This document shows positions 1-64,000 of a stretch of 64,000 bases of DNA, one piece after another. This DNA comes from Rikenellaceae bacterium (GTDB taxonomy: Bacteria > Bacteroidota > Bacteroidia > Bacteroidales > Rikenellaceae). The first letter of the stretch is position 1. The number at the start of each line of letters is the position of its first letter. The stretch is taken from the NCBI GenBank assembly GCA_031547885.1, contig JAVBRO010000002.1, positions 29,886-93,885 on the forward strand. Reading direction: 5' to 3'. A program made the translations under genes and the position numbers. The notes under the pieces are model-generated. The model ran no database searches. It saw only the letters and a list, made by a program, of their open reading frames with translations, and was not told the origin of the DNA.

Positions 1-1234
1 GGTATATGGCGTCGGAACCGATCGAAGGTTCTGTGTTTTCGGTGACATTACCCTGGATGCCCAGCGTAACCAAAGTTGTACTCGTGATATTCATGTCAAC
101 ATTGGTTCGGAAGTTGTACCTCTTATAATTAATATTTTCACCGAACTTTCCTATCCCCTCGGGGACCCAGTAGTATTTGCCGGGGTTGACCCTGTACTGG
201 CCGTTCTGGTTGTAGAATGAAAGGGCGGTGAAATAACGTGCAAAGCGGCCCCCGCCGGATATGTTGGCGCTCACCTTTTCCGAAATAGAGACTGGACTCA
301 TAAGAAGGTTCTGCCAGTCTACGTCGGGATATAATTCCGGGTCCGTTTGATTTCTCATAGCCGTTATTTGTTCAGCCGTATACTTATCGGCAGAAGTACC
401 GGTCGTACCGTCGACCGCCTCGTTAAACATCATCGAGCGGGTTGCAGCGTCGACAAAGGAGAGGCGCTTGCTCGCAAAAGAGAAACCCTGCTCATAGCGG
501 GCATCGATGCGTGCCGGGCCATCGAAACCGCGTCTGGTATTGACAATTATAACGCCGTTGGCTCCGCGTACCCCGAATACAGCTGTGGCGCTCGCGTCTT
601 TCAGCACGCTGAACGACTCTATTTCAAGAGGGTCCACGTCGTTAAGCGGACGTTCGACGCCGTCTACGATAATAAGCGGATCCACTCTACCCATAAAAGA
701 ACCTATACCGCGGATCCAGAACTGGGCATCGTCTTTACCTGGTTCACCGGACGACTGCAGAGAGATCACACCTGCGATGTTACCCGCAAGCGTCTGGCTC
801 AGCGAACGCACCGGGATCTGTAATGCCTGCGGTTTGACCGACGATATGGCGCCCACGACCGATGCCTTCTTCTGGCTGCCGAATCCCACCGCCACAATCT
901 CGACGGCTTCAAGTTCTGTAGCTTCTTCACGCGACAAATGAATCACTGTGTTTTGCCCTGCGATTACCGAAACCTGTCTCGGGGTGAAGCCCAGAAAGGA
1001 AACGTCCAGAATCGCGTTTGTTTCCGGCAATTTGATGGAAAATTCACCGTTTGGGGAACCAGATGAACTCCCAAGCTGGGTTCCTTTCACCAATATTGTC
1101 GCTCCGACAATAGGTTGTCCCTTCTCATCGACAACACGGCCGCGCAGCATGTTATCCTGTGCCGACACATTTACAGTCAGCAGCATGACAAAGCCCAGCA
1201 ACAGTGCTTTCAGTTGATTAGTAGATAGACTCAT
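1..1234 (-). CDS. SusC/RagA-family TonB-dependent outer membrane receptor, N-terminal part (C-terminal part lies before window start)
   Basis: Reverse-strand translation from ATG at 1234..1232 gives a signal peptide (MSLSTNQLKALLLGFVMLLTVNVSAQ), a carboxypeptidase-regulatory-like domain (GRVVDEKGQPIVGATILVKGT..GEFSI), then a TonB plug-like region (FGSQKK.S..GAISSV). The ORF runs off the window start. It is not in the supplied ORF track because it is truncated. Confidence 0.8.
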   Translation of the reverse strand, partial: MSLSTNQLKALLLGFVMLLTVNVSAQDNMLRGRVVDEKGQPIVGATILVKGTQLGSSSGSPNGEFSIKLPETNAILDVSFLGFTPRQVSVIAGQNTVIHLSREEATELEAVEIVAVGFGSQKKASVVGAISSVKPQALQIPVRSLSQTLAGNIAGVISLQSSGEPGKDDAQFWIRGIGSFMGRVDPLIIVDGVERPLNDVDPLEIESFSVLKDASATAVFGVRGANGVIIVNTRRGFDGPARIDARYEQGFSFASKRLSFVDAATRSMMFNEAVDGTTGTSADKYTAEQITAMRNQTDPELYPDVDWQNLLMSPVSISEKVSANISGGGRFARYFTALSFYNQNGQYRVNPGKYYWVPEGIGKFGENINYKRYNFRTNVDMNITSTTLVTLGIQGNVTENTEPSIGSDAIY

Positions 1235-1620
1235 ACATACAATAGTTTAGGTTAAAATAATTAAGTAGTGGTATCAGACACAAGAAAACCGGCTCTTTAT
1301 AGGGATGGAGCCACTTTTCGAAACCTAAAGTATATCATGTAAAGAGGATAAACGTCCGATAAAAAACAGCACCGGCCAACCTGTACGATTTTTGTACGCT
1401 TCGTACAATTTTTATATATTTTATTTTAGGATTGCTCCCAAATAATCATTCAAGCAGTAGAAATTCTGCTCCAGCCCGGCACGAAATTCCAGAATTGGAA
1501 ATTGCGGCTGGGCGTCGTCTTCGACGGCGATAATTTTGTGATGCCTTTTGTATCGGGTGAAAAAAAGTACTTCGACCTTGGCGGGAAAGAGATAAGCAGG
1601 TAATAGCCGACCCTCTACCT

Positions 1621-2718
1621 CTATTTGCAGGAGTAGAATCTCCCGAGCCTTTCAGTTTCGAGCTTGAAGAGTCCCTGGGTCTTTTGCGGCGTCTTTTCGA
1701 AAAAGAACAACCCGGTCTCGACGGCCCCTTTCTTCACCGACTTTTTCCATGAGCCGACTATCTCCCCGCCGAGCATCACGGTCGGAGAAAAGAGTCCGTT
1801 CTTAGTCATAACCTTGCCGTAATGGGTCTCGGAGATCATTTCCGAGCGATCCTTGTAACTGACCACGAATTCGTCGAATGACGGGAGCAGCAGGGCGGAA
1901 CCGCCATGCGCCACAGGAATTTCGATGTCGTTCATCATCAGGAAATCCCGACCGTTCAGCTTCACGGAGACGAGATCGCTCACGAGCATTGCGACGGCCC
2001 TGCGGCAGTCGGTGACCGTTAGCCCCGACCACCACGAGAAATCGTGCACTGTAGCCGGTCCGTGGCTGGTGAAGTACCGCCGCGCCAGACGTTCCAACGC
2101 CTCGTCCCTGCCTATCGTCTCTTTGCGCGGCGCCCACTCTTCGAGTAGGGTAAATGTCTGTTTATTCCCACGCAGACGACCGTTGCAGAGTATTCCCTCC
2201 ATCTCGGCCCGGCAGATGATCTGGTTCAGCAGGCTGCCGTCAGCCGTTATCCCGGCGGCATGCAGGGCGCCGCCGATCTCCTCTTTCGTAAGGTGCTTTC
2301 CGCCCGCCAGCGAATTTTCCACGACAGGCAGGGCGCGCAGGACCAGCGATTCGTCGGCACCGATCATCCGGCAATATGAGATATAGATGGGTTTTATCTG
2401 AGGATTGGAGAGGTCGAACATCCAGTGGATATCTTCGGCCGTCACGAAATGCCACGTCGGGCGCAGAATGTGGGTGCGGATGATCTTTCCCGTATTCAGG
2501 GCCTCTTCGACGGCTTTCACGGTTCCGTCCGCGAGCCGCACCCCTATCCCCCACTTCGCCTGGTCGAGCGCCTGCGCCTGCATCGCACCCATCCACGATA
2601 CGGCTTCGGCGGGTTCCGCAAAGCGTTGGCCCATGAGCCGCTGGTTTTGCAGGCGTATAGCGAGAAGCTCCGGAGTCGTCATGGCCGTATTACACATTCC
2701 GGCCCGCCCGGTAAGCAT
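1621..2718 (-). CDS. Winged-helix DNA-binding domain protein, YcaQ/DUF1006-like (true start probably the internal Met near 2682)
   Basis: 365-aa ORF with overall similarity to the YcaQ family by recall of that family's composition (RLQNQ.L, HDFSWWSGL). The maximal ORF overlaps the upstream gene's stop by 29 nt. The Met at residue 13 would leave a 7-nt gap. Confidence 0.55.
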   Translation of the reverse strand: MLTGRAGMCNTAMTTPELLAIRLQNQRLMGQRFAEPAEAVSWMGAMQAQALDQAKWGIGVRLADGTVKAVEEALNTGKIIRTHILRPTWHFVTAEDIHWMFDLSNPQIKPIYISYCRMIGADESLVLRALPVVENSLAGGKHLTKEEIGGALHAAGITADGSLLNQIICRAEMEGILCNGRLRGNKQTFTLLEEWAPRKETIGRDEALERLARRYFTSHGPATVHDFSWWSGLTVTDCRRAVAMLVSDLVSVKLNGRDFLMMNDIEIPVAHGGSALLLPSFDEFVVSYKDRSEMISETHYGKVMTKNGLFSPTVMLGGEIVGSWKKSVKKGAVETGLFFFEKTPQKTQGLFKLETERLGRFYSCK

Positions 2719-3223
2719 CCTCCACGGCCGGATTGCCGATGATCTCGCCCTTGTTCCACGCTCCGTAGCCGACTATGGTTCCGGCATGTTCGACGCCGTC
2801 GAGGCAGTCCATGAATCCCTGGAATGCGGCGAGCGTGCCGGCCATGGAAGCCTCTCCCCTGTCGGCCAAAGCCGCGATCAGGTATGCTTTCCCCTTGAGT
2901 TCGGTATAACGCGGAACGGTGCGGTCGATCAGGGTTTTCAGCTGCGCATCCATCGTGTAGAAATAGACCGGGGTCCCGAAGACAAGCACGTCGGCGGCGA
3001 CCATTTTGTCTAAAACGGCTGCCATATCGTCTTTCTGGACGCACTTGTGTGTCGTATTGCACGCCCCGCACCCCGTGCAGTAGTTTATCGTCATGTCGCG
3101 GAAGAATATCTTCTCCACGTCGTGTCCTGCATCCTGCGCACCGCGCATGAACTCGCCGCACAGATGGTCGGAGTTGCCTCCGCGGCGCGGACTGGCCGAA
3201 ATAATCAATACTTTTTTCTTCAT
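2690..3223 (-). CDS. Flavodoxin-like / NAD(P)H-dependent FMN reductase family flavoprotein (iron-sulfur flavoprotein type)
   Basis: 177 aa with MKKKVLIISASPRRGGNS (flavodoxin-like P-loop-type FMN site) and a CTGCGAC cysteine motif typical of Isf-type flavoproteins. Confidence 0.65.
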   Translation of the reverse strand: MKKKVLIISASPRRGGNSDHLCGEFMRGAQDAGHDVEKIFFRDMTINYCTGCGACNTTHKCVQKDDMAAVLDKMVAADVLVFGTPVYFYTMDAQLKTLIDRTVPRYTELKGKAYLIAALADRGEASMAGTLAAFQGFMDCLDGVEHAGTIVGYGAWNKGEIIGNPAVEDAYRAGRNV

Positions 3224-3241
3224 GGCTTTGCTTTATTATGG

Positions 3242-4213
3242 TCAGTCTATCGGCACCAGTTCGTAATTCGTTGTGCCGAGGCCTATCTGCTCGGCGTACT
3301 CGACCGTATGGATACCGTTGCGTGATTCCATGCGTTCGATCAGGTGGATTTTTCCGTGGTCTTCCGATGCGTAAACGAGGTCCACGCATGCCTTATCCAG
3401 CGCCACCGGATCGAGCGAGGCGAGTATGCCTATGTCGCCCATCTCGGGATCGGCAGGGTTATTATCGCAGTCGCAGTCAACGGAGAGGTTGTTCATCACG
3501 CTGATGTAGATGATGTTGTCGCCGCAGTGGTCGGCTATTGCTTTGGCAGCTTCGGCCATGGTTTCGAGGAAGTCGTCCTGCTTCGGATTACCCCATTCCG
3601 TGGTGCTTTGGCCCGCAGAATGGATCAGCACTTTGCCCGCGGATGAAGCGATGCCTATAGACATGTTCTTGATCGCACCCCCGAAACCGCCGCTGACGTG
3701 GCCCTTGAAATGCGAGAGGTTCACAACGAAGTCGTAGTCGGTGAAGTGCGACCCGACGATGTCGCGTGTAATGTGTTTGCCGCCCACGACGGGAAGGTCG
3801 ATCTCCCCTTCCGAGTCCAGGATGTCGACGGGCGCTATAGCCGTGAAGCCGTGGTCTTCAGCCGCCTTCATATGAAGTTCTGTCGTGGCGCGGTTGCCCC
3901 CGTAGGCTGTGTTGGCGTCGATGAAAGTCCCGTTCACGGACTTCACGAAATCCCCGATAAGTTCGGGTTTCAGGTAGTTGTGGCCGCCGGGTTCGCCCAT
4001 GCTCAATTTTATGGCGACTTTCCCCGTAGCCTCGCGCCCAAGAGCCTCGTATATCTTTTGCAGGCTCTCCGGCGAGATCTCTTTGGTAAAATAGACTGCG
4101 GCCTTTGCGTTTTTCATTTCGTTCTCTTTTTCACTGTTGTCGGTTTGCGTGCCGCTTGGGCATGATGCCATGCCGGTCATGACGGCGAGCGTTGTCAGGA
4201 TCATTTTTGTCAT
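3242..4213 (-). CDS. Lipoprotein, DUF362-like (function unknown)
   Basis: 323 aa with a lipoprotein signal (MTKMILTTLAVMTGMASC). Contains an HFKGHVSGGFGGAIKNMSIGIAS motif that I recall from DUF362-family proteins. Assignment is from memory only. Confidence 0.45.
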   Translation of the reverse strand: MTKMILTTLAVMTGMASCPSGTQTDNSEKENEMKNAKAAVYFTKEISPESLQKIYEALGREATGKVAIKLSMGEPGGHNYLKPELIGDFVKSVNGTFIDANTAYGGNRATTELHMKAAEDHGFTAIAPVDILDSEGEIDLPVVGGKHITRDIVGSHFTDYDFVVNLSHFKGHVSGGFGGAIKNMSIGIASSAGKVLIHSAGQSTTEWGNPKQDDFLETMAEAAKAIADHCGDNIIYISVMNNLSVDCDCDNNPADPEMGDIGILASLDPVALDKACVDLVYASEDHGKIHLIERMESRNGIHTVEYAEQIGLGTTNYELVPID

Positions 4214-4226
4214 AGTCGGTCGGTTT

Positions 4227-6128
4227 TTATAGTTTTAAGGATATTCCGCCGAACACCGTCGCTCCGGGCATCGGGTATCCGGCATACATCTCATATTTTT
4301 GGTCCAGCAGGTTCTCACCGCAAACGAACAGTGTGAGCCATTTGGCCGCCCTGAACGACGCGCGCGCGTTCCAGAGCAGGAAAGAGTCCTCTCCGCCGGG
4401 CGTGCCCGCTATCGGATCGGGCGCTTCGGTAACAAGGCCGTGCACATACTGCAGCCCGGTGGAGAACGTCCACTTTTTGAGCGTGTAGTCGGCTCCGGCG
4501 TACAGTTTATGTTCGGGCGCCGCAGCCACCTTATGCTCCATGTGCAGCCAGCTGTAATTGGCGTTGAGGCCGAGATTGCGGTTTATGCGCCAGTCGGCCG
4601 AGAATTCTGTCCCGTAATTTTCGATCTCCCCCGTGTTCTTGTACCTCCATCCGGGACGCGCGTCGGCATCCGGCGCCGCCACGATAGTGTTGTCTCCTTT
4701 AATATAATATAGATTGAACTCAAGTGCCAGCCTGCGGCCGAAGAGGTATTGGTTAAGCGCGGCCTCGTAGTTCATCAGGCTTTCGGGCTTCAGGCCGGGA
4801 TTGGCCGGGCCCCACATATACAGTTCGCGCATGGCCGGGTTGCGGTAGCCTTTGCTCACGATAGCTTTCACGGTCGTGTTACGTCCGGCGAACCAGCTCA
4901 ACCCGAACTGCGGCACCCATTCGTTACCCGCCACTGAGTGGTGGTCGAAGCGGATGCCCGCGTTTATCATCAGCCGATCCCAAAGCATCTGCTGGAGGTT
5001 GACGTATCCGGCATAGTCGTTCATGTACTCGGTGGAGATCGTGCTGTCGTCGTTTCCGTTCAGGTATGAGGTCCAGGCGTGCCCGCCGTAGCGCTGGAAG
5101 TCGAAACCGAAAGTGGCCTGGCAGCCTTTCCACACGGCGTAATTCTGGAACAGGGTGACCCCGAGCATCCAGTCGGTAGAATTGAAGCGGTCGCCCCTCG
5201 GCGTACCCCCTTCGGCATAGCCGTCGTCGATGAAATGGTCGCCGAAATTATAGAAGAGCTTCAGCGCTCCCGACGTCCGATCGTAACTGTTTGCAAGCGA
5301 AAATGAAGCGACGCCTCGTAGTATGTCCATATCGTTGTCGGTCATGGGGGCGTCGATCGCACCGGGATTGGAACTGTATGATTTGGAAAGATTCAGGTCC
5401 GCGAAAGTTTCCCAGTGCCGCGGGAAATCGTATCCGACCTTGGCGTAGCCGCTGAACTGTTCGAAATCCATGTTCGGGCGGTGGCCGTCGCTGCGGTTGT
5501 AGCCCGCCGAAAGGACGCTGTTGAACCCGCCTTTCCGCACCGCGCTGCTGAAGTCGGTAGACACAGTGTTGTATGAGCCATACATGGCGTTCAGGCGTAC
5601 ATTGGAGCCGTTCTCGCGCTGCTGTTTGGTGATAATATTCACCACCCCGCCCATAGCGTTGCCGCCGTAGAGCACCGATGCCGGGCCACGAACTATTTCC
5701 ACTCGTTCGGCCATCAGGGTCTGATAAGTGTCGGCCAGCGGATGGCTGAATATGCCCATGAACTGTGGATGTCCGTCGATCAGTACGAGTGTTCCGGGAC
5801 CGTTCCCGACCCCGCGGATCGTCATAGTCCCCGCCGCGCCGGTCGAGGCCCCGTAACCCATCACGCTGCGCGAGGTTATCATAAGGCTCGGCACGCGCTC
5901 CACCAGTATCGGCAGGACGGACTGCTCCATGCGGTTTCCCAACTCTCTTTCCGTGATGACGCTCACGCTCATCGGCAGGTTCTTCGCGGTCAGCGACGCA
6001 CGGCTTCCCGTTACGACGACCTGTTCGATGCGGACGGAATCTACTGCCTCTCTTTCCGGTACGGCAGGCGATGCCCAGGTGGCGGTTACCGTGGAAAGGC
6101 AGAGGATGATCGATATCTGTTTCTTCAT
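4227..6128 (-). CDS. TonB-dependent outer membrane receptor
   Basis: Signal peptide MKKQISIILCLSTVTATWA, plug-domain motifs (VVTGSRASLTAKNLPMSVSVI; IRG..SVLYG.NAMGGVVNIITK) and a beta-barrel C-terminus ending in an aromatic residue. Start chosen at MKK (6128); the maximal ORF extends to 6140. Confidence 0.85.
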   Translation of the reverse strand: MKKQISIILCLSTVTATWASPAVPEREAVDSVRIEQVVVTGSRASLTAKNLPMSVSVITERELGNRMEQSVLPILVERVPSLMITSRSVMGYGASTGAAGTMTIRGVGNGPGTLVLIDGHPQFMGIFSHPLADTYQTLMAERVEIVRGPASVLYGGNAMGGVVNIITKQQRENGSNVRLNAMYGSYNTVSTDFSSAVRKGGFNSVLSAGYNRSDGHRPNMDFEQFSGYAKVGYDFPRHWETFADLNLSKSYSSNPGAIDAPMTDNDMDILRGVASFSLANSYDRTSGALKLFYNFGDHFIDDGYAEGGTPRGDRFNSTDWMLGVTLFQNYAVWKGCQATFGFDFQRYGGHAWTSYLNGNDDSTISTEYMNDYAGYVNLQQMLWDRLMINAGIRFDHHSVAGNEWVPQFGLSWFAGRNTTVKAIVSKGYRNPAMRELYMWGPANPGLKPESLMNYEAALNQYLFGRRLALEFNLYYIKGDNTIVAAPDADARPGWRYKNTGEIENYGTEFSADWRINRNLGLNANYSWLHMEHKVAAAPEHKLYAGADYTLKKWTFSTGLQYVHGLVTEAPDPIAGTPGGEDSFLLWNARASFRAAKWLTLFVCGENLLDQKYEMYAGYPMPGATVFGGISLKL

Positions 6129-6305
6129 ATGTTCTTGCAAATATAGAATAAAAGCGGCCGGTGTGCTGCCTGTTATGCTCCATATCCGGCTAAAAAATGG
6201 CCGATTGTTCCGTTTTATTGTTCAAAAGCCGAACTGACGGGCTTCTGCGGCGGTGTTTTTGTTTCGATTGCGGAAATATTCTTACATTTGCACTAATATC
6301 CCCCG

Positions 6306-8531
6306 ATGAAAAAATTTCTGTACATATTATTGGCTGTGGTTCTTGCGGTTCCCGGTATCCTGTCTGCCCAAAAACCGGACAGCCTGGGGCGTAAGAAGGT
6401 TGCCGTCGTACTGAGCGGAGGAGGCGCCAAAGGGGTCGCACACATCGGCGCCCTGAGAGTCATCGAAGAGGCCGGCATACCCATCGACATGATAGTCGGT
6501 ACGAGCATGGGTTCGATCGTGGGGGGCCTCTACTGCATCGGTTACACTCCCGATCAACTCGACAGCATGGTGATGAGCCAGGACTGGGGCTTGCTGCTCA
6601 GCGACCGCACCGAACGCCGCTACCAGACTTTCTCGCAGAAGGAAACCGACTCAAAATACCTCGTTTCGCTGCAGTTCGGCAAGCGGATGGAAGGTTTCGG
6701 AGGGTATATCCGCGGCACCAACCTCGAAATGCTTTTCAACGACCTGATGGTGGGATACCACGACTCGATAAATTTCAGGCAGCTTCCCATTCCGTTCGCA
6801 TGCGTTGCGGCCGATATAGTCGACGGCAAACCCGTGGTGTTCCAGGATGGCGTGCTGCCGACCGCCATGAGGGCCAGCATGGCCATCCCGGGAGTCTTTT
6901 CACCTGTTTACACGGGCGACATGGTGTTGGTAGACGGAGGAATGATGAACAACTTCCCGACGAACGTCGCTATGGAGATGGGGGCCGATATAATAATAGG
7001 TGTCGATGTGCAGTCCGAGCTGAAGAGCAAGGATGAACTGACTGGAGCGCCGGCGATACTGACCCAGATCGTCGACCTGGTAATGCAGCAGCAGACCTAC
7101 CGCCGGAACGTAAGTCTGACGGATGTCTATATGAAAGTGAACGTCGAGGGATATTCGTCGGCGAGCTTCAACCTGCCGGCGCTGGACAGCCTTATCGACC
7201 GCGGCCGGGCGGCCGCAATTGCCCAGTGGGACGACCTTGTGGAACTGAAGCCGAAGATAGGCATCGCCGAAGATTTTGCTCCGCCGCCGCATGGACCTTA
7301 CCTCTCGCTTAACGAAAGGGGGAATTTTCATGTTTACGACGTCAGTTTCGACGAGCTTTCGCCGCGCGAAAGGAACTGGGTGATGCGGAAATGCAAGGTA
7401 AAGGAGAATACCGACATGAGCGTCGCCTCACTGAACCGCTGCATGTCGATACTGACGGCAACTTCGTCGTTCTCGAATATATATTACTCCCTGAGCGACA
7501 CGCTGGATGGATACAACCTCTATTTTCACCTGGATGAAAGAAGGGACAACTCGCTGAATATAGGCGTCAACGTCGACTCCGAAGAGATAGCTTCGGCGCT
7601 GGTCAACCGCACGTTCAGGCTCGGCAAAAAAGTCCCGATGCAGGCATCGCTCACCGGCCGCCTTGGACGGAGGATCATGGCCCAGGTCGATTACTCGTTC
7701 TACACCTCGCCGCTCAGCTATTTCAATTTCGACTACACGTTCAACCACAACGATATCAACATCTACGACAGTGGCAACAAATATTTCAACACGACCTACG
7801 ACCACAATTTCGTCAGCGCGAGTTTCAACGACATGAACTTCCTGCGGCAGAATCTCAAACTGGCTCTAGGATTAAGGTACGAATATTTTTCGTTCCGCCA
7901 CCTGCTGTTCGACCACGACGGAGACCCGATGCAGCTGGAATCGGAAGGAATGGTGAGTTATTACGGCCGGATGGAATACGAGACTCTCAACCACCCCTAT
8001 TTTGCACAGCGCGGGTCTGCGTTCTCCGTCGGCTACGATCTCTACACAGATAATTTCGTGCAGTATAACGGCCACGCCCCGTTCTCGGCGATCTCGTATT
8101 CGTGGATGACGGCGGTTCCGGTTACGAAGCGTTTCTCGCTTATCCCCAGCCTTTACGGACGCATCCTGGTGGGGGCCGACATACCGTTCCCCATGCTGAA
8201 CATGGTCGGGGGCAAATTTTTCGGGAGATATCTTCCGCAGCAGATGCCTTTCGACGGGATCGGCTACATGGAAGCCGTTCCGCACATATTCCTCTCAGCT
8301 AAACTGCAAGGCCGTCAGCGCATAGGTATGCGCCACTTCGTTTCGGCGTCGTTCAACTACGCCCTCACCAACAACGGGTTCTCGACCCTCTTCTCCGAAG
8401 GGAACAGTTATTTCGGGGCCGCGATAGACTACGGCTACAATTTCAGGCTTTTCCCCATCATGGCCTCTTTCAGCTGGTCAAACGTGACAAAGTCGCTGGG
8501 ATTCTACGTGCAGGCGGGATACATGTTCTAA
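6306..8531 (+). CDS. Patatin-like phospholipase fused to a C-terminal Omp85/surface-antigen-like beta-barrel (PlpD-like, type Vd secretion architecture)
   Basis: Signal peptide, then a patatin glycine-rich loop (VLSGGGAKG) and GTSMG nucleophile elbow with a DGG motif (VLVDGGMMNN). A ~400-aa C-terminal region rich in alternating aromatic/hydrophobic beta-strands ends in YMF. Confidence 0.8.
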   Translation: MKKFLYILLAVVLAVPGILSAQKPDSLGRKKVAVVLSGGGAKGVAHIGALRVIEEAGIPIDMIVGTSMGSIVGGLYCIGYTPDQLDSMVMSQDWGLLLSDRTERRYQTFSQKETDSKYLVSLQFGKRMEGFGGYIRGTNLEMLFNDLMVGYHDSINFRQLPIPFACVAADIVDGKPVVFQDGVLPTAMRASMAIPGVFSPVYTGDMVLVDGGMMNNFPTNVAMEMGADIIIGVDVQSELKSKDELTGAPAILTQIVDLVMQQQTYRRNVSLTDVYMKVNVEGYSSASFNLPALDSLIDRGRAAAIAQWDDLVELKPKIGIAEDFAPPPHGPYLSLNERGNFHVYDVSFDELSPRERNWVMRKCKVKENTDMSVASLNRCMSILTATSSFSNIYYSLSDTLDGYNLYFHLDERRDNSLNIGVNVDSEEIASALVNRTFRLGKKVPMQASLTGRLGRRIMAQVDYSFYTSPLSYFNFDYTFNHNDINIYDSGNKYFNTTYDHNFVSASFNDMNFLRQNLKLALGLRYEYFSFRHLLFDHDGDPMQLESEGMVSYYGRMEYETLNHPYFAQRGSAFSVGYDLYTDNFVQYNGHAPFSAISYSWMTAVPVTKRFSLIPSLYGRILVGADIPFPMLNMVGGKFFGRYLPQQMPFDGIGYMEAVPHIFLSAKLQGRQRIGMRHFVSASFNYALTNNGFSTLFSEGNSYFGAAIDYGYNFRLFPIMASFSWSNVTKSLGFYVQAGYMF

Positions 8532-8634
8532 ATTACGAATTTTAAATTACGAATTACGAATTGTTGTACTGCAAAAAAGCCTCCAAAGGAGGCTTTTCAT
8601 ATTGTATAGCGAGTGTATTTCGTAATTCGTAATT
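8531..8634. repeat. Inverted/direct ATTACGAATT repeat structure flanking a bidirectional terminator
   Basis: ATTACGAATT occurs three times (8532-8562, overlapping with a 7-nt period). Its reverse complement CGTAATTCGTAATT is at 8621-8634. Together they bracket the hairpin at 8573-8597. Confidence 0.5.
8573..8597. terminator. Bidirectional Rho-independent terminator between convergent patatin-Omp85 gene and rho
   Basis: AAAAAA-GCCTCC-AAA-GGAGGC-TTTT: a perfect 6-bp GC-rich stem with an A-run on one side and a T-run on the other. Confidence 0.7.
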
Positions 8635-8639
8635 GATTA

Positions 8640-10397
8640 TCAGGAGTTCATGGTGACGAGCAGTTCTTCGTTGTCGCGGGTGTTCTCCATGTGCTTTTTG
8701 ATCTCTTCCATGGCTTCCACCGAATTCATGTCCGAGAGATAGCGGCGCAGGATCCAGGTCTTCTGCAGAACGTCCTTGCTCAGCAGCAGGTCCTCGCGGC
8801 GGGTGCCCGAAGCGACGACATCCACGGCCGGGTAGACGCGCTTGTTGGCGAGTTTGCGGTCGAGTTGAAGCTCCATATTGCCCGTACCCTTAAACTCCTC
8901 GAAGATTACTTCGTCCATCTTCGAGCCGGTGTCGATGAGGGCCGTGGCGACGATCGTAAGCGAACCGCGCTCCTCGGTGTTTCGTGCGGCGCCGAAGAAC
9001 CTTTTGGGCTTGTGCAGCGCGTTTGCGTCCACACCACCCGAAAGCACCTTGCCGGATGCGGGCTGGACTGTGTTGTAGGCGCGTGCAAGGCGGGTTATAG
9101 AGTCGAGGAATATCACGACGTCCTGACCGCATTCAACCATTCGCTTGGCTTTATCGAGCACCATTTCGGCGACCTTCACATGACGCGAAGCCTGTTCGTC
9201 GAATGTAGAGGCGATTACTTCGGCCTTCACGTTTCGGGCCATTTCGGTCACTTCCTCGGGGCGTTCGTCGATCAGCAGGACGATCATATAGACCTCAGGG
9301 TGGTTGTCGGCGATGGCGTTGGCGATGTTCTGCAGCAGCACGGTCTTACCCGTTTTCGGCTGTGCGACGATCAGTCCGCGCTGGCCCTTGCCGATCGGCG
9401 AAAAGAGGTCCACTACGCGCGACGAAAGGTTGTTGTGCCCGTTGCCCGTGATGTTGAATTTTTCGTTGGGGAAGAGCGGCGTCATGAACTCGAACTGCAC
9501 GCGGTCGCGCACCAGGTCGGGATGCAAGCCGTTTATCATGTTGACCTTGACGAGCGGGAAATATTTTTCGCCTTCCTTCGGGGGGCGGATGACGCCCTGA
9601 ACGGTGTCGCCCGGTTTGAGGCTGAAAAGCTTTATCTGCGAGGGAGATACGTAGACGTCGTCGGGCGAATTGAGGTAGTTATAGTCGGCCGAGCGCAGGA
9701 ATCCGTAGCCGTCGGGCATCACTTCGAGGACGCCTTCCCCTTCCACGTTCCCGGTAAATTCGTCGCGCGCCTCGCCGTGCGAATGGCCGTTGTTGCCGTT
9801 CTTCTGCTGTTGCTGACGGCCTTTCTGGTTCTGTGGTTTATTGCGGTTCTCCTCTTTCTGCTGCGGCGCCTCTTTGATCTCTTCCGTCGGGGCTTCCGGG
9901 ATTTCCGGCATTTCTGCTGCAGGGGTTTCATCCTGCTGCCCTATGCGCTTGCGTCCGCGTTTCTTGGGCCCCTGTTGTTCTGCAGGCGCGGAAATTTCCG
10001 CTTCTGCGGCAGCCGGAATCTCTTCAACCGCCTGCTCTGCGACAGGAGCCGGTTCAAAGGGCAATTCCACGGCCGATGCCGTGTGAACGACAGCGGGATG
10101 GTCGACCGGTTCCGCGTGGCTGTAACCTATTTTCGGACGCCTGCCGCGGCGTTTGGGCTCTTCCTCTACGACGGCGGGGAGAGGGGCACTATATTCTTCC
10201 TCGATCGTTTCGCCGGTCTGCGGAGCCGTTTCGCCGTCTTCGCTGTGGCCGTTGCCACCGTTCCGACCGTTCCGGCTCTCTTCGATTATGCGGGCTATGA
10301 GTTCGTCTTTTTTGAACGCGCCTTTAATACCGAGGGCCTTGGCTATGATGCGCAATTCGGATAAACTTTTATCCTCCAGCATCTGAAAGTCTTGCAT
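8640..10397 (-). CDS. rho: Transcription termination factor Rho (with long Bacteroidota-type N-terminal insertion)
   Basis: N-terminal Rho_N ([27 protein letters not shown]), then an approximately 200-aa low-complexity E/P/A/Q-rich insertion, then the RNA-binding OB-fold and ATPase core (Walker [37 protein letters not shown]). Confidence 0.92.
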
Positions 10398-10423
10398 AGA
10401 TGTATGTAATGAGTATGTTTTTT

Positions 10424-10451
10424 GTGATAAAAAGCCGTGAGCATACGGCTT
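10424..10451 (-). terminator. Putative intrinsic terminator downstream of kdsB
   Basis: On the minus strand: AAGCCGT-ATGCTC-ACGGCTT followed by TTTTTATCAC. Lies between the kdsB stop (10526) and the rho start. Confidence 0.5.
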
Positions 10452-10525
10452 GCGAGGTGTATTTCCGTAGCAAATATATGATTATTTAGCTTTTCCGCCA
10501 AATAATTGCAAAAAAAACGCCTTGT

Positions 10526-11275
10526 CTATCGCTGCAGCATCGCGGCGGCGCGTTCCAGGTCTTCCGGAGTGTCCACTGCGACGGTTTCCGTAGCCACTAT
10601 CCCCGCACGTATGAGATAGCCGTTCTCGAGCCATCGGAGCTGTTCGAGCGATTCGGCCACCTCGAGCGGACTCTGCGGCAGGCGTGTTATTTCGCACAGT
10701 GTTTCGGTGCGGTAGGCGTAGAGCCCGATATGTTTATAATAGGTGTGCGCGGCGGCCCATTGTCCGGGTTCGGTCCCGCGCAGGTGGGGGATCACCGAGC
10801 GGCTGAAATACATGGCGTCGCCTGCGAGCGACAGAACCACTTTCGGAGTGTTGGGGTTCGAAATGTCCTCGCCTTCCGCGAAAGGCTTTACGAGCGTGCC
10901 GATCTGCACTTCAGGTGATTCGAACAGTGATTTAACGGCCGTGAGGTGTTCAGTGGCAATGAACGGCTCGTCGCCCTGGACGTTTATCACGACGTCGAAA
11001 CTTTGTCCTGTCTCGGCGGCTATCTTTTTGTATGCTTCGGCGCACCGGTCGGTCCCGCTGCGGTGTTCGGTGGATGTCATCACCACCCTGCCCCCGAATC
11101 CCCTGACGGCGTCGGCTATGCGTCGGTCGTCGGTGGCCACCCAGCAATCCTTCACAATGCCTGCGACGCGCTCGCAGACCCACTGTATCATGGGTTTGCC
11201 GCCCAGCATGGCGAGCGGTTTTCCGGGGAATCGTGACGATGCGTAGCGTGCGGGTATTATGGCGAGGAATTTCAT
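10526..11275 (-). CDS. kdsB: 3-deoxy-manno-octulosonate cytidylyltransferase (CMP-KDO synthetase)
   Basis: MKFLAIIPARYASSRFPGKPL...GKPMIQWV N-terminus and overall length (249 aa) typical of KdsB. Confidence 0.9.
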   Translation of the reverse strand: MKFLAIIPARYASSRFPGKPLAMLGGKPMIQWVCERVAGIVKDCWVATDDRRIADAVRGFGGRVVMTSTEHRSGTDRCAEAYKKIAAETGQSFDVVINVQGDEPFIATEHLTAVKSLFESPEVQIGTLVKPFAEGEDISNPNTPKVVLSLAGDAMYFSRSVIPHLRGTEPGQWAAAHTYYKHIGLYAYRTETLCEITRLPQSPLEVAESLEQLRWLENGYLIRAGIVATETVAVDTPEDLERAAAMLQR

Positions 11276-11602
11276 TGTCTGATAATTGTTTAAAACAAGT
11301 ATTTAAATTTCTCAAAACAGTTTTTTGCGCGTCTGGTCATCCCGAGCGAGCCGAAACCATAGTGGGTCTGTTGAATTGTCGGTCAACTTTCGGCGACGAG
11401 GGAACTACCTTATAATTAAACCCGCTTCAATCTATCAAATGTTACGTAGTTTCCTCGTCGTGCGATAGACTCCGATTATCCCGTGGAATGTTATTGGATC
11501 GCCCTCGCTCGGAATGACGACGAATGAAATTCGCTGAGACATCTATTGGTTTTTACGGATGTAAAAATACAAAAGTTTCGCGGAAACGGATAACTTTGCG
11601 TC

Positions 11603-12607
11603 ATGGTAGACGATTTTGTCAGCATATTCGGCGAGCTCGGGCGAAGCCTTGAACGGTTCGGGGACGATCCGCTGACCGATGCAGTGATGCGCCGGGCTGC
11701 GGACGAAAATCCGTGGTTCCAGCCCGCCGAGATCAGGCAGGCCGCGCGGAATATCGCTTCCCGGATGCTCTCTTACGGTTCGCTGGAAACGTGGCTTTCG
11801 GCCTACCCCGTCCTGCCCGTGTCCGAACCGAAAGATGTTCTGATCGTTATGGCCGGGAATATCCCTTTCGTCGGTTTCCAGGACCTGCTGTGCGTGCTCT
11901 GCGCCGGGCACCGGGCCGTCGTAAAACCGTCGTCGAAAGATGAGATATTGATGACATACATTCTGGATATGCTGCTCGACATAGCTCCAAAACTATCCAT
12001 TTCGTTCAGTTCCGGCAGGGGAACACCTGATGCGGTAATTGCGATGGGGGGAGACAATACTGTTATGGCGCTGCGCGAACGCTATGCGGGCATTCCGATG
12101 CTTCTGCGCGGAAGCAGGTATTCGCTGGCCGTTCTCGACGCGACCGAGACTCCGGAAGAGCTTGCGGGTCTGAGCAGCGACGTGATGTCATATTCAGGCC
12201 TCGGCTGCCGCAACGTGAGCCTTCTCTTCGTTCCCCGTGGTTACGATATCGAAATACTGAAAAACACCCTGTCCGCCCGGGCCTCGGGGGTGAATCCGAA
12301 ATACCTGAATAATTACAGGCAGGCCAGGGCCATGCTTCAATTGAACTGCCGCCCTTTCGTCGACTGCGGAGTCAACGTACTGGTCGAAGACCGGGAGTTT
12401 TCGCCCGCGGTAAGCCGCATCAATTACACGTTTTACGACAGTTCATCCGAGGTGAAGGATTGGATATCCGCACATGACGGGGAGATACAGTGCGTCGCCG
12501 GTAAAATAGATCATCCCCGCGCGGTAGGTTTCGGCGAAACCCAGCGCCCCGCCCTGACGGATTACCCCGACGGCCGCGATACGATGGTTTTTTTAATTGA
12601 CAATTGA
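11603..12607 (+). CDS. LuxC-like acyl-CoA reductase family protein
   Basis: 334 aa, aldehyde-dehydrogenase-like fold. Motifs resemble Bacteroidota LuxC-family proteins as I recall them (NIPFVGFQDLL, GGDNTV). Moderate confidence. Confidence 0.55.
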   Translation: MVDDFVSIFGELGRSLERFGDDPLTDAVMRRAADENPWFQPAEIRQAARNIASRMLSYGSLETWLSAYPVLPVSEPKDVLIVMAGNIPFVGFQDLLCVLCAGHRAVVKPSSKDEILMTYILDMLLDIAPKLSISFSSGRGTPDAVIAMGGDNTVMALRERYAGIPMLLRGSRYSLAVLDATETPEELAGLSSDVMSYSGLGCRNVSLLFVPRGYDIEILKNTLSARASGVNPKYLNNYRQARAMLQLNCRPFVDCGVNVLVEDREFSPAVSRINYTFYDSSSEVKDWISAHDGEIQCVAGKIDHPRAVGFGETQRPALTDYPDGRDTMVFLIDN

Positions 12608-12722
12608 CAATGGATAATTGACAATGAAAAGTTAAGAATTTGGAGAGTAATAATTCAAAAATAATTTTCAATTGTCGTTCCTGGAAATCATTATCAATTG
12701 TCCATTGTCAATTGTCAATTCA
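12594..12722. repeat. Large imperfect palindrome built from TTGACAATTG/CAATTGTCAA units spanning the convergent gene ends
   Basis: Left arm TTGACAATTGACAATGGATAATTGACAATG (12594-12628) and right arm CATTATCAATTGTCCATTGTCAATTGTCAATTC (12690-12722) are near-reverse-complements separated by about 65 nt. The TTGACAAT unit occurs at least 6 times. Confidence 0.5.
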
Positions 12723-13940
12723 TTTGAGCCAGTTGCTTCCGAAGACTATGTAGTAGCCCCAGTTGCCGTCGGCGCCGCCCGCGACGTCGAGGCCGATGCG
12801 CAGCTTAAACTTGCGGGCGATGAGGTAGCGGAATCCGGTGCCGTAGCTGTAAACCCACTCCGCAGGGCCGAATTCGCTCCATTTGTCGAACGCCTTGCCC
12901 GTGCCTCCGAAGCCCACGACGCTCCAGCGCGGTACGACGTCCCAGCGGATCTCGCCCTCGACGAGAATGTCGGCCATGCCCTGGTATTGGTTTGCGGGGA
13001 TACCGCGCAGGTCGATGAACGGCTTCATATAGAACGGCGGATCGCCGAAAGCCTGCTGGCCGTCGATACGGAGTCCGCCGATGATATTGAAGCGGAAAGG
13101 CTGGTACATGTAGGCGTAGTAATTAAGCCTCCAATAGTTGAAGTCGCTGCCGATCCAGGTTTTGCTCATTCCGCCATCGAGATGGAACTTGATGCCGCGG
13201 TCGGGCGTGAAAGTGTTGTCGCGTCCGTCGTACTCGACTATCATACCCAGCTGGCTGATTATCCGGTCATTGTCTATCTGGCTGAGGAATTCGTCGGGAA
13301 GCGGGTACGGCAACGGGTCGCCGGTGTATTTCAGTTTGCTGTAGAGGAAGAGGTATTCCAGTCCTGACTGCCATTTCGAGTAGCCGAGCCGCGTCATGAG
13401 CGCCGCGAACACCGGCACGCTCTTTATATTGAAGTCGAACTCAGTGTTGCCAAGGTCTGTGTCTCCTATCGTTATGTCGCGGTAGAACGACATGTTGATA
13501 TTCATGTATCCGCCGCCGGCCCTGTATGTGAAGCGTCCCTTGTCGAACGATCCGAAGCGTGCCGCCACGGCGCCCCAGCTATTATTTAGCGTCCAGAAAC
13601 CCCCGGCAGCCGTGATATCCGGCGACACCGGAATGACCAGGTGTTTCCCTTTTTTCGTATCCTTGACGATAGGCGGGCGTTTGTGCAGAAATATGGGCGC
13701 GGCGCCTATGCCGAAACCGCCCAGAGCCGGTTCCGATATGATGGTCACCATCGGGATAAAGCCGTTGGCTTCGATCAGGAATTCGCTCATATCGAATTTG
13801 TGGTCGAGCGAATCCTTGAAAGATATATCTTTGAAGCGCACGCGCTCCTTATTTTTTGAATGGTCTTTTTCCTGCGCAAACGCAAGGGTGCCTGCAAACG
13901 CGGCGCCCAAAAGCAAAACTATAAACAGAGGCCTTTTCAT
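12720..13940 (-). CDS. Omp85/surface-antigen(D15)-like outer membrane beta-barrel protein
   Basis: Signal peptide MKRPLFIVLLLGAAFAGTLAFA. C-terminal beta-barrel with GxDxxxG-type motifs (RIGLDVAGGADGNWGYYIVFGSNW). Confidence 0.6.
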   Translation of the reverse strand: MKRPLFIVLLLGAAFAGTLAFAQEKDHSKNKERVRFKDISFKDSLDHKFDMSEFLIEANGFIPMVTIISEPALGGFGIGAAPIFLHKRPPIVKDTKKGKHLVIPVSPDITAAGGFWTLNNSWGAVAARFGSFDKGRFTYRAGGGYMNINMSFYRDITIGDTDLGNTEFDFNIKSVPVFAALMTRLGYSKWQSGLEYLFLYSKLKYTGDPLPYPLPDEFLSQIDNDRIISQLGMIVEYDGRDNTFTPDRGIKFHLDGGMSKTWIGSDFNYWRLNYYAYMYQPFRFNIIGGLRIDGQQAFGDPPFYMKPFIDLRGIPANQYQGMADILVEGEIRWDVVPRWSVVGFGGTGKAFDKWSEFGPAEWVYSYGTGFRYLIARKFKLRIGLDVAGGADGNWGYYIVFGSNWLK

Positions 13941-13955
13941 ATCCGGCGTATTTTT

Positions 13956-15017
13956 TTAATGATTTTTATCGTATTTCGGTCTTACTATCCCGAAACGGTA
14001 GTTGGCCGAGAGCAGCAGCGAATTGCGTCCGCCCAGGAAACCCGCCTCGGTCCTGAAGACGAACCGGCGGTTGAGCTGGAACTGCGCCCCTGCATTAGCG
14101 GTGAATTTGTGCGTCGGGCTCTTCTTTAAAGAGTAGCTCACTATCGTCTTGTCGATCTGGTCGTTGATCTCCGGCAGATTGTTATAGAGGGTCTCGGCGG
14201 CCTGCTTCATCACCGCGTACTGCGCCGCGCTCATGTCCGGATAGTCGGCTTTCGTGCTGTTGATGATAGGCTCGAGCTGGTCTCCGGTGAAATCCGGAAC
14301 TATATCGCCCAGGTTTATGGTGCCCTGCGTCGTGCGGTTGATGAACATGTGTCCCCCGCCTATCCAGAACGACAGGCTCCGGTCGCGCTTGAACGGAATG
14401 GTGTAACCTGCCCTCAGTGATAGCAATTGCGCACTGACAGCCCCGTCTATCCCGTCGAAAAAGGACCAGGTGGCGTTCCAGTCGAGTGCGGCGAAGAACC
14501 GGTTGACTCCGCTGGCCAGCGTCGCCCCAACCCCGAAAATATAGCCGTCGAATTTTGCCGTGGTCGACATCTGTATCGGCGAGACTAGGTTTATGTCGGT
14601 CTGCGTCCACGTGGCTCCTCCCAGACCATATATGTTTAGGAACGGCAGTATCCAGAAGTCGAGCCTGACGTTTACGTTCTGTATATGGGCTTTGCTGTTG
14701 TTGAAAACGACTATGCTGTCGAGGTTGAACATCGGGCTGCCGTTGAAACCGACCTCAAGATCGGTTATGTTTATCGCCTGCGTGCCGATGAAAGTGTTCA
14801 CCATAACGCCGGACGGATACGGCAGTTTGAATCCCCGCGCCTGGGTCTTCTTGCCGAGGAACGGGAGCAAGTAAGGGTATTCCGTCTGTTTGAGGCTGTC
14901 GGCGTTCACGCTTTCGCTTTCGGGCGTTACCTTGACGCCCGATCCCACCTGCGCCGAAGCGGAGGCGGCATACACAAGCATGAACAGGATAATGGCCGGG
15001 CGTAGGAGTTTTATCAT
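13956..15017 (-). CDS. Outer-membrane beta-barrel protein, function unknown (start taken at the internal MIKLL Met)
   Basis: Signal peptide MIKLLRPAIILFMLVYAASASAQ. Amphipathic beta-strand pattern throughout, C-terminal YRFG. The maximal ORF (to 15062) would overlap the upstream gene. Confidence 0.55.
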   Translation of the reverse strand: MIKLLRPAIILFMLVYAASASAQVGSGVKVTPESESVNADSLKQTEYPYLLPFLGKKTQARGFKLPYPSGVMVNTFIGTQAINITDLEVGFNGSPMFNLDSIVVFNNSKAHIQNVNVRLDFWILPFLNIYGLGGATWTQTDINLVSPIQMSTTAKFDGYIFGVGATLASGVNRFFAALDWNATWSFFDGIDGAVSAQLLSLRAGYTIPFKRDRSLSFWIGGGHMFINRTTQGTINLGDIVPDFTGDQLEPIINSTKADYPDMSAAQYAVMKQAAETLYNNLPEINDQIDKTIVSYSLKKSPTHKFTANAGAQFQLNRRFVFRTEAGFLGGRNSLLLSANYRFGIVRPKYDKNH

Positions 15018-15024
15018 GGATGAT

Positions 15025-15786
15025 TTATTTTTCGTGGTGTTTCTTTTGTTTTGCAGGCGCATCTACATCAGCAGATGCCTTGCTGCTTTTGGTTATCGGA
15101 ATTCCCAGGCCCAGATGGAACGCCATGGGGCGTCCGCTCAGGCCGGTGCCTTTGCGGTACATATCCACGACCCCCTGTTCGAAGCGCAGATTGAGCTGCA
15201 GCCCGTTGCCTTTCATCAGGCGGCACTGAACGTCGAATGCGAACCCGAAGTCCACGGTGGTGAACTTTTTGATCATTTTCATCTTGTAGGAGAGGTCGCC
15301 GTCGCTCTCACTGGCGGAATAGATGTCGTTGCCAGCCAGCTTGAATCCCACGTAAGGCCCCACCCCCACCGACCAGGTGTGGGTAAAGCAATACCGCATC
15401 ACGGGCGTTATCTGGAAATAGGTGAGATTGCGCTCGATCATGGTCATGTTGTCGAGGATCTGCGGGTCGTCGGTCAGCGATTCGCTGGCGACGTCGAGTC
15501 CCGAGCCGCCTTTGGGCGCTTTGAAAACCAGGTAGTTCTGCAGGAGCCATTTATCGCTCTTGCCGATCTTTATATCCGTGTATGCGCCTACAGTGAAGGA
15601 GAGATTGGGTCTGAACGCTACGGTTTCCGCTCCTGTTATCATGCTGCCCTGCGCTCCGAGGAACAGCCCGAGTTTAAGTTTGTCGGATTCCAGTTTCTTG
15701 CCGAATACCAGGGCTATCAAAGCCTGGCTGTTTGCTGCGATGGGAGCCATGCCCATTATCAGTATCAGGAGTATTATCTTTTTCAT
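15025..15786 (-). CDS. Porin-family / OmpA-like small outer-membrane beta-barrel protein
   Basis: Signal peptide MKKIILLILIMGMAPIAANSQA; 8 to 10 amphipathic strands; basic C-terminal tail. Confidence 0.55.
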   Translation of the reverse strand: MKKIILLILIMGMAPIAANSQALIALVFGKKLESDKLKLGLFLGAQGSMITGAETVAFRPNLSFTVGAYTDIKIGKSDKWLLQNYLVFKAPKGGSGLDVASESLTDDPQILDNMTMIERNLTYFQITPVMRYCFTHTWSVGVGPYVGFKLAGNDIYSASESDGDLSYKMKMIKKFTTVDFGFAFDVQCRLMKGNGLQLNLRFEQGVVDMYRKGTGLSGRPMAFHLGLGIPITKSSKASADVDAPAKQKKHHEK

Positions 15787-15948
15787 GCGATTGAGTTGTT
15801 GAGCTAAGGCTTAATCAAACTCCGTGCCCTTTTAGCTTGCGCACGAAATTCGCCTCTGCACGATCTTGTGGCGCGGTATTTTTCGGCGGATGCAGAACAG
15901 GGGGATAACGTAAGGTTATTTTTCATATCTTTGTCATAACCCTAAAAA

Positions 15949-16470
15949 ATGGATATCGATATGTCGATGATTTTCAGATTCCGGATGCTGAGCGATGAGA
16001 ACGACTATTTCATCAGGGAATATGAAGTCCCCTATGACATGGGCCTCACCGATTTCAATGACTTCCTGTGCGGCGACCTGCGCTTCGACAAGGGCGGCAT
16101 AACCTCGTTCTTCACCTCGAACGCTCTTTGGGAAAAGGGGCGCGAATTCACCAGCGAAGATATGTGCTCGCCGGGCAGCTGTGACGGTGAAGCGCCGGTG
16201 CCGATGGCGGATGTGCTGCTCGGCCAGATCATACGGCAGAACCGCGACCGCCTGATATTCCTTTTCGACGTCTTCGGCGATAGAGGCCTTTTTTTGGAGC
16301 TCACGGAAGCCAAAAAGAGCGAAGAAGGGGTCGAATATCCGCGCGTGGCGCTTTCGAAAGCCGACGCCCCCAAGCAGTACGACGCCGGAAACGGTATGAT
16401 ATTCGACGACATGATGAGCGAGTTCGACTCTTTCGAAAGTTATGAAACCGACGACTCCGACGATTTCTGA
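15949..16470 (+). CDS. Small acidic cytoplasmic protein, possibly PRiA4_ORF3-like (hypothetical)
   Basis: 173 aa with a very acidic C-terminus (ESYETDDSDDF). An IFLFDVFGDRGLFLELT motif resembles the FxFDFGDxW core of pRiA4b ORF-3-like proteins. The 3' end overlaps the miaA start. Confidence 0.4.
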   Translation: MDIDMSMIFRFRMLSDENDYFIREYEVPYDMGLTDFNDFLCGDLRFDKGGITSFFTSNALWEKGREFTSEDMCSPGSCDGEAPVPMADVLLGQIIRQNRDRLIFLFDVFGDRGLFLELTEAKKSEEGVEYPRVALSKADAPKQYDAGNGMIFDDMMSEFDSFESYETDDSDDF

Positions 16471-17368
16471 TTCCACACTTATAGTTATTGCAGGCCCCAC
16501 CGGTTCCGGCAAGACCGACCTGAGCGTCGCTATTGCACGGCATTTTCATGCTCCAATAATATCCACCGATTCGCGGCAGGTCTACCGGGGAATGGCGGTC
16601 GGCTCGGCACAGCCTTCCGATGAACAGCTTGCCGCAGTTCCCCACTATTTCATAGCCGGCCGCGATGTTACGGAGCGTTTCACCTGCGCCGATTTCGAGC
16701 GCGAGGCGCTGGCGCTGCTCGACAGGCTGTTTGCCGAAAATAAATATGTAGTTGCGGTCGGAGGCTCGGGGCTTTACATAGATGCGCTGTGTGACGGTCT
16801 CGACGAACTTCCCGATGCAGACCCGGAATTGCGCAAGGAACTGTCGGACAGGCTTTCGGCGGAGGGGCTCGAAGCGCTGGCCGAAGAGTTGAAGCGGCTT
16901 GATCCCATCTATTATGAAACCGTCGACCGGCAGAATCCCGCACGTGTCCTGAGGGCATTGGAAGTGTGCCTGCAGACCGGAAAACCGTTTTCATCGTTCC
17001 GCACGGGCAGTAAAACCAAGCGACCTTTCCGGATAATCAAGATCGGCGTTACGATGGAGCGCACCGAACTCTACGCGCGCATCGACCGCCGCGTCGACGC
17101 CATGATGGAGCAGGGACTCGAGGCCGAGGCCCGCGCCCTCTACCCTTTCCGCGCGCTGCCGTCGCTGCAGACCGTCGGCTACCGTGAAATGTTCGCGCAT
17201 TTCGACGGCGAATACGGCCTTGGCCGCGCCGTGGAACTCATAAAACGCAATTCGCGCCGCTACGCCAAGCGCCAGCTGACCTGGTTCAACCGTGATCCCT
17301 CCATCCGCTGGTTCCATCCGTCCGAAACGGATGCAATAATAAGACATATTGTAAGCCCGGGCGTATAA
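16442..17368 (+). CDS. miaA: tRNA dimethylallyltransferase
   Basis: P-loop LIVIAGPTGSGKTDLSVAIA, followed by IISTDSRQVYRGM and the rest of the MiaA fold. Confidence 0.9.
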   Translation: MKPTTPTISDSTLIVIAGPTGSGKTDLSVAIARHFHAPIISTDSRQVYRGMAVGSAQPSDEQLAAVPHYFIAGRDVTERFTCADFEREALALLDRLFAENKYVVAVGGSGLYIDALCDGLDELPDADPELRKELSDRLSAEGLEALAEELKRLDPIYYETVDRQNPARVLRALEVCLQTGKPFSSFRTGSKTKRPFRIIKIGVTMERTELYARIDRRVDAMMEQGLEAEARALYPFRALPSLQTVGYREMFAHFDGEYGLGRAVELIKRNSRRYAKRQLTWFNRDPSIRWFHPSETDAIIRHIVSPGV

Positions 17369-17722
17369 TCTCCGCCTGAATTGTTGGGAGATTCAAAATA
17401 ATTGTTTAAGTTTGTCAGGTGTGCGTTGTGTGCGTGCACAGTTGCAGAATGAAACAGAATTCATCCATACGCGAACAATTCTCCAAGCAGGCCCTTCAGA
17501 CGCTCCACCGTTACCGGGCCGTGCAGTTCAGTCCCACACTCCTGTAACGGGACTGCCGTCTGACGACGATCCGTGCCCCTTCCGGCGCGGATAACCGACA
17601 TTTTACATATTACACTCCCGGTCCCCCTCGATGTCCGGTGCAGTTCCACCTATCATTTGCCGCATGCAGCCGTCATGCGGCCCCGGCAATCCATTGCATA
17701 AATATCACCTAAAACATATATC

Positions 17723-20700
17723 ATGAAAGGCAGTAACAATATATCCATCAACGAAGTACAGGAGTGGGTCATGAAGCTCTACAACGAGAGCGAAAAACGG
17801 ATCACTCCCGCCGAACGACGCGAACAGCACAAATACGCAACGCTCGTTCAGAACAAGGGCGACAAGATTTTCCTGTCGAAAATGCTCGACGAATCGTCGC
17901 AGATACGCGACGACAATAAGCTCGCAAGGCGCATCAAGAAGCTGATCGACCGCTACGGCGTGCCCGAATTCTTCAGCCCGTGGGACAAGTTCCTGCTGAA
18001 GATGTACCGTGCCGTGGGCTATCGGTTCGATTTCATTGCGATACCCATAATCAAGAACCGCCTGCGCAAAGAGACCGCTACGGTGGTGATCGACGAGGCC
18101 CGTCCGCGCCTCACCAAACATCTCGAACAGCGCCGCGACGAACGCATCGGCCAGAACGTCAACCTGCTGGGCGAAGTGGTCCTGGGCAACGAGGAGGCCG
18201 ACGGACGCTACCACCATTATTTAGAGGCTCTGGAATCGCCCGACATCAACTACATATCGGTCAAGATTTCGGGTATTTACGCCCAGACCCACGCTCTGAA
18301 CTTCGAGGAGAGTTTTCCAGAGCTGGTCGAACGCATGAGCGCACTCTACCGCAAGGCGATAGATTTCCCGTACAAGGATTTCGACGGCACGCTGCGCCCG
18401 AAATTCATCAACATGGACATGGAAGAGTACAAGGATTCCCACCTGACGATGCGCGTTTTCAAGGCCGCCCTGTCGAAGCCCGAATTCAAGGATTACCAGG
18501 CCGGAATAGTGATCCAGGCCTACCTGCGCGACGCATGGGAGTTCCAGACCGAACTGCTGGAATTCGCAAAACAGCGTGTTGCCAGCGGCGGTGCTCCCGT
18601 GAAGATGCGTCTGGTGAAGGGGGCCAACCTCGAAATGGAGAGTGTCGTCTCGTCGCTGCGCGGATGGCCAAACCCGGTGTACGGCAGTAAAACAGAGGTC
18701 GATGCAAGTTACCTGCATATCCTCGACCGCGCGCTGCTGCCAGAAAACACCGGCGCAGTGAAGGTCGGCGTAGCGTCGCACAACCTCTTTTCGATAGCCT
18801 ACGCATACCTTGCGTCCGCACACAACGGCACTCTCGACGACGTTTCGTTCGAAATGCTCGAAGGGATGGCCAACCACATCTGGCGCGCCCAGTCGGCAAT
18901 CGGCAACCGCGTGATCCTCTATACCCCCGTCGTGAAGAACGAGCATTTCCTGAACGCCATTTCGTACCTGGTGCGCCGCATGGATGAGAACACCGGGCCC
19001 GAAAATTTCCTCGCCTACTCGTTCAACTTGCAGCCAGGCACCGATGCCTGGAGTTTCCTCGAAAAGCAGTTTGTCGAAGCCTACGGACTGAAAGATTCCC
19101 TGGCGCACGGGCCCGTCCGCATTCAGGACCGCACGAAACCCTATGCCGGCGCCGCACCGGGCGAAGGTTTTCGCAACGAGCCCGACACCGATTTCGACCT
19201 CGCTGGGAACCAGCGCTGGGCCGAATCGATCGTGAAAAAGTGGAAGAAATCGGCAGACGACAAACCTTATGAGATACCCCTGCAGATTGGTGCGGAAGAG
19301 GTCGCCACCGCCGACAAAGCCGTTTACAAAGACCGCTGTCAGGACGACCGGGTGACCGTCTGCGAAATGTCGCGCGCCGGGGTCGAAGAGATAAAGAAGA
19401 TCGCGGCCATTGCGGGCGCAGACCCCGCAGGCTGGCGCAAGACCACCCTCGAACAGAGGCGCGGAATACTCTTCAAGGCGGCCGACAACCTTGCGGAACT
19501 GCGCGGCGACCTCATCGGATGCATGTGCGCCATCACCGGCAAGACCATCACCGAGGGCGACGTGGAGGTCTCCGAAGCGATCGACTTCACACGCTTCTAC
19601 CCCGTCTCAATGCAGGAATTCGAGGATCTGAAAGGCGTGGAGGTCGAACCGAAAGGCACTGTGCTGGTCATTTCTCCGTGGAATTTCCCATGTGCCATAC
19701 CGGTCGGCGGCGTCACCTCGGCGCTTTCGGGCGGCAACACGGTGATACTGAAACCGGCCACCGTCTCGGCTCCCGTCGCATGGACCTTTGCGAAGGCTTT
19801 TTGGGATGCCGGCGTGCCGAAAGAGGCTTTGCAGGTTGTCATCACAGACCGTAAGGCGCTGGAAGTGCTGAACACCGCGCCGGAGATCAAACACATCATC
19901 CTGACCGGCGGTACCGACACGGCGCAGATGATCGCCAAATCCAACCCGTCCACTCCCCTCTCGGCCGAGACGGGCGGCAAGAACGCCATAATCCTGACCG
20001 CTTCGGGCGACCGCGACCACGCCATACTGAACGTCGTTGCGTCGGCCTTCGGCAACGCCGGGCAAAAATGTTCGGCATGTTCGCTGCTGCTGGTCGAGGG
20101 GTCGGTGTACGACGATCCGATGTTCCGCAAAAAACTGCGCGACGCCACCGTCAGCCTGCAGAGCGGAAGCGTCTGGAAGATAGGCAACGTCGTAGGACCG
20201 ATGGTCACCAACCAGAACGACAAACTGCTGGAAGCGATCGCGAAACTCGAGCCGGGCGAAGAGTGGCTGGTCGAACCGTGTTTCCTCGACGAGAAGAAGT
20301 ACGCCCTCGCCCCGACCGTCAAATGGGGCGTGAGGCCCGAAAATTTTTCGTTCCGCAACGAATTGTTTGGACCTATGCTGAGCGTCGTCCGCGTAAAGAA
20401 CCTGCGCGAGGCGGTCGATCTGGTCAACGGACTCGACTACGGACTTACATCCGGCCTGCAGAGCCTCGACGAGGAAGAAATCGCATACTGGAAGGCCAAC
20501 CTCGAGGCGGGCAACCTCTATATCAACCGCGGCGTGACGGGCGCGATCGTCAACCGCCAGCCTTTCGGCGGGATGAAACTGTCGGCTTTCGGCGGCGGCA
20601 TCAAGGCCGGCGGCCCGAACTACACCTCGTGCTTCGTGAAATTCACCGACAAAAAAGGCTCTAAAGCCGATTTCCGCGCCAACTACGCGGCGGCCTGGGA

Positions 20701-21166
20701 AAAAGAGTTCGCCCACGCGCGCGACGTCAACAAACTCTACGGCGAACAGAACGTTTTCCGCTACCTGCCCCTGCGCGACATGATCCTGCGAGTACAGCCC
20801 GGCGACGCGGCCGAAGCCGTGCAGAAGATAGCTTTCGCCGCACAGCTTTGCGGGACCCCGCTCGATATCAGTGTCGATCCGGCCGATACGCGCGCCGAAG
20901 AGTTCAGGAAAGTGTGCCGCGCCCTCTTCGCCGAACCCGACGCCGGTTTCGCCGGACGCCTGCCGCAGTACGAACGCGCCAGGACGTGCTCGTCCGAAAT
21001 CCCTGCAGAATTCTACGAAGCGGCGGCCGTCAGCGACAAATACATCGCGACGGCGGCTCCATCGGCTGAAGGGCGCGTGGAACTGCTCCATTACATAAAA
21101 GAGCAGAGCATCGCGTGGGAATACCACCGCTACGGCAGCATCACCGAAATACCGGCAGCCGAGTAA
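17723..21166 (+). CDS. putA: Bifunctional proline dehydrogenase / L-glutamate-gamma-semialdehyde dehydrogenase
   Basis: 1147 aa with an N-terminal proline dehydrogenase domain and a C-terminal aldehyde dehydrogenase domain (catalytic Cys context GQKCSACS, Glu motif ETGGKNAIIL). Confidence 0.9.
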   Translation: MKGSNNISINEVQEWVMKLYNESEKRITPAERREQHKYATLVQNKGDKIFLSKMLDESSQIRDDNKLARRIKKLIDRYGVPEFFSPWDKFLLKMYRAVGYRFDFIAIPIIKNRLRKETATVVIDEARPRLTKHLEQRRDERIGQNVNLLGEVVLGNEEADGRYHHYLEALESPDINYISVKISGIYAQTHALNFEESFPELVERMSALYRKAIDFPYKDFDGTLRPKFINMDMEEYKDSHLTMRVFKAALSKPEFKDYQAGIVIQAYLRDAWEFQTELLEFAKQRVASGGAPVKMRLVKGANLEMESVVSSLRGWPNPVYGSKTEVDASYLHILDRALLPENTGAVKVGVASHNLFSIAYAYLASAHNGTLDDVSFEMLEGMANHIWRAQSAIGNRVILYTPVVKNEHFLNAISYLVRRMDENTGPENFLAYSFNLQPGTDAWSFLEKQFVEAYGLKDSLAHGPVRIQDRTKPYAGAAPGEGFRNEPDTDFDLAGNQRWAESIVKKWKKSADDKPYEIPLQIGAEEVATADKAVYKDRCQDDRVTVCEMSRAGVEEIKKIAAIAGADPAGWRKTTLEQRRGILFKAADNLAELRGDLIGCMCAITGKTITEGDVEVSEAIDFTRFYPVSMQEFEDLKGVEVEPKGTVLVISPWNFPCAIPVGGVTSALSGGNTVILKPATVSAPVAWTFAKAFWDAGVPKEALQVVITDRKALEVLNTAPEIKHIILTGGTDTAQMIAKSNPSTPLSAETGGKNAIILTASGDRDHAILNVVASAFGNAGQKCSACSLLLVEGSVYDDPMFRKKLRDATVSLQSGSVWKIGNVVGPMVTNQNDKLLEAIAKLEPGEEWLVEPCFLDEKKYALAPTVKWGVRPENFSFRNELFGPMLSVVRVKNLREAVDLVNGLDYGLTSGLQSLDEEEIAYWKANLEAGNLYINRGVTGAIVNRQPFGGMKLSAFGGGIKAGGPNYTSCFVKFTDKKGSKADFRANYAAAWEKEFAHARDVNKLYGEQNVFRYLPLRDMILRVQPGDAAEAVQKIAFAAQLCGTPLDISVDPADTRAEEFRKVCRALFAEPDAGFAGRLPQYERARTCSSEIPAEFYEAAAVSDKYIATAAPSAEGRVELLHYIKEQSIAWEYHRYGSITEIPAAE

Positions 21167-21186
21167 TCCACCTCCCTCTTTCGGTC

Positions 21187-21222
21187 GACGCCCGCATGTT
21201 TTTCATGTGGGCGTCGCGTTTT
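21187..21222 (+). terminator. Intrinsic terminator after putA
   Basis: GACGCCCGCATG-TTTTT-CATGTGGGCGTC, followed by GCGTTTT. Confidence 0.6.
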
Positions 21223-21312
21223 AGCCCGCACGTTAATTTAATGTTATCTTTGAGTGCGAAAATTGGCGGCAGAAAAGCGAAATCCATATATTTGCCTGTT
21301 AATATAACTTTT

Positions 21313-22611
21313 ATGGAGTGGAAAGAACAATACAAGGATAAGATCGTTTCCGCGGCTGAGGCGGCCGGCGCGATAAACAGCGGCAATTGGGTGGTCTGCT
21401 CGCATGCGGCGACGAATCCGCAGTTCATCATGCGCGAACTGATGGCCCAGAAAGAGCGCTTACACGGTGTGCACATCTTCCACGCGCTGCCGCTCGGATA
21501 CGGCGATTACCTGATGCCCGAAAATTCGGAATATTTCCGCCACATGACCATCTTTGCGGGGGGGGCTTCGCGCCAGGCGATCGCCGAGGGAAAAGCCGAT
21601 TTTCTGCCCACGTTCTTCAAGGATCTTCCCGGACTTATGGGAGACGCCATTCCGGTCGATGTTGCGATTGTAAACGTGTCGCCGCCCGACAGCGAAGGAT
21701 TCTGCAGTTTCGGGCTCGCCTGCGACTACTCGAAAGCTGCAACGGAGAAAGCCCGGATCATAATAGCGCAGGTGAACGAATGCATGCCGCATGTTCTGGG
21801 CGGGCAAAACCTGATACATCTTTCCAGATTCGACTATATAGTGCCGTGTGCCGACCCGGTGCCCGAAATACCACTACCCGAGGTATCTGACGTTGAGCGT
21901 GAAATAGGACGCCACTGCGCCTCGCTCGTCAAAGACGGCGACACGCTCCAATTGGGCATCGGTGCGCTTCCCGACGCGGTCATCATGTTCCTTAAAGACA
22001 AAAAAGACCTGGGACTGCACAGCGAAATGTTCTCCGACGGGGCCATGGGGCTGATGAAATCGGGCGTTATAAACGGCAGCCGCAAAACCCTGCATCCGGG
22101 TAAAGCAGTCGTGACTTTCCTGATCGGGACGCGCGCCCTGTATGATTTCGTAGATGGGAATCCCGGCGTGGAGATGATGCCGGTAAATTATGTGAACGAT
22201 CCCTGGGTTATCGGGCAGAATGACAATATGGTCTCGATAAATTCGTGTATCGAGGTCGATCTGACGGGACAGGTGAACGCCGAAAGCATAGGCCTGAAGC
22301 AGTTTAGCGGCGTCGGCGGGCAAGTGGATTACGTTCGCGGCGCAGCGCTTTCTAAAGGCGGAAGGTCTATTATCGCGATGCCTTCAACGGCGGCCCGCGG
22401 AAAAGCTTCGCGCATAGTGCCTCTGCTGTCGCAGGGGGCAGCTGTGACGACTTCTCGCAACGATGTGGATTACGTGGTGACCGAGTACGGAATTGCGAAA
22501 CTGAAAGGGAAGACGCTTATACAGCGCGCCCAGGCTTTGATCGCGATCGCCCACCCCGATTTCCGCGGCGAACTGACTGATGAATTCAACAGGCGGTTCG
22601 GTCAAAATTAA
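21313..22611 (+). CDS. Acetyl-CoA hydrolase/transferase family protein (4-hydroxybutyrate / succinate CoA-transferase-like)
   Basis: In-frame ATG at 21313 (MEWKEQYKDKIVSAAEAAG) is preceded by a TATATTTG -7-like box. Family motifs are present (GIGALPDAV, ...SGVGGQVDYVRGA). The supplied ORF began further upstream at a non-biological start. Confidence 0.8.
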   Translation: MEWKEQYKDKIVSAAEAAGAINSGNWVVCSHAATNPQFIMRELMAQKERLHGVHIFHALPLGYGDYLMPENSEYFRHMTIFAGGASRQAIAEGKADFLPTFFKDLPGLMGDAIPVDVAIVNVSPPDSEGFCSFGLACDYSKAATEKARIIIAQVNECMPHVLGGQNLIHLSRFDYIVPCADPVPEIPLPEVSDVEREIGRHCASLVKDGDTLQLGIGALPDAVIMFLKDKKDLGLHSEMFSDGAMGLMKSGVINGSRKTLHPGKAVVTFLIGTRALYDFVDGNPGVEMMPVNYVNDPWVIGQNDNMVSINSCIEVDLTGQVNAESIGLKQFSGVGGQVDYVRGAALSKGGRSIIAMPSTAARGKASRIVPLLSQGAAVTTSRNDVDYVVTEYGIAKLKGKTLIQRAQALIAIAHPDFRGELTDEFNRRFGQN

Positions 22612-22704
22612 CACGTCGCAGGTTTAGTTAAAAAATATTTAGTATTTTTGTGACCGCTTTAATGGAGTTTTGTTTGAGTTTTTATCCAAAACCCGTATCA
22701 GCGC

Positions 22705-22793
22705 GCCCGGATGGTGGAATCGGTAGACACGCCGGACTTAAAATCCTGTGGGCAGTAATGCCCGTGCCGGTTCGATCCCGGCTCCGGGTACCA
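22705..22793 (+). tRNA. tRNA-Leu (anticodon UAA)
   Basis: Acceptor stem GCCCGGA/TCCGGGT plus ACCA. D-arm TGGTGGAATCGGTAGACACG. Anticodon loop CTTAAAA (anticodon TAA). Long variable arm; T-arm GGTTCGATCCCGG. Confidence 0.85.
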
Positions 22794-22800
22794 TGAAAGC

Positions 22801-22836
22801 AAGGCGCCTTGAAGTCAAATGACTTCAAGGCGCCTT
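22801..22836. terminator. Perfect 16-bp hairpin after tRNA-Leu / before pilus-operon 3' end
   Basis: AAGGCGCCTTGAAGTC-AAAT-GACTTCAAGGCGCCTT, followed by ATTATT. Confidence 0.6.
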
Positions 22837-22877
22837 ATTATTCCACCGGCAAATCTGCGATGGCGAGAGAAGTATGG

Positions 22878-25800
22878 CTATTTAACCACCCCTTTATTGG
22901 CGCCCCAGACATCGTCCCACGGAGCCGGAATTGCCGAATTGTCTATCAGCATGTCAGTGAAGTGGCTTCCGTAGCGCGCCGCGTTGCCTACGTAGTAGAA
23001 CAGGTTGTCGCAGAAAACACTGCGGTTGCCGCTGGTTGCCGTATGGAACATCTCTCCTTCCCCGATATAGATCATCATGTTCGCAGGGTCGATGGCCATC
23101 ATTACCTGGTTCGAGTTATTTGTTTTCACTATTACCGGTACCGCCGTGTCAGGAATAACCGTAGCAACCGTATTGTCGCCGCCGCAATTGAACTCGGAGA
23201 TCGACGCGAGGGTAATAGATGTGCCCCCTTTGGTGGTCAGCAACTGCATGATCCTGGTGTCGGCCACAGCGGGGTTAGCTTTGCCGTTGGTACTGCCGCT
23301 CGGTGAGATAAAATTGTATCCGCGGCCCGAAAATCCATTGTTCATCGCGCTGACGCCGCCCCTGTCATCACCCACGAGCACGGTAATGGCGTCGGTGCTA
23401 CTCATAAATGTATTTACTTTTGACCAGTCGTATCCCGAACTCATATTACGATCACACACATGCATGTATGTAGTGTTCGAAGGGATCGTCGTCGGTGTAT
23501 TGGTGATGGAGAACCCGGGGATCTTCCTCACATTGGTCGCATAGTAATCGAACCAGTTGCCTGTGGCCGAGCCTATCGAGCCCCATCCCGTGCGCAGGTT
23601 GACCGCATATACCCCTTTCGAAGTGAGTGTATTCTGCGTCACGGTAAAGTTCTTCGTTATCTCCGTTCCGACCAGTTTGAGTGTAACCGTGGCCGTAACG
23701 GGGATTTCGCGGTTCGGGTAGTAGACCTTCGGGAAGACCACCTTGAACTTCTGCGACATAGGATACGGTGTGTTTTGGTCGATAGCCATTCCGTTTTCAT
23801 CCGTAAGATAAGCCTTATGGTTAACCAGCGAGTGTCCGTCGGAAGAGGTTGCGGTTCCCATAGCCATCGTTGCCGACCACTGCGTTCCGTCCGCTGTCAC
23901 GGTGATCAGTCCGGTCTCTCCTCCGATGACCGGGATCGGCAGGAATGAGTTCGGCGAGATGTCGATCGTCTGCGACTGTTGTACCAGCAGGATGTCGACG
24001 TATTTACCTTCGTTGCCGACAAGGAAGATGCGGAGTGTGGCCGAACGTACACGGTCGAGAGGATTGGCACCTGCAACGCCGACCGTAACGGAATTGCCGT
24101 TAATATTACCGCTTGTTGTCTTCGAGTATGTGAAGGCGGCGGTATCGTCATTGGCCCCGGACTGCATCAGCTTACAATCCCAAGGTATGACATTATCCCC
24201 GTCCGTCGGGTAAACATTGAACGCGGTGACGGAATTGTTGGCTACATCGGCCAAACCCGTGCCGTCCCCCTTGAAGGTCACGCGGCTCTGCGCGGGCGAT
24301 ATACTGATGCCTCCTGCCGCCCTCTGCGATACCATAACGACCGCGGAGTAGTTTTCGGGATCGCTGTCGAGCGTAACCACCACGAAACCTTCACGTGCGG
24401 CCGGCTCCGTATTGGTCGTATTTGTCCAGATACGGAACTTATTGTCGATCACCAGGCTGCTGCCGCTTGTGACGTTAGTCACGGCATTGGCGAGTCCCTG
24501 GGTAGAGTCGAACGAGAATCCCGGCATATATATCTTGGCCGACCACGGGCCCGAAGCCTCAACGCGGATGAGTCCGGAAGCTACGCCTGCGGTCGAAGCG
24601 AGAGGAAGCAGGCCGCCGTCGGGAAGGTGTACTTTCAGATATGTGTCGGCTTCGCCCGACTGGATTATCGTGACCGAGGCTTCGAGCCCGGCAAATGTGA
24701 GCATCACCACTCCGCGCCTTTCGGTTTCACCCAATCCCAGCGGCGTGGCCTGCACGTTGAGCGTATTCCCGTTGAGCGACGACTGGATGCTTCCGTCGGC
24801 GGGTTCGTATGTCTGGCTTTTTATAGCCAGGGGTGAGAACGACTGCAGGTTGGTGAACGTGTATATGGAGTAGGACGAACCTGTGGTACCGTCGCGCCCG
24901 ATCCTGATGGTCTTGGTCGGCAGGGCCATGATGCTGTTGCCGTCCTGGACGATCAGTCCGTTGTCGTCCAGATCCCAGTTGTTGATCGTGTAATCGAGCG
25001 TGTTGCCCATGCCGGTGTAGGCCAGCTCTTCGGTGGTTTCACCCGCCCCGTTCACGTTGTTTATGGTCACGCGGTAGGCGTTGTTGCGTTTAAGCGACTG
25101 CGCGCTGTTATCCGGGTTGATGTTGACGCGGTAATATGTCGGATCGCCGGTAGAGGCACGGTCCTTCAGTCCGATAATGAGGCAGGTGGTCTCCTTATCG
25201 TTGGTTTTAGGCGCTGCCGAACGGTTTTCAAAAGCATACAATCCTCCGACAACGTCTTTCAGAAAACTTTCCGCACTGCCGTCCGTATTGTCGGAGTTAT
25301 CTATACCGTAGAAACGGCGGATGCGGGATGCGGCGGCTGAATAGTCCTGCGAGCCTTCACCCCATATGGACGAAGTCGGATAGGCATTCCATAAAGAGAC
25401 GGAAACCAGGTCGTAGTTCGCCTTTTTGGTGTTGAGCACGTCGAAACGCGCCACGTTGCGAACCATTGTGAGCTTGATCGTGAACTCATCGGCCTTTTTG
25501 ACCGCCTGACCATTCATCAGAATCGCATCGGGAGTGATAGCTGTGTCGGCCTGCGTATAGGCAAGAGCTTCGGTCATAGCCTGGTATTGGGTCTTTCCCT
25601 GCCACTGCGAGATCCAATAGTTCACACTTTCCCCGAGGTAATCATCCGAAACATTGGCCATCGCCAGGATGTTATATGCGCCGGTGATGCTCAGTTGGGT
25701 CCCCCCAAGGTCGACAGCGAGATCGGAGTTCATGGCCAGCGGGCCGGTGATCTCCACGCCTTCGATGAACATTCCGCCATTGTAGGGATCGGCCTCGAAA

Positions 25801-26009
25801 AAGAGCAGGAAAAGATTACTCAACTGGTCCTCCCCCTCCTCCGGAGATACCGAGGCCCTGGTCCGGGTTTCGGTATCGATACCCTTCACACTTACCGACA
25901 CGCTCAGCGTGGTCGGAATATTCTTCCTGCCACCCGCAACAGGATCCTTTATACAAGATCCGAACAGCAGTCCTGCTGCCGCCGCGATTGTTATCAGAAT
26001 TCGTTTCAT
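22878..26009 (-). CDS. Large (1043 aa) lipoprotein, distal gene of type V pilus operon (putative tip/accessory adhesin)
   Basis: Lipoprotein signal MKRILITIAAAAGLLFGSC. Low-complexity S/T/N/G-rich beta-rich sequence. Last gene of the DUF3575-DUF3868-fimbrillin operon. Confidence 0.5.
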   Translation of the reverse strand: MKRILITIAAAAGLLFGSCIKDPVAGGRKNIPTTLSVSVSVKGIDTETRTRASVSPEEGEDQLSNLFLLFFEADPYNGGMFIEGVEITGPLAMNSDLAVDLGGTQLSITGAYNILAMANVSDDYLGESVNYWISQWQGKTQYQAMTEALAYTQADTAITPDAILMNGQAVKKADEFTIKLTMVRNVARFDVLNTKKANYDLVSVSLWNAYPTSSIWGEGSQDYSAAASRIRRFYGIDNSDNTDGSAESFLKDVVGGLYAFENRSAAPKTNDKETTCLIIGLKDRASTGDPTYYRVNINPDNSAQSLKRNNAYRVTINNVNGAGETTEELAYTGMGNTLDYTINNWDLDDNGLIVQDGNSIMALPTKTIRIGRDGTTGSSYSIYTFTNLQSFSPLAIKSQTYEPADGSIQSSLNGNTLNVQATPLGLGETERRGVVMLTFAGLEASVTIIQSGEADTYLKVHLPDGGLLPLASTAGVASGLIRVEASGPWSAKIYMPGFSFDSTQGLANAVTNVTSGSSLVIDNKFRIWTNTTNTEPAAREGFVVVTLDSDPENYSAVVMVSQRAAGGISISPAQSRVTFKGDGTGLADVANNSVTAFNVYPTDGDNVIPWDCKLMQSGANDDTAAFTYSKTTSGNINGNSVTVGVAGANPLDRVRSATLRIFLVGNEGKYVDILLVQQSQTIDISPNSFLPIPVIGGETGLITVTADGTQWSATMAMGTATSSDGHSLVNHKAYLTDENGMAIDQNTPYPMSQKFKVVFPKVYYPNREIPVTATVTLKLVGTEITKNFTVTQNTLTSKGVYAVNLRTGWGSIGSATGNWFDYYATNVRKIPGFSITNTPTTIPSNTTYMHVCDRNMSSGYDWSKVNTFMSSTDAITVLVGDDRGGVSAMNNGFSGRGYNFISPSGSTNGKANPAVADTRIMQLLTTKGGTSITLASISEFNCGGDNTVATVIPDTAVPVIVKTNNSNQVMMAIDPANMMIYIGEGEMFHTATSGNRSVFCDNLFYYVGNAARYGSHFTDMLIDNSAIPAPWDDVWGANKGVVK

Positions 26010-26037
26010 TTTTATATTGTTTTAATCTTAATATTCT

Positions 26038-27456
26038 CTACAAGTCTTTGATCAATCCGCCGCCGTCATCCCAATCATCCGGGGAATTAGACCTCTGGAT
26101 GATCGAGATATCGAAGCGGATCCGGCCTGCCGTTACGGTCAGTGTCGACGGGTTGCTGTCCAAGCCGTATGAAACGAGTGCGGTGAAATTGAAAAAGTTA
26201 TTACTGCCTTCGGTTTTGATCTCCGCTTTGAACCTGTCGTTGGCGATAGCCGTTTTGTCGGCCGGGTCGGGGAAATCTCCCCCGTTATCGAGCTCCATCG
26301 AGAATTGGTCCAACGGAATGTTTGTCCTGAACACGATCCTGTCGTCGGAACCCGCATCGCGGTAGACTACAGCCGTGCGGTCGTCGCGCCGTTCGTTGCG
26401 GTCGCGCCGGAGCATGACGTACTGCATGCCGTCGATAAAGATACCGCCGTCCATCTCTTCGTCCCACGGAACGACGTCGTAATCTATGTTGACAGGCTCC
26501 GCATTCTTCGCTTCGTCGAACGAAGGATAGCCGTCGCCGTTTACCTTGGTGATAACGACGATATATTTGTTATTGCGCACGACGGGGCTTTTAACCATTT
26601 CACCGTCGGCATTTTTGCTGCGCAGCGCTATAGGGTACCATGTCGGCTGCCCACTGCTTCCCGTATTGTTCCACTGTCCTTTAAGTACCAGTTTGGTCGA
26701 TCTGTTCAGACTCGCGGACGACGGGGCGTCGTTTTCGTACATGTAGAAAATGTCCTCCACACAGTTGTTGTCCGCGGGCAGAACGGTATGGGTCCAGTCT
26801 GCGGTCAGGTCGCTGTTCATGTTGTCGGGCACCTGCGGGATCCCGGCTCTGGAAGGATCGAACGGCAGAAATCCGCGGTCGGCGGCATAGCAGAGCGAAG
26901 CCTCCTGGAGTGTAAAATCATCGTCCTCTACCGTTATGTCTGTCGAAGCCACCGAACGAAGCAACGCGACTGTTCCCAGGTCGTTCACCGCCTTGTCTGC
27001 CACGGTGCATCCGCGGATGCTTCCCCACATGGGAAGCCCCATGGCACCGATATCTGCTCCCGGATCATTAAGCACCATCAGTTTTGCGGCATCGGCGTAT
27101 TCCTTCCCTTCAAGCGCGAGGTCTTTCAGGGTTTCATGCGCATTGACGGCAAAGTATATGTCGAGATTATCGCCTATCGCGAGGTTTGTGCGCCATCTTC
27201 CGTCGGAAACCTTCCACGCATAGCGCGTGTAGAGATAGACCGACTTGTCCGTCTCGGTCGGATATGCTGCCTGGCGTCGGAAGACGAGGACGTCCAGTTG
27301 GTTTATGGCGGTATCGTCCACAGCTCTTGTGGAGGATGAAACGTCGAAGCGGAATTCGACCTGTTTCCCGGCCTTTCCTCCGCCGATATCATTGTCCCGG
27401 GCGCATGAGGCTGCCAGGAACACGATACAGATTAACTGCAGAAGTATTTTGTTCAT
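26038..27456 (-). CDS. FimA/Mfa1-family fimbrillin-like lipoprotein
   Basis: Lipoprotein signal MNKILLQLICIVFLAASCA. LDVLVFRRQ and IYFAVNAHE motifs characteristic of Bacteroidales fimbrillins. Confidence 0.55.
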   Translation of the reverse strand: MNKILLQLICIVFLAASCARDNDIGGGKAGKQVEFRFDVSSSTRAVDDTAINQLDVLVFRRQAAYPTETDKSVYLYTRYAWKVSDGRWRTNLAIGDNLDIYFAVNAHETLKDLALEGKEYADAAKLMVLNDPGADIGAMGLPMWGSIRGCTVADKAVNDLGTVALLRSVASTDITVEDDDFTLQEASLCYAADRGFLPFDPSRAGIPQVPDNMNSDLTADWTHTVLPADNNCVEDIFYMYENDAPSSASLNRSTKLVLKGQWNNTGSSGQPTWYPIALRSKNADGEMVKSPVVRNNKYIVVITKVNGDGYPSFDEAKNAEPVNIDYDVVPWDEEMDGGIFIDGMQYVMLRRDRNERRDDRTAVVYRDAGSDDRIVFRTNIPLDQFSMELDNGGDFPDPADKTAIANDRFKAEIKTEGSNNFFNFTALVSYGLDSNPSTLTVTAGRIRFDISIIQRSNSPDDWDDGGGLIKDL

Positions 27457-27489
27457 GATCTTATTGGTTTAATTATTGCCCCGCAAGTC

Positions 27490-28401
27490 TTATATAGTAT
27501 TGTCAATGGAGATGTTCCGCCTCCATCCATCCACGATAACCGTGAAAAAATTATTGCCCATCACATATTCGAAGACTATGAGTCCTCCCGCCCATGCCCC
27601 CCGGGGAAGGTTGTCCTTCGGGACGGAGAGTGTTGCATAGACGTTTTGTATGGTCCTGACATCGACGCTGATGGTTTTATCGGCGGCGGAAGGCATGACG
27701 CCGAAACGGCCGGTGGCGTAATGCGTATGGTCGTCCGAAGTGTCGTTCAGTTGCGCGACCACATTGGCTTCTTCACCGAATCCCCGGAATTCCATATCCA
27801 TCTTCGACATCACTCCCTTCACAACGGCATAATTCTGCACCCCGGGTTCATAGATAATCTTTCCCCAGTCGATCACGTAAACTTCGACACGGCATGCGGC
27901 GTAGATCATTCCGATCCGGTGGTGCGACGATTGATTATACGATTCCGTAAAGGCCGACCGTCCCAGATAGAGTTCGTGGGGGACCGAACTGTAATAGCTG
28001 TTGTATTGGGTGGTGAGCTCTTCGGAGATCAGCTCTTCGTCGAGCATCTCGCCATACTCCCACTCAGGTATGTTCTCTTCTGGATTAGCGATCGGAACGG
28101 CCCATGCCACCAGGTCGATATCGCCGTTCATTTCCTGCGTTTTGCGCACCGTGCATGACTTACCGTTACTTATCTGTGAATAGGGGATCCGTATGCCTTT
28201 GATCAATTTTTTATCGCGGAACACATACAGTTGCACGTCGTTGCCGATCCTGGTGTCGTAGGTGCCCGGGACATATATGTCTTCGAGATAGAACGACAGT
28301 GTCATATCTGCGGGGCAGTCGTCCATGCCTTCGCGCAGACAGCCCCAGAGCCCAAGGCAGAGTGATACAGCCAGGTATATGATTGCTTTTTTCACGTTCA
28401 T
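27490..28401 (-). CDS. FimB/Mfa2-family fimbrial anchor-like lipoprotein
   Basis: 303 aa with a lipoprotein signal and LYVFRDKKLIKG. Size and position after the major subunit are typical of the Mfa2 anchor. Confidence 0.55.
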   Translation of the reverse strand: MNVKKAIIYLAVSLCLGLWGCLREGMDDCPADMTLSFYLEDIYVPGTYDTRIGNDVQLYVFRDKKLIKGIRIPYSQISNGKSCTVRKTQEMNGDIDLVAWAVPIANPEENIPEWEYGEMLDEELISEELTTQYNSYYSSVPHELYLGRSAFTESYNQSSHHRIGMIYAACRVEVYVIDWGKIIYEPGVQNYAVVKGVMSKMDMEFRGFGEEANVVAQLNDTSDDHTHYATGRFGVMPSAADKTISVDVRTIQNVYATLSVPKDNLPRGAWAGGLIVFEYVMGNNFFTVIVDGWRRNISIDNTI

Positions 28402-28496
28402 CTCGTTTAAGTCGTTTTTTTAAATACCGGGGCGGGAATCCTGGGGGGGGCCTCGCCCCGGCGGGAATTACTATAGAAAAAAACTTAGGCTTACAT

Positions 28497-29774
28497 TTAC
28501 ATTTCGTCCTGATAGAAGTTGATGCGCCACTTCTTGACGTTCAGCTCGATCGTGATGGCCGATTCGTCGACGCCGGGGATTATTTCGGGGGTGGTTTCGG
28601 CATCTTTCGGAGTGCCCTGGCCCGGAGTGGCGATAGCCGTGATGTTAATATGGTACGATGCGTTGCGCATGACGTGGTAGTTGTCGTCGCGGACTATGTC
28701 TACCCTCCAGTAACGGATCTTGTTCATATCGTTGGTGTTGGCGGTATCGCCGTCCACGACCAGTTCGCCTTTAATTATGAAGGCATACGTTGCGAGGGGA
28801 TCGAAACCTGTCTGTCCTTCGGGAGTGGTCTTCAGGAAAGGCTTGTTTTCATAGACATAGACGCGGTCCTGTGCGTTCGACGTATCGTTGAAGTTCAGGA
28901 AGAAGTCGCCGGCAGCGTCATAGCCCGAATAGTTGCTGGTATAATAGCCGTCAGCATCGAATTCGGAATTGAGATGCTGCCTTGCGCCGTCCGACCATTT
29001 GTCCCAGGGCACGTCCTTCGGGGTGGTGTCGTCTTCATCGTCGTTACCTGTAAAGAACAGGCCCGACAGGTCCATGCCGTTGACCACCACGTAGCCGAGC
29101 GGATTGAACGTGAGGTCGGCGTTGGTGATGTCGGTGTCTTCTCCCCACAGCTTCTGGATATGGCTGTCGCTGAGTTTCAGTTCGACGGGAGTGGTTTCGT
29201 CTTTCATGAAGGTCGGCGGGTTGATCTTGCTGACAAGGCGCAGGAGATCTATGGATACCGTATTGGCAGTGCTGTTGGCAATGACGATCGCCTCTTTTTC
29301 GCCCGACATTTCAAAGCCGTCGGCTCCCGGGGTCGTGCGGGAATTGGCTTTCGTGAAAGCCGAGTTCGACATTTTGGCTTTCAGTTCGTCGTAGCCTTCG
29401 CCCGATGCGAGCGGACCCATGTCCATGTTGGTGAGGGCCACGAACTGGCGGGCACCCGAACCCACGATCACCAGCTTCGAGAGCTGGCCGTCGGTGAACT
29501 TGATGTAGCCGTTCCCCGTGCCTACCAGCGGATCGATGTCGCCGTCGGCGTCGAATACATAGAATTCCACCATGTTCACGGCGTTTTCGGCGGGCTCGCC
29601 GTTCTCTTCAGTGTTGTCCAGGGCGCGGGTTCCGGCGTTGAATTTCAACGAAAGACGTACTTGAGTCGGAACGCTCGCCTCTTTCCCGTCTTTCGACTGT
29701 TTGTTGTCGTCCTTTGCACAGGCGCTTACGAGGCCGGCAAGTGCGATAACTAAAAAATACCTGTAAATTTTCAT
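28497..29774 (-). CDS. Mfa1/FimA-family major fimbrillin-like lipoprotein
   Basis: Lipoprotein signal MKIYRYFLVIALAGLVSAC. An Arg/Lys site follows the pro-region (NAGTR). MVEFYVFDADG motif. Confidence 0.55.
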   Translation of the reverse strand: MKIYRYFLVIALAGLVSACAKDDNKQSKDGKEASVPTQVRLSLKFNAGTRALDNTEENGEPAENAVNMVEFYVFDADGDIDPLVGTGNGYIKFTDGQLSKLVIVGSGARQFVALTNMDMGPLASGEGYDELKAKMSNSAFTKANSRTTPGADGFEMSGEKEAIVIANSTANTVSIDLLRLVSKINPPTFMKDETTPVELKLSDSHIQKLWGEDTDITNADLTFNPLGYVVVNGMDLSGLFFTGNDDEDDTTPKDVPWDKWSDGARQHLNSEFDADGYYTSNYSGYDAAGDFFLNFNDTSNAQDRVYVYENKPFLKTTPEGQTGFDPLATYAFIIKGELVVDGDTANTNDMNKIRYWRVDIVRDDNYHVMRNASYHINITAIATPGQGTPKDAETTPEIIPGVDESAITIELNVKKWRINFYQDEM

Positions 29775-29832
29775 AATCGTAAATTTTTAATGAATAGATA
29801 GAGTTGTTATTCGGTTATGGTTATAATGGTTT

Positions 29833-31251
29833 TTATTCTTCGACCAGCCGTACCATACGTGTTTGCTCGAGATTGACGACCGCATCGGTGTCGCCGTTCG
29901 CCGCGGCTTTTTTGAACCAGTTGTCCGCCTTGTCGTAATCGCCCTGCATCATGCAGCAGACGCCGAGGGCATTCCACGTGATAGGATCGTTGCTGTGGGG
30001 TTTGAGCAACTGAAGGGCTTCTCCGAACTTCCGTTCGCTCATCAGGTCTATCGAGCGGTTGATGTCCGTTACAGCGCGGTTTTCAGGCGAATCGGGATCT
30101 ATCCATGTGGTGCGCCCGCGGGAGTCCGTGACAGCCGTTGCGACGGTGGCCCTGCGGTCGATCTGGTAGTAGACCTGCACGTATCCGCCGCTGCGCAGTT
30201 CCGGGAAGAAATTATCGAGCATATATCTGTATGGTCCGCCGCCGGAATATTTCATAAGCCGCGTTTTGCGTATCTCCTGCTCCATCGTGTAGGAGTCGAT
30301 AATGGAGAGTATATCATTTTTTCCGCCTTCCGGTACGTCCGAGTTCACCACCATTTCGCGCAGCCCGTCCCAATCCTCGCGCCCGTTGTAGAGTTCGAAA
30401 ATATCGTCACCTCTGTTCACCAGCGGTCTGAGGTAATTCCTGACGGCTTCGGCGCGCTGCTGAGCCAGACGGGTGTTCAATGCAAGCGGCCCTTCCGGCG
30501 AGGCGTATCCGGCGATAACGATCTTTTTCAGGACGGCATTGGGATCGCTGCGAATCAGTTCCAGCGCCCGGACTATGGATTCAAGAACCTCACTATTGCC
30601 TTTGAATCCGGGGTCGATGACCGCGGAGCCGGCTTTGAAGGTCAGTTTCGACGTGCCTTTCCCACGTTCATTCGACAGAATGTCGTAACGTCGAGAATAA
30701 TCCTCAGCCGGGTGCAGGAACGGATTGTCAAGATCGTATTTCTCAAGTTCTGTAAGATTATAATCGAGTTTTTCACGCGAATACGCCGGTGTCGGATTGA
30801 AATACAGCAGTTTGTCTTCCACCGCGCGTGATTCGGAATCGTATCGGCAGCAGCAATCCTCGCCCGACTGGCGTACGGATAACGATACCGTCTGCATCCA
30901 ATCTTCGAACGGGATGACAGTCGCGTAAGCGACAAGTTCCCTGCCCCTTGAGACCTTGATATATCCATCCGTACCGAGGCCTTTACGCAGGTCCGACAGG
31001 CGCTTATTGCGTTTTGAGAGGGTTACCGGTTCGAGGGATTTCGAACGGCCGGCATCGTTGTAAAGCACCGGAATGAATTCTGCTTTATAATTTTTCGGAA
31101 AGCCCTGCGGGTCTATCGTGAAGTTCACGACCACCTGATCGCCCGATTTGCGTACCGCAGCGTCGCTTACAGCGGAACCGTATTGAGGTTTCGTCCCGAA
31201 CGCGCTCAGACAAAGCATCATAAGAGGCAGTATGAGATATATCTTTTTCAT
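29833..31251 (-). CDS. DUF3868-like N-terminal domain plus C-terminal OmpA-family peptidoglycan-binding domain protein
   Basis: OmpA motif IVIAGYASPEGPLALNTRLAQQRAEAVRNYL. Positioned after the DUF3575 gene, as in Bacteroides fimbrial loci. Confidence 0.7.
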   Translation of the reverse strand: MKKIYLILPLMMLCLSAFGTKPQYGSAVSDAAVRKSGDQVVVNFTIDPQGFPKNYKAEFIPVLYNDAGRSKSLEPVTLSKRNKRLSDLRKGLGTDGYIKVSRGRELVAYATVIPFEDWMQTVSLSVRQSGEDCCCRYDSESRAVEDKLLYFNPTPAYSREKLDYNLTELEKYDLDNPFLHPAEDYSRRYDILSNERGKGTSKLTFKAGSAVIDPGFKGNSEVLESIVRALELIRSDPNAVLKKIVIAGYASPEGPLALNTRLAQQRAEAVRNYLRPLVNRGDDIFELYNGREDWDGLREMVVNSDVPEGGKNDILSIIDSYTMEQEIRKTRLMKYSGGGPYRYMLDNFFPELRSGGYVQVYYQIDRRATVATAVTDSRGRTTWIDPDSPENRAVTDINRSIDLMSERKFGEALQLLKPHSNDPITWNALGVCCMMQGDYDKADNWFKKAAANGDTDAVVNLEQTRMVRLVEE

Positions 31252-31257
31252 GATGTA

Positions 31258-31998
31258 CTATTTGATAAGATAGACCAATGTTATTCCCGCGCTGGTGGGA
31301 CCGAAATAGTTGCGCTGCCGGCCTACGCCGGCGCTTTCGCCGCAGTGGGGACAGTCGTAGCGGTCGTAGCGCATGTAGCCGTATCCCACCCCGATGGTGA
31401 ATTCGATGTTCCATTTGCGGTTGAGCATCAGGCCGTAGCCGTAGGAGAAGCCCACCCCTGCCATCCAGCCGTCGTAGCGGTATTCTTTCGAGCCTTTGCC
31501 GAACATCAGCGGCATCTCATGTTCTGAAATGTTATACTTTGTGTAGAGCAGGTGCCCGCCTATGAAATGGCCGTTGAAACGTTCGCAGAACCAGTGACGG
31601 TATTCGCCCTGAACGAGCCAGTGGGCCAGTTTCCGGTTGTCCTCGGCACTCCCGTTAAGGTTCCAGCCGTTGTATCCGGCCCCAAGGGCGAGGGTGCTGC
31701 GGCGTCCTAGTCCCGCTTCGAGCCCGAGGTTGGGAGCTAAAGCCAGCCCGCCGTAAAGCAGGTTGGTCTTTATGGCGAACTTCATCGGGGTGCCGGTAAG
31801 AACAGCCTTGCTGCCTGATAAGGAATGTTGGAGATCGATTTGCGGCGAACTAACCGAACCTGCCGCTTCGCTTAGGGGTCGAGCGCTCATCCCCACATCT
31901 GTCTGTCCCCGCAGCCCCGATACTGGACACAGTATCAGCAACGACAGCAAGACTGTATATATGACTTTTGAATTCATGCCTCTGTTATTAATATTCAT
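31258..31998 (-). CDS. DUF3575-like outer membrane protein (first structural gene of type V pilus locus)
   Basis: 246 aa with a signal peptide and Gly/aromatic-rich beta-barrel-like sequence. The start overlaps the upstream small ORF's stop (ATGA). Confidence 0.6.
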   Translation of the reverse strand: MNINNRGMNSKVIYTVLLSLLILCPVSGLRGQTDVGMSARPLSEAAGSVSSPQIDLQHSLSGSKAVLTGTPMKFAIKTNLLYGGLALAPNLGLEAGLGRRSTLALGAGYNGWNLNGSAEDNRKLAHWLVQGEYRHWFCERFNGHFIGGHLLYTKYNISEHEMPLMFGKGSKEYRYDGWMAGVGFSYGYGLMLNRKWNIEFTIGVGYGYMRYDRYDCPHCGESAGVGRQRNYFGPTSAGITLVYLIK

Positions 31999-32270
31999 TC
32001 CTTTTGTTTCCTTCGCTCTTCAGCCAGTGTGGCGCGCACGCTTTCCAGTGAAAGATATTTCCCGAACGGATAGACATCCTCATATTTCGTAAAGCTGTCC
32101 CAAATCTTTTCAAGAGCTTTGGCAACATCCTCGCGCTCGCTGTTCCTTATCAGCCACCGTTGTACATCCTCGACTATATCTCCTGGCAGCGACCTCTTAG
32201 AGAAATAAGGGAACAGTATAATCTCTATAAAGCTCTCAGGTATTCCCGGTTTTAGTTCATTTTTTTTCAT
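31995..32270 (-). CDS. Small hypothetical protein leading the pilus operon (start uncertain)
   Basis: About 91 aa from MKKNELKP. Translationally coupled (ATGA overlap) to the DUF3575 gene. No recognisable motif. Confidence 0.35.
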   Translation of the reverse strand: MKKNELKPGIPESFIEIILFPYFSKRSLPGDIVEDVQRWLIRNSEREDVAKALEKIWDSFTKYEDVYPFGKYLSLESVRATLAEERRKQKE

Positions 32271-32324
32271 ACGCCCACCTCTGATCAGATTGCTAATCCG
32301 GCGATTGTTAGACTGACGGTGCAA

Positions 32325-32455
32325 AAATATGGGGGGGCGTTATAAAGATTTTATTAAAAGAGGGATATGTGATATAAAGATTTCATAAAAATGACATCCC
32401 CTTGTGTTATACATATATAAAAATGTCCTAATTTTGATTTGGTAAAAGGAGGCTA
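32325..32455. promoter_or_regulatory. AT-rich divergent promoter region between the pilus operon and the KdpD-like kinase gene
   Basis: TAATTTTG (-7-like, Bacteroidota consensus TAnnTTTG) about 25 nt upstream of the ATG at 32456. AT-rich on both sides. Confidence 0.35.
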
Positions 32456-34474
32456 ATGAAAACCCAAAGGAAAAACAAGAAAAAACCGGACGACGAGCCC
32501 GCCTTTCGAGAGCGTGCCGCACCAGTTGCGTCAGAGCATCCCAACGGGAATCGAGCCGCAGACAGCGAACATATTCTCGCAGTGCTGGTTCCGGGCATGA
32601 ATTGCCGGAAAGTGATACTGCGAGCGCAGAAGCTGGCTGCCGGAGGTTCGGGATGGAGCGTCATTTACACCAAGGATCCCTCTTCATGGAAGAACAACGT
32701 GCTGCTCGCGCAGGATCTGGAACTTGCACGGCGCCTCGGAGCCGACATAAAGGCTTTTCCCGGAAGCAGGCCGGTACAGGCATGTGCCGAAGCCGCCCGG
32801 AGAGAGAAGGCCGGCGTGATAGTGGTCGGACACAGAAAAGGGCTCATGCGCTACTTCGGCGACATCCGCCGCTTGCACAAACTTGCGACGTTGTGTCCTG
32901 AAACGGAGATATCCGTCGTGCCGGCAAATACATGGGATAAAGACCGGAAATGGCCCTCAGTTGAGCCCCTCCCGCAATACGTACGCAAACATGACCGCCT
33001 TCGGGTTTTTGCAACTATCGTGTTGTCCGCCATTGCAATAGCTGCACTCTGTACATTGATGCTGGGCCGCGAGGGCGCACAGTACGCTGCAACAGGCATC
33101 CTGTTGATTTTGCTCTATGTGATCGCGGCGACAGGAAGGGGAACCATATTATTCTTCGTGCTGCTTTCAGCTGTCGTTTTTACGGTCATGCTGATCTCCC
33201 CCTATTTTTCATTACAGTTGCATAATTTCAAAGAGGACCTCTTCTTTATTCTGTGCTTCTTCGCTATCGTCATTGCCAATGGACTGTTGGCACTCAGATA
33301 TCAAAAACATCGCAGGGAGATAGAGCGTCAAGCCCGCCACGCCAATGCGTTGTTCGAAACGGCGCGCAGGCTAGCTAATGCGACCGATATTGATTATGTG
33401 ATAAATGCAAGCATGCAGGAGATACATAAACACATCTCCCTGAATGTATTTTTCATCTTTCAGGACGGCAAGGGAAATCTGACCAACCGTAAATTTGTCC
33501 CTAAAGAATCAATTCTAACTGCGGATGACATGGAAGCCGCCCGCTGCGCTTTTAAACACAATCGCCAAACGGGGCGTTTTACTTCTCACTGCAGTTCGTC
33601 CCGCTATACATTCGACCCTCTCAATGCACCGACGCGTCGGTTGGGTGTTGTTGTAACGGAACTGAACCGGCAACCCGATGCGGATGCGGTTGTTTTCCGC
33701 GACGAAATGTTCGAGCAGATCGCTCGTACGCTGGAATTCCATCTCGTGCAACGTCAGGCGAGAGACGCCAAATTGCTGAAAGAGTCGGGAGAGCTTTACA
33801 AGACGCTGTTCAAATCCATTTCGCATGAACTGAGAAGTCCCCTGTCGGCAATTGTAGGGGCTTCGGATATCCTGCTTTCCAAGCCCCACGCCGATGCTAC
33901 CGACCGTGAACTTTGCGTGGTGATAATGAAGGCTTCGGAACGGCTCGATAAAGTGATCGAGAATCTGCTCAATATGTCGCGCCTCGAATCGGGACATATA
34001 GCGGCCGATCCCGTTCCGTGCGACGTCTATGACCTTTTGGCGAGTGTTGCCAACAATTTGTCCACGGAGCTCTCGGCTTTCGACTTCCATATTCGAATGC
34101 ACGCCCCGGTTCCTATTGTGGAACTCGACTTCGGATTGACGGAACAGGCGCTCTATAACCTCGTGTACAATTCCACTCAGCATGCGCCTGCGGGAACGGC
34201 GATCACCCTCGAAGCCTCGTATGCGGATGGTTGGATCGAACTTGTGGAAACCGACAGCGGGTCTGGTTTCGACGAAAGCTCCCTGACACATGTGTTCGAT
34301 AAGTTCTGGCGCAAAAAAAACAGCAAGCCCGGAGGCCTGGGACTCGGCCTGTCGATAGTAAAAGGCTTTGTAGAAGCCCAGGAAGGTACGGTTGCAGTCG
34401 CCAACAGAACGGAAGGCGGGGTACGCTTCACGATCAGGATCCCGGTTAAAACCGTAAATACACCCGAAGTATGA
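32456..34474 (+). CDS. Sensor histidine kinase, KdpD C-terminal-half type (Usp domain - 4 TM - GAF - HisKA - HATPase), lacking the KdpD N-terminal sensor domain
   Basis: Usp-like region (ILAVLVPGMNCRKVILRAQKLA...VIVVGHRKG), then 4 TM helices. H-box SHELRSPLSAI; N-box/G-boxes (DSGSGFDESSL, GGLGLGLSIVKG). Confidence 0.75.
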   Translation: MKTQRKNKKKPDDEPAFRERAAPVASEHPNGNRAADSEHILAVLVPGMNCRKVILRAQKLAAGGSGWSVIYTKDPSSWKNNVLLAQDLELARRLGADIKAFPGSRPVQACAEAARREKAGVIVVGHRKGLMRYFGDIRRLHKLATLCPETEISVVPANTWDKDRKWPSVEPLPQYVRKHDRLRVFATIVLSAIAIAALCTLMLGREGAQYAATGILLILLYVIAATGRGTILFFVLLSAVVFTVMLISPYFSLQLHNFKEDLFFILCFFAIVIANGLLALRYQKHRREIERQARHANALFETARRLANATDIDYVINASMQEIHKHISLNVFFIFQDGKGNLTNRKFVPKESILTADDMEAARCAFKHNRQTGRFTSHCSSSRYTFDPLNAPTRRLGVVVTELNRQPDADAVVFRDEMFEQIARTLEFHLVQRQARDAKLLKESGELYKTLFKSISHELRSPLSAIVGASDILLSKPHADATDRELCVVIMKASERLDKVIENLLNMSRLESGHIAADPVPCDVYDLLASVANNLSTELSAFDFHIRMHAPVPIVELDFGLTEQALYNLVYNSTQHAPAGTAITLEASYADGWIELVETDSGSGFDESSLTHVFDKFWRKKNSKPGGLGLGLSIVKGFVEAQEGTVAVANRTEGGVRFTIRIPVKTVNTPEV

Positions 34475-35154
34475 ATGACACACTGATACTCATCGTAGAC
34501 GATGAACCGGCCATCCGCCGGCTGCTTGTAATAGCCCTGCAGACGGAAGGATATAAGACAATAGAGGCTGCTACCGGAGAGGAGGCCCTGGCCATGACTG
34601 CGTCGTACAATCCGGCCATGGTCCTGCTCGACCTGGGGCTGCCGGGAATAGACGGCAAAGAAGTGCTGAACCGTCTGCGAGAATGGTATGCCCGGCCGAT
34701 AATGATCCTGTCTGTCCGCAATTCGGAAGAGGATATAGTGGTAGCCCTGGACAGCGGTGCAAACGACTATCTTACAAAGCCTTTCCGCGTCCGGGAACTG
34801 CAGGCGCGGATTCGGCTTTCACTACGGAAGCATGGAGAAACAGATTCAGACCCGGTGATCGATGTGGGTAATTTGAGCATTGACCTGGCTAACCGCATCG
34901 TCCGCAAGAGTGGCGAAATACTCCGCTTTACATCCACCGAATTTGCCATGCTGTCGCTGTTTGCCCGCAACCGCGGCCGCGTGCTTACACATCAATATAT
35001 CATAAGGGAGGTATGGGGCGATCTGGTTTATGCCGACCAGAGCCAGAATCTGCGTGTATTCATAGCTAGTCTGCGTAAAAAAATAGAGCCTGATCCGTCG
35101 GAGCCCACTCTGCTGCTTACCGAATCGAGGATCGGCTACCGGTTCGGGTTGTGA
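34471..35154 (+). CDS. OmpR-family response regulator, KdpE-like
   Basis: Receiver domain (LIVDDEP...LLDLGLPG.DG) plus a winged-helix trans_reg_C domain (LTHQYIIREVWG...LRVFIASLRKKIE). 4-nt overlap with the kinase gene. Confidence 0.85.
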   Translation: MNDTLILIVDDEPAIRRLLVIALQTEGYKTIEAATGEEALAMTASYNPAMVLLDLGLPGIDGKEVLNRLREWYARPIMILSVRNSEEDIVVALDSGANDYLTKPFRVRELQARIRLSLRKHGETDSDPVIDVGNLSIDLANRIVRKSGEILRFTSTEFAMLSLFARNRGRVLTHQYIIREVWGDLVYADQSQNLRVFIASLRKKIEPDPSEPTLLLTESRIGYRFGL

Positions 35155-35316
35155 ATACACTTTCTAATATCCGCTGCTCAAAGAATGGCACTTTCCGGTA
35201 AAAAGCAGACTACCTCACATTTATCTCCTTAAAACTCCAATCGGCAAAATATTTCGTTTCCACATCGCAGCCGTGTTTACTTTTCATTTAACATTGATTT
35301 CCGGGAAATTCCATTC

Positions 35317-36582
35317 TTAATAGAATTTTGAAGCTTCGCCGCTCATTTGCGTCCCTGAAGACAGCAAGCCGAGGATGCCGCCGTAGCCCGATTTTGTTTT
35401 GCCATCCGGAAGCGGCGAAACCCCACCGTGCGTGAGCGAAAAGCGGCGGGAAGAGAACGGCGGGAAGAAGAACAACTGCGTCTCCTTCCGTTCCTTGCCC
35501 GAACCCGTCAACGTCCATGCCTTCTTATAATCGGCGGGCATCATGCGCCATGTCTCGCCCGTATCCAGGTCTGTTACCGTGAGCGAGCCTTTCCACCCGC
35601 CCGAGTTGCGTGCGCCGCCGTACGGCACCCAGCGAGATGGGGTTTGCTTGCGGTCGCCCACCTCGGCCGGAGCGACACTCAGTTGTATGACGGTGCAGTC
35701 CGGTTCGTAGGCGACACCGACAAGGGTGATCTTGGTCCCATTATCCACCCATTCTTCGCCTTTCTTCACGGCTTTCGGGGTCATATACAAAATAGGCGCC
35801 TGGGTCCCGACCATTGTAAAGCGGTTCAGGGCGCTTTGTTTCAGGGTAAATTCCTTGTACTTCAAAATGTCGTATCCCTTAGGGTCCTTGCCGCCGCCTT
35901 TTTCTTCTATATCGTAAAAGTGTCCCATCAGGCGCTCGGTCTGGCGGTCTATGGTCTGCTCCCATGCGTCCACACCGTCGAGCCCTACGGAGAGGGCTAG
36001 CATCTCGCCTGCATCTTCGGGAAATGCGGCGAGTTCCACCCAACCGGTTTTGCCGTCGGCGGTCGTGATGTTGAATTCCCGCTCGTTGAATGAGATTCCG
36101 TTGACTGTTACCTTTTCATCGACGCGGAGTGATGACGCACCCCCCTTTTGGTTTCGCTTTTCGTAAAGTTTGGGTGCGGAGCCGTCTGGCAGGACCTGAA
36201 TATAGTCGCCGCAGTAGATCGAGGCAAACACACGGTTGCTGTTTTTATAATATGAGGTCGTGCCCTTCCATCCGAAAAAAACGATCGCCACGGCCGCCGC
36301 GATCGCAATGAGTTTCCGCCCGTGTCGTATCCGCCGGAAATTCCAGATGAACACCAATGCTGTGATCGCCGCAAGAATGACCAGCGGGTATAGCATGAAT
36401 GCCTTTGCCAGTATCCACGCGCCGCGTAATCCGGCGGCAAGTATCAGTATGATCACGGCGATAAATGCGCCCCCTATCGCGTATAAGATAATAGGGCCCA
36501 TTGAGCCCAACATAGCGCTGCCCATTGCCGTTGTTGCCGCGGCGGCTTTCTCCGCTGCTCTTCTTTGTTGTATGTCGTCCAT
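35317..36582 (-). CDS. Polytopic membrane protein with large C-terminal soluble domain (hypothetical)
   Basis: 3 to 4 N-terminal TM helices, then about 280 aa of soluble sequence. Last gene of the six-gene minus-strand operon. Confidence 0.5.
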   Translation of the reverse strand: MDDIQQRRAAEKAAAATTAMGSAMLGSMGPIILYAIGGAFIAVIILILAAGLRGAWILAKAFMLYPLVILAAITALVFIWNFRRIRHGRKLIAIAAAVAIVFFGWKGTTSYYKNSNRVFASIYCGDYIQVLPDGSAPKLYEKRNQKGGASSLRVDEKVTVNGISFNEREFNITTADGKTGWVELAAFPEDAGEMLALSVGLDGVDAWEQTIDRQTERLMGHFYDIEEKGGGKDPKGYDILKYKEFTLKQSALNRFTMVGTQAPILYMTPKAVKKGEEWVDNGTKITLVGVAYEPDCTVIQLSVAPAEVGDRKQTPSRWVPYGGARNSGGWKGSLTVTDLDTGETWRMMPADYKKAWTLTGSGKERKETQLFFFPPFSSRRFSLTHGGVSPLPDGKTKSGYGGILGLLSSGTQMSGEASKFY

Positions 36583-36671
36583 GATATTTTTATTTTACGT
36601 CCACTCTTTTGAGGACTTTAAATTTGAATCGTTAATTATTGGTTTATAAATAAAGCATGTCTTAGAACTCT

Positions 36672-38300
36672 CTACTGCGTGACTACAGGGATATAGCCGG
36701 TGTAGGTGCCGGTAAGTGTGTAGGGATTGCTGCTGGCATCCACCACGTTCAGGTTGAGCGTGATCGCATAAGTATCGCCGTCGAGGCCCACTGTTACCGA
36801 GCCGCTCTGGGGCGTCAGTTGGTGTCCGTTGAATATGCCGTACTGGAAGAAGCAGACATGGACCGTGCTCGCCCACATGGTGCTGAAGTTATACGTCCCG
36901 GCCAGCAGGCGGACATACGTGGCGGGCATGGTCAGCGTCAGGGGCACGGCGTCCGTAGCCACTCCGCCGGAATAGAACGTGAGCAGGGCCCTTCGGCCCG
37001 TGGCGTCGTTCGTAATAGTCTGCGTCGCGCCGTCAAGTACCAGCGAGTTGGAGAGTTTACTGAAGATGAAGTTCCCCGTTCCACCCGATGGCTGCTCGGC
37101 CGGGGGCGGCGTTCCGTCGGCCCTCACTGCCTTTTGTGTGATCTTTACCTCCTTGGTTTTTCCACCGCACGAGATGGCAACCCAGCCGGTGCGTTCCTCG
37201 CCCGTGCGGTTTACGTTGAGAGCGAAGGACATGCTGTGCTGCCCTGCCGCCGCGCCGGAAGCCGGACTCGGAGTGATCCAGTCGGGTATCACGGCCGATG
37301 TAATCCCGCGGATAGCCGACGTCCATGCGCCGGTTGTGGTGAACACCAGGTCGGTCGCGCATGTGTTGTCCGCGTAGACAGTCTGGACGAGATTGGCCTC
37401 GTCGCGTATCGTTATGGGGTCCGCGCCGGCGGGAGCAACGCCGCCCGTGACGTAACCCGTGTATTTGCCGGTTATGGTGCCCGTCACGCCGTCGTCGGAC
37501 GCGACTGTGATGTTGAGATCCAGAGTGTATGTGTTGCCGCTCAGGCTGACCGTCACCGTTCCTCCATTGGCGGTGTAACCCTTCGTTCCGATCGTGCCTT
37601 TGCCTGCAAAGAAACTGTTGTTCGTGGCGACGGGAGTGGGGCTGAAACGGTATGTGCCCGCAATAAGCCGCGAGGGCGCCTGCGCCATATGGAATTCGAG
37701 GTATAACGCATCGTCCTGCGCTACTCCGTTCTTATAGAAAGTCACTCTGGCCTTGTTCACGGCGGAGTTAACGGCGCTGATGCTCTGCCTCGCGCCGTCG
37801 ACCGGAAGCGACACGGTGGACCAGTTGTAGATAAAATTCCCTGAACCGCCGTACTCCGCCTCAACGGGCGTCGTTCCGTCGGCCTTGGTGCCTTTCTGGG
37901 TTATTGTGATGTCGATCTTCTCGCCGTCGCAGTCAATGGTGATCGTTGCCGCGCGGTCTTCGCCGGAGGTGTTGGGGTCGAGGGTTATCTCCACCTTATG
38001 TTTGCCCGCGCCCCCGCTGGCGGGAACGATGGTAACCCAAGACGTCGAGGGCAAATCGCTGACTGACGAACGAACCGCGCTCCCGGCGATGGAAGAGGTC
38101 CACGGAGCGGCGGTGGTGAAATCGACGCTGGCGGCCACCCCTTCGTTGTCGGCGAAAACGGTGGGCGTCAGGTTCTGGTTGCCGGGCACGGTTATCGTGG
38201 CGGGCGTTCCTTCTTCCGCTCCTTTGTCGCACGCCGTGAAGAGCATTGCGGCCGGAAGCAATAATGCGATGAATGAGAATGATTTTTTCATTTGTATCAT
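36672..38300 (-). CDS. Lipoprotein with two BACON-like domains and an internally duplicated ~250-aa module
   Basis: Lipoprotein signal MKKSFSFIALLLPAAMLFTAC. Two BACON-like cores (WVTIVPASGGAGKHKVEITLDPNTSGEDRAATITI.CDGEKIDITITQ and WITPSPASGAAAGQHSMSFALNVNRTGEERTGWVAISCGGKTKEVKITQ), each followed by a similar GTxADGTxP...GGxGNFI module. Confidence 0.55.
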   Translation of the reverse strand: MIQMKKSFSFIALLLPAAMLFTACDKGAEEGTPATITVPGNQNLTPTVFADNEGVAASVDFTTAAPWTSSIAGSAVRSSVSDLPSTSWVTIVPASGGAGKHKVEITLDPNTSGEDRAATITIDCDGEKIDITITQKGTKADGTTPVEAEYGGSGNFIYNWSTVSLPVDGARQSISAVNSAVNKARVTFYKNGVAQDDALYLEFHMAQAPSRLIAGTYRFSPTPVATNNSFFAGKGTIGTKGYTANGGTVTVSLSGNTYTLDLNITVASDDGVTGTITGKYTGYVTGGVAPAGADPITIRDEANLVQTVYADNTCATDLVFTTTGAWTSAIRGITSAVIPDWITPSPASGAAAGQHSMSFALNVNRTGEERTGWVAISCGGKTKEVKITQKAVRADGTPPPAEQPSGGTGNFIFSKLSNSLVLDGATQTITNDATGRRALLTFYSGGVATDAVPLTLTMPATYVRLLAGTYNFSTMWASTVHVCFFQYGIFNGHQLTPQSGSVTVGLDGDTYAITLNLNVVDASSNPYTLTGTYTGYIPVVTQ

Positions 38301-38302
38301 AT

Positions 38303-40102
38303 TTAATTGGTTTGCGTTCTATTTTTATATGCCGTCTGAAGCCTGCGCAGCGCCACGGCGAATTGCCGCACATCCGAGGTACAGGTGTTCGAAAAAGTTA
38401 TGTACGCAGGATCGTCGTCCTGATATTCGAATATGGGTTCTTCGGGGGCTTCTATCGTGATCTCCCCGAACGAGAGGTGTTTTCCGGTCAGCTTAACCCC
38501 TTTGATATCCGAATAGGAAATGGATTCTATGGTTCCCGCCTCGGGAGCATCCTCATACACGCGCCAATCGTTGGTTATGACCGATACGCTGTCGGCTTCC
38601 AGCAGCACGATCTTGTATTCCACCGCCGAATCGCCGTAATTCGGGCCGTCTTCCCTGTAGTCGAAAAAATCATTCAGGAAAAGCGTTTTGCCCCTCAGGT
38701 CGTTTTCGCTTTTGCCGTGCCGCGCGAGTTCCGTCTCCACTGCCGTCGACAGGAAACACTGTATGAACAATATTATCTGGGTGTCGGTCGGCTTGGTGCG
38801 ATAGAGTTCTTCCGCCAGGGCGTATGATTCCCATACACTGAGATTGTGGATGCTTGCAGCCCGTCTGCGTTCACGCAGCCTGACAAACGCGCTCATGGTA
38901 ATTATCAGCCACAACCACAGCGGCGAGCAGACGATGATAAACCAAATCGTGCCGCCCGCACTCTTTTTCAACCACAGGACGTTCTCAACCTGTTTTTTTC
39001 CATCCTTTTCCGACATAAGGCGGATATGCGTGGCGGCCATAAGGCTGTCCTGCCGCGCCGTGGAGATGGAATCCCTCGTCATTTGTCCGATGAGCGCTGC
39101 ACATTCTGCGGCCGTGAGTTTTTTCCCGGCCTCCGCCTCTTTGAGTTCGACGGTTCTTTCTACGGACATACGGTAAAGCGGATGTTCCGTCGTATCGAAG
39201 CCCCAGCCTGCCAGCAAGCAGACCGTGAAAAACGCCAATGCCAGCAACAGGTTGAGCGCAAATCTCCATGTGCGTTGCAGGGCCAGCACGAAATACGACC
39301 CCTTCGGCCGCAGCCTTGCCTCTTCTAGCACGTTTGAGCCATATTCGGGCTTACGGGGTTCGAAACGGTAGTCGTAGAAGTGCCTGCGCTGCGCTGCCGT
39401 CAGGTTGTATGCCGCCTCGCACTCTTTCATGCCCGGGCTTTCGACGCCCTGTATATCGAGGCCGCCCGTCCGTGCGTCGTCGAGGGTAGCTGCGCCGGTC
39501 AGTATATCCAGATTGAACCGCGTGTCCGTACTGCAGAGGATGCAATGCTCCGTTATCTCGTCCAGTTCATCGGGCGAGTAGTTCATAGCCTGTTCGAAAA
39601 GAGACCTGGGAGTATCACCCTGCACGACCAGTTGGTTCTGGATGTAATACTCCTGCTTGACCACAGCCAGCAACGCCAGATACTTGCACCTGGTTTCCAT
39701 TCGTATTGCCGTGCCAAGGTATTGCTCCGCACGCCCGACCTCCGACGCCGGCATCGTTTTGACGTTCTTCCCCGCCAACAGCGCAAGGGCGTAGTAATAA
39801 TAAACCTCTGCATCGAGCGGCGAGCGGTCTATGGCATCCCGCAGGCTATGGCGTGCCAACTCATAGTTCTTCAGGTTCAGGTATAGAAGCCCCATCGCGT
39901 AGAGCGAATCGACGTCTTTCGGGTTCTTCTTGGTTTTCTTTGCGTAGAAAGCGATATATTCATTGGCGACTTTCGGGGTTATTTTAAGAGGATTGCGTTT
40001 CGATTTGATGATATTTTTATTGCCGCAGTATTCGCACGCCAACGATCCGGGTACCAAGGGAGACCCACAGCCCGAACATTGTAATATTTCCAACTGCGCC
40101 AT
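38303..40102 (-). CDS. N-terminal zinc-ribbon (CxxC-x13-CxxC) / TPR-like / two-TM membrane protein (hypothetical)
   Basis: MAQLEILQCSGCGSPLVPGSLACEYCGNKN, followed by TPR-like helical repeats, TM segments (ALNLLLALAFFTVCLLAGWGF; TIWFIIVCSPLWLWLIITMSAFV) and a 200-aa C-terminal domain. Confidence 0.5.
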   Translation of the reverse strand: MAQLEILQCSGCGSPLVPGSLACEYCGNKNIIKSKRNPLKITPKVANEYIAFYAKKTKKNPKDVDSLYAMGLLYLNLKNYELARHSLRDAIDRSPLDAEVYYYYALALLAGKNVKTMPASEVGRAEQYLGTAIRMETRCKYLALLAVVKQEYYIQNQLVVQGDTPRSLFEQAMNYSPDELDEITEHCILCSTDTRFNLDILTGAATLDDARTGGLDIQGVESPGMKECEAAYNLTAAQRRHFYDYRFEPRKPEYGSNVLEEARLRPKGSYFVLALQRTWRFALNLLLALAFFTVCLLAGWGFDTTEHPLYRMSVERTVELKEAEAGKKLTAAECAALIGQMTRDSISTARQDSLMAATHIRLMSEKDGKKQVENVLWLKKSAGGTIWFIIVCSPLWLWLIITMSAFVRLRERRRAASIHNLSVWESYALAEELYRTKPTDTQIILFIQCFLSTAVETELARHGKSENDLRGKTLFLNDFFDYREDGPNYGDSAVEYKIVLLEADSVSVITNDWRVYEDAPEAGTIESISYSDIKGVKLTGKHLSFGEITIEAPEEPIFEYQDDDPAYITFSNTCTSDVRQFAVALRRLQTAYKNRTQTN

Positions 40103-40108
40103 GCCCGG

Positions 40109-40543
40109 TTACTCTTTTTTCATCAGTTTTCGGTTCTTCCCGCGGGTGATCTCCTCGTCCGCTTTATGCCGCGCGTCTGTCTCGGCGATCAACGCCCCCG
40201 CGATCAGCCATAACAGGGTCAGGATGACAAGGGCCGTGATGTAGACTTTCAGCGGCATAAGCGCCGAGAAAAGGATCAGTACCGCGCCGCTCGCAATATA
40301 ATACACCGCGCAGACGCCCATGATGGAATAGAACGCGCCCGTGAATTTCTTGCGTCCCGCGCGCACCACGGCGATAAACCCAAAGAAGATCAGTTCCAGC
40401 AGGATGCCGTAGCCGAGATTGACAAAAAAGAGGGTTTCCCTCGTTTCCGGCTTCGTCCAGACGAAAGCCAGGGCGACAGTCGCCGCGATCGTCAGGAGCG
40501 GCACGACCACGGCGGAAAATATGATTACGGATGATTTTGCCAT
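40109..40543 (-). CDS. Small 4-TM membrane protein (hypothetical; start at MAKSS)
   Basis: Four hydrophobic helices in about 144 aa with a basic C-terminal tail (KADEEITRGKNRKLMKKE). The maximal ORF extends upstream into the SPFH gene. Confidence 0.45.
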   Translation of the reverse strand: MAKSSVIIFSAVVVPLLTIAATVALAFVWTKPETRETLFFVNLGYGILLELIFFGFIAVVRAGRKKFTGAFYSIMGVCAVYYIASGAVLILFSALMPLKVYITALVILTLLWLIAGALIAETDARHKADEEITRGKNRKLMKKE

Positions 40544-40556
40544 GTCGGTTCGGTTT

Positions 40557-41711
40557 TTAGAGTGTCGGGGGCGCGCCGAAGAGCGGCTGCAACTCGGGAC
40601 AATCGACGGCCTTCGCCCACTCGCCCATGCCCGGCTTCCACACGTAGGTTTCTTTAGTGAGCTGCCCATTTTGCGCCATCTCAGAGAGAGTGGCCATGTC
40701 GAAAGGCCCCTGTTGTGCGTTGTTCACCAGAATATGGAACGATGCCGGGGGAGGCGGCGTTGTCGGGGCCGCTGCACCCATTTGCCCTGCCATGTCGCCC
40801 ATCTGGCCGCCGAACGCTCCACCCACGCCAACACCCATGCCGAGTCCCATCCCGGCGCCCATCACCTGACCTGCCGAGCCTTCGTTGCCGGCCGCGGTTT
40901 CCATCACGTCGAACGAGCGTTCCTGCTGATAAGTATAGCCCAGCCGCCGCTGGCGCGTAAGTTCACGCTGTATCTCGCGTGCGTCGGCCAGCTGTTCGTT
41001 CTCTATGGGCACGATGCGCTCCACATCGAACTGGACCACCTCGACGCCGTATTTGGCGAACTCGCCGGCGATCTGCCCGTGCACGAACTCCGAAGCCTCG
41101 TCGGTCTTGCCGGCCAGTTGCGTGAAATTTATATTATGTGCCGAAACGTACCCGTTGATCAGCGTACTTAGCTTGCGGTTGATCAGCGCCTTGAAATTAG
41201 TGAGGATATCATCGGTGGTCTGGATGGCGAGAGTGCCCACGATCTCGGTAATAAAAGTCACACTGTCGGCGATCCGCACACCGAACTCTCCCGCCACACC
41301 GATCTGGATTTCCAGTTGATAGAACGGGTCGAACACGGTGATTGGTGTCGCCGAACCCCACTTCAGCCCCCTCTTGGCCGTCTTGTTGACGAACCAAACC
41401 TCGGCCGAGAACGGCGTGTTGCCGCCGAAAGGCAGGTTCACCAACTTCTGTAACAGGGGAATGTTGTTGGCAGACAGCGTATGGGTTCCCGCAGTGAACA
41501 GGTCGCGGGCCATGCCGCCCTTGTAGAATACCGCATCCTGGCTCTGGTTGACGATAAGCTGCGCCCCGATGCTCAGGTTGTCGTACGGAAATTTCCACAC
41601 CAGTTCGTCCGCCTCACCGTTATATTTTATCCGGTCTATGAAACCCTGACGCTCATCGCCCTGCCCGTCATACGTCATGCCATCCGTCCGTTCTTTTTTG
41701 AATATGCCCAT
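40557..41711 (-). CDS. SPFH/Band-7-family protein (Band_7_1-like) with Gly/Met-rich linker and C-terminal small domain
   Basis: 384 aa with an SPFH-like core similar to YdjI/Band_7_1 proteins by recall. A GxGMG-rich low-complexity linker precedes a 50-aa C-terminal domain (DUF4339/GYF-like). Confidence 0.6.
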   Translation of the reverse strand: MGIFKKERTDGMTYDGQGDERQGFIDRIKYNGEADELVWKFPYDNLSIGAQLIVNQSQDAVFYKGGMARDLFTAGTHTLSANNIPLLQKLVNLPFGGNTPFSAEVWFVNKTAKRGLKWGSATPITVFDPFYQLEIQIGVAGEFGVRIADSVTFITEIVGTLAIQTTDDILTNFKALINRKLSTLINGYVSAHNINFTQLAGKTDEASEFVHGQIAGEFAKYGVEVVQFDVERIVPIENEQLADAREIQRELTRQRRLGYTYQQERSFDVMETAAGNEGSAGQVMGAGMGLGMGVGVGGAFGGQMGDMAGQMGAAAPTTPPPPASFHILVNNAQQGPFDMATLSEMAQNGQLTKETYVWKPGMGEWAKAVDCPELQPLFGAPPTL

Positions 41712-41720
41712 ATCTTTTTT

Positions 41721-42698
41721 CTATTTTCCCAAAGTATCCGACCACACGGTTTTATTCCGTCCGCCTATTCTCGTTGTAACCTGGAAGGTGGTTCCCGCGG
41801 CGAACAGTTTTTCCAGCACCGCTCCCGTGAACATGGCGCAGATCATCACTTCGATCACATCGAGGGCCATATATAGCACAGCCGTAAAACCGACCGCATA
41901 AGTGATCACGTAGATCAGCGCGATGAGCGGGGTGCGGATATAGTAGACGAAGAATATGATCACCTGAATAACCTGAGAGATGACCAGGCCCCAGAAAATG
42001 TACTTGTTGTATTCGGCCTCCTTATTCATAAGCCCCACGACAGCGAAGGCGGCGAATCCCAACGCCAAAACGACTATGGTAAGGAAGCAGCCTCCCTGTC
42101 CTTTTTCCGCCCCTTTGGGAGTCGATTCGGCGATCAGCTGCAGCGTCTGGAGCCATAGGAAGACCTGTACCCCGAGGAACAACACGAACGCCAGGAAATA
42201 GACCGTCGCCTTCCACCAGCTACCCAGAACGAACGGAGAATAGAACGTGAACTGGTAACCGTTTGCCAGGTACAGTATCTCGAGAACGCTGGCCAGCAGT
42301 ATCCCGGCCATCAATATGGGGATGCGTACTTTTCTTACCTTTATGGTTGCCAGCGACAGGATGAGTGTAGCCAATACGATGATGATCCCCCATGTGACCA
42401 TTTGGGTCTCTTTTTCGACCCGGTCATCGGCAAGGGCTTTCATTTTTTGCGCGGCATCGTCCAGCGGATCGAGTCGCTTGATCTTCATATAGCCGGTTTT
42501 CTCACCGGCGGTGATCGAACACCAGCCGTTATACTGTAGGTTATTGACACAAACCTCTTCGCCCTTGTCGACCGAACCCCTGGCAGGGGTCAGTGTCGAG
42601 GGCGAACCGTACAGGTTCACGTCGAAGTTGCAGACGAATTTCTGCGCCGAGACAAGCATCGGGCAGATTATCATGATAAGTAGCAAAAGTCTTTTCAT
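41721..42698 (-). CDS. Membrane protein with N-terminal extracytoplasmic SH3b-like domain and about 7 TM helices (hypothetical)
   Basis: Signal peptide MKRLLLLIMIICPMLVSA, an SH3-like stretch (GSVDKGEEVCVNNLQYNGWCSITAGEKTGYMKI), then multiple TM helices. Confidence 0.5.
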   Translation of the reverse strand: MKRLLLLIMIICPMLVSAQKFVCNFDVNLYGSPSTLTPARGSVDKGEEVCVNNLQYNGWCSITAGEKTGYMKIKRLDPLDDAAQKMKALADDRVEKETQMVTWGIIIVLATLILSLATIKVRKVRIPILMAGILLASVLEILYLANGYQFTFYSPFVLGSWWKATVYFLAFVLFLGVQVFLWLQTLQLIAESTPKGAEKGQGGCFLTIVVLALGFAAFAVVGLMNKEAEYNKYIFWGLVISQVIQVIIFFVYYIRTPLIALIYVITYAVGFTAVLYMALDVIEVMICAMFTGAVLEKLFAAGTTFQVTTRIGGRNKTVWSDTLGK

Positions 42699-42772
42699 AT
42701 ACACTGGTTATTAAGTACGGCCCAAACGTACTCCAGGGGCATATGAAAAACATAGACAAAAATAGATTTTAG

Positions 42773-44569
42773 TCAGATGATCATCCGGAACGGGTCTTCT
42801 TTCGGAAATTTTTTCCGGATGCGGTAGCGTACGGTTCGTACGCTCGCAGGCTCGACGTTGAATATAAGGCTGATGTCACGGACGTCAACGTCAGCGTTGA
42901 AGCAGATGATATATTTCATGTCCATGCCGGTGATCTTAACCTTCGAAGTGCGGTATGCCTGTCCGAGAGTACCGCTGTCGATCCGGGACAGCCGGTCGAG
43001 ATATCTCTTTTTATCCTCTTTTCCAATGGGCGAGTCGGATATCATTCGGGCCATTTTCGCAACGGCGCTTTCCACCGGATCGCCCTGTGCATCCTGTCCG
43101 TTGCCGGCCTGCATTTTGTCCAGCTCGTTCTGACGAAGTTCTGCGAGCAGGGCTGTTTCGTAAAGCCGTTGTTCTACGTTTTTTCGCTTCAGGCGGCCGC
43201 TCACGGCTACGAAAACAAGCGTCGTCAATAGCAACAGGAGTAATCCGATGGCCAGTGTCAGGATGATCCTGGCTGTCCTGTTCTCTTTGGTCAGGGTCTG
43301 GATCCGTATTTCCTTTTTTTCCGTTTCATATTTGGCCGACATATCGTTCATGGCCTGGACTTTCTCCTTTTCGTAACGCCTCGCCTCTGTGTCGAACAGC
43401 ATTTTATGATATTTAAGAGCTTCGCCGGGCTGTCCGGCTTTTTCGTAATATTCGACCATAAATTCATATGCGTCGTGTCGAAGTACGCTCAGATTCTCGT
43501 AATTATGCAGCTGGTCGAGCATCTCCAGGGCTTCGTTCATCGCGGCGAGGGACTCGCGCATCCGCCCTTCGCGCAGGAGCGCCTTAGCCCTCACTTCATT
43601 CATGTGGATTTTCAATTCGAGACGGGAGTTGTTTTCGTTATGCCGTCCCATACTTATTTCCAGTTCCATCATCTCCGCCGCTTTATCGAGGTTCGACAGG
43701 ATCGCGTCCGTCCGCTCGGGATAATAGTCGTTCAGCTCTCTGGCCAGAAAGTAATAGGCATACCCGTGCATCCAGGAGGCCGCCAGATCCGCGAAATTGT
43801 TTTCTACAAGTTCAATGTTCTTACGGACATACAGCAGACACAAATCTATAATTTCCTGATCGAACGGCTCGCCATTCTTTTTCTGGCTTTCGAGCAGCAG
43901 CCCGTAATAGCTGTGTTTGATGACGTTATACTGGTATTGCGACTGCGGGAAATTGTCCTTTTCGAGGTAATCCTCCATCTCTTTCAGAACCCTTTCCAGG
44001 GCATCTGTATCCTTGATGTCGAAAAAGCTGCCGGCAATGGTATAAAGCGCCGTCGACGACCATGTATACATCTCCATTTTGTCGAAATAGTGAATGGCCA
44101 GATAGAGGTATTCGTGTGCCTTTTCGGTTTTTCCGCGTTTGATCTCCCTGCCGGCATTCGCATAGCTCATGAGCGCACAGGCCTGGTCTTTCCCGGACTC
44201 TATGGCCGCTTCGAGGGCTTTTTCGCCGAATACGCGCTCCATTTCGTCATCGCCTTCGCCGGCTCGTTCGCGGTAGCAGAAACTTATCGATATGTATAGC
44301 TGGGAAAGGCCGGCCAACTGGGAGGACTTATCAGACCAGTTTTCCTGAACGAAAGGATACAGTACCGTGCGGCATAACTCCTCCGCCTCTTCCGGCGAGG
44401 AGTTGGAGCATACCATATTATATCCTGATTTGAAACGTGTTTCCACGTCGAGAGAGTCGTTATGCAGGATTGTCTGAAGGGAGTCCCTTACGTTGAATTG
44501 TTGTCCGTAAGCCACAGATGCAAAGAGCAGGCAAAGCAGGAATATCGGGTATAGTCGGGTTAGCTTCAT
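42773..44569 (-). CDS. Single-pass transmembrane regulator: periplasmic TPR-like domain - TM - cytoplasmic LuxR-type HTH
   Basis: Signal peptide from MKLTRLYPIFLLCLLFASVAYG (start 44569). Long helical TPR-like region. TM helice ILTLAIGLLLLLLTTLVFVAV. C-terminal DMKYIICFNADVDVRDISLIFNVEPASVRTVRYRIRKK resembling a LuxR/GerE HTH. Confidence 0.55.
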   Translation of the reverse strand: MKLTRLYPIFLLCLLFASVAYGQQFNVRDSLQTILHNDSLDVETRFKSGYNMVCSNSSPEEAEELCRTVLYPFVQENWSDKSSQLAGLSQLYISISFCYRERAGEGDDEMERVFGEKALEAAIESGKDQACALMSYANAGREIKRGKTEKAHEYLYLAIHYFDKMEMYTWSSTALYTIAGSFFDIKDTDALERVLKEMEDYLEKDNFPQSQYQYNVIKHSYYGLLLESQKKNGEPFDQEIIDLCLLYVRKNIELVENNFADLAASWMHGYAYYFLARELNDYYPERTDAILSNLDKAAEMMELEISMGRHNENNSRLELKIHMNEVRAKALLREGRMRESLAAMNEALEMLDQLHNYENLSVLRHDAYEFMVEYYEKAGQPGEALKYHKMLFDTEARRYEKEKVQAMNDMSAKYETEKKEIRIQTLTKENRTARIILTLAIGLLLLLLTTLVFVAVSGRLKRKNVEQRLYETALLAELRQNELDKMQAGNGQDAQGDPVESAVAKMARMISDSPIGKEDKKRYLDRLSRIDSGTLGQAYRTSKVKITGMDMKYIICFNADVDVRDISLIFNVEPASVRTVRYRIRKKFPKEDPFRMII

Positions 44570-45184
44570 ATCTGTAGTAGTAAGAGAATGGGTTTTTATT
44601 TCACACGAATATCGGAATAAATTCCGTGAATGCATCATATACGATTGCAAAATAAGCATTTATATTTAGAAAACGGTCACCGGATCGGTAACAATCATGG
44701 AACTGGTCAGAGCTGTCATCGGGATTAACTGCAATACTGTGTTCCCAAATTTCACCCATCCCGGTTTGACCACCTCAAAAAGGAGTGCCGAGAAAAACCG
44801 GTATAGGTAGATATTTATAAAACAAAAATCTTAACACCCGGCAATCAGGGTGCGAAGAGGCTTCAAGGGAGTATAATTTTGTGAAAAACACCGACTGCCG
44901 GAACCAAATGGATACTATATGGACAAACATCTGACGATCCCCCACCCTGTTTTAAATAATCTGTTGATTTTCATGTTGAAGCCGGTCTCTGTTGCCATCG
45001 AGAAAACCCTGCGTAAAAAAATCTTAATTTTTTCGTATAAAACACGTAAGAAATTTCATTTTTTTTTGGAATGAAAATAATAAAGTATTACTTTTGTTTT
45101 GAAATGAAAGATATTGTCTTCAAATCGAAACCTAAGCTATGTGAAAATTAAGCCTTAAGTATTAACAAACAACCCATCAACTGT
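44570..45184. promoter_or_regulatory. 615-bp divergent regulatory region containing G(A/G)AATGAAA direct repeats and a TACTTTTG -7 box
   Basis: GGAATGAAAATAATAAAG and GAAATGAAAGATATTG lie about 30 nt apart around a TACTTTTG -7-like motif, upstream of the phosphoesterase start at 45185. AAATTTCATTT palindrome. Confidence 0.4.
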
Positions 45185-47194
45185 ATGAAGCAACATTACT
45201 TGAAACTAATCCTTATTTTCACGTTTACATTCAGTCTTCTTAGTGTTTCTGTCGGCTGCAGCAAAGAACCTGCTGCAAAACCGGCAGACGACATCGCACT
45301 GAGTGTCAAACTACCGTCGGTATACACCCTGCCGCCGGGCGGAACCCTCGTCTTTCTTGGAGACGGCTTTTTAAAAGGCGACAAGATCCAATTGGTGGGC
45401 AGCGATGCCACACTGACCGTCAACATCTCGATTATGGAGAATGGAGCGGTGTCGTTCGTCCTGCCGGAAAATTTCGAATGGGGTTATTACAAATTCGTTC
45501 TCATAAGAGGAGATGCCAAAAAGACCCTGGGTTATTCGCATATCTCTTTCGGGATCAAGCTGGATGTTCCTGAAGTCGAAGGCATGAATCTCAGAGGCGC
45601 AGTAACGACGGCCGACGGAGCGGGCGTTCCCGGAGTTTCCGTTTCCGACGGTGTCGAAGTCGTACAGACGGATGCGAACGGGCTTTACTATATTGCGTCG
45701 AAGAAAGAGTCGGGATTTGTGTTTATTTCCGTGCCGGGCGACTACACGGTGGAAATGGATGCATCCACACCTGTTATGTACAAGCGCACGGCTTCGTACA
45801 GCAAAGATGTCTCGGAAAGGTTCGACTTTTACCTGGCCCCGGCCGACAACACCAAATATACGCTGATCGCAGCCACCGACTTTCACCTGGCCGACAGGAA
45901 TAATGACCTTGGGCAGTTCCGCCAGGGTTTTGCGTCTGAAATAACGGCGCTCGGCAGGACGAAGAACGTGCATTGCGTTACTATGGGCGACCTGACGTGG
46001 GACCTTTACTGGTACAGCCTGTCGTTCACGCTGAGTAAGTTCAGGACGGAGTTGAGTTCTATAAACGTTCCGATGTACCACACCATGGGCAACCATGACT
46101 ACGATATGAAGGGGCGCAAACTGACCAGTTCGGACATCACACCGCCTTATGTTTACAACTCGACATACGCCTACATGAACACCAGCGACTGGGTGTCTGC
46201 CGGCACATGGCGCACGGATATGGGGCCGACCTACTATTCGTTCAACATCGGCGAGGTGCATTACATCGTGGTCGACAATATGAACTGTACGAACGGCGGG
46301 ACTTCGGACACCCGGACCTACACCGGAATGATCGACGCGAACCAGATGGCATGGGTGGCGAACGACCTGAAGTTCGTGGACCCGTCCACCCCGATATTCG
46401 TGACGATGCACATACCGCACAAGGGACAGCCCAGCACCGCCAATGTCGCGTCTAACAACCTGACCAACTCCGCGGCGTTCAAGACACTGTTCAACGGCTA
46501 CAAGGAAGTGCATATCCTGACGGGCCACACCCACGTAGGTTATAACGTGGTTGAAGAATCGGGCGGCGACCTGTGGTACGAGCACAATACCCCCGCTGTT
46601 TGCGGAACATGGTGGTGGACCGGCAGACCGGGATACACCGACAACAACGTCGCTCCCGACGGCGCTCCGGGCGGTTATTGCGTTTACGAAATCGACGGAA
46701 AAAATATCACATGGAAGCAGAAAGGTGCGGGTAAAAGCATCGACTACCAGTTCCGTTCCTACGACCTTAACAAGACAGTGCTGCTTGCCAGCGAGTGGGT
46801 GCCCAACGCCACTGCGGCATTGAAATCTTCATGGGCTTCCAGTTCGTACGCAGGTTCATATCAGACGGCTAAAACCAATGCGATCCTTCTCAATATATGG
46901 AACTGGGATCCGGCATGGAAGATCAAGCTGACCGAAGGCGACGGCGCTTCGGCCAAAACCCTGACAGCAACCCGCGTACAGCGCAGGGACCCGCTTCAGA
47001 TGATCTCCTACACGGCTTTCAGCATGGACGGCGGAAGTTCTCCTACATTCGGCTCAAACAACTCGACGCACTTCTTCGAGGCGCAGGCGACCACCGCTAC
47101 CGAGACCATATATATAGAGGTAACCGACAGGTTCGGCAATGTCTATAAAGAAACCATGGCAAGGCCCAAAGCGGTTTCCCGTACTATGCAATAA
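45185..47194 (+). CDS. Lipoprotein calcineurin-like metallophosphoesterase with N-terminal carboxypeptidase-regulatory-like domain
   Basis: Lipoprotein signal (LLSVSVGCS). CarbopepD_reg-like stretch (GAVTTADGAGVPGVSVSDGVEVVQTDANGLYYI). MPP motifs (ATDFHL, GDLTWD, GNHDYD, MHIPH, GHTHVG). Confidence 0.8.
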   Translation: MKQHYLKLILIFTFTFSLLSVSVGCSKEPAAKPADDIALSVKLPSVYTLPPGGTLVFLGDGFLKGDKIQLVGSDATLTVNISIMENGAVSFVLPENFEWGYYKFVLIRGDAKKTLGYSHISFGIKLDVPEVEGMNLRGAVTTADGAGVPGVSVSDGVEVVQTDANGLYYIASKKESGFVFISVPGDYTVEMDASTPVMYKRTASYSKDVSERFDFYLAPADNTKYTLIAATDFHLADRNNDLGQFRQGFASEITALGRTKNVHCVTMGDLTWDLYWYSLSFTLSKFRTELSSINVPMYHTMGNHDYDMKGRKLTSSDITPPYVYNSTYAYMNTSDWVSAGTWRTDMGPTYYSFNIGEVHYIVVDNMNCTNGGTSDTRTYTGMIDANQMAWVANDLKFVDPSTPIFVTMHIPHKGQPSTANVASNNLTNSAAFKTLFNGYKEVHILTGHTHVGYNVVEESGGDLWYEHNTPAVCGTWWWTGRPGYTDNNVAPDGAPGGYCVYEIDGKNITWKQKGAGKSIDYQFRSYDLNKTVLLASEWVPNATAALKSSWASSSYAGSYQTAKTNAILLNIWNWDPAWKIKLTEGDGASAKTLTATRVQRRDPLQMISYTAFSMDGGSSPTFGSNNSTHFFEAQATTATETIYIEVTDRFGNVYKETMARPKAVSRTMQ

Positions 47195-47206
47195 TAAATT
47201 ATTATA

Positions 47207-50200
47207 ATGCAATCTATGAAATCCAATATAAGTATTCTGTTAAAAGCGGCTTTGTCCCTCTGTTTCACTTTCGCCTGCATTCAGGCTTGGGGACAGGCCA
47301 AAAGTGTTACCGGTACTGTTTATGAGTCCGACGGCAAAACTCCCATGGCAGGGGTAATGGTCCGTGTCGTCGATACAAATACGATCGAGGTTACAAGTGC
47401 AGAGGGTAAATTCAGCATCCGTGTACCGAATAACGAAGCCAGCCTCTCCTTCACCATGATGGGCTATGAAACCAAAACCATTCAGGTGGGTGTACAAAGC
47501 CTTGTCAATATGACGATGGAAGAGTCCACTACTCAGATCAGCGAAATCGTGGTTACCGCCCTCGGTATCACCCGCGAGGAAAAATCGCTGGGTTATGCCG
47601 TTACAAAAGTGGGCGAAGACGTGATTACCAGCACTGTTTCGAGCAACTGGCTCAACTCGCTTTCAGGAAAGGTGGCAGGTCTTAATTTCGACGGAGCATC
47701 GTCGGGCCCCAGCGGGTCGATGCGCGTAACGCTCCGCGGCGAGGGGTCGCTTAAGCACGATGCCAACGAAGCCCTTTTCGTGATAGACGGGATACCTATC
47801 GGCAACCCGAAAGTCACGTCCGGATCCTCTTCTTACGGCGATCTCGAGGCTCCTGTTGACTACGGTAACAACATCGGCGACCTTAACCCCGACGATATCG
47901 AATCCATTTCGGTGCTGAAAGGGCCTGCTGCAACGGCTCTGTACGGTTCGCGCGCAGGTAACGGCGCTATCGTGATAACCACCAAAAGCGGCCGCAAGAC
48001 AAAGGGTATCGGCATTACGGTGAACAGTTCAATAGTGTTCGAACAGGCCGGATTCTGGCCCGACCTGCAGTATGAATACGGTGCGGGTAACGGCTCGATG
48101 TCCGTAGAGGACGGTTTGCAGCAGTTCTACTACTCTTTCAAAAACATACCCAACCCGAGGGATACTTCAGACGGCGGCACCACTATCGGACGTAAACAGT
48201 CGCGTTATGCGTGGGGTCCGAAATACGAAGGACAGATGTTCTACCAGTACAACGGCTACGACTGGAATACAGGCCTCTGGAAAGCTACTCCCTGGCAGGC
48301 GAAGGACTGGTACACGGGATTCTTCAAAACCGGCGTCACATACGCCAACTCCATCTCCATAGACGGCAGTTCCGGCAAGGGCAATTCGTTCCGTCTTTCC
48401 GTCAAGGACCAGCGCAATACATGGATCATTCCCAACACCGGCTACAATTCGCAAACTGTAAGCTTCTCTTTCTCGAACGAAGCGAGCAAATACGTACGTG
48501 TAACTGCAAAAGCCACCTATCTGCGCAAGAACAGCGACAACCTCCCCCCTACAGGTTATTCACAGGCTTCGCCTCTTTACGCCATCATCTATAATGTTGC
48601 GAGCGAAGATATAAGCAAATACAAAGCCGAATATTTCGACGGCCGCATACAGTGGGCTCACAAGGGGATGGCCGACAATCCGAACAACATTGCCGCCTAC
48701 GGGGAACTTCTGATAAACAATGCGAGCGGGGCACGCTCCGAGAATGCCTACTGGCTGGCTTACGACAACACGAACAGCCTCGACCGCGACAGGGTTTACG
48801 GCAACGTACAGGCGGAGGCCGACATTACGAAGTGGCTCACCCTGCAGTTTCGTTCGGGGATCGATTTCAGCGACGACTTCCGCACCCAGCGCAAACCGCA
48901 ATACTCTTACGGCTATGCCTATGGCTGGTACAGGGAGCAGACCAACACCTTCTATGAGATGAACAACGACTTCCTGCTCACCTATAACGACAGGTTCGAC
49001 AAGATCGGCCTGACGGTCAACGCATCTTTCGGCGGCAATAACATGGTTGCCAACAACAGGTTTATAAGGGATACGGCCGAAGAACTCAAAGTCCCCAATA
49101 TCTATATGATCAGCAACGCCCGTACAAAGGCAACACCCATAAACGAGCGTTCGAACAAATCCGTCAACAGTCTCTACGGTGTTCTCTCGCTGGGATGGAA
49201 AGATATGGTCTATCTCGACGTTACGGGCCGTAACGACTGGTCGAGTACCCTCGCTCCCGAAAACTGGTCATTCTTCTATCCGTCGGTCAGCGCCAGCGTT
49301 TTGCTGGAAGAGGTGTTCAAGCTGAGGCAAAAAACCCCGTGGATCGACATGCTGAAACTCAGGGCGTCGTGGGCCAACGTAGGTAACGACACCGATCCTT
49401 ACGGCATCTATGCAAGTTACAGTAACAGTGTATTCTCCGGCGGGCAGAGGCTTGCCGACCAGATGCCGTACTATAACATATTGCCGGAAAATGTCGAAAG
49501 CCTCGAATTCGGTATGGAAGCGAAGTTCCTCAAGAACCGCATTTCGTTCGACCTTGCATGGTACCACTCAAAAACCACCAATCAGTCCATTCCGTTCCAG
49601 ACGGGATGGCTTACCGGGGCGGAATATCAGCTTGTCAATGCCGGCCGCGTCGACAACAGGGGCGTCGAAATATCCGGTCGTTTCCAGCCGATACGTACAA
49701 AAGATATCACATGGACTATAAGCGCCGCATGGGCCAAGAACTGGAATAAACTTGTCGCTCTGACCAGCCAGAGCGACATATGGCAGCTGAACTCCTCGAA
49801 CACGGTGAGCAACAGTATCTTCATCTACGCTTTCACCGGGCAGGAACTCGGCCGCATATATGGTTTCGGTTATGAAAGGGCACCGCAGGGCGCTTATTAT
49901 CTGGATGCACAAGGCAAAACGGTAGATTGTTCGGGGCAGACGATCCTGGATGCAAGCAGCGGCCAGCCTTACGTAGACACGAGCGATCTGAGAGACCTCG
50001 GCAGCATCTTCCCCGACTGGCAGGGAAGCATCAGTACGTCCTTCTCATGGAAAGACCTGTCGGTCAACGCTACCTTCACCGGTCAGATGGGCGGAAAGGC
50101 ATACTCCGTCACCAACCAGTCGCTTTCCATGCAGGGTAAAGTAAAATCGACCCTCGAAGGACGCTACGACGGCCTTATGCTCCAGGGTGTAAACCGCAAT

Positions 50201-50554
50201 TCAGACGGAACTTACTCCAACAACACAACCATCATATCCGATATCGTCGGTTATTACACCGACGCGGTATGGCTCAACAGGAATACAGAAAACAATATTC
50301 ACAGCACTTCGTTCCTCAAGTTCAAAGAGCTGCGCGTAGACTACTCGCTCCCGGCCCGCTGGATCACCCAAACGAAAATCTTTCAGGGTATTTCGGTCGG
50401 TTTCTTCGTCACCAACGTCTTCTGCTGGACCAAATTCCCGCAGTATGACCCGGAAGTGGCATCGCTCGACAACGGCTCTATAAGCCGCGGTATCGAGAGC
50501 GGTGCATACCCGATGACACGTACATACGGCATGAATTTTAAACTTACGTTCTAA
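47207..50554 (+). CDS. SusC/RagA-family TonB-linked outer membrane transporter
   Basis: Signal peptide, CarbopepD_reg-like N-domain (VTGTVYESDGKTPMAGVMVRV), TonB box region (EIVVTALGI) and plug (NPDDIESISVLKGPAATALYGSRAGNGAIVITTK). A 1115-aa barrel ending KLTF. Confidence 0.9.
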   Translation: MQSMKSNISILLKAALSLCFTFACIQAWGQAKSVTGTVYESDGKTPMAGVMVRVVDTNTIEVTSAEGKFSIRVPNNEASLSFTMMGYETKTIQVGVQSLVNMTMEESTTQISEIVVTALGITREEKSLGYAVTKVGEDVITSTVSSNWLNSLSGKVAGLNFDGASSGPSGSMRVTLRGEGSLKHDANEALFVIDGIPIGNPKVTSGSSSYGDLEAPVDYGNNIGDLNPDDIESISVLKGPAATALYGSRAGNGAIVITTKSGRKTKGIGITVNSSIVFEQAGFWPDLQYEYGAGNGSMSVEDGLQQFYYSFKNIPNPRDTSDGGTTIGRKQSRYAWGPKYEGQMFYQYNGYDWNTGLWKATPWQAKDWYTGFFKTGVTYANSISIDGSSGKGNSFRLSVKDQRNTWIIPNTGYNSQTVSFSFSNEASKYVRVTAKATYLRKNSDNLPPTGYSQASPLYAIIYNVASEDISKYKAEYFDGRIQWAHKGMADNPNNIAAYGELLINNASGARSENAYWLAYDNTNSLDRDRVYGNVQAEADITKWLTLQFRSGIDFSDDFRTQRKPQYSYGYAYGWYREQTNTFYEMNNDFLLTYNDRFDKIGLTVNASFGGNNMVANNRFIRDTAEELKVPNIYMISNARTKATPINERSNKSVNSLYGVLSLGWKDMVYLDVTGRNDWSSTLAPENWSFFYPSVSASVLLEEVFKLRQKTPWIDMLKLRASWANVGNDTDPYGIYASYSNSVFSGGQRLADQMPYYNILPENVESLEFGMEAKFLKNRISFDLAWYHSKTTNQSIPFQTGWLTGAEYQLVNAGRVDNRGVEISGRFQPIRTKDITWTISAAWAKNWNKLVALTSQSDIWQLNSSNTVSNSIFIYAFTGQELGRIYGFGYERAPQGAYYLDAQGKTVDCSGQTILDASSGQPYVDTSDLRDLGSIFPDWQGSISTSFSWKDLSVNATFTGQMGGKAYSVTNQSLSMQGKVKSTLEGRYDGLMLQGVNRNSDGTYSNNTTIISDIVGYYTDAVWLNRNTENNIHSTSFLKFKELRVDYSLPARWITQTKIFQGISVGFFVTNVFCWTKFPQYDPEVASLDNGSISRGIESGAYPMTRTYGMNFKLTF

Positions 50555-50575
50555 CCGCTAAAGATTGACAGAGAT

Positions 50576-52105
50576 ATGAAATCAATGAAACATATTATTA
50601 TTTTGGTGTCTGGAGCGGCGCTTATGCTTGGAGCCTGTACGCACAAGTTCGAAGAGTACAACACAGACCCGAACCATCTGCCCATATGGAGTATCGCTCC
50701 TTCGGCACTGTTGGAACAGACCCTGTATTCAGGAGCACAGGGCTACATGACACGCTTCCGCGACCTGACCGGCGAATTGATACAGTTCTCGGCTTCGGGG
50801 TTGGGAACCACGGCGGTACACCGCTATGCGATAACCGGTAACGCCGCAACCGGCACATGGGACCATTCTGCGGAATGGGCTGCCAATGCCGACCATATGT
50901 ACAAACTTGCAGTCAGGCAGAACGACGTCAATTTCCAGGCGATAGGACTTACCCTGAGGGCGTTGTTCATGTCCAACCTGACCGACGTTTTCGGCGATAT
51001 TCCGTTCAGCGAGGCGTTCACCATCTATAGTAATGAGGCTATCATCCTGATGAAGTTCGACGAGCAGAAGGATATATACACTCAGCTTTTCAAGGACCTT
51101 GAGGAGGCCAACCGCCTCTACAGTCCTTCCAAGGCAATGAGCGACCCCGCGGTGGACCTGCTCTACAAAGGCGACATTACAAAATGGAAGAAATTCACCA
51201 ACTCGCTTTATCTGCGCCTGCTGATGAGGCTCAGCAACCGCGACACTGAAATGAAAGTGAGCGAGAAAATAGCTGAGATCTTCGCCACTCCGGGTAAATA
51301 TCCCGTGTTTTCGAGCCGGGAAGACGGTGCGATACTCGAATACACCGGAATAACCCCATTCATAAATACCTACGGGAATACCGAAGTCACTTCATGGAAC
51401 GGCAAAACAGCTGCCCTGTACGGAATCAAGCTGCTCCAGGATTGGGGCGACCCGCGCATCAACCTCTATTACACTATGCGCGGAAACGATTGGAACGGTA
51501 TCGCCAGCGGGATGCCTGTTGCCGAAATAGATAATTCCGGCCTTGCCGTCTACCGGAAAAAGACGCTCGGAGAGTTCACATCCCCTTACGCATTCATGCG
51601 CTATGAAGAGGTCCTGTTCATTAAAGCCGAGGCCGCATTCTTCGGATGGGTGCCGGGCGGCCCGACTCTTGTAAAAGAACTCTACGACGAAGGAGCCGCC
51701 CAGTCCATCAGATTCTGGGACTGGCAGGCCGGCAACTTTATGGAGAACCGCGAGTTGTCCATAGATATGTACTTAAGGCGTGGAGATTACGCAAATACGA
51801 CTCAGGGAACCCCATATGACGGAACCTATGAAATGTTGATGACGCAGAAGTACATCTCGATGTTCTGGTGCGGTTTCGAGGCATGGCACGATTGGCGCCG
51901 CACCGAACTGCCCGTCCTTACGATAGGTACCGATACGGGGAACGGCGGGATACTTCCCAGAAGGTTCGAATACCCCATCGAGATCCGCAAATCGAACATG
52001 GACAATTACAATGCGGTCGTAGCCAGGTATATGTCGAAATACGGTTCGGGCGACAATATGCAGACCCCGGTCTGGTGGTCGCTCAACGCAGTGCAGAACA
52101 ATTAA
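50576..52105 (+). CDS. SusD/RagB-family nutrient-binding outer membrane lipoprotein
   Basis: Lipoprotein signal (AALMLGACT). TPR-like helical SusD fold features. Immediately downstream of SusC (21-nt gap). Confidence 0.8.
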   Translation: MKSMKHIIILVSGAALMLGACTHKFEEYNTDPNHLPIWSIAPSALLEQTLYSGAQGYMTRFRDLTGELIQFSASGLGTTAVHRYAITGNAATGTWDHSAEWAANADHMYKLAVRQNDVNFQAIGLTLRALFMSNLTDVFGDIPFSEAFTIYSNEAIILMKFDEQKDIYTQLFKDLEEANRLYSPSKAMSDPAVDLLYKGDITKWKKFTNSLYLRLLMRLSNRDTEMKVSEKIAEIFATPGKYPVFSSREDGAILEYTGITPFINTYGNTEVTSWNGKTAALYGIKLLQDWGDPRINLYYTMRGNDWNGIASGMPVAEIDNSGLAVYRKKTLGEFTSPYAFMRYEEVLFIKAEAAFFGWVPGGPTLVKELYDEGAAQSIRFWDWQAGNFMENRELSIDMYLRRGDYANTTQGTPYDGTYEMLMTQKYISMFWCGFEAWHDWRRTELPVLTIGTDTGNGGILPRRFEYPIEIRKSNMDNYNAVVARYMSKYGSGDNMQTPVWWSLNAVQNN

Positions 52106-52130
52106 CAGGATTACTAAAAAACTATCAATA

Positions 52131-54386
52131 ATGAAAGCTAATAAATATCTTTCAATCAAAGCAGTCCGGATATTGCCGATCGCGGTTCTCCTTGCGTTAG
52201 CCGTCGGTTTTACGGCGTGCCAGAAGGACGACCCTACAGTCGACACATACATAGACCTGGGTATTCCTGACGACAAACTGAAGATCGAAGCTCCGGTCGA
52301 AGGAATAGCAGATAAAGAATCAACCTCTGACCAGTCTTATTTAAAGAACAGGCTGTGGTACAATGTCCACACCGACTACCAGGCATGGCAGATAGAGGTG
52401 GAATACCTGTACGATGCCGACCTGGACTGGGTTACGGTGTGGCCAAAAAACGGTGAGGTCGACGGACGTTTCAGTGTCTCCGTTGCAAGGAACAAAACCA
52501 CTCCTTACCTGCGCGAAGCGCTCGTACATATCAAATCCGGCGGACAGACCCTCAAGACCATCAAAGTCAGTCAGGCTGCAGTGGCCCCTGTACTGGAACT
52601 CGGCATGGAGGGGCTGACCCGCATGACCTTTGCCAGCAAAGCCTCTGAGAAGACGGCCAAACTCAACACAAACGTCCTGTGGGTAGCAGAAATCACCACC
52701 CCGAACACAGACTGGCTGAGCCTTTCGGATTTCGAAGCGCAATCCGTGCTTCTGACCGTGAAAGCAAATCCAGGCAGCTCTCCGAGATCGGCCGTCGTGC
52801 GTTTCACGATGATAGGCGGCAGCGACGATCTGTTCGTAGATCTCAGTGTCGTTCAGAGGGACAAATCTACAGACCCCGAATATGCGACCCTCACCACGAT
52901 CGCGGATGTTCTCAACAAGGTCGGCCCCAATGGCGGCGAAATCGAAGAGAACGTTTACGTGGAAGCATGCGTGACCAGCGACCTCAGCCGCCGGAATTTC
53001 GACTCCAGGCGCCAGTGGCCGGGCACGGAATCCACTTCACAAACTTTCTACGCCGACTACATGTATGAAAAGAGATATATGTGGATACAGGACGAAAGCG
53101 AAAGAGGTTTGATGCTCGAATGGCTCTCTGCCGATTTCAACAATTATCCTCTCAACACCAAACTCAAAGTACACCTTGTCGGCGCTACGGTGGTAAAGGA
53201 CGCCTTTACCGGTGCGTTGAAGATAGGCAGCGTCGAACCCGACATGATATTCGGTTCCGAAGAATCGGACGGCATAGCGCCCGTGGAACTCGACTCGTTC
53301 GACAATATCGCCGACTATGTGAACACTCTGATCAAGGTCAACCCGGTTCAGTTTGCCCTACCCTACGGAACATACGTAAACATCGACGAGCGTTATTTCA
53401 ACCAGCAATACATGACCGACGTTACGACAAGTTCGGTACCATATTGCGAAACGTCGCGGCAGTACGGCCACTTCATAATGGACAAGCACGGGAACAGATA
53501 CCGTCTCGTTACCGAGTGTACGTTTACGGAACGATACATCCGCGCTATACCCAGCGGTTCCGGACCTCTGACCGCCATAGTCACTAAAAACTGGCTTGCC
53601 AACGAAAACCAGATCGTTCTGCGCCTGCGTATGGACAGCGACAATGAAGTTTCGGACGATGCTTCGACGCGCCTCACCAATGTCATCAGCCGCTTCGGCC
53701 CGTACACCTACAACTCTTCCGGTCTGCCTTCGATTCAGGCGGCTATTGGTAACGGCACCTTCAGAACAGGGGTTTTCACCAAGGTGACCCCGAGCGGCGA
53801 CGGCACCGGAATGTACTGGTCGCAGACTTATGCCCGCATGCCGAAATCATTGTCGGACATCACCATAGATGACGCCGGTGTACAGAGCACCGATGTTCCT
53901 CAGCCGTCCGATGCCAACGAGTTCATGTACCCCTGTATCAACGCCAACCAGATGTGGAATCCCAACCTGGCCTCTGTGATCCCCGATGCGAAAATAGGCG
54001 GCTGGATAATCACTCTGGATACCAGGGGCGTTACGGGCGACCTCTACCTTACGTTCGACTCGTCCTCTTCGCAGTCGGGTCCGGCCTGGATGAGGCTGCA
54101 GTGGAAGGAAATAGTGGTTCCCTCGGACTCATTTACAACCAAAGACACCTGGAACACTATAATAACCAGGTATGAAATTCCCAACTGGGATGTGAACTTC
54201 CATTGCCAGCAGTACTCCTACAAGCTGCCTGCTGAGATAAAAGGTAAAAAGGAAGTCATTATCAGGCATATTACCGACTTCGAAAGCGACGGTTCGGAAG
54301 CAAAGCGCGCAGCCCGCAACGGAGCTGTGGCCGGCAACGGCGGAACGAACCGTATGGGTGTCTGGTCGCTCGAAGAGTTAAAATAA
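52131..54386 (+). CDS. Surface lipoprotein with two N-terminal BACON-like domains and a large C-terminal domain of unknown function
   Basis: Lipoprotein signal (LAVGFTAC). BACON-like cores (DLDWVTVWPKNGEVDGRFSVSVARN...REALVHIKSGGQTLKTIKVSQ and TDWLSLSDFEAQSVLLTVKANPGSSPRSAVVRFTM). Confidence 0.55.
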   Translation: MKANKYLSIKAVRILPIAVLLALAVGFTACQKDDPTVDTYIDLGIPDDKLKIEAPVEGIADKESTSDQSYLKNRLWYNVHTDYQAWQIEVEYLYDADLDWVTVWPKNGEVDGRFSVSVARNKTTPYLREALVHIKSGGQTLKTIKVSQAAVAPVLELGMEGLTRMTFASKASEKTAKLNTNVLWVAEITTPNTDWLSLSDFEAQSVLLTVKANPGSSPRSAVVRFTMIGGSDDLFVDLSVVQRDKSTDPEYATLTTIADVLNKVGPNGGEIEENVYVEACVTSDLSRRNFDSRRQWPGTESTSQTFYADYMYEKRYMWIQDESERGLMLEWLSADFNNYPLNTKLKVHLVGATVVKDAFTGALKIGSVEPDMIFGSEESDGIAPVELDSFDNIADYVNTLIKVNPVQFALPYGTYVNIDERYFNQQYMTDVTTSSVPYCETSRQYGHFIMDKHGNRYRLVTECTFTERYIRAIPSGSGPLTAIVTKNWLANENQIVLRLRMDSDNEVSDDASTRLTNVISRFGPYTYNSSGLPSIQAAIGNGTFRTGVFTKVTPSGDGTGMYWSQTYARMPKSLSDITIDDAGVQSTDVPQPSDANEFMYPCINANQMWNPNLASVIPDAKIGGWIITLDTRGVTGDLYLTFDSSSSQSGPAWMRLQWKEIVVPSDSFTTKDTWNTIITRYEIPNWDVNFHCQQYSYKLPAEIKGKKEVIIRHITDFESDGSEAKRAARNGAVAGNGGTNRMGVWSLEELK

Positions 54387-54399
54387 AACCGGAATTATC

Positions 54400-57072
54400 A
54401 TGAAAACTTTTGAATTGATAAAAAAATCATTGCTGTTGATCGCAGTCGCCTCTGCCGTACTGCTCAACTCGTGCCAAAAGGATCCGAAAACCGAGGCGCA
54501 GCCTACCCTTTCGGTGCCTACGGCGGATCTCCTCGTGTCCAAACTGGGGCTCGACTACAAGGGAAGCATACCCTCTTTCGACATCGAGTCCAACACTTAC
54601 TGGACCATCAAGATGGAAGCGGTCCCTTCCTGGGAAGAGGGCGGACCGGAGTGGATATTACTCTCCAAACGCGGAGGAAACGGTAATTCGACCATATCGC
54701 TGTCTGTCGTTCCTAATTACACCGAAGACACCCGTACGGCAACCATAACCATCACTACGCAGTTCGGGCTGACGAAGACCATACATCTGCTTCAGATGGA
54801 TACCGATGAAACGGTCGCTTTCTATACCGACGATTTCGGTTCGTCGGCGAACAATGCGCCGGTCGACAGTTTTACCGGTTGGAATTATTCGGGCATAGGG
54901 GTCGATTCTTCGAAGGGCGGGCTTCCGTTCTCTTATGAAGGAACCGCTGTAGTTGACAAATCCGATCCTTCGACGGGTTACGACGGGGCGTCGGGCGGCA
55001 ACAACATCCTGCTGTCAGGCGCAGATGCCGGCATCGTCATGAAGCACATCAGGCCCCTCGGCATGGTGAAGATGGACGTCTCGTTCGGTTCGGCCTCTTC
55101 GGGAGCTTCTTTCGACTCCTCGGAACTGATCCTCGAGATCAGCAGCGACGGCGAGAACTGGTATGATATACCCTATGTCCGCGGCACCGGCGCCGAATGG
55201 GAATACTCGACATTCAGCCTGACCCTGGCCGAAGCCTATGCCTACATTTTCCTTCGTTTCCGCACGACCGACGGCGAATACAGGATCGATGATGTTGCGG
55301 TCACATACGGCGAAGGCGGCGATGTGTACGAGCTTGTCGTGATCCTTCCTCCCGAACCGGAACCTTACAAAGGCACGACATTCCCCGTGTTCTGGAAGAT
55401 GACGGCAGCCGAATACAACAACAAAGAGGGTATATGGTTCTCTACGTTCAGCTATGCGAACGAAAGCCTGTATATCCTGTCAAACCAGTACGGCAATGAG
55501 GAAAGCCTGATGGGCCCGGCCTCTATCAGCTATGTACTCGGCGAGAACAGGCCGACCGACGGAGAACCTTTCAAGGCGGAAATCGGCACTACGGGCCAGC
55601 CTTTTGTTTCGGGCGCATGGACCGACGACTACTGGCTCTTCACCACCCCGGTCGAGAACATCAACCCGGGAACGATTGTCAACATCTCGTTCCTCACCCG
55701 CAGCAGCGCTTCCGGTATGAAATACTTCGCGCTGGAGTATTATGCCGGCGGCCAGTGGCACGCGGCTTCGGAATTGCAGAATGCCACGGAAGATCCAAAC
55801 ATCAGGTATACCCATATCATGCCTGCCGATGCCTCGAATACGTTGGTGAACTGCAAATTCGTCATGCCCGACGCTATCGTCGAGGACGACATGCTGATCC
55901 GTTTCAGGTGCGCCGGAAATATCAGGTGCAGCAACGGGGCGGTCCTGCCCACGGTTAACGGCGGCACCCACCGCATCGCTGCGGACACGGGAGGTACGGG
56001 AACATGGGCTACGATAGACATTACGGATCCCAACGACAAGCCTGATGTGGTTACGTTCAAACTGACCAGCGTCACAGTCGACGGAAAGGGGTTAAGGTCT
56101 GTAAAGGTACCCGCGGCTCCGGCACCATATGTCTTTACTGTAACGGCCGACTGGGATTGGACCCTGTCGACCACAGACCTCGGTTGGGCTACGGTAACTC
56201 CGGACAACGGCAATAGGGGGGCAACTGTTTCAGTTACTATTCTGCCTGAAAACTATACCGGACTCAGCAGCCGTCAGGGTTGGATAACTCTGACCTCGGG
56301 CGACACGACGCTCGACATACTGGTTATCCAGGACAGGCCGGGAAGCAGCGAAGGCGCCCTTAAAGACGACGGGAAAGCGGTCGGATATGTCTATTTCGAA
56401 GACAATTTCGACTGGGTCGTACCTTTCGGCGGACCGGACGATGTGGGCAATATCAATACTTTTGCCGCAGGTGTAGCGCCTGACTATCCGTCGTCGGGCT
56501 ATCCTGTCGTTACCGGCACATTGAATATGTATTCAGCCGCACCTGCCGGTTATAGTGCAGGCGATCTTGCTCTTGCATTTGCCGATCATGGATACGAGGA
56601 CCTCTTCCCATACGCGCTGTCGTCATGGCGATGCATCTATTTCGGGGCACATTACCTGAAATTTGGCAAAACCGACCGTCAGACGGGTATTGTGAGAACC
56701 ATTCCAGGCATAGCCGAAGACAAGGGCACCAATATCAGCTTTACGTTCGAGGCCCTTCCGTGTATTACCGGAAGCGGCAACTACGACCAGGTCTCCCTGG
56801 TGGTGGAAATAATCGACGGTCCTGGTTCGGTGGGCATCAATGACGGAGTAACGACGATCAGCGAACCGATGAGCGTAACGCAGACCAACAAGACTTTCCC
56901 GTGGGCATGGCAGCCTAAGGAAGTGGTTCTCTACGGCGTAACTTCGGAAACCAAGGTAACGCTCAGAGTCCCCTACGGAGCGGCTCCTGCAGTAGCAGGG
57001 AACACAACGGGAACATTCCGTTACTATCTGGATAATTTGAAATTTACCAAGCACAGTTTGGTGACGCAATAA
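54400..57072 (+). CDS. Surface lipoprotein (890 aa) with N-terminal BACON-like domain; candidate substrate-binding protein of the PUL
   Basis: Lipoprotein signal (LLNSC). YWTIKMEAVPSWEEGGPEWILLSKRGGNGNSTISLSVVPNYTEDTRTATITITTQFGLTKTIHLLQ is BACON-like. A second similar module is near residue 580 (WATVTPDNGNRGATVSVTILPENYTGLSSRQGWITLTSGDTTLDILVIQ). Confidence 0.5.
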   Translation: MKTFELIKKSLLLIAVASAVLLNSCQKDPKTEAQPTLSVPTADLLVSKLGLDYKGSIPSFDIESNTYWTIKMEAVPSWEEGGPEWILLSKRGGNGNSTISLSVVPNYTEDTRTATITITTQFGLTKTIHLLQMDTDETVAFYTDDFGSSANNAPVDSFTGWNYSGIGVDSSKGGLPFSYEGTAVVDKSDPSTGYDGASGGNNILLSGADAGIVMKHIRPLGMVKMDVSFGSASSGASFDSSELILEISSDGENWYDIPYVRGTGAEWEYSTFSLTLAEAYAYIFLRFRTTDGEYRIDDVAVTYGEGGDVYELVVILPPEPEPYKGTTFPVFWKMTAAEYNNKEGIWFSTFSYANESLYILSNQYGNEESLMGPASISYVLGENRPTDGEPFKAEIGTTGQPFVSGAWTDDYWLFTTPVENINPGTIVNISFLTRSSASGMKYFALEYYAGGQWHAASELQNATEDPNIRYTHIMPADASNTLVNCKFVMPDAIVEDDMLIRFRCAGNIRCSNGAVLPTVNGGTHRIAADTGGTGTWATIDITDPNDKPDVVTFKLTSVTVDGKGLRSVKVPAAPAPYVFTVTADWDWTLSTTDLGWATVTPDNGNRGATVSVTILPENYTGLSSRQGWITLTSGDTTLDILVIQDRPGSSEGALKDDGKAVGYVYFEDNFDWVVPFGGPDDVGNINTFAAGVAPDYPSSGYPVVTGTLNMYSAAPAGYSAGDLALAFADHGYEDLFPYALSSWRCIYFGAHYLKFGKTDRQTGIVRTIPGIAEDKGTNISFTFEALPCITGSGNYDQVSLVVEIIDGPGSVGINDGVTTISEPMSVTQTNKTFPWAWQPKEVVLYGVTSETKVTLRVPYGAAPAVAGNTTGTFRYYLDNLKFTKHSLVTQ

Positions 57073-57116
57073 TCATCCCTGCATGACAGATTAAGAAACA
57101 CGTCTGTTCGGTAACT

Positions 57117-57169
57117 GCTGAGCGGTTTCACGCCTGAAATACTTAGGGCGGAAACCGCTCAGCTATTTT
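57117..57169 (+). terminator. Intrinsic terminator of the PUL
   Basis: 13-bp perfect stem GCTGAGCGGTTTC...GAAACCGCTCAGC with a 21-nt loop, followed by TATTTT. Confidence 0.65.
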
Positions 57170-57550
57170 GCACCATCGGACATCACCTACCTTACCGGAA
57201 CCATTCGATTAATCAGGAAGCTATCCTGTAAGAATGAAAGTTTAAAGAGTTGGATTGTATCAGGCGTTGGGGATTCGGAAATGGTTTCTTGAAACCACCG
57301 GTGTAAAAAGGCCTCTTTTACCGTTTGCCATTGATAGTGGAGTTTCCTGTTTTGCAGAGCTGCTTTAAGGAGATGTTCGCCAATTGATTTACTAATTTTC
57401 TATTATATTACTAGTAATCAAGTATATGCCATAAGCACAGAGGCAATGTCCATATAATCAATTAATTAGAATCAAAAACCACAAGTGTTAAGATTTTTGT
57501 TTTGCAACACGCATATTATCAGCGTATTGCAAATCGAGTGATAAGATGAA

Positions 57551-57575
57551 AAAGCCGGTGAAAGCCGGCTTTTTC
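57551..57575 (+). terminator. Terminator-like hairpin about 80 nt upstream of the pilin gene (inside a 36-codon uORF)
   Basis: AAAGCCGG-TGAAAG-CCGGCTTT, followed by TTCTCG. Confidence 0.4.
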
Positions 57576-57652
57576 TCGTTTACCGGAGTTAATTTTATTG
57601 TGTGGAAAATAGAACACTCTCCGGCCCGGAGAGAACATTTAACAATCACACT

Positions 57653-58063
57653 ATGAAAACACTGCTCCGGAAAAAGCTCCCGGCCTTTTCGCTGTCGGAA
57701 CTCCTCGTCGTCCTTGTAATAATAGGCATCCTCGTGCTGATCGCCCTGCCGAACCTGATGCCGCTCATCTCGAGAGCCAAGAGCACCGAGGCACAGCAGC
57801 AGCTCACCTTCCTGCACACTCTCCAGAAAAGCCATTTCTACACCCACTCGCGCTACTCGGAATCTCTCGAAGAGCTCGGTTTCGAGCAGCAGAGGCTCGT
57901 CACCGACGGAGGGTCGGCCAATTACCTTATAGAAATAGTCGAATCATCCGAGCGCGGTTTTGTGGCAACGGCGACGGCTGTGGTCGATTTCGACGGCAAC
58001 GGGGTATTCAACGTCTGGGAGATAAACCAGGACAAGGAGCTTCATGAAACCGTAAAAGACTGA
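57653..58063 (+). CDS. Type IV pilin / pseudopilin-like protein (prepilin-type N-terminal cleavage/methylation domain; Ala at -1)
   Basis: MKTLLRKKLPA-FSLSELLVVLVIIGILVLIALP: a class-III signal with conserved Glu at +5 and a hydrophobic alpha-1 helix. 137 aa. Confidence 0.6.
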   Translation: MKTLLRKKLPAFSLSELLVVLVIIGILVLIALPNLMPLISRAKSTEAQQQLTFLHTLQKSHFYTHSRYSESLEELGFEQQRLVTDGGSANYLIEIVESSERGFVATATAVVDFDGNGVFNVWEINQDKELHETVKD

Positions 58064-58083
58064 CACCGACTCATATATAACCG

Positions 58084-58557
58084 ATGGAATATCTGCCCTT
58101 ACTTATGCTCGCACCGTTATCACATCTCATTGTAAGCGACTTCCGCAGCCGGGAGGTGTCGGTCATGTGGCTGGGTATACTTGCCATAGGAACTGTGTGC
58201 ATACCGGTCATTCAGGACGGATGGCTGGATGTGCTGAAGCGTAGCGGACAGAACCTGCTGCTGATATTGTATATGTCGACCGGCATCGTCGTGTGGGGAT
58301 GGATAAAGGCACGGAAATTCGTCAACCCGATCAATGTATACATAGGGCTGGGCGACGCGCTGTTCTTCCTGATACTTATTCCGCTGTTCCCCGTGAAGCA
58401 TTATGCCTGGCTGCTGGTGGCGTGTATGATATTTTCGCTTGTGTGGTGGGGTGCCGCCGTCCTGTTAAAAAAGAAATCCCCGAAAAACATCCCTTTTATA
58501 GCGACCTCGGGGATCGTGCTGGCCGGGGCTATCATCTTTAAAGTCTTTTTCACATGA
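58084..58557 (+). CDS. Minimal prepilin peptidase (A24 family, peptidase domain only)
   Basis: 157 aa with multiple TM helices, a first catalytic Asp in the SDFRSR context and a second in the IGLGDALFF (GxGD) motif. 4-nt overlap with the downstream ATPase gene. Confidence 0.6.
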   Translation: MEYLPLLMLAPLSHLIVSDFRSREVSVMWLGILAIGTVCIPVIQDGWLDVLKRSGQNLLLILYMSTGIVVWGWIKARKFVNPINVYIGLGDALFFLILIPLFPVKHYAWLLVACMIFSLVWWGAAVLLKKKSPKNIPFIATSGIVLAGAIIFKVFFT

Positions 58558-59978
58558 CGATCCCCGACCACATACCCACCGAACTGATCCAGCGCTTCAC
58601 TTCTCAGCAGGCGTGGGAATATATGCTCGTGCCGTTCGAGGCGCAGGGCGGCGGGATAAAGTGCTTCGGGGAGGAGTCGCGCGATTATCTCGATCCGCTG
58701 CTCGAGATAGAGGTGATATACGGACTGACAGTCAGCGTCGAAAAGATATCGGCGGCGGAACTTCAGAAGCTGCTTCGGAAATATTACCGTTCTGAGGGGG
58801 AAACGAGGCCTGGGCGGACGCGTTCGATCTCGGAGATTAGCAGCGGGCAGGGATTCCTGATGGGGCTGATCGAGGAGGCTTTCGACACTTACTCGAGCGA
58901 CATCCATATCGAGGCTTACGAAGAGCGCTGCCGCGTGAGGTTCCGCATCGACGGCAAGCTGATCGAGAGGTATGTCATCGAAAAGGGTAATTACGCCTCG
59001 CTCGTCAACCAGATAAAGATCATCGCCAACCTCGATATCTCCGAGAAACGCCTGCCGCAGGACGGGCGCATTCTGTACAACCGCAACGGCAAAAAGTTCG
59101 ACGTGCGCGTGTCGTGCCTGCCGACCATCTACGGCGAAAAGATAGTGATGCGCCTTCTGACCCGCCATATCGAACTTCTGGAGCTGGCAAATCTCGGTTT
59201 CAGCGAGCGGCAGTTGGCTGATTACTGCAAGGCGATAGAGCGTCCGCACGGGATGATCCTGATCTGCGGCCCTACCGGTTCGGGGAAAAGCACGACGCTC
59301 TACGCGACCCTGCGCAGGCTGAACAAACAGACCGGGAATATCCTCACGATAGAAGACCCCGTGGAGTACACCCTCGAGGGGGTGAATCAGGTGCAGCTGA
59401 AAGAGGAGATCGGGCTGACATTTACCAGCGCCCTCCGCACTTTCCTGCGCCAGGACCCCGATATCATAATATTGGGCGAGATCCGCGACGCCGACACCGC
59501 TCAGATGGCTATACGTTCCTCGCTCACCGGTCATCTTATCTTTTCCACGATCCACACCAACACCGCGTGGGGAAGTATAGCCCGTCTGAGCGACATGGGT
59601 ATCCATCCTTATCTCGTTGCGAATACGCTTGTGATGTGCGTGGCGCAAAGGCTTGTGAGGCTGCTTTGTCCGCATTGCAAGTCGAAAGAGAAGGCAAACG
59701 GCGAACTCCGCACGGTATTGCCGGGAATAGACATCCGCCATCATTACAAGGCGGTGGGGTGCGACAAATGCTACTACACCGGTTATAGCGGGCGGCGCGC
59801 CATATACGAGGTTATTCCCGTCGACGACGAACTGGCCGCGGCGGCTCGTCACGAAGAGACGGACATCGACGATAAACTGCGGGAAAGGAACATCATTTCA
59901 CTCCGCGATGCCGGCATCGACCTCTTCCGGCGCGGCGACACCTCTCTGGAAGAAGTCATCCAACTACTAAAAAGCTAA
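58554..59978 (+). CDS. GspE/PilB-family secretion/pilus-assembly ATPase
   Basis: Walker A GPTGSGKSTT; Asp box; Walker B DPDIIILGEIRD; His box. Tetracysteine motif CPHC...CDKC. Confidence 0.9.
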   Translation: MTIPDHIPTELIQRFTSQQAWEYMLVPFEAQGGGIKCFGEESRDYLDPLLEIEVIYGLTVSVEKISAAELQKLLRKYYRSEGETRPGRTRSISEISSGQGFLMGLIEEAFDTYSSDIHIEAYEERCRVRFRIDGKLIERYVIEKGNYASLVNQIKIIANLDISEKRLPQDGRILYNRNGKKFDVRVSCLPTIYGEKIVMRLLTRHIELLELANLGFSERQLADYCKAIERPHGMILICGPTGSGKSTTLYATLRRLNKQTGNILTIEDPVEYTLEGVNQVQLKEEIGLTFTSALRTFLRQDPDIIILGEIRDADTAQMAIRSSLTGHLIFSTIHTNTAWGSIARLSDMGIHPYLVANTLVMCVAQRLVRLLCPHCKSKEKANGELRTVLPGIDIRHHYKAVGCDKCYYTGYSGRRAIYEVIPVDDELAAAARHEETDIDDKLRERNIISLRDAGIDLFRRGDTSLEEVIQLLKS

Positions 59979-59983
59979 ACCCG

Positions 59984-61903
59984 ATGAAGAACCCCATACT
60001 GCTAACCCTAACCCTTATTTTTCTTTCCGTACAACTTCTGTGCGGGCAGCGGATCGTCAATCCCAATGCAGAACAGGAGCGCCTTACGGAGGTGGGGCTG
60101 AAACTGACCAACCTGTCGGTCCTCGATCCGACTTATATCACAGAAGTCGATATCTCCGTGGGAAAAGTGCCTCTGTCGGAACTTCTGCGCAACGTCGCCA
60201 AAGCGGCAGAAGTCAACCTGAGCGTCAAAGGGGCCGAAAACATCCAGGTCACCTGCAACTTCAGTCGTGCGAAGATCACCGACCTCGTCTTTTTCCTCTG
60301 CAAAGAGTATAACCTCGATATAGACGTCGTGGGGAATATCGTGGCGATTTATCCGGTAGCCCCTCCCCCGCCGGAAGCCAAAATACTGGGCGTGACATAC
60401 AAAATAGCAGGCAACAGTCTCAGTTTCGACCTTTCGGGCGACCGGCTTGCCGACGTCGCCAAAAAGATAACCGACCTGACCGGAACCAATTTCTTCCTGC
60501 CTCAGACGCTTTCCGAGCAGAAACTGTCAGGGTATATCAAGGATATGCCTTTCGGCGAGGCGATCCGGAATATCGCGGCGATGAACGGCCTTGAAGCCGA
60601 ACGCGACGACAACCACGTGTGGACGTTCTATCCGGCCGAGCCGCCCGCACAGCAGCAGAACGGCCAGCCGGGTGCGGCTTCGGCTCCGCTCTACCAGCGC
60701 CGGACGCCTTTCTCCCCCACCGAGCTTTCGGTCGACAGCCTCGGGATGATAACGGCGCAGATAGGGCGCGGAAACGTGCAGGATATGATCGTCGACCTTT
60801 GTGAACAGCAGGATCTCAATTATTATTTTCTCTCGCCCGTGACGGGCCAGACAAGCATATATGTGCGAGAAGTGGATTTCGAGACGCTTTTAGACGTCCT
60901 TCTGCGGGGAAGCGATTTCTCTTATTACTTCGAAGACGGGATCTACATATTCGGGGCTGAAGCCACCGGGCAGAGTTCGCTCGTTGCGGTGGAGAAAGTG
61001 GCCATGCACAACCGTTCCGTGAACAAGGTCTCGGAAATCATCCCCGACGTGCTTAAAACCGGCATTCAGGTGCGGGAGTTCCACGACCTGAACAGCATCA
61101 TAGTTTCGGGGGAACGCAGGCAGGTGGCCCGCGTCAAATCGTTCCTGCGTTCTATCGACAAGCGGGTTCCGCTGGTCACCATCGAGATCATCATCGTTGA
61201 CGCCACCAAACAGCGGATCATGGAGATCGGCGTAGAGGCCGGGTTCGGCAAGAGCGGCGTGAAGTCGGGCGGAACACTTACCGGCGTCGACGTCATGCTC
61301 AACGCCAACTCGGTTAACAAACTGATAAACACTTTCAACGGCTTCGGGTCGGTCAACATGGGGAAGGTGAGCGAGGGATTCTATCTGGGTCTGCAGTTCC
61401 TCGAGGACAACGGCATCATCGAAATGCGCTCTACGCCCAAACTCTCGACCCTGAACGGCCATGAGGCCACACTGAAAAGCGGCGAAACGCAATACTACAA
61501 GGAGATCTCGAACAACTACTACGGCTCGCAGGTTCCTGTTTCGTACGAATCATACACCTGGAAAAGCATCGACGCCAACATGGAGATAAAGATAACCCCA
61601 TACGTGAGCGAGGACGAGCATATTACCCTCGACATCGAGATAGACCAGACCGAATTCACCGCCCGCGTGGAAGCCAATGCGCCGCCTGGAACCGCCACGC
61701 GCAGCTTCAAATCGCAGATCAGGGTGCAGAACGAGGAGATGGTCCTGCTCGGCGGCATAGACCAGAACACCAAGGAAAAGTCGAACAGGGGGCTGCCGTG
61801 GATATCGCGCGTGCCGGTCCTGAGATGGTTCTTCGGCAAAAGCAAGGACGACAAGACCGAGCACAAACTCAATGTTTTCATAAAGCCTACCCTCGTAGAA
61901 TAA
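59984..61903 (+). CDS. Secretin (GspD/PilQ family outer membrane channel)
   Basis: Signal peptide. N-domains; C-terminal secretin core (VPLVTIEIIIVDATKQ...EMVLLGGIDQNTKEKSNRGLPWISRVPVLRWFFG). Confidence 0.8.
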   Translation: MKNPILLTLTLIFLSVQLLCGQRIVNPNAEQERLTEVGLKLTNLSVLDPTYITEVDISVGKVPLSELLRNVAKAAEVNLSVKGAENIQVTCNFSRAKITDLVFFLCKEYNLDIDVVGNIVAIYPVAPPPPEAKILGVTYKIAGNSLSFDLSGDRLADVAKKITDLTGTNFFLPQTLSEQKLSGYIKDMPFGEAIRNIAAMNGLEAERDDNHVWTFYPAEPPAQQQNGQPGAASAPLYQRRTPFSPTELSVDSLGMITAQIGRGNVQDMIVDLCEQQDLNYYFLSPVTGQTSIYVREVDFETLLDVLLRGSDFSYYFEDGIYIFGAEATGQSSLVAVEKVAMHNRSVNKVSEIIPDVLKTGIQVREFHDLNSIIVSGERRQVARVKSFLRSIDKRVPLVTIEIIIVDATKQRIMEIGVEAGFGKSGVKSGGTLTGVDVMLNANSVNKLINTFNGFGSVNMGKVSEGFYLGLQFLEDNGIIEMRSTPKLSTLNGHEATLKSGETQYYKEISNNYYGSQVPVSYESYTWKSIDANMEIKITPYVSEDEHITLDIEIDQTEFTARVEANAPPGTATRSFKSQIRVQNEEMVLLGGIDQNTKEKSNRGLPWISRVPVLRWFFGKSKDDKTEHKLNVFIKPTLVE

Positions 61904-61915
61904 ACCCCCGACAGT

Positions 61916-62902
61916 ATGAAAGTCCTTTCCCGGATACTCAGGCACTTCAACGTGCTTCACATAAGGTTCGACAGCGAAAGAGAACCGGCTGTGGAACTGG
62001 TCCCGTGCCATGTATCGAAGGGAAAGATCGAAACCGGTGAAACAAGGACGCTCCCCTGTATCGAGGCGGAAGCCAAAAGACTGAACAAGGCACCACTGGT
62101 CATAGCCGTTTCCGGCAAGGGGATTATAACCAAGGATGCGTCGCCGGGCGGGATAGCCGACACAGTTACATCCAATCCCGAAACCTTTGTCTGGACAAAA
62201 TCTGCGGACGGAAGCATCTCTTTCGTCAGGCGCAGCCAGCTCTCGAAAATTACGGAAGAACTCGACGATGCGAGCGTTACGCCGCTATACACGGAGTGCC
62301 TGCCCGACAGCAGCGCGGAACAATTGGCCGCGGCTGTAGAAAGGTTTTACGCAGAGCGTCTGAACTGGAAGAGTGTACTGAAACCCACCGCCGAAGGGTC
62401 GCAACTGGCATCCCTGCTTGCAAAACACATCCAACTGCCTGTTTTGGGAGTCGTGCTGCTGGCGCTTATGGTGAATTTTCTGCTTTCGTCCGGTGTACGC
62501 GAAGATTTTCAGGCGGCGAACACCGAACTCGCCGCGCTCCGCAAGTCGGCATCGACGGCCACCGCAAGCAGCGACCGCAAACAGGCTGCCTTTGAACAAT
62601 TTTCCCGCACACTGCCTTACCGGTTCAGTTGGCTGTCGGACAGGATAGCGGCGGCAACTCCCGAAAAAATCACCCTGAACGAACTCTCCATCGCTCCCGT
62701 TACAAAAAACGTCGAGGCCGGGAAACCCATACAACAGAACGAACGCGCAGTCATGATCCGCGGAGAAACACCGTCGGCGGAATCCGTTGCGTCGTTCGTT
62801 GAATCGCTGGGCAGACTCAATGCCGGCACGGTCAGACTGTCATCCGTCGAGCAGGACCGCGAACGATCTCTTCTCATATTCAGGATCGAGATGGAATTAT
62901 GA
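61916..62902 (+). CDS. Hypothetical single-TM protein, possibly PilM/PilN-like assembly component
   Basis: Cytoplasmic N-terminal half, a TM helix (LPVLGVVLLALMVNFLLSS), then a coiled-coil-like periplasmic half. Position between secretin and next membrane gene suggests a PilN-like role. Weak. Confidence 0.35.
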   Translation: MKVLSRILRHFNVLHIRFDSEREPAVELVPCHVSKGKIETGETRTLPCIEAEAKRLNKAPLVIAVSGKGIITKDASPGGIADTVTSNPETFVWTKSADGSISFVRRSQLSKITEELDDASVTPLYTECLPDSSAEQLAAAVERFYAERLNWKSVLKPTAEGSQLASLLAKHIQLPVLGVVLLALMVNFLLSSGVREDFQAANTELAALRKSASTATASSDRKQAAFEQFSRTLPYRFSWLSDRIAAATPEKITLNELSIAPVTKNVEAGKPIQQNERAVMIRGETPSAESVASFVESLGRLNAGTVRLSSVEQDRERSLLIFRIEMEL

Positions 62903-63405
62903 AAGGGGTGGCGAAATATAAAGGTATTGCCTGGCTGGTGCTGGTGGTAGTGGTCGTTCCGCTGGTCGTCTACTGGTATGCTGTCAGCGGCACCGTGAAG
63001 CAGTGGCGCATGACCGGAAAGTACCGCCAACAAATAGAACAACTACGTAGCACTCAGTCCCGGACATCGGAGCCGCAAAGCGTGAACACAACCGATACCG
63101 AAATAATCCTGAGCGGGCTTGCGGTCGCCGAACTATTGCCATTCATCGAGTCCGAAAAGCTGCGGATCGAATACTTCTCGCCCTGCGTAACCTCAGACAA
63201 GGACGGGATAGTGCTGACCACCGGGCAGTTGTCCGTACAGGGGGCATTCATTTCCATAGTGAATCTGCTCGATAGGCTTGAACGCGATATGCCTTACTGC
63301 AAGATCATCGCCGCCCACTACCGGAGCACGAAACCGCGCAACCGCGGAAGCACTAAAACGCTCTCCTGCACCATATACATCCAACAGATAACGGAAGTTC
63401 GATGA
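62899..63405 (+). CDS. Hypothetical single-TM protein, possibly PilO-like
   Basis: N-terminal TM (IAWLVLVVVVVPLVVYWYAV), then a coiled-coil-like and small periplasmic domain. 4-nt overlap with the upstream gene. Confidence 0.3.
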   Translation: MKGVAKYKGIAWLVLVVVVVPLVVYWYAVSGTVKQWRMTGKYRQQIEQLRSTQSRTSEPQSVNTTDTEIILSGLAVAELLPFIESEKLRIEYFSPCVTSDKDGIVLTTGQLSVQGAFISIVNLLDRLERDMPYCKIIAAHYRSTKPRNRGSTKTLSCTIYIQQITEVR

Positions 63406-63593
63406 ATTCAAAAAGTATGAAGCGTATTTACAAAGGTCGTGGAGCTAACTCATCGAACTTCCGTTACGGGCATCTTCGATGCCCGGCGTTTAGACTCCAC
63501 CCCCTAAATCCCCCTAAAATCCAGGGGGACTTTGCAAAACCAAATAGGTTTTGCGGATGAGAGAGACCAAACCTTCGATTGATTAAATAATGG

Positions 63594-63899
63594 ATGATTA
63601 TGAAAAAACTACTGATTCTGCCCGTACTGTGCCTGATGTATGCCTGCAGCGATATTTTAGAGACGAAAATTTCCGGGAAAGAGGTGTCTGTGGTTGCGCC
63701 GCTGGACGGATCGGAAGTTGCGGAAGGTCCCGTTTCGTTCCTTTGGAACACTCTCGACGGAGCCGAACGGTACCGCGTGACCATCGTCTCCCCCTCGTTC
63801 GAAAGTGCGAGCATTGCCGTCCGGGACACTGTCATGTATCCCGATTCGCTCTCACTGAGCCGTAAGCGTTCGGTAAAGTGCGTATTGTTAGGTGATTGA
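63594..63899 (+). CDS. Small lipoprotein (hypothetical)
   Basis: MIMKKLLILPVLCLMYACS lipobox; 101 aa. Confidence 0.35.
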   Translation: MIMKKLLILPVLCLMYACSDILETKISGKEVSVVAPLDGSEVAEGPVSFLWNTLDGAERYRVTIVSPSFESASIAVRDTVMYPDSLSLSRKRSVKCVLLGD

Positions 63900-64000
63900 A
63901 AAGGATTTAGCTTTGCGGGGATAATCGGTTATATTGTTGTTTTACATAAATTGAATGACCGTTTAGTAACCGTAAAGTCTTAAAATATGGGGAGAAAATT

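Follow-up and report, generated by a model that had tools for sequence, protein, structure and literature searches.

The last gene of a chromosomal pilus operon from a Rikenellaceae-like member of the Bacteroidales encodes a 1043-residue protein that, judging from its predicted structure, is probably the terminal, distal-most adhesin of a type V pilus and carries a head of a new kind. This explanation, which extends to the assembly of the whole pilus, draws on gene content, the folds of predicted models, conserved motifs and the strict linkage of the gene to its operon. Among the adhesive fibres of Bacteroidales, type V pili are the principal ones, and, to our knowledge, no tip ligand is known for almost all of them.

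Organization of the pilus operon

ORF calls on the window, by which we mean the whole 64,000-nucleotide stretch that was analysed, yielded seven co-directional genes on the minus strand, running from 32270 to 22878. An earlier note on this DNA had read them as a type V pilus operon, and Pfam and NCBIfam matches to DUF3575, OmpA, the stalk, the Mfa2 anchor and a FimD-like pilin bear this out; the locus is a type V (FimA/Mfa-class) pilus operon of a kind ordinary for the Bacteroidales. The operon opens with a small leader ORF (31995-32270) that overlaps the start of the next gene by 4 nt. The note had extended it to a TTG at 32324; the gene call in an identical contig, the only such contig known, gives 91 residues from the ATG at 32270, which is most likely the true start. 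In sequence the product resembles the N-terminus of a FecR anti-sigma factor, as it matches residues 7-58 of a FecR protein encoded at the same position in the related locus L003 (BLASTP E 8e-7).

The leader is followed by genes for a 246-residue DUF3575 outer-membrane beta-barrel protein (31258-31998; PF12099, E 3e-59) and for a 472-residue OmpA-like peptidoglycan-binding protein with a C-terminal TPR (29833-31251; OmpA E 1.6e-6, TPR_2 E 5e-6). An STN domain was considered in the N-terminal extension of the DUF3575 proteins of L003 and L012 and was not established (E 0.03 in one of the two). The ORF coordinates and the gene order are otherwise as the earlier note had them; the DUF3868 domain that it placed in the OmpA protein was not detected there, even at E<=1, and matched only the L003 orthologue (E 5e-10). 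The protein encoded in the window is a divergent member of the DUF3868-OmpA group.

The major, or stalk, pilin (425 residues; 28497-29774) exceeded the gathering scores of P_gingi_FimA (E 5e-9) and Fimbrillin_C (E 3e-8), and reached 82 bits against NCBIfam Mfa1_fam, under the 130-bit cutoff of that model. Its sequence reads a lipobox, LVSAC, and a GTR-A motif near residue 50. A hairpin located after the stalk gene had a z of only -2.2 and no U-tract, and we do not claim it as an attenuator. The anchor pilin is a 303-residue lipoprotein of the Mfa2/FimB type (27490-28401; PF08842 Mfa2, E 5e-11, above the gathering score) in which the equivalent position is likewise an Arg (YDTR-IGN); from sequence alone, an escape from cleavage is therefore not demonstrable.

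Between the anchor and tip genes lies the gene for a FimC/FimD-like accessory pilin of 472 residues (26038-27456; NCBIfam FimD over residues 4-353, E 1e-16; Fimbrillin_C, E 8e-4), which is paralogous to the C-terminal domain of the pilin module of the tip protein (BLASTP E 5e-8). In 12 related loci the tip gene is directly preceded by an orthologue of this pilin gene, and the conserved C-terminal tail, DW-DGG-x5-DL, is common to all of them. We propose that the 472-residue pilin is the adaptor between tip and stalk; as a donor strand its tail, DWDDGGGLIKDL, would be short and of modest hydrophobicity, and a role as such is therefore only putative. We do not claim an Ig-like domain in its C-terminal ~120 residues, as hhalign against the Ig-domain profiles of the tip protein gave a probability of only 1-21%.

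Architecture of the 1043-residue putative tip protein

The tip gene occupies positions 22878-26009 of the minus strand, including the stop codon, and the AlphaFold model of its product was confident (pLDDT 89.5) and resolved into six parts. The N-terminus reads MKRILITIAAAAGLLFGS-C19, a lipoprotein signal peptide with a lipobox Cys (residues 1-19, LFGS-C19; 25953-26009; alignments A1, A2 and A4), and every sequence of family alignments A2 and A4 has C19, as do at least 90% of those in A1. The pilin module that follows (residues 20-345; 24975-25952) comprises an anchor strand (34-41), a floppy loop (46-52) and a double beta-sandwich of the type V pilin fold that ends at the invariant W345. BovFim1C, a tip pilin, and Mfa3, an accessory pilin, are among the best structural matches of the protein. 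The loop has a pLDDT <50 and carries a conserved T50-R51-A52: in A1 almost every sequence has T50, in A2 all have R51, and T-R-[AGS] recurs among the tip homologues. We infer that this loop, placed after the anchor strand, is the site of an Arg-specific protease, with putative cleavage there.

Where the earlier note had seen no recognisable domain, NCBIfam FimD_tip_adhes (NF052322) matched residues 1-348 over model positions 1-340 (E 3.5e-15). As the score of 55.8 bits covers only the N-terminal half of this 664-position equivalog model, whose curated cutoff is 170 bits, the match denotes a FimD-like pilin module and not a FimD orthologue.

Beyond W345 the modelled chain enters four Ig-like beta-sandwich domains, seen as all-beta blocks (residues 350-452, 455-563, 565-678 and 680-793; 23631-24962), and its C-terminus is packed into a compact head, an arrangement consistent with a tip pilin. 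Foldseek returned strings of Ig and cadherin domains for the whole model, hhalign found homology among Ig2, Ig3 and Ig4 (probability 72-96%), and weak BACON matches were obtained in 12 of 44 family members. Pfam searches with each domain at E<=10 gave only weak hits to BACON (E 0.057) and Fimbrillin_C (E 0.11), no Pfam family was found for the ~700 C-terminal residues, and neither vWA nor Por_Secre_tail (T9SS CTD) was matched in Pfam or NCBIfam by the protein or the 44 family members. Of the folds that the note had suggested looking for by structure prediction, the model contains a pilin fold and Ig-like domains.

The C-terminal head

The last 250 residues form a compact alpha/beta head (residues 798-1043; 22881-23618) that is modelled with high confidence (pLDDT 95.5, pTM 0.93). 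The model has a class-I glutamine-amidotransferase-like (GIFT/ThuA-like) fold, and structure searches matched it to GMP-synthase glutaminase domains and gamma-glutamyl peptidases. The likeness of the modelled head to GATase1/GIFT domains is at the level of fold only: the head had no Pfam match at E<=10, with none in 44 family members at E<=0.1, no sequence-profile match to the GIFT family (ABC_transp_aux / GldG-IFT52-OST48), and a phmmer search over 1.84 billion representatives returned almost only the family of the tip protein itself.

The Cys-His-Glu triad is absent from the head, and no column of its family alignment has Cys at >=50%; the only invariant residues are D974 and F1017. Because the triad is missing, this predicted domain is most likely a binding module rather than an enzyme, and it possibly binds a glycan. 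That GIFT-like domains bind sugars has itself been no more than proposed (PMC7226087). We found no description of this head fold in pili in the literature that we searched.

Distribution of the putative tip-protein family

The tip protein belongs to a small family of about 120 representatives among 1.84 billion proteins, for which there is no Pfam family. Its members are from Bacteroidales, and several of the identifiable ones come from termite hindguts. The protein is named 'hypothetical' in every source that names it, which is likely a mis-annotation. A profile search with alignment A1 against PDB sequences gave only a signal-peptide match, and so sequence on its own provides no family link to solved pilins. 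Related loci were retrieved with the 12 closest tip sequences as query. Each of the 12 related loci that showed upstream sequence had one or two copies of the tip gene after a cassette of stalk, anchor and ~500-residue pilin. The earlier note would have given up its tip-adhesin candidate had the protein been unlinked to pili elsewhere and devoid of a pilin fold; in all 12 of these loci it is pilus-linked, and a pilin fold is modelled.

Operon boundaries and candidate regulation

A Bacteroidetes-type -7 promoter box, TATTTTTG, lies on the minus strand at 32322-32329, ~50 nt upstream of the ATG at 32270, and may serve as the operon promoter. The consensus TAnnTTTG is established for Bacteroides promoters, and a regular-expression scan of 32250-32470 found one match per strand. 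Divergently transcribed from the operon is a two-component system (32456-35154, plus strand; Pfam) that consists of a KdpD-C-like histidine kinase, with the domains DUF4118-GAF-HisKA-HATPase, and an OmpR-type response regulator (34471-35154). Its synteny with the operon is kept in the closest relative, L002, where the kinase and the response regulator have 58% and 76% identity, respectively, and we consider it a candidate regulator of the operon.

At the other end, as the earlier note had observed, the operon adjoins a tRNA-Leu(UAA) gene and a perfect 16-bp hairpin. ARAGORN placed the tRNA gene (anticodon taa) at 22705-22793 on the plus strand, convergent with the operon; it is a neighbour that stands outside the pilus system. 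The hairpin (AAGGCGCCTTGAAGTC-aaat-GACTTCAAGGCGCCTT; 22801-22836, with a 4-nt loop) separates the tRNA from the stop codon of the tip gene. Its fold energies are -30.2 kcal/mol on the plus strand and -37.2 on the minus strand, with z values of -7.6 and -8.9, and none of 200 shuffled sequences was as stable; it is probably a bidirectional terminator.

Proposed assembly and alternative explanations

For the criteria of a type V tip pilin we used the classification of Xu et al. 2016, as summarised in PMC13655056 and PMC11601372. In the scheme that we favour, the proteolytic maturation, the order of assembly, adhesion and the nature of the ligand are all inferred. The stalk, anchor, adaptor and tip pilins would all four be made as lipoproteins, and after export an Arg-specific protease would cut at the conserved T-R|A site and release the N-terminal anchor strand, opening a groove that takes the C-terminal strand of the next subunit. 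The tip would have a complete pilin module with a cleavable anchor strand and no free C-terminal donor strand; as its chain runs on into four Ig-like domains and a folded head, it could accept a strand and could not donate one. The 472-residue FimD-like pilin would join the tip to a stalk of 425-residue subunits, the 303-residue Mfa2-type lipoprotein would act as both terminator of the fibre and its anchor, and the Ig-like domains would be a spacer that projects the head.

The distal gene had been put forward in the earlier note as a candidate tip adhesin, and its pilin fold, conserved lipobox and Arg site, and pilus linkage make it a strong one. The 1043-residue protein could instead be an adhesin in its own right, a surface lipoprotein transcribed together with the pilus genes, unpolymerised and held at the outer membrane by its lipid. 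We regard this as unlikely given that the family as a whole retains the T-R-A cleavage motif behind the anchor strand, that the tip gene strictly follows those of the stalk, anchor and accessory pilins in the 12 loci with upstream sequence, and that BovFim1C and Mfa3 are among the best structural matches of the protein. More improbable still is the reading of the head as an enzyme displayed by the pilus and not as a binding module; an amidase, a gamma-glutamyl hydrolase and other GATase1-superfamily hydrolases would be examples. In favour of this reading are the resemblance of the fold to gamma-glutamyl peptidases and GMP-synthase glutaminase domains, the invariance of D974, and the occurrence of H850, H1016 and S1015 in 69-76% of family members, yet the catalytic triad is lacking.

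The earlier note had also raised the idea of an island inserted at the tRNA. That the operon was acquired horizontally and integrated at tRNA-Leu is, of the alternatives, the one to which we give least credence, despite the adjoining tRNA, the patchy distribution of the tip family across Bacteroidales, and a synteny with L002 that is confined to the response regulator, the histidine kinase and the operon, with both outer flanks differing. As L002 is only 62% identical, such flanks are expected from ordinary rearrangement. The 3' end of the tRNA has no second copy in the window, even a partial one with up to 3 mismatches, direct repeats in the 20-38 kb interval were only chance-level 18-25-mers, and the GC content of 0.52-0.57 is like that of the neighbours. 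ORFs scanned over 1.6-62.9 kb were housekeeping and PUL genes, with no integrase, transposase or conjugation gene among them, in agreement with the note's own remark that it saw no integrase or tRNA repeat, and a tRNA was found in none of the eight related loci scanned. A tRNA-linked genomic island is thus not supported.

Returning to the tip adhesin, we suggest more tentatively that it typifies an undescribed class of type V tip adhesins: ~110-kDa pilins with a four-Ig spacer and a non-catalytic GATase1/GIFT-like head, confined to ~100 sequence clusters of Bacteroidales, often as two ancient tandem paralogues, with the head being the first extracellular adhesive GIFT-like domain. If so, the head could bind glycans of plant or host origin, or gut-protist surfaces, for example, and the long-standing proposal that GIFT domains bind sugars would become testable on a soluble bacterial domain. 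The locus leaves the understanding of type V pilus function unchanged; what it offers is a clean, conserved four-gene cassette of stalk, anchor, adaptor and tip. As the tip head is confidently modelled and was previously unannotated, a new Pfam/NCBIfam family could well be built on it, and it is also suited to glycan-array and structural work.

Comparison with known systems

The order fimA-fimB-fimC-fimD of the Porphyromonas gingivalis Fim system, whose accessory and tip proteins are FimC, FimD and FimE, is mirrored by that of the stalk, anchor, 472-residue and 1043-residue proteins, whereas an equivalent of fimE is absent here and DUF3575 and OmpA genes lie upstream. Both the 472- and the 1043-residue proteins match the first ~340-358 positions of FimD_tip_adhes (E 1e-16 and 3.5e-15, respectively), with 56-61 bits that are far under the equivalog cutoff of 170 and with the C-terminal half of the model unmatched. 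The 1043-residue protein is two to three times longer than Bacteroides tip proteins such as the type V tip pilin BovFim1C (BACOVA_01548, PDB 4jrf) and the DGR-diversified tip adhesins BfrT and BthT. They have no or one connecting domain in place of its four Ig-like spacers, and a C-type-lectin or beta-rich head in place of its GATase1/GIFT-like alpha/beta head.

In its modelled fold the head is like the IFT52 N-domain, OST48/Wbp1, GldG, the GH42 trimerisation domain and ThuA-like proteins; it has no sequence kinship to GIFT and other class-I glutamine-amidotransferase-like non-catalytic domains that was detectable by Pfam at E<=10 or by phmmer, and a pilus-tip setting for GIFT-fold domains was not described in the literature searched.

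The earlier note had judged the distal gene to be three times the size of typical tip pilins (Mfa3-5). This does not hold for Mfa5 of P. gingivalis, a distal type V pilus component of 1228 residues (PMC7835359), by which large distal fimbrial proteins were already known, and it leaves out of account the 664-position FimD model. Mfa5 is without the type V pilin fold; it contains an isopeptide bond and a vWF-A domain with a MIDAS, and it leaves the cell through the type IX system by way of a C-terminal domain. The 1043-residue protein, by contrast, is a lipoprotein that has a pilin module and gave no vWA or T9SS-CTD match in Pfam or NCBIfam. The overall design logic is nevertheless the same: in Mfa5, IgG-like domains form a stalk that projects an alpha/beta (Rossmann-like) binding domain (PMC7835359), and the 1043-residue protein likewise combines an Ig-like stalk with an alpha/beta head.

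A family of probable tip adhesins, modular and with a new head

The distal gene of the operon (22878-26009, minus strand) encodes a 1043-aa lipoprotein, hereafter the tip protein. Its family is small and unannotated, and its members are probable tip adhesins of modular build that carry a new head domain. We found 78 relatives among 5.8 billion clustered proteins, nearly all of 1000-1200 aa; every named one is called hypothetical and none of the 78 carries a Pfam domain. We used 68 of these relatives for an AlphaFold model, which is confident, with a mean pLDDT of 89.5 and 688 residues at or above 90. Residues 1-19 are the signal peptide with its lipobox (C19). A strand near the N-terminus (34-41) is followed by a loop at 46-52, where pLDDT drops below 50, and by an all-beta module (60-345). 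Next come four beta-sandwich domains, each ~105-115 residues long (350-452, 455-563, 565-678 and 680-793; Ig1 to Ig4), and finally an alpha/beta domain (798-1043), the head. Structure comparison returned a putative cell adhesion protein (4gpv_B, score 17.8), Mfa3 (5nf4_B, 16.8), FimA (6jzk_A, 16.0), Mfa1 (5nf3_A, 15.6), Mfa4 (5dhm_D, 14.3) and Mfa2 (5nfi_B, 11.0). The model contains both the pilin folds and the Ig-like repeats that the earlier note had proposed to seek by structure prediction. That note had seen no recognisable domain, which proved incorrect, as NCBIfam FimD_tip_adhes matches residues 1-348 (E 3.5e-15); in a Pfam scan of 44 family members the only recurrent hits were sub-threshold, to Fimbrillin_C (14), BACON (12) and P_gingi_FimA (10). 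By hhalign, Ig2, Ig3 and Ig4 are repeats homologous to one another (probability 72-96%). Across the family, identity to the query is highest, at about 50%, in Ig1 and the C-terminal domain of the pilin module, and lowest, at about 30%, in Ig3, Ig4 and the head.

The head has no Pfam match among the 44 members, and a HMMER search with it alone against 1.84 billion representatives retrieved 123 proteins, mostly the C-termini of 1000-1200-aa proteins or short, fragment-like proteins, along with a few multi-stretch, apparently spurious matches. A separate model of residues 793-1043 (pLDDT 95.5, pTM 0.93) was matched by Foldseek to the GMP-synthase glutaminase domain (E 1e-6, TM 0.5-0.6), and also to Wbp1, GH42 and IFT52. 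A catalytic amidotransferase identity was ruled out, given that the family alignment holds no conserved Cys column in the head; D974 and F1017 alone are invariant, and G810, G1014 and N1002 reach 94% or above. The folds nearest to the modelled head are those of the GATase1 superfamily's GIFT-type members, which are non-catalytic and for which sugar binding has been proposed rather than shown (PMC7226087). No link between this fold and type V pili was found in the literature searched.

The family is linked to type V pilus genes

The operon consists of seven head-to-tail minus-strand ORFs, from 32324/32270 down to 22878, with intergenic spacings of -4 to 95 nt. ORF coordinates and Pfam/NCBIfam matches bear out the gene order first read from the sequence: a small ORF, a DUF3575 protein (31258-31998; PF12099, E 3e-59), an OmpA/TPR protein (29833-31251; OmpA E 1.6e-6), a 425-aa stalk pilin (28497-29774; P_gingi_FimA E 5e-9, Fimbrillin_C E 3e-8, NCBIfam Mfa1 family 82 bits), a 303-aa anchor (27490-28401; PF08842 Mfa2, E 5e-11), a 472-aa accessory pilin (26038-27456; FimD_tip_adhes E 1e-16, residues 4-353) and the tip protein. 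Its assignment as a type V pilus operon was correct. The DUF3868 label given to the OmpA protein did not hold: this domain was undetected there even at E<=1 and is present only in the orthologue from the related locus L003 (E 5e-10). The 95-nt gap past the stalk gene (28402-28496, minus strand) holds a GC-rich hairpin, CCGGGGCG...CGCCCCGG, between a U-run and an A-run; with a fold energy of -26 kcal/mol and a z of only -2.2, it could conceivably, on weak evidence, lower expression of the downstream accessory genes.

Twelve related loci show sequence upstream of the large gene, namely seven of the nine genome loci, four metagenomic or MAG contigs and the identical Logan contig L001; L005 and L006 begin at the large gene and are outside this set, and L011 appears to repeat part of L010. 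All 12 share the order stalk, anchor, ~470-560-aa pilin, large gene. The protein is therefore both linked to pili and, by its model, built on a pilin fold, and the possibility that it occurs unlinked to pili and lacks such folds, on which its adhesin reading was to stand or fall, is not borne out. Where a source is named, it is Rikenellaceae, Alistipes, Odoribacteraceae, 'Bacteroides sp.' or a Bacteroidales MAG; one related contig is labelled termite gut metagenome, and the isolate labels Lab288, Emb289 and OttesenSCG presumably also denote termite guts.

Most genome loci and three of the four contigs carry two tandem copies of the large gene (L004 6686-13309; L007 6596-13252; L008 5273-13486; L009 9944-16533; L010 402-6847 and 10979-17423, two separate cassettes each with a tandem pair; L013 9001-15451; L014 5473-12609). 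These are old paralogues, 21-51% identical per domain, in which Ig3, Ig4 and the head are the most diverged domains in all pairs but one. The L004 pair is exceptional, with heads 75% identical and the remainder 43-50%, which could reflect gene conversion or a shared ligand constraint.

Probable processing and place in the fibre

Two features are conserved throughout the tip-protein family: the Cys of the lipobox and, near residue 50, a T-R-[A/G/S] motif with xxPExGE after it. The motif sits in the floppy loop directly past the first strand. This strand-loop-Arg layout is that of type V prepilins, in which cleavage by an Arg-specific protease takes away the anchor strand and lets in the C-terminal strand of a neighbour (PMC13655056). 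The same motif occurs as GTR-A in the stalk pilin and as STR-A in the 472-aa pilin. Past the last pilin-domain strand and the invariant W345, the stalk and anchor pilins of this and related loci have no more than about 10-15 residues left, whereas the 1043-aa protein runs on into Ig1. In the model its true C-terminus, where the earlier note had suggested seeking a donor strand, is buried in the head. Because its chain continues into Ig1 and its C-terminus is buried, the protein is predicted to accept a strand while being unable to donate one, and by that definition it looks like the terminal tip subunit.

The 472-aa pilin is paralogous to the pilin C-terminal domain of the tip protein (BLASTP E 5e-8), and its tail (26038-26080 in the window), [IV]xQ-x6-DWxDGG-x5-D[LF], is kept in 12 of 12 extractable related loci (L002-L014). 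This tail motif may be a donor or junction strand, and the 472-aa protein is proposed as an adaptor plugging into the tip; this step is the least secure, since the tail is short and rather polar. A similar motif was observed past the pilin module inside both distal proteins (WDLDDNGLIV and WDEEMDGGIFI).

Possible upstream control

A divergent gene pair (32456-35154, plus strand) encodes a KdpD-C-like histidine kinase (DUF4118-GAF-HisKA-HATPase, the GAF match being weak) and an OmpR-type response regulator. The pair is syntenic in L002, the closest relative, a Rikenellaceae MAG (58% and 76% identity, respectively), and thus travels with the operon, of which it is a candidate regulator. A Bacteroidetes-type -7 box, TATTTTTG, lies at 32322-32329 on the operon strand, and a TAATTTTG box at 32429.

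The small ORF exists as proposed, but it most likely begins at ATG 32270 rather than at 32324, with a length of 91 aa, as called on the identical Logan contig. This ORF (31995-32270, minus strand) resembles residues 7-58 of a FecR/FecR_C anti-sigma factor in L003 (36% identity over 53 aa, pairwise E 8e-7). The full-length L003 FecR (L003:1410-2459) occupies the same locus position, with an ECF sigma factor before it (L003:326-964); an ECF sigma factor is also found upstream in L012 (L012:2061-2654). The DUF3575 proteins of these two loci (L003:2495-3502; L012:2836-3846) are ~335 aa, with an N-terminal extension of ~150 aa that has a weak STN match (E 0.03) in one of the two. At the sequence level, this suggests that some type V pilus operons may be under ECF/FecR/outer-membrane-transducer-style control, and that the window's 91-aa ORF may be a truncated remnant of such an arrangement.

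A tRNA-linked island is not supported

Both elements reported at the 3' end of the operon are present, tRNA-Leu(UAA) at 22705-22793 (plus strand) and a perfect 16-bp hairpin at 22801-22836, between the tRNA and the stop codon of the 1043-aa gene. The hairpin (-30 to -37 kcal/mol, z about -8; 0 of 200 shuffles equally stable) is best read as a terminator common to the convergent tRNA and tip gene. The earlier note had raised a tRNA-linked island, while itself seeing no integrase or tRNA direct repeat, and within the sequence and ORFs scanned that absence was confirmed. A search of the window for a partial tRNA-Leu repeat, allowing up to 3 mismatches, found no second copy of the tRNA 3' end; direct repeats across 20-38 kb were limited to chance-level 18-25-mers; and the GC content of the operon (0.52-0.57) is like that of its neighbours. 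No integrase, transposase or conjugation gene was found among the ORFs scanned (1.6-62.9 kb), which encode AlkZ, a TonB-dependent receptor, patatin/Omp85, Rho, KdsB, MiaA, PutA, acetyl-CoA hydrolase, BACON lipoproteins, an SPFH protein, a SusC/SusD locus and a T2SS-like ATPase and secretin. A tRNA was absent from all eight related loci scanned. Synteny with L002, whose tip protein is 62% identical, is confined to the stretch between the response regulator (35154) and the stop codon of the tip gene (22878), the outer flanks being unrelated on either side; at this evolutionary distance the flanks say little. On repeats, GC, gene content and the relatives' lack of a tRNA, we rejected the island reading.

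Among the other genes, the far end of the window (58554-61903, plus strand) encodes a secretion ATPase of the T2SSE family (E 2e-124) and, after it, a secretin that has STN and Secretin_N domains, a cluster of the type II secretion or type IV pilus-like kind. BACON-domain lipoproteins lie within 36672-38300 (minus strand), 47207-52105 and 52131-57072 (both plus strand), two adjoining the SusC/SusD pair and one just past the two-component system; this is an ordinary polysaccharide-utilisation context. The GTG-started acetyl-CoA hydrolase/transferase ORF (21115-22611, plus strand) overlaps the end of putA (17723-21166) by 52 nt; its true start is probably an internal Met near residue 68 (MEWKEQYK...), since its Pfam domains start only at residue 70.

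Relation to known pili

The operon itself is ordinary and holds no surprise in mechanism, working as do the Fim and Mfa pili of P. gingivalis and the type V pili of Bacteroides; its value lies in annotation and in the adhesin biology of termite and gut Bacteroidales. The tip protein shares with type V tip pilins a lipobox, the double beta-sandwich fold in its model, an anchor strand followed by an Arg site and an operon with stalk and anchor pilins, and with its new head domain it stands as the novel tip-adhesin candidate originally proposed. Its size, which had seemed unusual, has precedent in the large distal fimbrial gene product Mfa5 (1228 aa; PMC7835359). It is not a FimD orthologue, as its score of 56 bits falls short of the cutoff of 170 and its match covers only the N-terminal half of that model. 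Nor is it Mfa5-like in ancestry, because it lacks the vWA and T9SS C-terminal domains of Mfa5 and has a pilin fold, which Mfa5 does not. The two share by convergence a design in which Ig-like stalk domains project an alpha/beta binding domain, and the tip protein extends the plan of the Bacteroides tip adhesins BfrT and BthT, a pilin N-terminal domain, a connector and a globular head.

Follow-up and report, generated by a model that had tools for sequence, protein, structure and literature searches.

Among the closest described counterparts of the locus analysed here is the pspA-ydjGHI (samGHI) operon of Bacillus subtilis, which encodes a soluble Band_7_1 SPFH protein (YdjI/SamI) and a pair of integral membrane proteins, of which one has a zinc ribbon at its start. 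This operon is stress-regulated, and the SPFH protein is recruited by its two membrane partners (PMC8581546); YdjI reaches the membrane only with YdjG and YdjH (PMC8581546; bioRxiv 10.64898/2026.02.06.704340). YdjG consists of two zinc ribbons, an NTF2-like (YpeB-related) domain and a TM segment, YdjH has a TPM domain, and YdjI is a Band-7 protein with a C-terminal zinc ribbon (PMC11237479). SPFH scaffolds are also co-encoded with a small multi-TM partner in the HflK/C-FtsH, stomatin/QmcA-NfeD and flotillin YqiK/FloT-YqiJ/YuaF operons, and oligomeric inner-membrane rings or cages are expected there as they are here. Two further parallels concern single components. Myxococcus GltJ brings zinc ribbon, GYF, TPR and TM elements together in a sub-membrane assembly platform; its GYF domain binds a proline-rich sequence, and such domains frequently occur together with a zinc ribbon, forming a switch (PMC11135422). 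Membrane-bound one-component regulators of the ToxR/CadC type join a sensor domain outside the cytoplasm, through one TM helix, to a cytoplasmic HTH.

We analysed a 64,000-nt stretch of DNA from a Rikenellaceae bacterium (referred to as the window), in which six ORFs (A to F) lie on the minus strand with gaps of 9, 13, 6, 2 and 89 nt (Table 1). The tight, same-strand arrangement of six genes reported in an earlier sequence-only reading thus holds, and two elements are added to it: a seventh gene (U), encoded by the same strand and separated by 74 nt from the ATG of A downstream, and a conserved promoter/operator between U and A. Translation of A from this ATG (42698) yields a signal peptide beginning with MKRLLLL; the listed GTG start is 42704. 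Genes A to F are probably transcribed as one unit, judging by their tight spacing and the lack of internal -7 boxes, which are the two grounds for this view, and the 2-nt spacing between D and E suggests translational coupling. An unrecognised promoter could sit in the 89-nt gap between E and F. TM helices were called throughout by a Kyte-Doolittle hydrophobicity scan only. As the earlier reading had proposed, no characterised system of this composition was found in Pfam, NCBIfam, PADLOC, PHROGs or the papers searched.

Table 1. Coordinates in the window of the regulator gene, the promoter element and the six operon genes.
Feature	Coordinates	Strand	Description
U	42773..44569	-	membrane-anchored one-component regulator (putative), 598 aa
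Operator + promoter	42723..42766	-	conserved; between U and A
A	41721..42698	-	signal peptide, small extracytoplasmic domain (putatively SH3-like), ~7 TM helices; 325 aa
B	40557..41711	-	cytoplasmic SPFH protein, Band_7_1 + GYF_2; 384 aa
C	40109..40543	-	4-TM mini-protein, 144 aa
D	38303..40102	-	zinc ribbon + TPR + 2 TM + C-terminal domain
E	36672..38300	-	lipoprotein, tandem-duplicated (BACON + ~150-aa beta-rich domain) unit
F	35317..36582	-	3 TM helices + extracytoplasmic region with SH3b-type cell-wall-binding fold

The assignment of B to the SPFH family of YdjI is well founded: B matches Band_7_1 (PF13421, COG4260) over profile positions 1-201 of 211, scoring 141.6 bits where the cut-off is 24 (E 3.4e-41). 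The Band_7_1 domain (residues 38-240) is followed by a conserved Gly/Met-rich segment (~278-310), a proline-rich stretch (P319-P321) and a GYF_2 domain (PF14237, formerly DUF4339; residues 326-374, 65.5 bits vs 25.8, E 3.6e-18), so the Gly/Met-rich linker and GYF-like tail noted earlier are both borne out. In the family alignment the G-x-G-x-G run and PPP are invariant, and PPP or a longer run occurs in the tail of 75 of 80 members. The family is large (3088 homologs at E<=1e-10). B has no hydrophobic segment able to act as a membrane anchor in the Kyte-Doolittle scan, and a TM helix is absent in 79/80 family members. In this respect it differs from HflK/C, stomatin/QmcA and flotillin, each of which is equipped with a TM helix or hairpin and falls within Band_7 proper (PF01145). 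It also differs from YdjI, since its C-terminus is the GYF_2 domain, with no Cys motif and no YdjI-like zinc ribbon. The GYF region matches the GYF structure of GltJ/AgmX (7z3c) weakly (E 0.014).

Downstream of B, the 4-TM protein C is the short form of a family whose members are typically ~250 aa long and carry a cytoplasmic helical tail. With 66 representatives among 1.84 billion proteins, most of them of the ~250-aa form, this family is small, and C matches no Pfam or NCBIfam family. D starts with a zinc ribbon of the form CxxC-N10-CxxC (residues 9-26; C9, C12, C23 and C26), for which Pfam zinc-ribbon matches are sub-threshold (E 0.01). A TPR region follows at ~43-245 (TPR_17, E 8.5e-9), then TM helices at 281-299 and 389-407 with an ~80-aa extracytoplasmic loop between them, and a beta-rich domain with a terminal helix at ~427-598. 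Two forms of D can be distinguished by their TM helices, of which D-short has none (45/45 members) and D-long, the form in the window, has two (26/26). The C-terminal domain of D-long corresponds to cl3, a TM protein family encoded elsewhere in the module (hhalign 96.2%, E 2.4e-9). At the level of sequence families, this shows D of the window lineage to be a fusion of D-short, a soluble zinc-ribbon/TPR protein, with a cl3-like domain.

To place these genes in context, 266 B-anchored loci were found in GTDB species representatives and 80 were fetched; synteny was counted in the 68 loci with at least 2.5 kb downstream of B. C follows B in 61 of them, and the order B-C-D is kept on a single strand in 59/68. 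The trio of SPFH, small membrane and zinc-ribbon proteins singled out by the sequence-only reading is therefore a conserved unit, whereas the six-gene composition is not: only B-C-D is syntenic, E and F are never found with B-C-D elsewhere, and A accompanies B in only two other loci. Based on this comparison, B-C-D is a Bacteroidota-wide triad to which A, E and F do not belong, and it represents an uncharacterised module whose putative function is that of an SPFH scaffold.

Two architectures of the module are present among the fetched Bacteroidota loci. The commonest consists of a TM protein with the C-domain (cl3), a TM protein with a YidD domain (cl4; PF01809, E 1.7e-12), B, a long C and the soluble zinc-ribbon/TPR protein, and 32 cl4 genes lie immediately upstream of B across the 80 loci. 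The presence of a YidD paralog beside the core in most other loci points to membrane-protein biogenesis rather than stress repair. The YidD gene is missing from the window and its clade. In the nearest relatives, whose B proteins are 75-88% identical to that of the window, the fourth gene, after B-C-D, comes from another family (cl5).

The likeness to ydjG-ydjH-ydjI suggested earlier is thus partial. Among the components of the YdjGHI/SamGHI module, B alone is demonstrably homologous at the sequence level, namely to YdjI. C is a bare 4-TM protein without the TPM domain of YdjH, while D has one zinc ribbon, TPR, two TM helices and the cl3-like domain in place of the two zinc ribbons, NTF2-like domain and TM segment of YdjG. 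The gene order is also reversed (B-C-D here, G-H-I there). PspA_IM30 had no match in the seven operon proteins or ten flanking proteins, and no PspA-like recurrent neighbour cluster was present in the 80 loci. The other SPFH operons differ in their partners, which are NfeD-type proteins or FtsH; they contain no GYF domain, zinc-ribbon/TPR protein or YidD partner. The likeness to GltJ is at the domain level only, since zinc ribbon and GYF reside on separate polypeptides here (D and B) and MglA/MglB, AglZ and the gliding machinery are lacking.

The remaining operon genes are of narrower distribution. Most of the domain calls made earlier for the six proteins stand (Band_7_1, GYF_2, BACON, TPR and the TM counts), the D zinc ribbon being sub-threshold as described above. 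The SH3b-like domain ascribed to A is less distinct: SH3_3 remains sub-threshold (16 bits vs a cut-off of 27, E 0.013) and is seen in 2/4 family members, although SH3 domains are the sole, weak PDB matches of the family profile (E 0.12 and 2.1). A is rare (8 loci in JGI metagenomes), and a homolog lies beside B-C-D in only 2 of 82 B-anchored loci. It nevertheless adjoins B in three diverged loci, i.e., the window, L082 (A-B-C-D-cl5) and L002 (promoter-B-A). A also adjoins F and/or sits downstream of U in four loci, which represent a U-A-F module without B-C-D: L085 (U-279aa-A-F), L091 (U-F-x-A), L092 (U-x-x-A) and L094 (A-F).

The family of F is likewise rare, with 43 homologs among 5.8 billion proteins, and is found elsewhere with A and U; no homolog lies beside B-C-D in the 82 loci. 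Its extracytoplasmic part has an SH3b fold of the cell-wall-binding type. Residues invariant among 38 homologs are D126, G147, G162, T173, G180, W181, G203, D212, Y292, C296, T297, F373, F376 and F381. We rejected F as an NlpC/P60 peptidase, because the catalytic Cys-His-His/Asp is absent and none of the invariant residues is a His. E is predicted to be a surface-exposed lipoprotein (lipobox LFTAC, Cys24) with BACON matches in two stretches (77.7 bits, E 6.8e-22). The tandem duplication of about 250 aa reported earlier is evident, its halves being 41% identical over 252 aa (E 1e-48). No homolog of E was found in the 82 B-anchored loci, the A/F loci or viral contigs, and by this comparison E is a lineage-specific addition. 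Because E is without a homolog in related loci and F occurs elsewhere without B-C-D, the functional tie of these two proteins to the core may be nil.

U comprises a signal peptide, an extracytoplasmic TPR region of ~430 aa (TPR_12, E 5.6e-4), one TM helix (465-483 in long-ORF numbering) and a cytoplasmic tail with a putative HTH at its end. Its start at M31 is backed by ortholog N-termini and by an exact 598-aa match in a protein collection. Weak Sigma70_r4_2 and GerE matches at the C-terminus of a homolog (E 0.002-0.007) suggest that the HTH resembles LuxR or sigma-70 region 4. U would therefore differ from ToxR/CadC, in which the HTH is an N-terminal OmpR-type winged helix, and its DNA binding is putative. 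In L085, L091 and L092, orthologs of U (51-61% identical) precede A/F-type genes.

The promoter element was found by aligning the DNA downstream of four U orthologs. It consists of an operator-like 21-mer, TCTATTTTTGTCTATGTTTTT (42766..42746), containing the direct repeat TCTAT-N5-TCTAT, and, 15 nt further on, a Bacteroidetes -7 box, TACGTTTG (42730..42723). In the 1.49 Mb of the window plus the loci, a search tolerating up to 3 mismatches finds just 11 copies of the 21-mer; every copy is followed 14-15 nt on by TAC(T/G)TTTG and has A, F, B or co-occurring genes downstream of it. The element is almost unchanged in related loci ahead of different cargo (279-A-F, F-x-A and B-A), and no other TAnnTTTG is present on the minus strand of the window between 35317 and 42700. 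In sister loci U is replaced by a TPR-sensor histidine kinase and a GerE/LuxR response regulator. Orthologous copies of this pair with a 131-aa gene precede B-C-D-cl5 in L081 and F in L087 and L088 (67% identity for the response regulator and 54% for the 131-aa protein).

With somewhat better than even confidence, we interpret U and the operon A-B-C-D-E-F as a seven-gene unit, a regulator-controlled mosaic envelope operon around the Bacteroidota-wide SPFH scaffold module. Alternatively, B-C-D may be self-contained, with A, E and F as unrelated passengers brought in by recombination, perhaps sharing a transcript and no function. The isolation of E and F among the 82 loci favours this, as do the replacement of both by cl5 in the nearest relatives and the unrelated contexts of F homologs, one beside Thoeris/SLATT genes (L083) and another in a variable island in Breznakiella (L084). 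An AraC-type regulator relic upstream of U, of a kind that precedes (A-)B-C-D in relatives, also suggests rearrangement. However, A is the neighbour of B in three diverged loci, one of which is a two-gene B-A operon with the same promoter element in front of it. Shared regulator families and this element stand ahead of B-C-D in some genomes and, elsewhere, ahead of A and F, and the D-E spacing suggests translational coupling; we consider mere juxtaposition rather unlikely. A membrane-protein insertion or quality-control scaffold, in which an SPFH cage organises insertion factors or proteases in the style of HflK/C-FtsH and takes no part in stress repair, is a still more doubtful reading of B-C-D. 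SPFH proteins such as HflK/C and stomatin/NfeD do regulate membrane proteases, and the YidD-domain protein upstream of B in the commonest architecture is paralogous to the membrane protein insertion efficiency factor; however, the window and its clade are without this gene, and the surroundings of B-C-D in the fetched loci contain no conserved protease or YidC/Sec gene.

Phage defence, an option raised earlier, now appears highly improbable; in that case the SPFH, zinc-ribbon and TM proteins would sense infection and damage the membrane, as an anti-phage or abortive-infection module. The patchy distribution of B-C-D as a self-contained cassette with variable flanks would fit, as would the F homolog next to ThsB_TIR and SLATT genes. 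Yet all seven proteins returned 0 PADLOC-DB 2.0 matches at E<=0.1, PHROG matches of note are absent, only 3 partial relatives of B occur in 2.9 million viral contigs, and there is no nuclease, protease or NTPase effector; the ten flanking genes are of pilus, two-component and PUL type, none being defence-type. We give even less credence to a glycan-utilisation or surface-display accessory locus centred on the BACON lipoprotein E. Its two BACON domains are suggestive, as is a SusC/SusD pair that lies, together with a metallophosphatase, 2.5 kb upstream on the opposite strand, but this PUL is divergently transcribed with U between it and the operon, the operon lacks glycoside hydrolases, E is missing from every related locus, and both B-C-D and U-A-F recur without any PUL.

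In the mosaic operon that we favour, the integral proteins C and D would probably keep soluble B at the inner membrane, on its cytoplasmic side. D would present a cytoplasmic zinc ribbon and TPR platform ahead of its two TM helices, and its C-terminal domain would again be cytoplasmic. Like other SPFH proteins, B probably oligomerises at the membrane, and its GYF domain and the neighbouring proline-rich stretch could mediate B-B or B-partner contacts. A and F, which together with U form a separate module in related termite-gut-type Bacteroidales, are inner-membrane proteins whose extracytoplasmic SH3-type domains (putative in A) probably bind peptidoglycan. U probably senses an envelope cue through its extracytoplasmic TPR domain and would respond by activating, through its cytoplasmic HTH, the conserved promoter that separates U from A. 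The whole operon would thereby constitute an inducible response for envelope maintenance or stress, in which wall-binding and surface proteins are linked to an SPFH scaffold beneath the membrane.

Downstream of U, a gene for a TPR/TM/HTH regulator, six genes (A to F) stand in the order and with the tight spacing described in the sequence-only reading; their ORFs were confirmed, the intergenic distances across A-F are 9, 13, 6, 2 and 89 nt, and all long ORFs within 35317-44569 lie on the minus strand. Downstream, the block faces convergent genes for a KdpD-like kinase and an OmpR-type regulator, and upstream it is bordered by a divergent metallophosphatase with a SusC/SusD pair, so that U and A-F form a discrete unit. 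No compositional break delimiting this unit was seen, a repeat search of the region returned short chance repeats and no mobile-element boundaries, and an Rfam search of 34800-45400 found no RNA families. The window's proteins are singletons in the protein collection, and searches of all seven against NCBIfam, PADLOC and PHROGs yielded no meaningful match. The operon interpretation stands for a conserved, uncharacterised Bacteroidota SPFH module formed by B, C and D, around which lies a small regulon with a recognisable promoter; it does not stand for the six-gene composition as a whole, which occurs in one genome and is a lineage-specific mosaic, not a system.

Coordinates of the gene block, its surroundings and related features in fetched loci of relatives
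Feature	Sequence	Coordinates	Strand	Description
U	window	44569..42773	-	ORF; 74-nt gap to A
A	window	42698..41721	-	ORF
B	window	41711..40557	-	ORF
C	window	40543..40109	-	ORF
D	window	40102..38303	-	ORF
E	window	38300..36672	-	ORF
F	window	36582..35317	-	ORF
Relic	window	44669-44794	-	just upstream of U; ~42 codons, then stop codons
Sensor kinase and regulator	window	32456-35154	+	KdpD-like (DUF4118 + HisKA + HATPase_c) and OmpR-type; convergent with F
Metallophosphatase and Sus pair	window	45185-52105	+	calcineurin-like with N- and C-terminal accessory domains, SusC-like TonB-dependent receptor, SusD-like lipoprotein; divergent from U
Type V pilus-like cluster	window	26038-31998	-	DUF3575 outer-membrane protein, OmpA-TPR protein, FimA-like and Mfa2-like fimbrial subunits
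279-aa Sel1-repeat gene	L085	6082-6921
279-aa Sel1-repeat gene	L096	1022-1729
Promoter element, two copies	L091	229-249; 4397-4417		each before a different gene
Tandem F paralogs	L083	10001-12555		Bacteroidales MAG
Tandem F paralogs	L087	10001-12542		Bacteroidales MAG

A search anchored on B recovered 266 loci in species-representative genomes, of which 80, nearly all labelled Bacteroidota, were analysed. Of the 68 loci with enough sequence, 59 have C and D after B on the same strand; homologs of A were found in two of the B-anchored loci and homologs of E and F in none. The module takes two forms. The commoner one (type-1) consists of cl3 (a TM plus soluble-domain protein, shifted to the module end in some loci), cl4 (a TM plus YidD-domain protein; PF01809, E 1.7e-12), B, C (~250 aa), and a soluble 195-aa zinc-ribbon/TPR protein, D-short. 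In the second, to which the window belongs, D has two TM helices and a length of 560-670 aa (D-long), and its C-terminal domain is homologous to cl3 (profile comparison: 96.2%, E 2.4e-9), so that D-long is D-short fused to a cl3-like protein. Judged by strand and helix order, this shared domain may be PH-like; fold searches with the full D model gave TPR matches only. In 32 fetched type-1 loci (L009-L058 and others), the YidD paralog, fused to one or two TM helices, lies directly 5' of B, an association missing from the window's clade. In the window's nearest relatives (L001, L081 and L082, with B 75-88% identical), B-C-D is followed by another gene family, cl5, at the position of the window's E and F, and BLAST of E and F against cl5 or the lipoprotein genes after D in relatives showed no similarity. 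Genera with the module include human-gut Segatella, Bacteroides, Alistipes, Barnesiella, and Paraprevotella.

By its Band_7_1 match (E 3.4e-41), B is clearly an SPFH protein; it has no TM helices, and its tail runs from a conserved segment of alternating Gly and hydrophobic residues through an invariant PPP to a GYF_2 domain (E 3.6e-18). C consists of four TM helices only and belongs to a small, dedicated family (66 representatives in 1.84 billion proteins); a search for Rosetta-stone fusions of C gave two long matches, one apparently fused to a C-terminal region with multiple TM helices and the other a spurious repeat protein. A conserved polyproline ligand for the GYF domain was not found convincingly in the consensus sequences of C, D, cl3, cl4, and cl5, where the sole Pro-containing motif, YxYEPxxP...KPxYP before the first TM helix of D-long, is unconvincing as such a ligand.

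Membership of B in Band_7_1 does not make the operon a member of the PspA-YdjGHI group, to whose ydjG-ydjH-ydjI genes it had been likened. Several features of that group are missing here: the window operon has no pspA, YdjH's TPM domain has no counterpart in C, YdjG's second ribbon and NTF2-like domain have none in D, and a GYF_2 domain stands at the end of B in place of the zinc ribbon found in YdjI (PMC11237479). What is left is the general likeness of a soluble SPFH protein with membrane partners. The operon likewise differs from each of the HflK/C, stomatin-NfeD, and flotillin operons. A role in phage defence, also raised earlier, gained no support from the defence and phage libraries, and viral contigs contained three partial SPFH relatives and no relatives of E. 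The literature searches found no paper describing the cassette, and the libraries and papers searched give no functional annotation for the SPFH-GYF/4-TM/zinc-ribbon-TPR type.

The remaining genes have a different distribution. A carries a signal peptide, about seven TM helices, and a ~60-aa domain with a sub-threshold match to SH3_3 (E 0.013). E is a lipoprotein built from two units (BACON plus ~150 aa) sharing 41% identity. In F, three TM helices accompany an extracytoplasmic region; the model of this region is confident (pLDDT 85.5) and matches the SH3b cell-wall-binding domains found in endolysins, NlpC/P60 proteins, InlB, AtlE, TagH, and lysostaphin. We rejected an NlpC/P60 enzyme identity for F: no His is invariant across its family, which makes a peptidase role unlikely. 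F is rare (43 homologs in 5.8 billion proteins) and occurs in Bacteroidales and in the spirochaetes Breznakiella, Brucepastera, and Treponema, a sharing at 45-58% identity (L084, Breznakiella homolactica CP067089.2; P0127; P0136) that suggests cross-phylum transfer. Tandem F paralogs, 31-35% identical, are present in two MAGs, one pair (L083) near ThsB_TIR, SLATT, and nucleotide-modification genes. A is rarer still (eight loci, JGI metagenomes). The orders U-279aa-A-F (L085), U-F-x-A (L091), U-x-x-A (L092), and A-F (L094), each without B-C-D, link A and F to each other and to U; the 279-aa Sel1-repeat protein (Sel1 E 1.2e-33) also recurs as cargo beside A behind the U promoter. A also adjoins B in L082 (AraC-like regulator-A-B-C-D-cl5) and L002 (B-A). 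In L087 and L088, F follows three genes, encoding a histidine kinase with TPRs, a response regulator of the GerE type, and a 131-aa protein; orthologs of this trio precede B-C-D-cl5 in L081, so that, depending on the genome, the same sensor-regulator families stand before either B-C-D or A and F.

The U protein begins with a signal peptide, followed by a long TPR region and a single TM helix, and ends in an HTH-like tail. The DNA directly 3' of its gene is near-identical in the window, L085, L091, and L092, where the U proteins are only 51-61% identical. This element reads TCTATTTTTGTCTATGTTTTT, then 14-15 nt, then TAC(T/G)TTTG (as a pattern, TCTATTTTTGTCTATRTTTTT-N14-15-TACTTTTG), the last part fitting the Bacteroidetes -7 consensus, TAnnTTTG. 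Allowing up to three mismatches, the 21-mer has 11 copies in 1.49 Mb, all 11 in the same configuration with a -7 box. One copy ends 71 nt upstream of the B start codon (L002/L095), and others precede F-type genes in L089 and L091. The two copies on the 5.8-kb contig of L091, before different genes, indicate a multi-operon regulon, and a TCTAT-N5-TCTAT direct repeat within it is a plausible candidate site for the U HTH. Within 35317-42766, a coding-strand -7 box is found only at the element, which fits the single A-to-F transcript that we infer; a sigma-70 promoter and terminator scan, of a kind unsuited to Bacteroidota, stayed at background level.

Upstream of U, a relic reading FSALLFEVVKPGWVKFGNTVLQLIPMTALTSSMIVTDPVTVF matches the TM region of cl9, an AraC-type membrane regulator (tblastn E 3e-7 against L082, 0.02 against L001). 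Genes of cl9 lie directly upstream of B-C-D on the same strand in L082, L021, and L057, and upstream on the opposite strand in L001. The relic suggests that an ancestral regulator was replaced by U together with its promoter, possibly through recombination at the A gene that the loci share.

YdjI is soluble, and its membrane foci depend on YdjG and YdjH (PMC8581546; bioRxiv 10.64898/2026.02.06.704340). By analogy, C and D, possibly with A, probably recruit B to the inner membrane, where B would form an SPFH oligomer and the zinc ribbon and TPR of D would serve as a cytoplasmic docking platform. The GYF domain of B probably binds a proline-rich peptide, as that of GltJ does (PMC11135422); the nearest ligand candidate is the invariant PPP of B itself, and such binding would favour assembly in head-to-tail fashion. 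With their SH3-type ectodomains, A and F would tie the inner membrane to peptidoglycan, E would add a surface or periplasmic lipoprotein, and an envelope cue would switch the gene set on through U. We lean slightly towards this reading of B recruitment, wall linkage, and control by U; its anatomical basis is secure, its physiological part is not. More tentatively, and with distinctly less confidence, B-C-D and cl3, with the YidD paralog in most lineages, may constitute an undescribed, PspA-independent, Bacteroidota-specific SPFH membrane system, in which the zinc-ribbon/TPR platform and 4-TM protein would anchor an SPFH-GYF oligomer, and which in this termite-gut-type lineage would have been incorporated into a TPR-sensor regulon, with one shared promoter driving interchangeable wall-binding envelope proteins.

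SPFH proteins are universal, and to our knowledge their roles in bacteria are understood in only a few operon types. The function of the six-gene set is inferential, and current views of SPFH biology are not overturned. The comparison defines a distinct and widespread Bacteroidota SPFH type, SPFH-GYF/4-TM/zinc-ribbon-TPR, usually with a YidD paralog, whose parts point to contacts open to testing (between GYF and a proline-rich stretch, between TPR and SPFH, and a split versus a fused D), and the conserved, predicted U-dependent promoter with its swappable cargo offers a simple handle for finding the inducing envelope signal.

Follow-up and report, generated by a model that had tools for sequence, protein, structure and literature searches.

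Organization of the locus

The locus lies within a 64-kb stretch of DNA (the window, the whole of the sequence analysed) and consists of five open reading frames whose coordinates and common strand, as given in the initial annotation, were exactly confirmed. Its features are:

45089–45096, forward strand: candidate Bacteroides-type −7 element TAnnTTTG (TACTTTTG), by pattern match
45185–57072, forward strand: five-gene operon in the order MPE, SusC, SusD, 751-aa lipoprotein, 890-aa lipoprotein
45185–47194, forward strand: lipoprotein metallophosphoesterase (MPE), 669 aa; Pfam, lipobox C25, metal-ligand alignment
47207–50554, forward strand: SusC/RagA TonB-dependent transporter, 1115 aa; TIGR04056, TIGR04057, Plug, CarbopepD_reg_2
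50576–52105, forward strand: SusD-like lipoprotein, 509 aa; SusD-like_2 (PF12771, E 7e-88), lipobox C21
52131–54386, forward strand: putative surface lipoprotein, 751 aa; two BACON domains, DUF5689 (OB-fold), C-terminal CBM-like jelly roll, lipobox C30
54400–57072, forward strand: putative surface lipoprotein, 890 aa; lipobox C25, Pfam BACON, hhalign and phmmer domain matches
57117–57169, forward strand: intrinsic-terminator-like hairpin at the operon end; −39.6 kcal/mol, z = −6.95 against shuffles, U-rich tail

The genes are separated by 12–25 nt, and SusC and SusD are encoded side by side (gap of 21 nt), the susC–susD arrangement of a PUL. The strong hairpin noted earlier at the end of the operon was recovered and is followed by UAUUUUG. 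At the other end, the TAnnTTTG match precedes the first ATG by 96 nt, inside a 525-nt intergenic region, and may be the promoter element of the operon. A sigma-70 promoter scan, whose consensus is not informative for Bacteroidota, and a generic terminator scan both performed at chance level, and an Rfam scan returned one tRNA elsewhere and no other RNA match. Next to the operon we found no Pho-type regulator, ECF sigma/anti-sigma pair or PhoBR gene (the closest two-component system is 10 kb away), and no HTCS, SusR or ECF regulator adjoins it.

The description of the locus as a PUL devoid of glycoside hydrolases holds. Pfam matched no CAZyme family in the operon, leaving the MPE as its sole recognisable enzyme, as first described, and none was matched among the larger ORFs of the 64-kb window that were picked as likely genes and scanned. 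The operon therefore has no co-localised GH, PL or CE of the kind that a PUL carries, and the nearby CAZymes that would make it an accessory part of a glycan PUL were not found among these window ORFs. Recognised nuclease families are likewise absent from the operon and the window, and six-frame ORFs of the window contain no homologues of GDPD, GlpT-like MFS, GlpD, GlpK or DeoR.

A metallophosphoesterase with an intact metal site

In the MPE, a signal sequence with lipobox C25 is followed by an Ig-like domain (residues ∼36–125), MetallophosN (138–215), the catalytic domain (230–451) and MetallophosC (466–654). Pfam and NCBIfam searches of the operon proteins placed all three MPE domains above the gathering score (MetallophosN PF16371, 70.9 bits against a cut-off of 35.6; Metallophos PF00149, 31.4 against 21.5; MetallophosC PF16370, 125.9 against 29.7). 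Judged by its motifs (DxH, GDxxD, GNH[DE], H and GHxH), the protein is a member of the calcineurin-like metallophosphoesterase superfamily and, by its flanking domains, a Bacteroidota phosphoesterase of the MetallophosN/MetallophosC (PF16371/PF16370) type. The motifs originally listed are real (GDLTWD 268–273, GNHD 302–305, GHTH 447–450). The possibility that the metal site is degenerate was also considered, and the site proved intact: D232, H234, D269, N303, H409, H448 and H450, seven ligands of seven, are invariant in a 30-sequence alignment, as are the further motif residues G268, G302, H304, D305, G447 and T449. The CarbopepD_reg-like domain that had been assigned to the N-terminus, however, does not belong there. 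The corresponding Pfam match, CarbopepD_reg_2, sits on SusC instead, and the N-terminal β-sandwich of the MPE is MetallophosN, ahead of which lies the Ig-like domain, a TIG domain in certain homologues.

A clade-specific insertion of ∼20 residues immediately follows GNHDYD, and the best identity among GTDB representatives is 41%. Single-sequence PDB searches with the MPE and with each of the two large lipoproteins gave nothing useful. A profile of the MPE family matched only purple acid phosphatases, and these weakly (E 1e-5; wheat PAP phytase, E 1.3e-5), with GpdQ absent at E ≤ 0.01. Purple acid phosphatases are mainly monoesterases; motif I of the MPE is DxH, unlike their Asp/Tyr arrangement. 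We infer that the MPE is exposed at the cell surface and that it is a diesterase rather than a monoesterase.

SusC and two multi-modular lipoproteins

SusC exceeds the NCBIfam cut-offs for both TIGR04056 (564.3 bits against 368.25) and TIGR04057 (58.7 against 46.2). The lipoproteins encoded after SusD had been proposed to be BACON proteins that bind substrate, and both do look non-catalytic, the first from the folds in its predicted model and the second from the distribution of its modules. In the model of the 751-aa protein every fold is of the Ig/BACON, OB-fold or CBM-like jelly-roll kind, and none is catalytic. Its DUF5689 module (residues 318–500, 44.6 bits against a Pfam cut-off of 28.6), an OB-fold, was overlooked in the initial annotation; the protein is a candidate binder of a polyanionic substrate. 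DUF5689 is the OB-fold module of DdbD from a Bacteroides DNA-utilization locus (PMC12478041), where DdbD, as partner of the DdbC transporter, is proposed to bind DNA (PMC12478041; bioRxiv 10.1101/2025.03.18.642099), and a DUF5689 protein is essential for transformation in Riemerella (PMC8459023). Thirteen glp-type loci with GDPD, GlpT, GlpK, GlpD or GlpF genes also carry a DUF5689 lipoprotein in the position after SusD. The domain is therefore not DNA-specific, and its occurrence outside DNA systems bears on the interpretation of the Ddb and Riemerella work.

The 890-aa protein, in which BACON is the only Pfam family found, comprises a BACON domain, two β-sandwiches (∼130–315 and ∼370–535), another BACON domain (∼580–645) and an ‘X’ domain (∼655–890) without known fold, which could be catalytic. 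Residues 567–882 match the ‘BACON-X’ family (hhalign, 99.4% probability, E 1.7e-21). The last third of the protein is the counterpart of the conserved BACON-X lipoprotein that follows SusD in the parent family described below, a likeness that had also been missed. The central modules recur in ∼480 representative proteins; in the 56 that were scanned they are accompanied by binding modules only, with BACON in 48 and F5/8C, reelin-B, MAM or CBM6 in a few. The N-terminal modules also occur in a protein (P0125) whose gene adjoins Endonuclease_NS, Exo_endo_phos_3 and a CarboxypepD_reg protein, the last possibly the start of a TBDT. An AF2 model of the 890-aa protein from a 5-sequence alignment failed, with a pLDDT of 42.

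Relationship to glycerol-phosphate-linked loci

At E ≤ 1e-5 the MPE family numbers 5454 or more proteins, and 80 of the 359 genome loci found in one scan were examined. Carriers of glp-type loci include Sphingobacterium, Pedobacter, Phocaeicola coprophilus and Bacteroides with BT4724-27-like genes. As the initial annotation had suggested comparing, the subfamily co-occurs with SusC/SusD across Bacteroidota: the pair lies within four genes of the MPE in 49 of the 57 loci that have enough flanking sequence in both directions. Neighbours in the 61 SusCD-containing loci include GDPD (32 loci), GlpT-like MFS (30), GlpD (28), DeoR (23), GlpK (14), HAD (12) and GlpF (9), counts that are underestimates because of contig ends. 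This glycerol-phosphate context was overlooked previously. Across the 80 loci the identified neighbours are glycerol-phosphate genes and not glycosidases, many other neighbours being unannotated, and the same-strand clusters of the Pfam-annotated related loci contain no glycosidase. Three loci (L004, L022 and L069) encode MPE–GDPD fusions. Long MPEs of the family are lipoproteins and the signals of short paralogues are of the SPI or Tat type, which fits the division into surface and periplasmic enzymes of Sus systems. We found no publications on glp-linked loci combining an MPE, SusC, SusD and a BACON-X or DUF5689 lipoprotein, and the searchable literature holds no biochemical or expression data on any member of the MPE subfamily.

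The MPE/SusC/SusD core of the window is 36–48% identical to this Bacteroidota locus family. By blastp, the MPE is ∼40% identical to those of glp-type loci, SusC is 45–48% identical to theirs and 52% to that of the relative L003, and SusD has a median identity of 36% to theirs and 41–49% to those of L003 and L004; an identity of 36% allows for a changed ligand. The operon unites in one cluster the long lipoprotein MPE, SusC, SusD and lipoproteins with both BACON-X and DUF5689, and is a divergent member of the widespread glp-linked MPE–SusCD family. It shares with the glp-linked loci the homologous MPE, SusC, SusD and BACON-X unit, but has no adjacent GDPD, GlpT-like MFS, GlpD, GlpK, HAD or DeoR gene, possesses an additional BACON–DUF5689 lipoprotein, carries BACON-X fused behind ∼570 residues of extra modules, and has the ∼20-residue insertion next to GNHD. 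Since the 64 kb contain no glp, GDPD or nuclease gene, the link to glycerol phosphate is by homology only. About 10 of the 61 loci similarly have no adjacent glycerol-phosphate genes within 10 kb.

The closest relatives (L085/L094, L087, L096 (Alistipes; an L096-type locus is present in assembly GCA_048465635.1), L004 and L003/L090–L093) retain SusC, SusD, the DUF5689 protein, the MPE and the large BACON protein, and their only extra genes encode phosphoesterases (periplasmic MPEs), GDPD, a sulfatase-family protein or S1/P1 nuclease. Loci of the L003 type, including the human-gut contigs L090–L093, end with an S1-P1 nuclease gene, and a metagenome scan for loci of the 751-aa type yielded four, each of the L003 type. 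Near L004, on the opposite strand, lie GH31 and an inositol-monophosphatase-family gene.

Comparison with known systems

The usual reading of SusCD systems is that they import glycans; organophosphate import has, to our knowledge, been demonstrated to date only in Flavobacterium (PusCD) and, for DNA and through a different transporter, in gut Bacteroides (Ddb). The idea of a phosphorylated substrate is less new than the initial annotation implied, since organophosphate import by PusCD is established (PMC8115612; bioRxiv 10.64898/2026.09.03.749221) and PUL-like DNA-utilization loci (ddb) of gut Bacteroidales are published (PMC12478041). Like Pus1 and Pus2 of Flavobacterium johnsoniae, which include a calcineurin-like enzyme, the operon has a SusC/SusD-like pair beside phosphoesterase instead of CAZyme genes, the arrangement that defines a Pus locus (PMC8115612). 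PusCD1 imports GroPI and IP1, and an Arg/Trp pocket for phosphate binding is described, with R312/R321/W85 in PusD1 (bioRxiv 10.64898/2026.09.03.749221). However, a periplasmic location (SPI) is predicted for the Pus1 enzymes, whereas the MPE of the window is a lipoprotein extended N-terminally by an Ig-like domain; Pus loci are Pi-regulated and have ECF sigma/anti-sigma pairs, which the operon lacks, and they are not described with BACON, DUF5689 or BACON-X lipoproteins.

With ddbABCDEF and the Riemerella transformation genes the operon shares a PUL-like character, a (here proposed) phosphodiester polymer and a DUF5689 (OB/HIN-like) surface lipoprotein (PMC12478041; PMC8459023). In Ddb, the DdbC TBDT pairs directly with DdbD, with no SusD, and the secreted enzymes are nucleases (the homologous loci found here carry Endonuclease_NS and EEP genes), whereas the window has a SusC/SusD pair, an MPE, and DUF5689 embedded in the 751-aa BACON/CBM-like protein. 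The canonical PUL of the Sus paradigm has the same adjacent susC/susD, BACON/CBM-like surface lipoproteins and predicted surface-anchored hydrolase, but in the operon this hydrolase is a phosphoesterase, GH, PL and CE genes are missing, and no HTCS, SusR or ECF regulator lies alongside. Bacillus subtilis GlpQ and PhoD degrade teichoic acid, and Enterobacter GpdQ is an MPE glycerophosphodiesterase. The chemistry proposed for the parent family is the same, with GDPD and a metallo-phosphodiesterase freeing glycerol-3-phosphate, but these enzymes act in another cell envelope without SusCD, and GpdQ has no detectable close sequence kinship.

Proposed function and substrate

The operon probably (we put this at about 0.6) encodes a self-contained Sus-like system of a likely Bacteroidales genome, for taking up a nutrient with phosphodiester bonds in place of a glycan. 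The proposal of a phosphorylated substrate, already made in the initial annotation, is supported by the intact metal site, the absence of nearby CAZymes, the association with SusCD and the family companions GDPD, GlpT-like MFS, GlpD, GlpK and HAD in place of glycosidases. In the order of events that we infer, the BACON–BACON–OB-fold (DUF5689)–CBM-like protein and the multi-module BACON protein with its terminal BACON-X would seize the anionic phosphodiester substrate, which the surface-anchored binuclear MPE would break into small pieces; these would be bound by SusD and imported through SusC, powered by TonB, with final breakdown left to periplasmic and cytoplasmic enzymes encoded elsewhere.

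Our best single guess at the substrate, a tentative one, is glycerol-phosphate-type phosphodiesters, either fragments of poly(glycerol-phosphate) teichoic or lipoteichoic acids or glycerophosphodiesters derived from phospholipids. Nucleic acid follows closely, itself somewhat doubtful. The DUF5689 lipoprotein would then bind extracellular DNA or RNA, the surface MPE would be a nuclease/phosphodiesterase, as Mre11/SbcD-type MPEs are, and SusCD would import oligonucleotides, making the locus a SusCD-based analogue of ddbABCDEF. This is consistent with the DUF5689 module shared with DdbD and the Riemerella protein, with the S1-P1 nuclease ending the relatives whose SusC is 52% identical, and with the N-terminal modules of the 890-aa protein recurring beside Endonuclease_NS and Exo_endo_phos_3. 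However, DUF5689 also follows SusD in the 13 glp-type loci, no recognised nuclease is encoded in the operon or the window, the transporter is a SusC/SusD pair and not a DdbC-type TBDT, L004 has an MPE–GDPD fusion in place of the nuclease, and the type IV pilus-like cluster beside the operon does not adjoin the locus in a 78%-identical relative.

It is improbable that the operon serves as an accessory to a PUL for glycans or phosphoglycans, in which the MPE would strip phosphodiester or phosphate decorations (from phosphomannan, capsular/teichoic-type glycopolymers or GlcNAc-1-P linkages) and glycosidases encoded elsewhere would degrade the glycan. PUL proteins that bind glycans typically have BACON and CBM-like jelly-roll modules, GH31 and the inositol-monophosphatase-family gene lie near L004, and the MetallophosC protein BT0448 of B. 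thetaiotaomicron belongs to a glycan PUL with GHL10, SusC/D and a sugar MFS (tables of PMC10434189), from which some family members may act on phosphorylated glycans. Against this stand the absence of CAZymes from the operon, the scanned window ORFs and the same-strand clusters of Pfam-annotated relatives, and the identified neighbours in the 80 loci, which are glycerol-phosphate genes (many neighbours being unannotated). We assign the smallest chance to phosphate scavenging, with a PAP-like phosphomonoesterase freeing Pi at the surface under phosphate limitation and SusCD importing phosphomonoesters. Purple acid phosphatases are the only PDB matches of the family profile, and PusCD1 binds inositol-1-phosphate (bioRxiv 10.64898/2026.09.03.749221), but motif I is DxH and not the PAP-type Asp/Tyr, GDPD diesterases are fused to or co-occur with family MPEs, the two large multi-module binding lipoproteins suggest that the substrate is a polymer, and no Pho-type regulator or ECF sigma/anti-sigma pair adjoins the operon.

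Within the preferred phosphodiester reading, a wider and unlikely proposal is that the operon and its parent family are utilization loci for envelope phosphodiester polymers of other microbes, chiefly poly(glycerol-phosphate) teichoic/lipoteichoic acids. A surface endo-acting metallophosphodiesterase would cleave the polymer, held by OB-fold (DUF5689) or BACON-X lipoproteins as polyanion binders, and SusCD would import oligo-GroP for periplasmic GDPD or short MPEs to pass on to GlpT and GlpD. If true, this would be the first ‘teichoic-acid PUL’, and DUF5689 would be a general binder of phosphodiester backbones common to DNA and teichoic-acid systems.

Beside PusCD and Ddb, the operon's group is a third and much larger one, with ≥5454 MPE homologues and 359 genome loci from a single scan. 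It covers gut, soil and marine Bacteroidota, and our searches turned up no functional work on its members. The glycerol-phosphate genes conserved around these loci yield a testable hypothesis of how Bacteroidota harvest phospholipid head groups, teichoic acids or nucleic acids, with relevance to phosphorus and carbon cycling and to gut cross-feeding on dead Gram-positive cells.

Flanking genes

A type IV pilus/T2SS-like cluster lies directly downstream of the operon, and its pilin gives only a sub-threshold ComP_DUS match. The cluster was considered as a DNA-uptake partner and set aside, the adjacency being missing in the 78%-identical relative. The divergent upstream gene, encoding a 628-aa TPR protein, was considered as a regulator; it has no counterpart beside related loci and we claim no link. 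By eye, the C-terminus of the TPR protein resembles a LuxR-type HTH.

Composition of the operon

Five + strand open reading frames, with gaps of 12–25 nt between neighbours, were found exactly where the initial annotation had placed them, and Pfam/NCBIfam searches assigned their domains.

45185–47194, +, MetallophosN-Metallophos-MetallophosC metallophosphoesterase (MPE)
47207–50554, +, SusC/RagA transporter (TIGR04056, 564 bits)
50576–52105, +, SusD-like_2 protein
52131–54386, +, 751-aa protein with two BACON domains and DUF5689
54400–57072, +, 890-aa protein with BACON as its sole recognised domain

Lipobox cysteines, followed by K/D/E-rich stretches of the type associated with surface export in Bacteroidota, are present in the MPE, in SusD and in each of the two large proteins, suggesting that all four are surface-exposed. 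The predicted terminator is supported by a hairpin at 57117–57169 (-39.6 kcal/mol, z = -6.95) with a U-run after it. The seven canonical metal ligands of the MPE (D232, H234, D269, N303, H409, H448 and H450) are invariant in an alignment of 30 homologues, so that the degenerate metal site raised beforehand as an objection is not found; MPEs of the window clade additionally share a private insertion of ~20 residues directly after GNHDYD. The operon make-up reported earlier is thus confirmed by the ORF, domain, lipobox, hairpin and metal-site results, except that the CarbopepD_reg-like domain attributed to the N-terminus of the MPE is a CarbopepD_reg_2 match belonging to SusC. In the MPE itself, an Ig-like domain comes first, and the N-terminal beta-sandwich that follows is MetallophosN.

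Across the 64-kb window, the larger ORFs judged to be likely genes were scanned with Pfam and include housekeeping genes (Rho, KdsB-like, MiaA, PutA), an Mfa/FimA fimbrial cluster, a two-component system, TPR/SPFH proteins and a type IV pilus/T2SS-like cluster. These ORFs contain no glycoside hydrolase, polysaccharide lyase or carbohydrate esterase, in agreement with the proposed absence of glycoside hydrolases and against the objection that CAZymes might lie nearby. Homologues of glp genes, glycerophosphodiesterase (GDPD) or nucleases are absent from the whole window. The predicted structure of the 890-aa protein gave no usable fold (pLDDT 42). When its central 446 residues served as query in an exhaustive HMMER search, 481 representatives with one or both of the two modules were returned; BACON occurs in 48 of the 56 that were scanned with Pfam, and the other domains in these 56 are binding modules only (F5/8 type C, reelin subrepeat B, MAM, CBM6), consistent with the earlier view of the BACON proteins as candidate substrate binders. 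Given this co-occurrence and the lack of GH, PL or CE domains in the scanned ORFs, the MPE is the only recognisable enzyme of the operon, the C-terminal 'X' domain of the 890-aa protein matching no known fold.

A Bacteroidota-wide family of MPE-SusCD loci

At E <= 1e-5 the MPE family counts at least 5454 proteins. With every GTDB species represented by a single genome, scanning yielded 359 MPE relatives, and the best 80 loci were examined by our own ORF calling and phmmer labelling. SusC/SusD lies within four genes of the MPE in 49 of the 57 of these loci with room on both sides, bearing out the proposed co-occurrence of this MPE subfamily with SusC/D. Two arrangements recur: MPE(~650)-SusC(~1110)-SusD(~525)-lipoprotein(~410) in Bacteroidales, Rikenella, Prolixibacteraceae and Cytophagales, and SusC-SusD-lipoprotein-MPE-GDPD-MFS in Sphingobacteriaceae and Flavobacteriaceae. 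The lipoprotein after SusD is the conserved BACON-X protein in 37 loci and a ~520-aa DUF5689 protein in 13. In the Sphingobacteriaceae examples of the latter (e.g. L044:8342–9928), alignment reveals a segment with a 'GNYEYIQL' motif that may be a lamin-tail domain.

Pfam scans of the neighbours identified a DeoR regulator, GlpD (DAO+DAO_C), GlpK (FGGY), GlpF (MIP), a GlpT-like MFS transporter, GDPD, a HAD hydrolase and a sulfatase-family protein with a CSPSR formylglycine motif. Among 61 SusCD-containing loci, GDPD was present in at least 32, MFS in at least 30, GlpD in at least 28, DeoR in at least 23 and GlpK in at least 14, all underestimates because many contigs are short. The conserved cluster and an enzyme fusion found in some loci are as follows.

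L005–L084 (e.g. L040:414–18148, L044:99–14299, L075:3831–17928), Bacteroidota-wide conserved cluster: DeoR-GlpD-(fGly sulfatase-like)-GlpT-like MFS-HAD-GDPD-long lipoprotein MPE-SusC-SusD-(BACON-X or DUF5689 lipoprotein)
L004:2380–4647, L022:16885–19119 and a 743-aa ORF of L069, MPE-GDPD fusion: short MetallophosN/Metallophos/MetallophosC enzyme with a signal peptide, non-lipoprotein

The cluster looks like a glycerophosphodiester or poly(glycerol-phosphate) utilization locus. L040 also has Amidase_3 and NamZ exo-muramidase genes immediately downstream, in the opposite orientation. SPI or Tat signals are present on the short MPE paralogues (e.g. the Tat-like RRxFLK signal at L035:12029–13438), some of which, as listed, form a single polypeptide with GDPD. 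A surface MPE with putatively periplasmic short paralogues would reproduce the Sus logic of surface plus periplasmic enzymes.

Placement of the operon and its closest relatives

Relative to these glp-type loci, the window SusC is 45–48% identical, SusD 36% (median) and the MPE ~40% by blastp, and residues 567–882 of the 890-aa protein align with a profile of 28 BACON-X lipoproteins (99.4% probability, E 1.7e-21). Together these similarities indicate that the operon is a derivative of the glp-type family, in which a BACON-BACON-DUF5689-CBM-like lipoprotein has been inserted and BACON-X fused behind ~570 residues of extra modules. Loci of this kind are rare: in 5.8 billion proteins, word-based searches detected 8 relatives for the 751-aa protein and 5 for the 890-aa one, and a metagenome scan contributed four loci.

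L085/L094, the same five genes, MPE 78% identical to that of the window
L087, derivative type with an additional short MPE
L002/L096, Alistipes sp., SusC-SusD-short MPE-DUF5689 protein-long MPE-1225-aa BACON protein
L004, derivative type with the MPE-GDPD fusion
L003/L090–L093, human gut, Ser-type sulfatase-family protein and S1-P1 nuclease at the 3' end

No glycosidase occurs in the same-strand gene cluster of any member; the GH31 of L004 is encoded on the other strand. Window and closest relative have different flanks, so the operon looks like a self-contained module. In the human-gut loci (L003:15557–17991, L090:19121–21519) the sulfatase-family enzyme is a lipoprotein with a Ser-type SSPTR motif, in contrast to the Cys-type CSPSR of glp-type loci, and the S1-P1 nuclease has a signal peptide. 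The sulfatase-family enzymes of these loci may be formylglycine-dependent phosphodiesterases rather than sulfatases.

Proposed mechanism and substrate

The proposal of a Sus-like system for a phosphorylated substrate is supported, and refined, by homology to glp-embedded loci, the MPE-GDPD fusions, DUF5689 and the lack of CAZymes; the reading with the most support is that of a Pus-like operon for acquiring phosphodiesters. Substrate would be captured by the two surface lipoproteins and cleaved by the surface MPE, the fragments would be imported by SusCD, and breakdown would be completed by enzymes encoded elsewhere.

Because the transporter, MPE and BACON-X are homologous to those of glp-embedded loci, and because the MPE-GDPD fusions would tie MPE chemistry to glycerophosphodiesters, we slightly favour glycerol-phosphate-type phosphodiesters, such as poly(glycerol-phosphate) teichoic/lipoteichoic fragments or phospholipid-derived diesters, as the substrate, with nucleic acid close behind; trimming of a phosphoglycan by the MPE, or its action as a simple monoesterase in scavenging, is less likely. 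Nucleic acid is suggested by the DUF5689 OB fold in the operon, by the S1-P1 nuclease that one type of relative carries and by modules common to a window protein and P0125, a protein from a locus resembling the Bacteroides DNA-utilization locus ddb. However, DUF5689 lipoproteins also occur in clearly glycerol-phosphate loci, and we therefore read the domain as a probable binder of phosphodiester polyanions and no proof of DNA.

The concept of a SusCD system for organophosphates is already published, the window operon being a Pus-like variant. PusCD is SusCD-like, induced by Pi starvation and adjoined by phosphodiesterases including a calcineurin-like enzyme (Lidbury and colleagues, PMC8115612); PusCD1/2 are required for growth on phosphatidylinositol and GroPI, and a cryo-EM structure has bound inositol-1-phosphate (2026 preprint, bioRxiv 10.64898/2026.09.03.749221). 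The PUL-like DNA-utilization locus ddbABCDEF (Sharan et al., PMC12478041) encodes DdbD, a DUF5689 protein proposed as the DNA-binding partner of the TBDT DdbC, and is related to Riemerella transformation genes (PMC12478041; PMC8459023); metallophosphoesterases, SusD and BACON are unmentioned in that paper (PMC12478041). No paper on MetallophosN/C proteins, glp-linked MPE-SusCD loci or teichoic-acid use by Bacteroidota was found in the open-access literature, in which BT0448 (MetallophosC, within a glycan PUL) and BT4724-27 (SusC/SusD plus GDPD) feature in tables only. The large parent family thus appears uncharacterised, and its pattern, together with the way DUF5689 connects DNA-type with glycerol-phosphate-type loci, yields directly testable hypotheses.

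In a ddb-like JGI metagenome locus (L088:5716–12210), a 1028-aa BACON+DUF5689 protein, which has N-terminal modules in common with the window 890-aa protein, comes before Endonuclease_NS, Exo_endo_phos_3 and a CarboxypepD_reg protein that may be the beginning of a TBDT.

Other features of the window

57653–63405, +, type IV pilus/T2SS-like cluster directly downstream of the operon: pilin with N_methyl motif, T2SSE ATPase, secretin, PilN-like protein
42773–44659, -, divergently transcribed 628-aa TPR protein, C-terminus LuxR-type HTH-like by eye
36672–42704, -, 542-aa BACON lipoprotein, 599-aa TPR protein, SPFH/Band-7 protein with C-terminal GYF_2, two Pfam-less ORFs
32456–35154, +, histidine kinase (DUF4118+HisKA+HATPase_c) and OmpR-type response regulator, ~10 kb upstream of the operon
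22878–31998, -, Mfa2/FimA-type fimbrial cluster with DUF3575 and OmpA/TPR proteins
6306–8531, +, 741-aa protein with patatin-like phospholipase domain and Omp85-type beta-barrel

The pilus cluster, considered as an operon partner, is probably unrelated because its adjacency is absent in the 78%-identical relative L094; its pilin has a sub-threshold ComP_DUS match. The 628-aa TPR protein is a possible regulator and has no counterpart beside related loci, and no link between the operon and the histidine kinase/response regulator pair is evident. The genes at 36672–42704 share with the operon BACON proteins homology limited to the BACON domain, and the fimbrial cluster contains two large ORFs (1043 and 472 aa) without a Pfam match.
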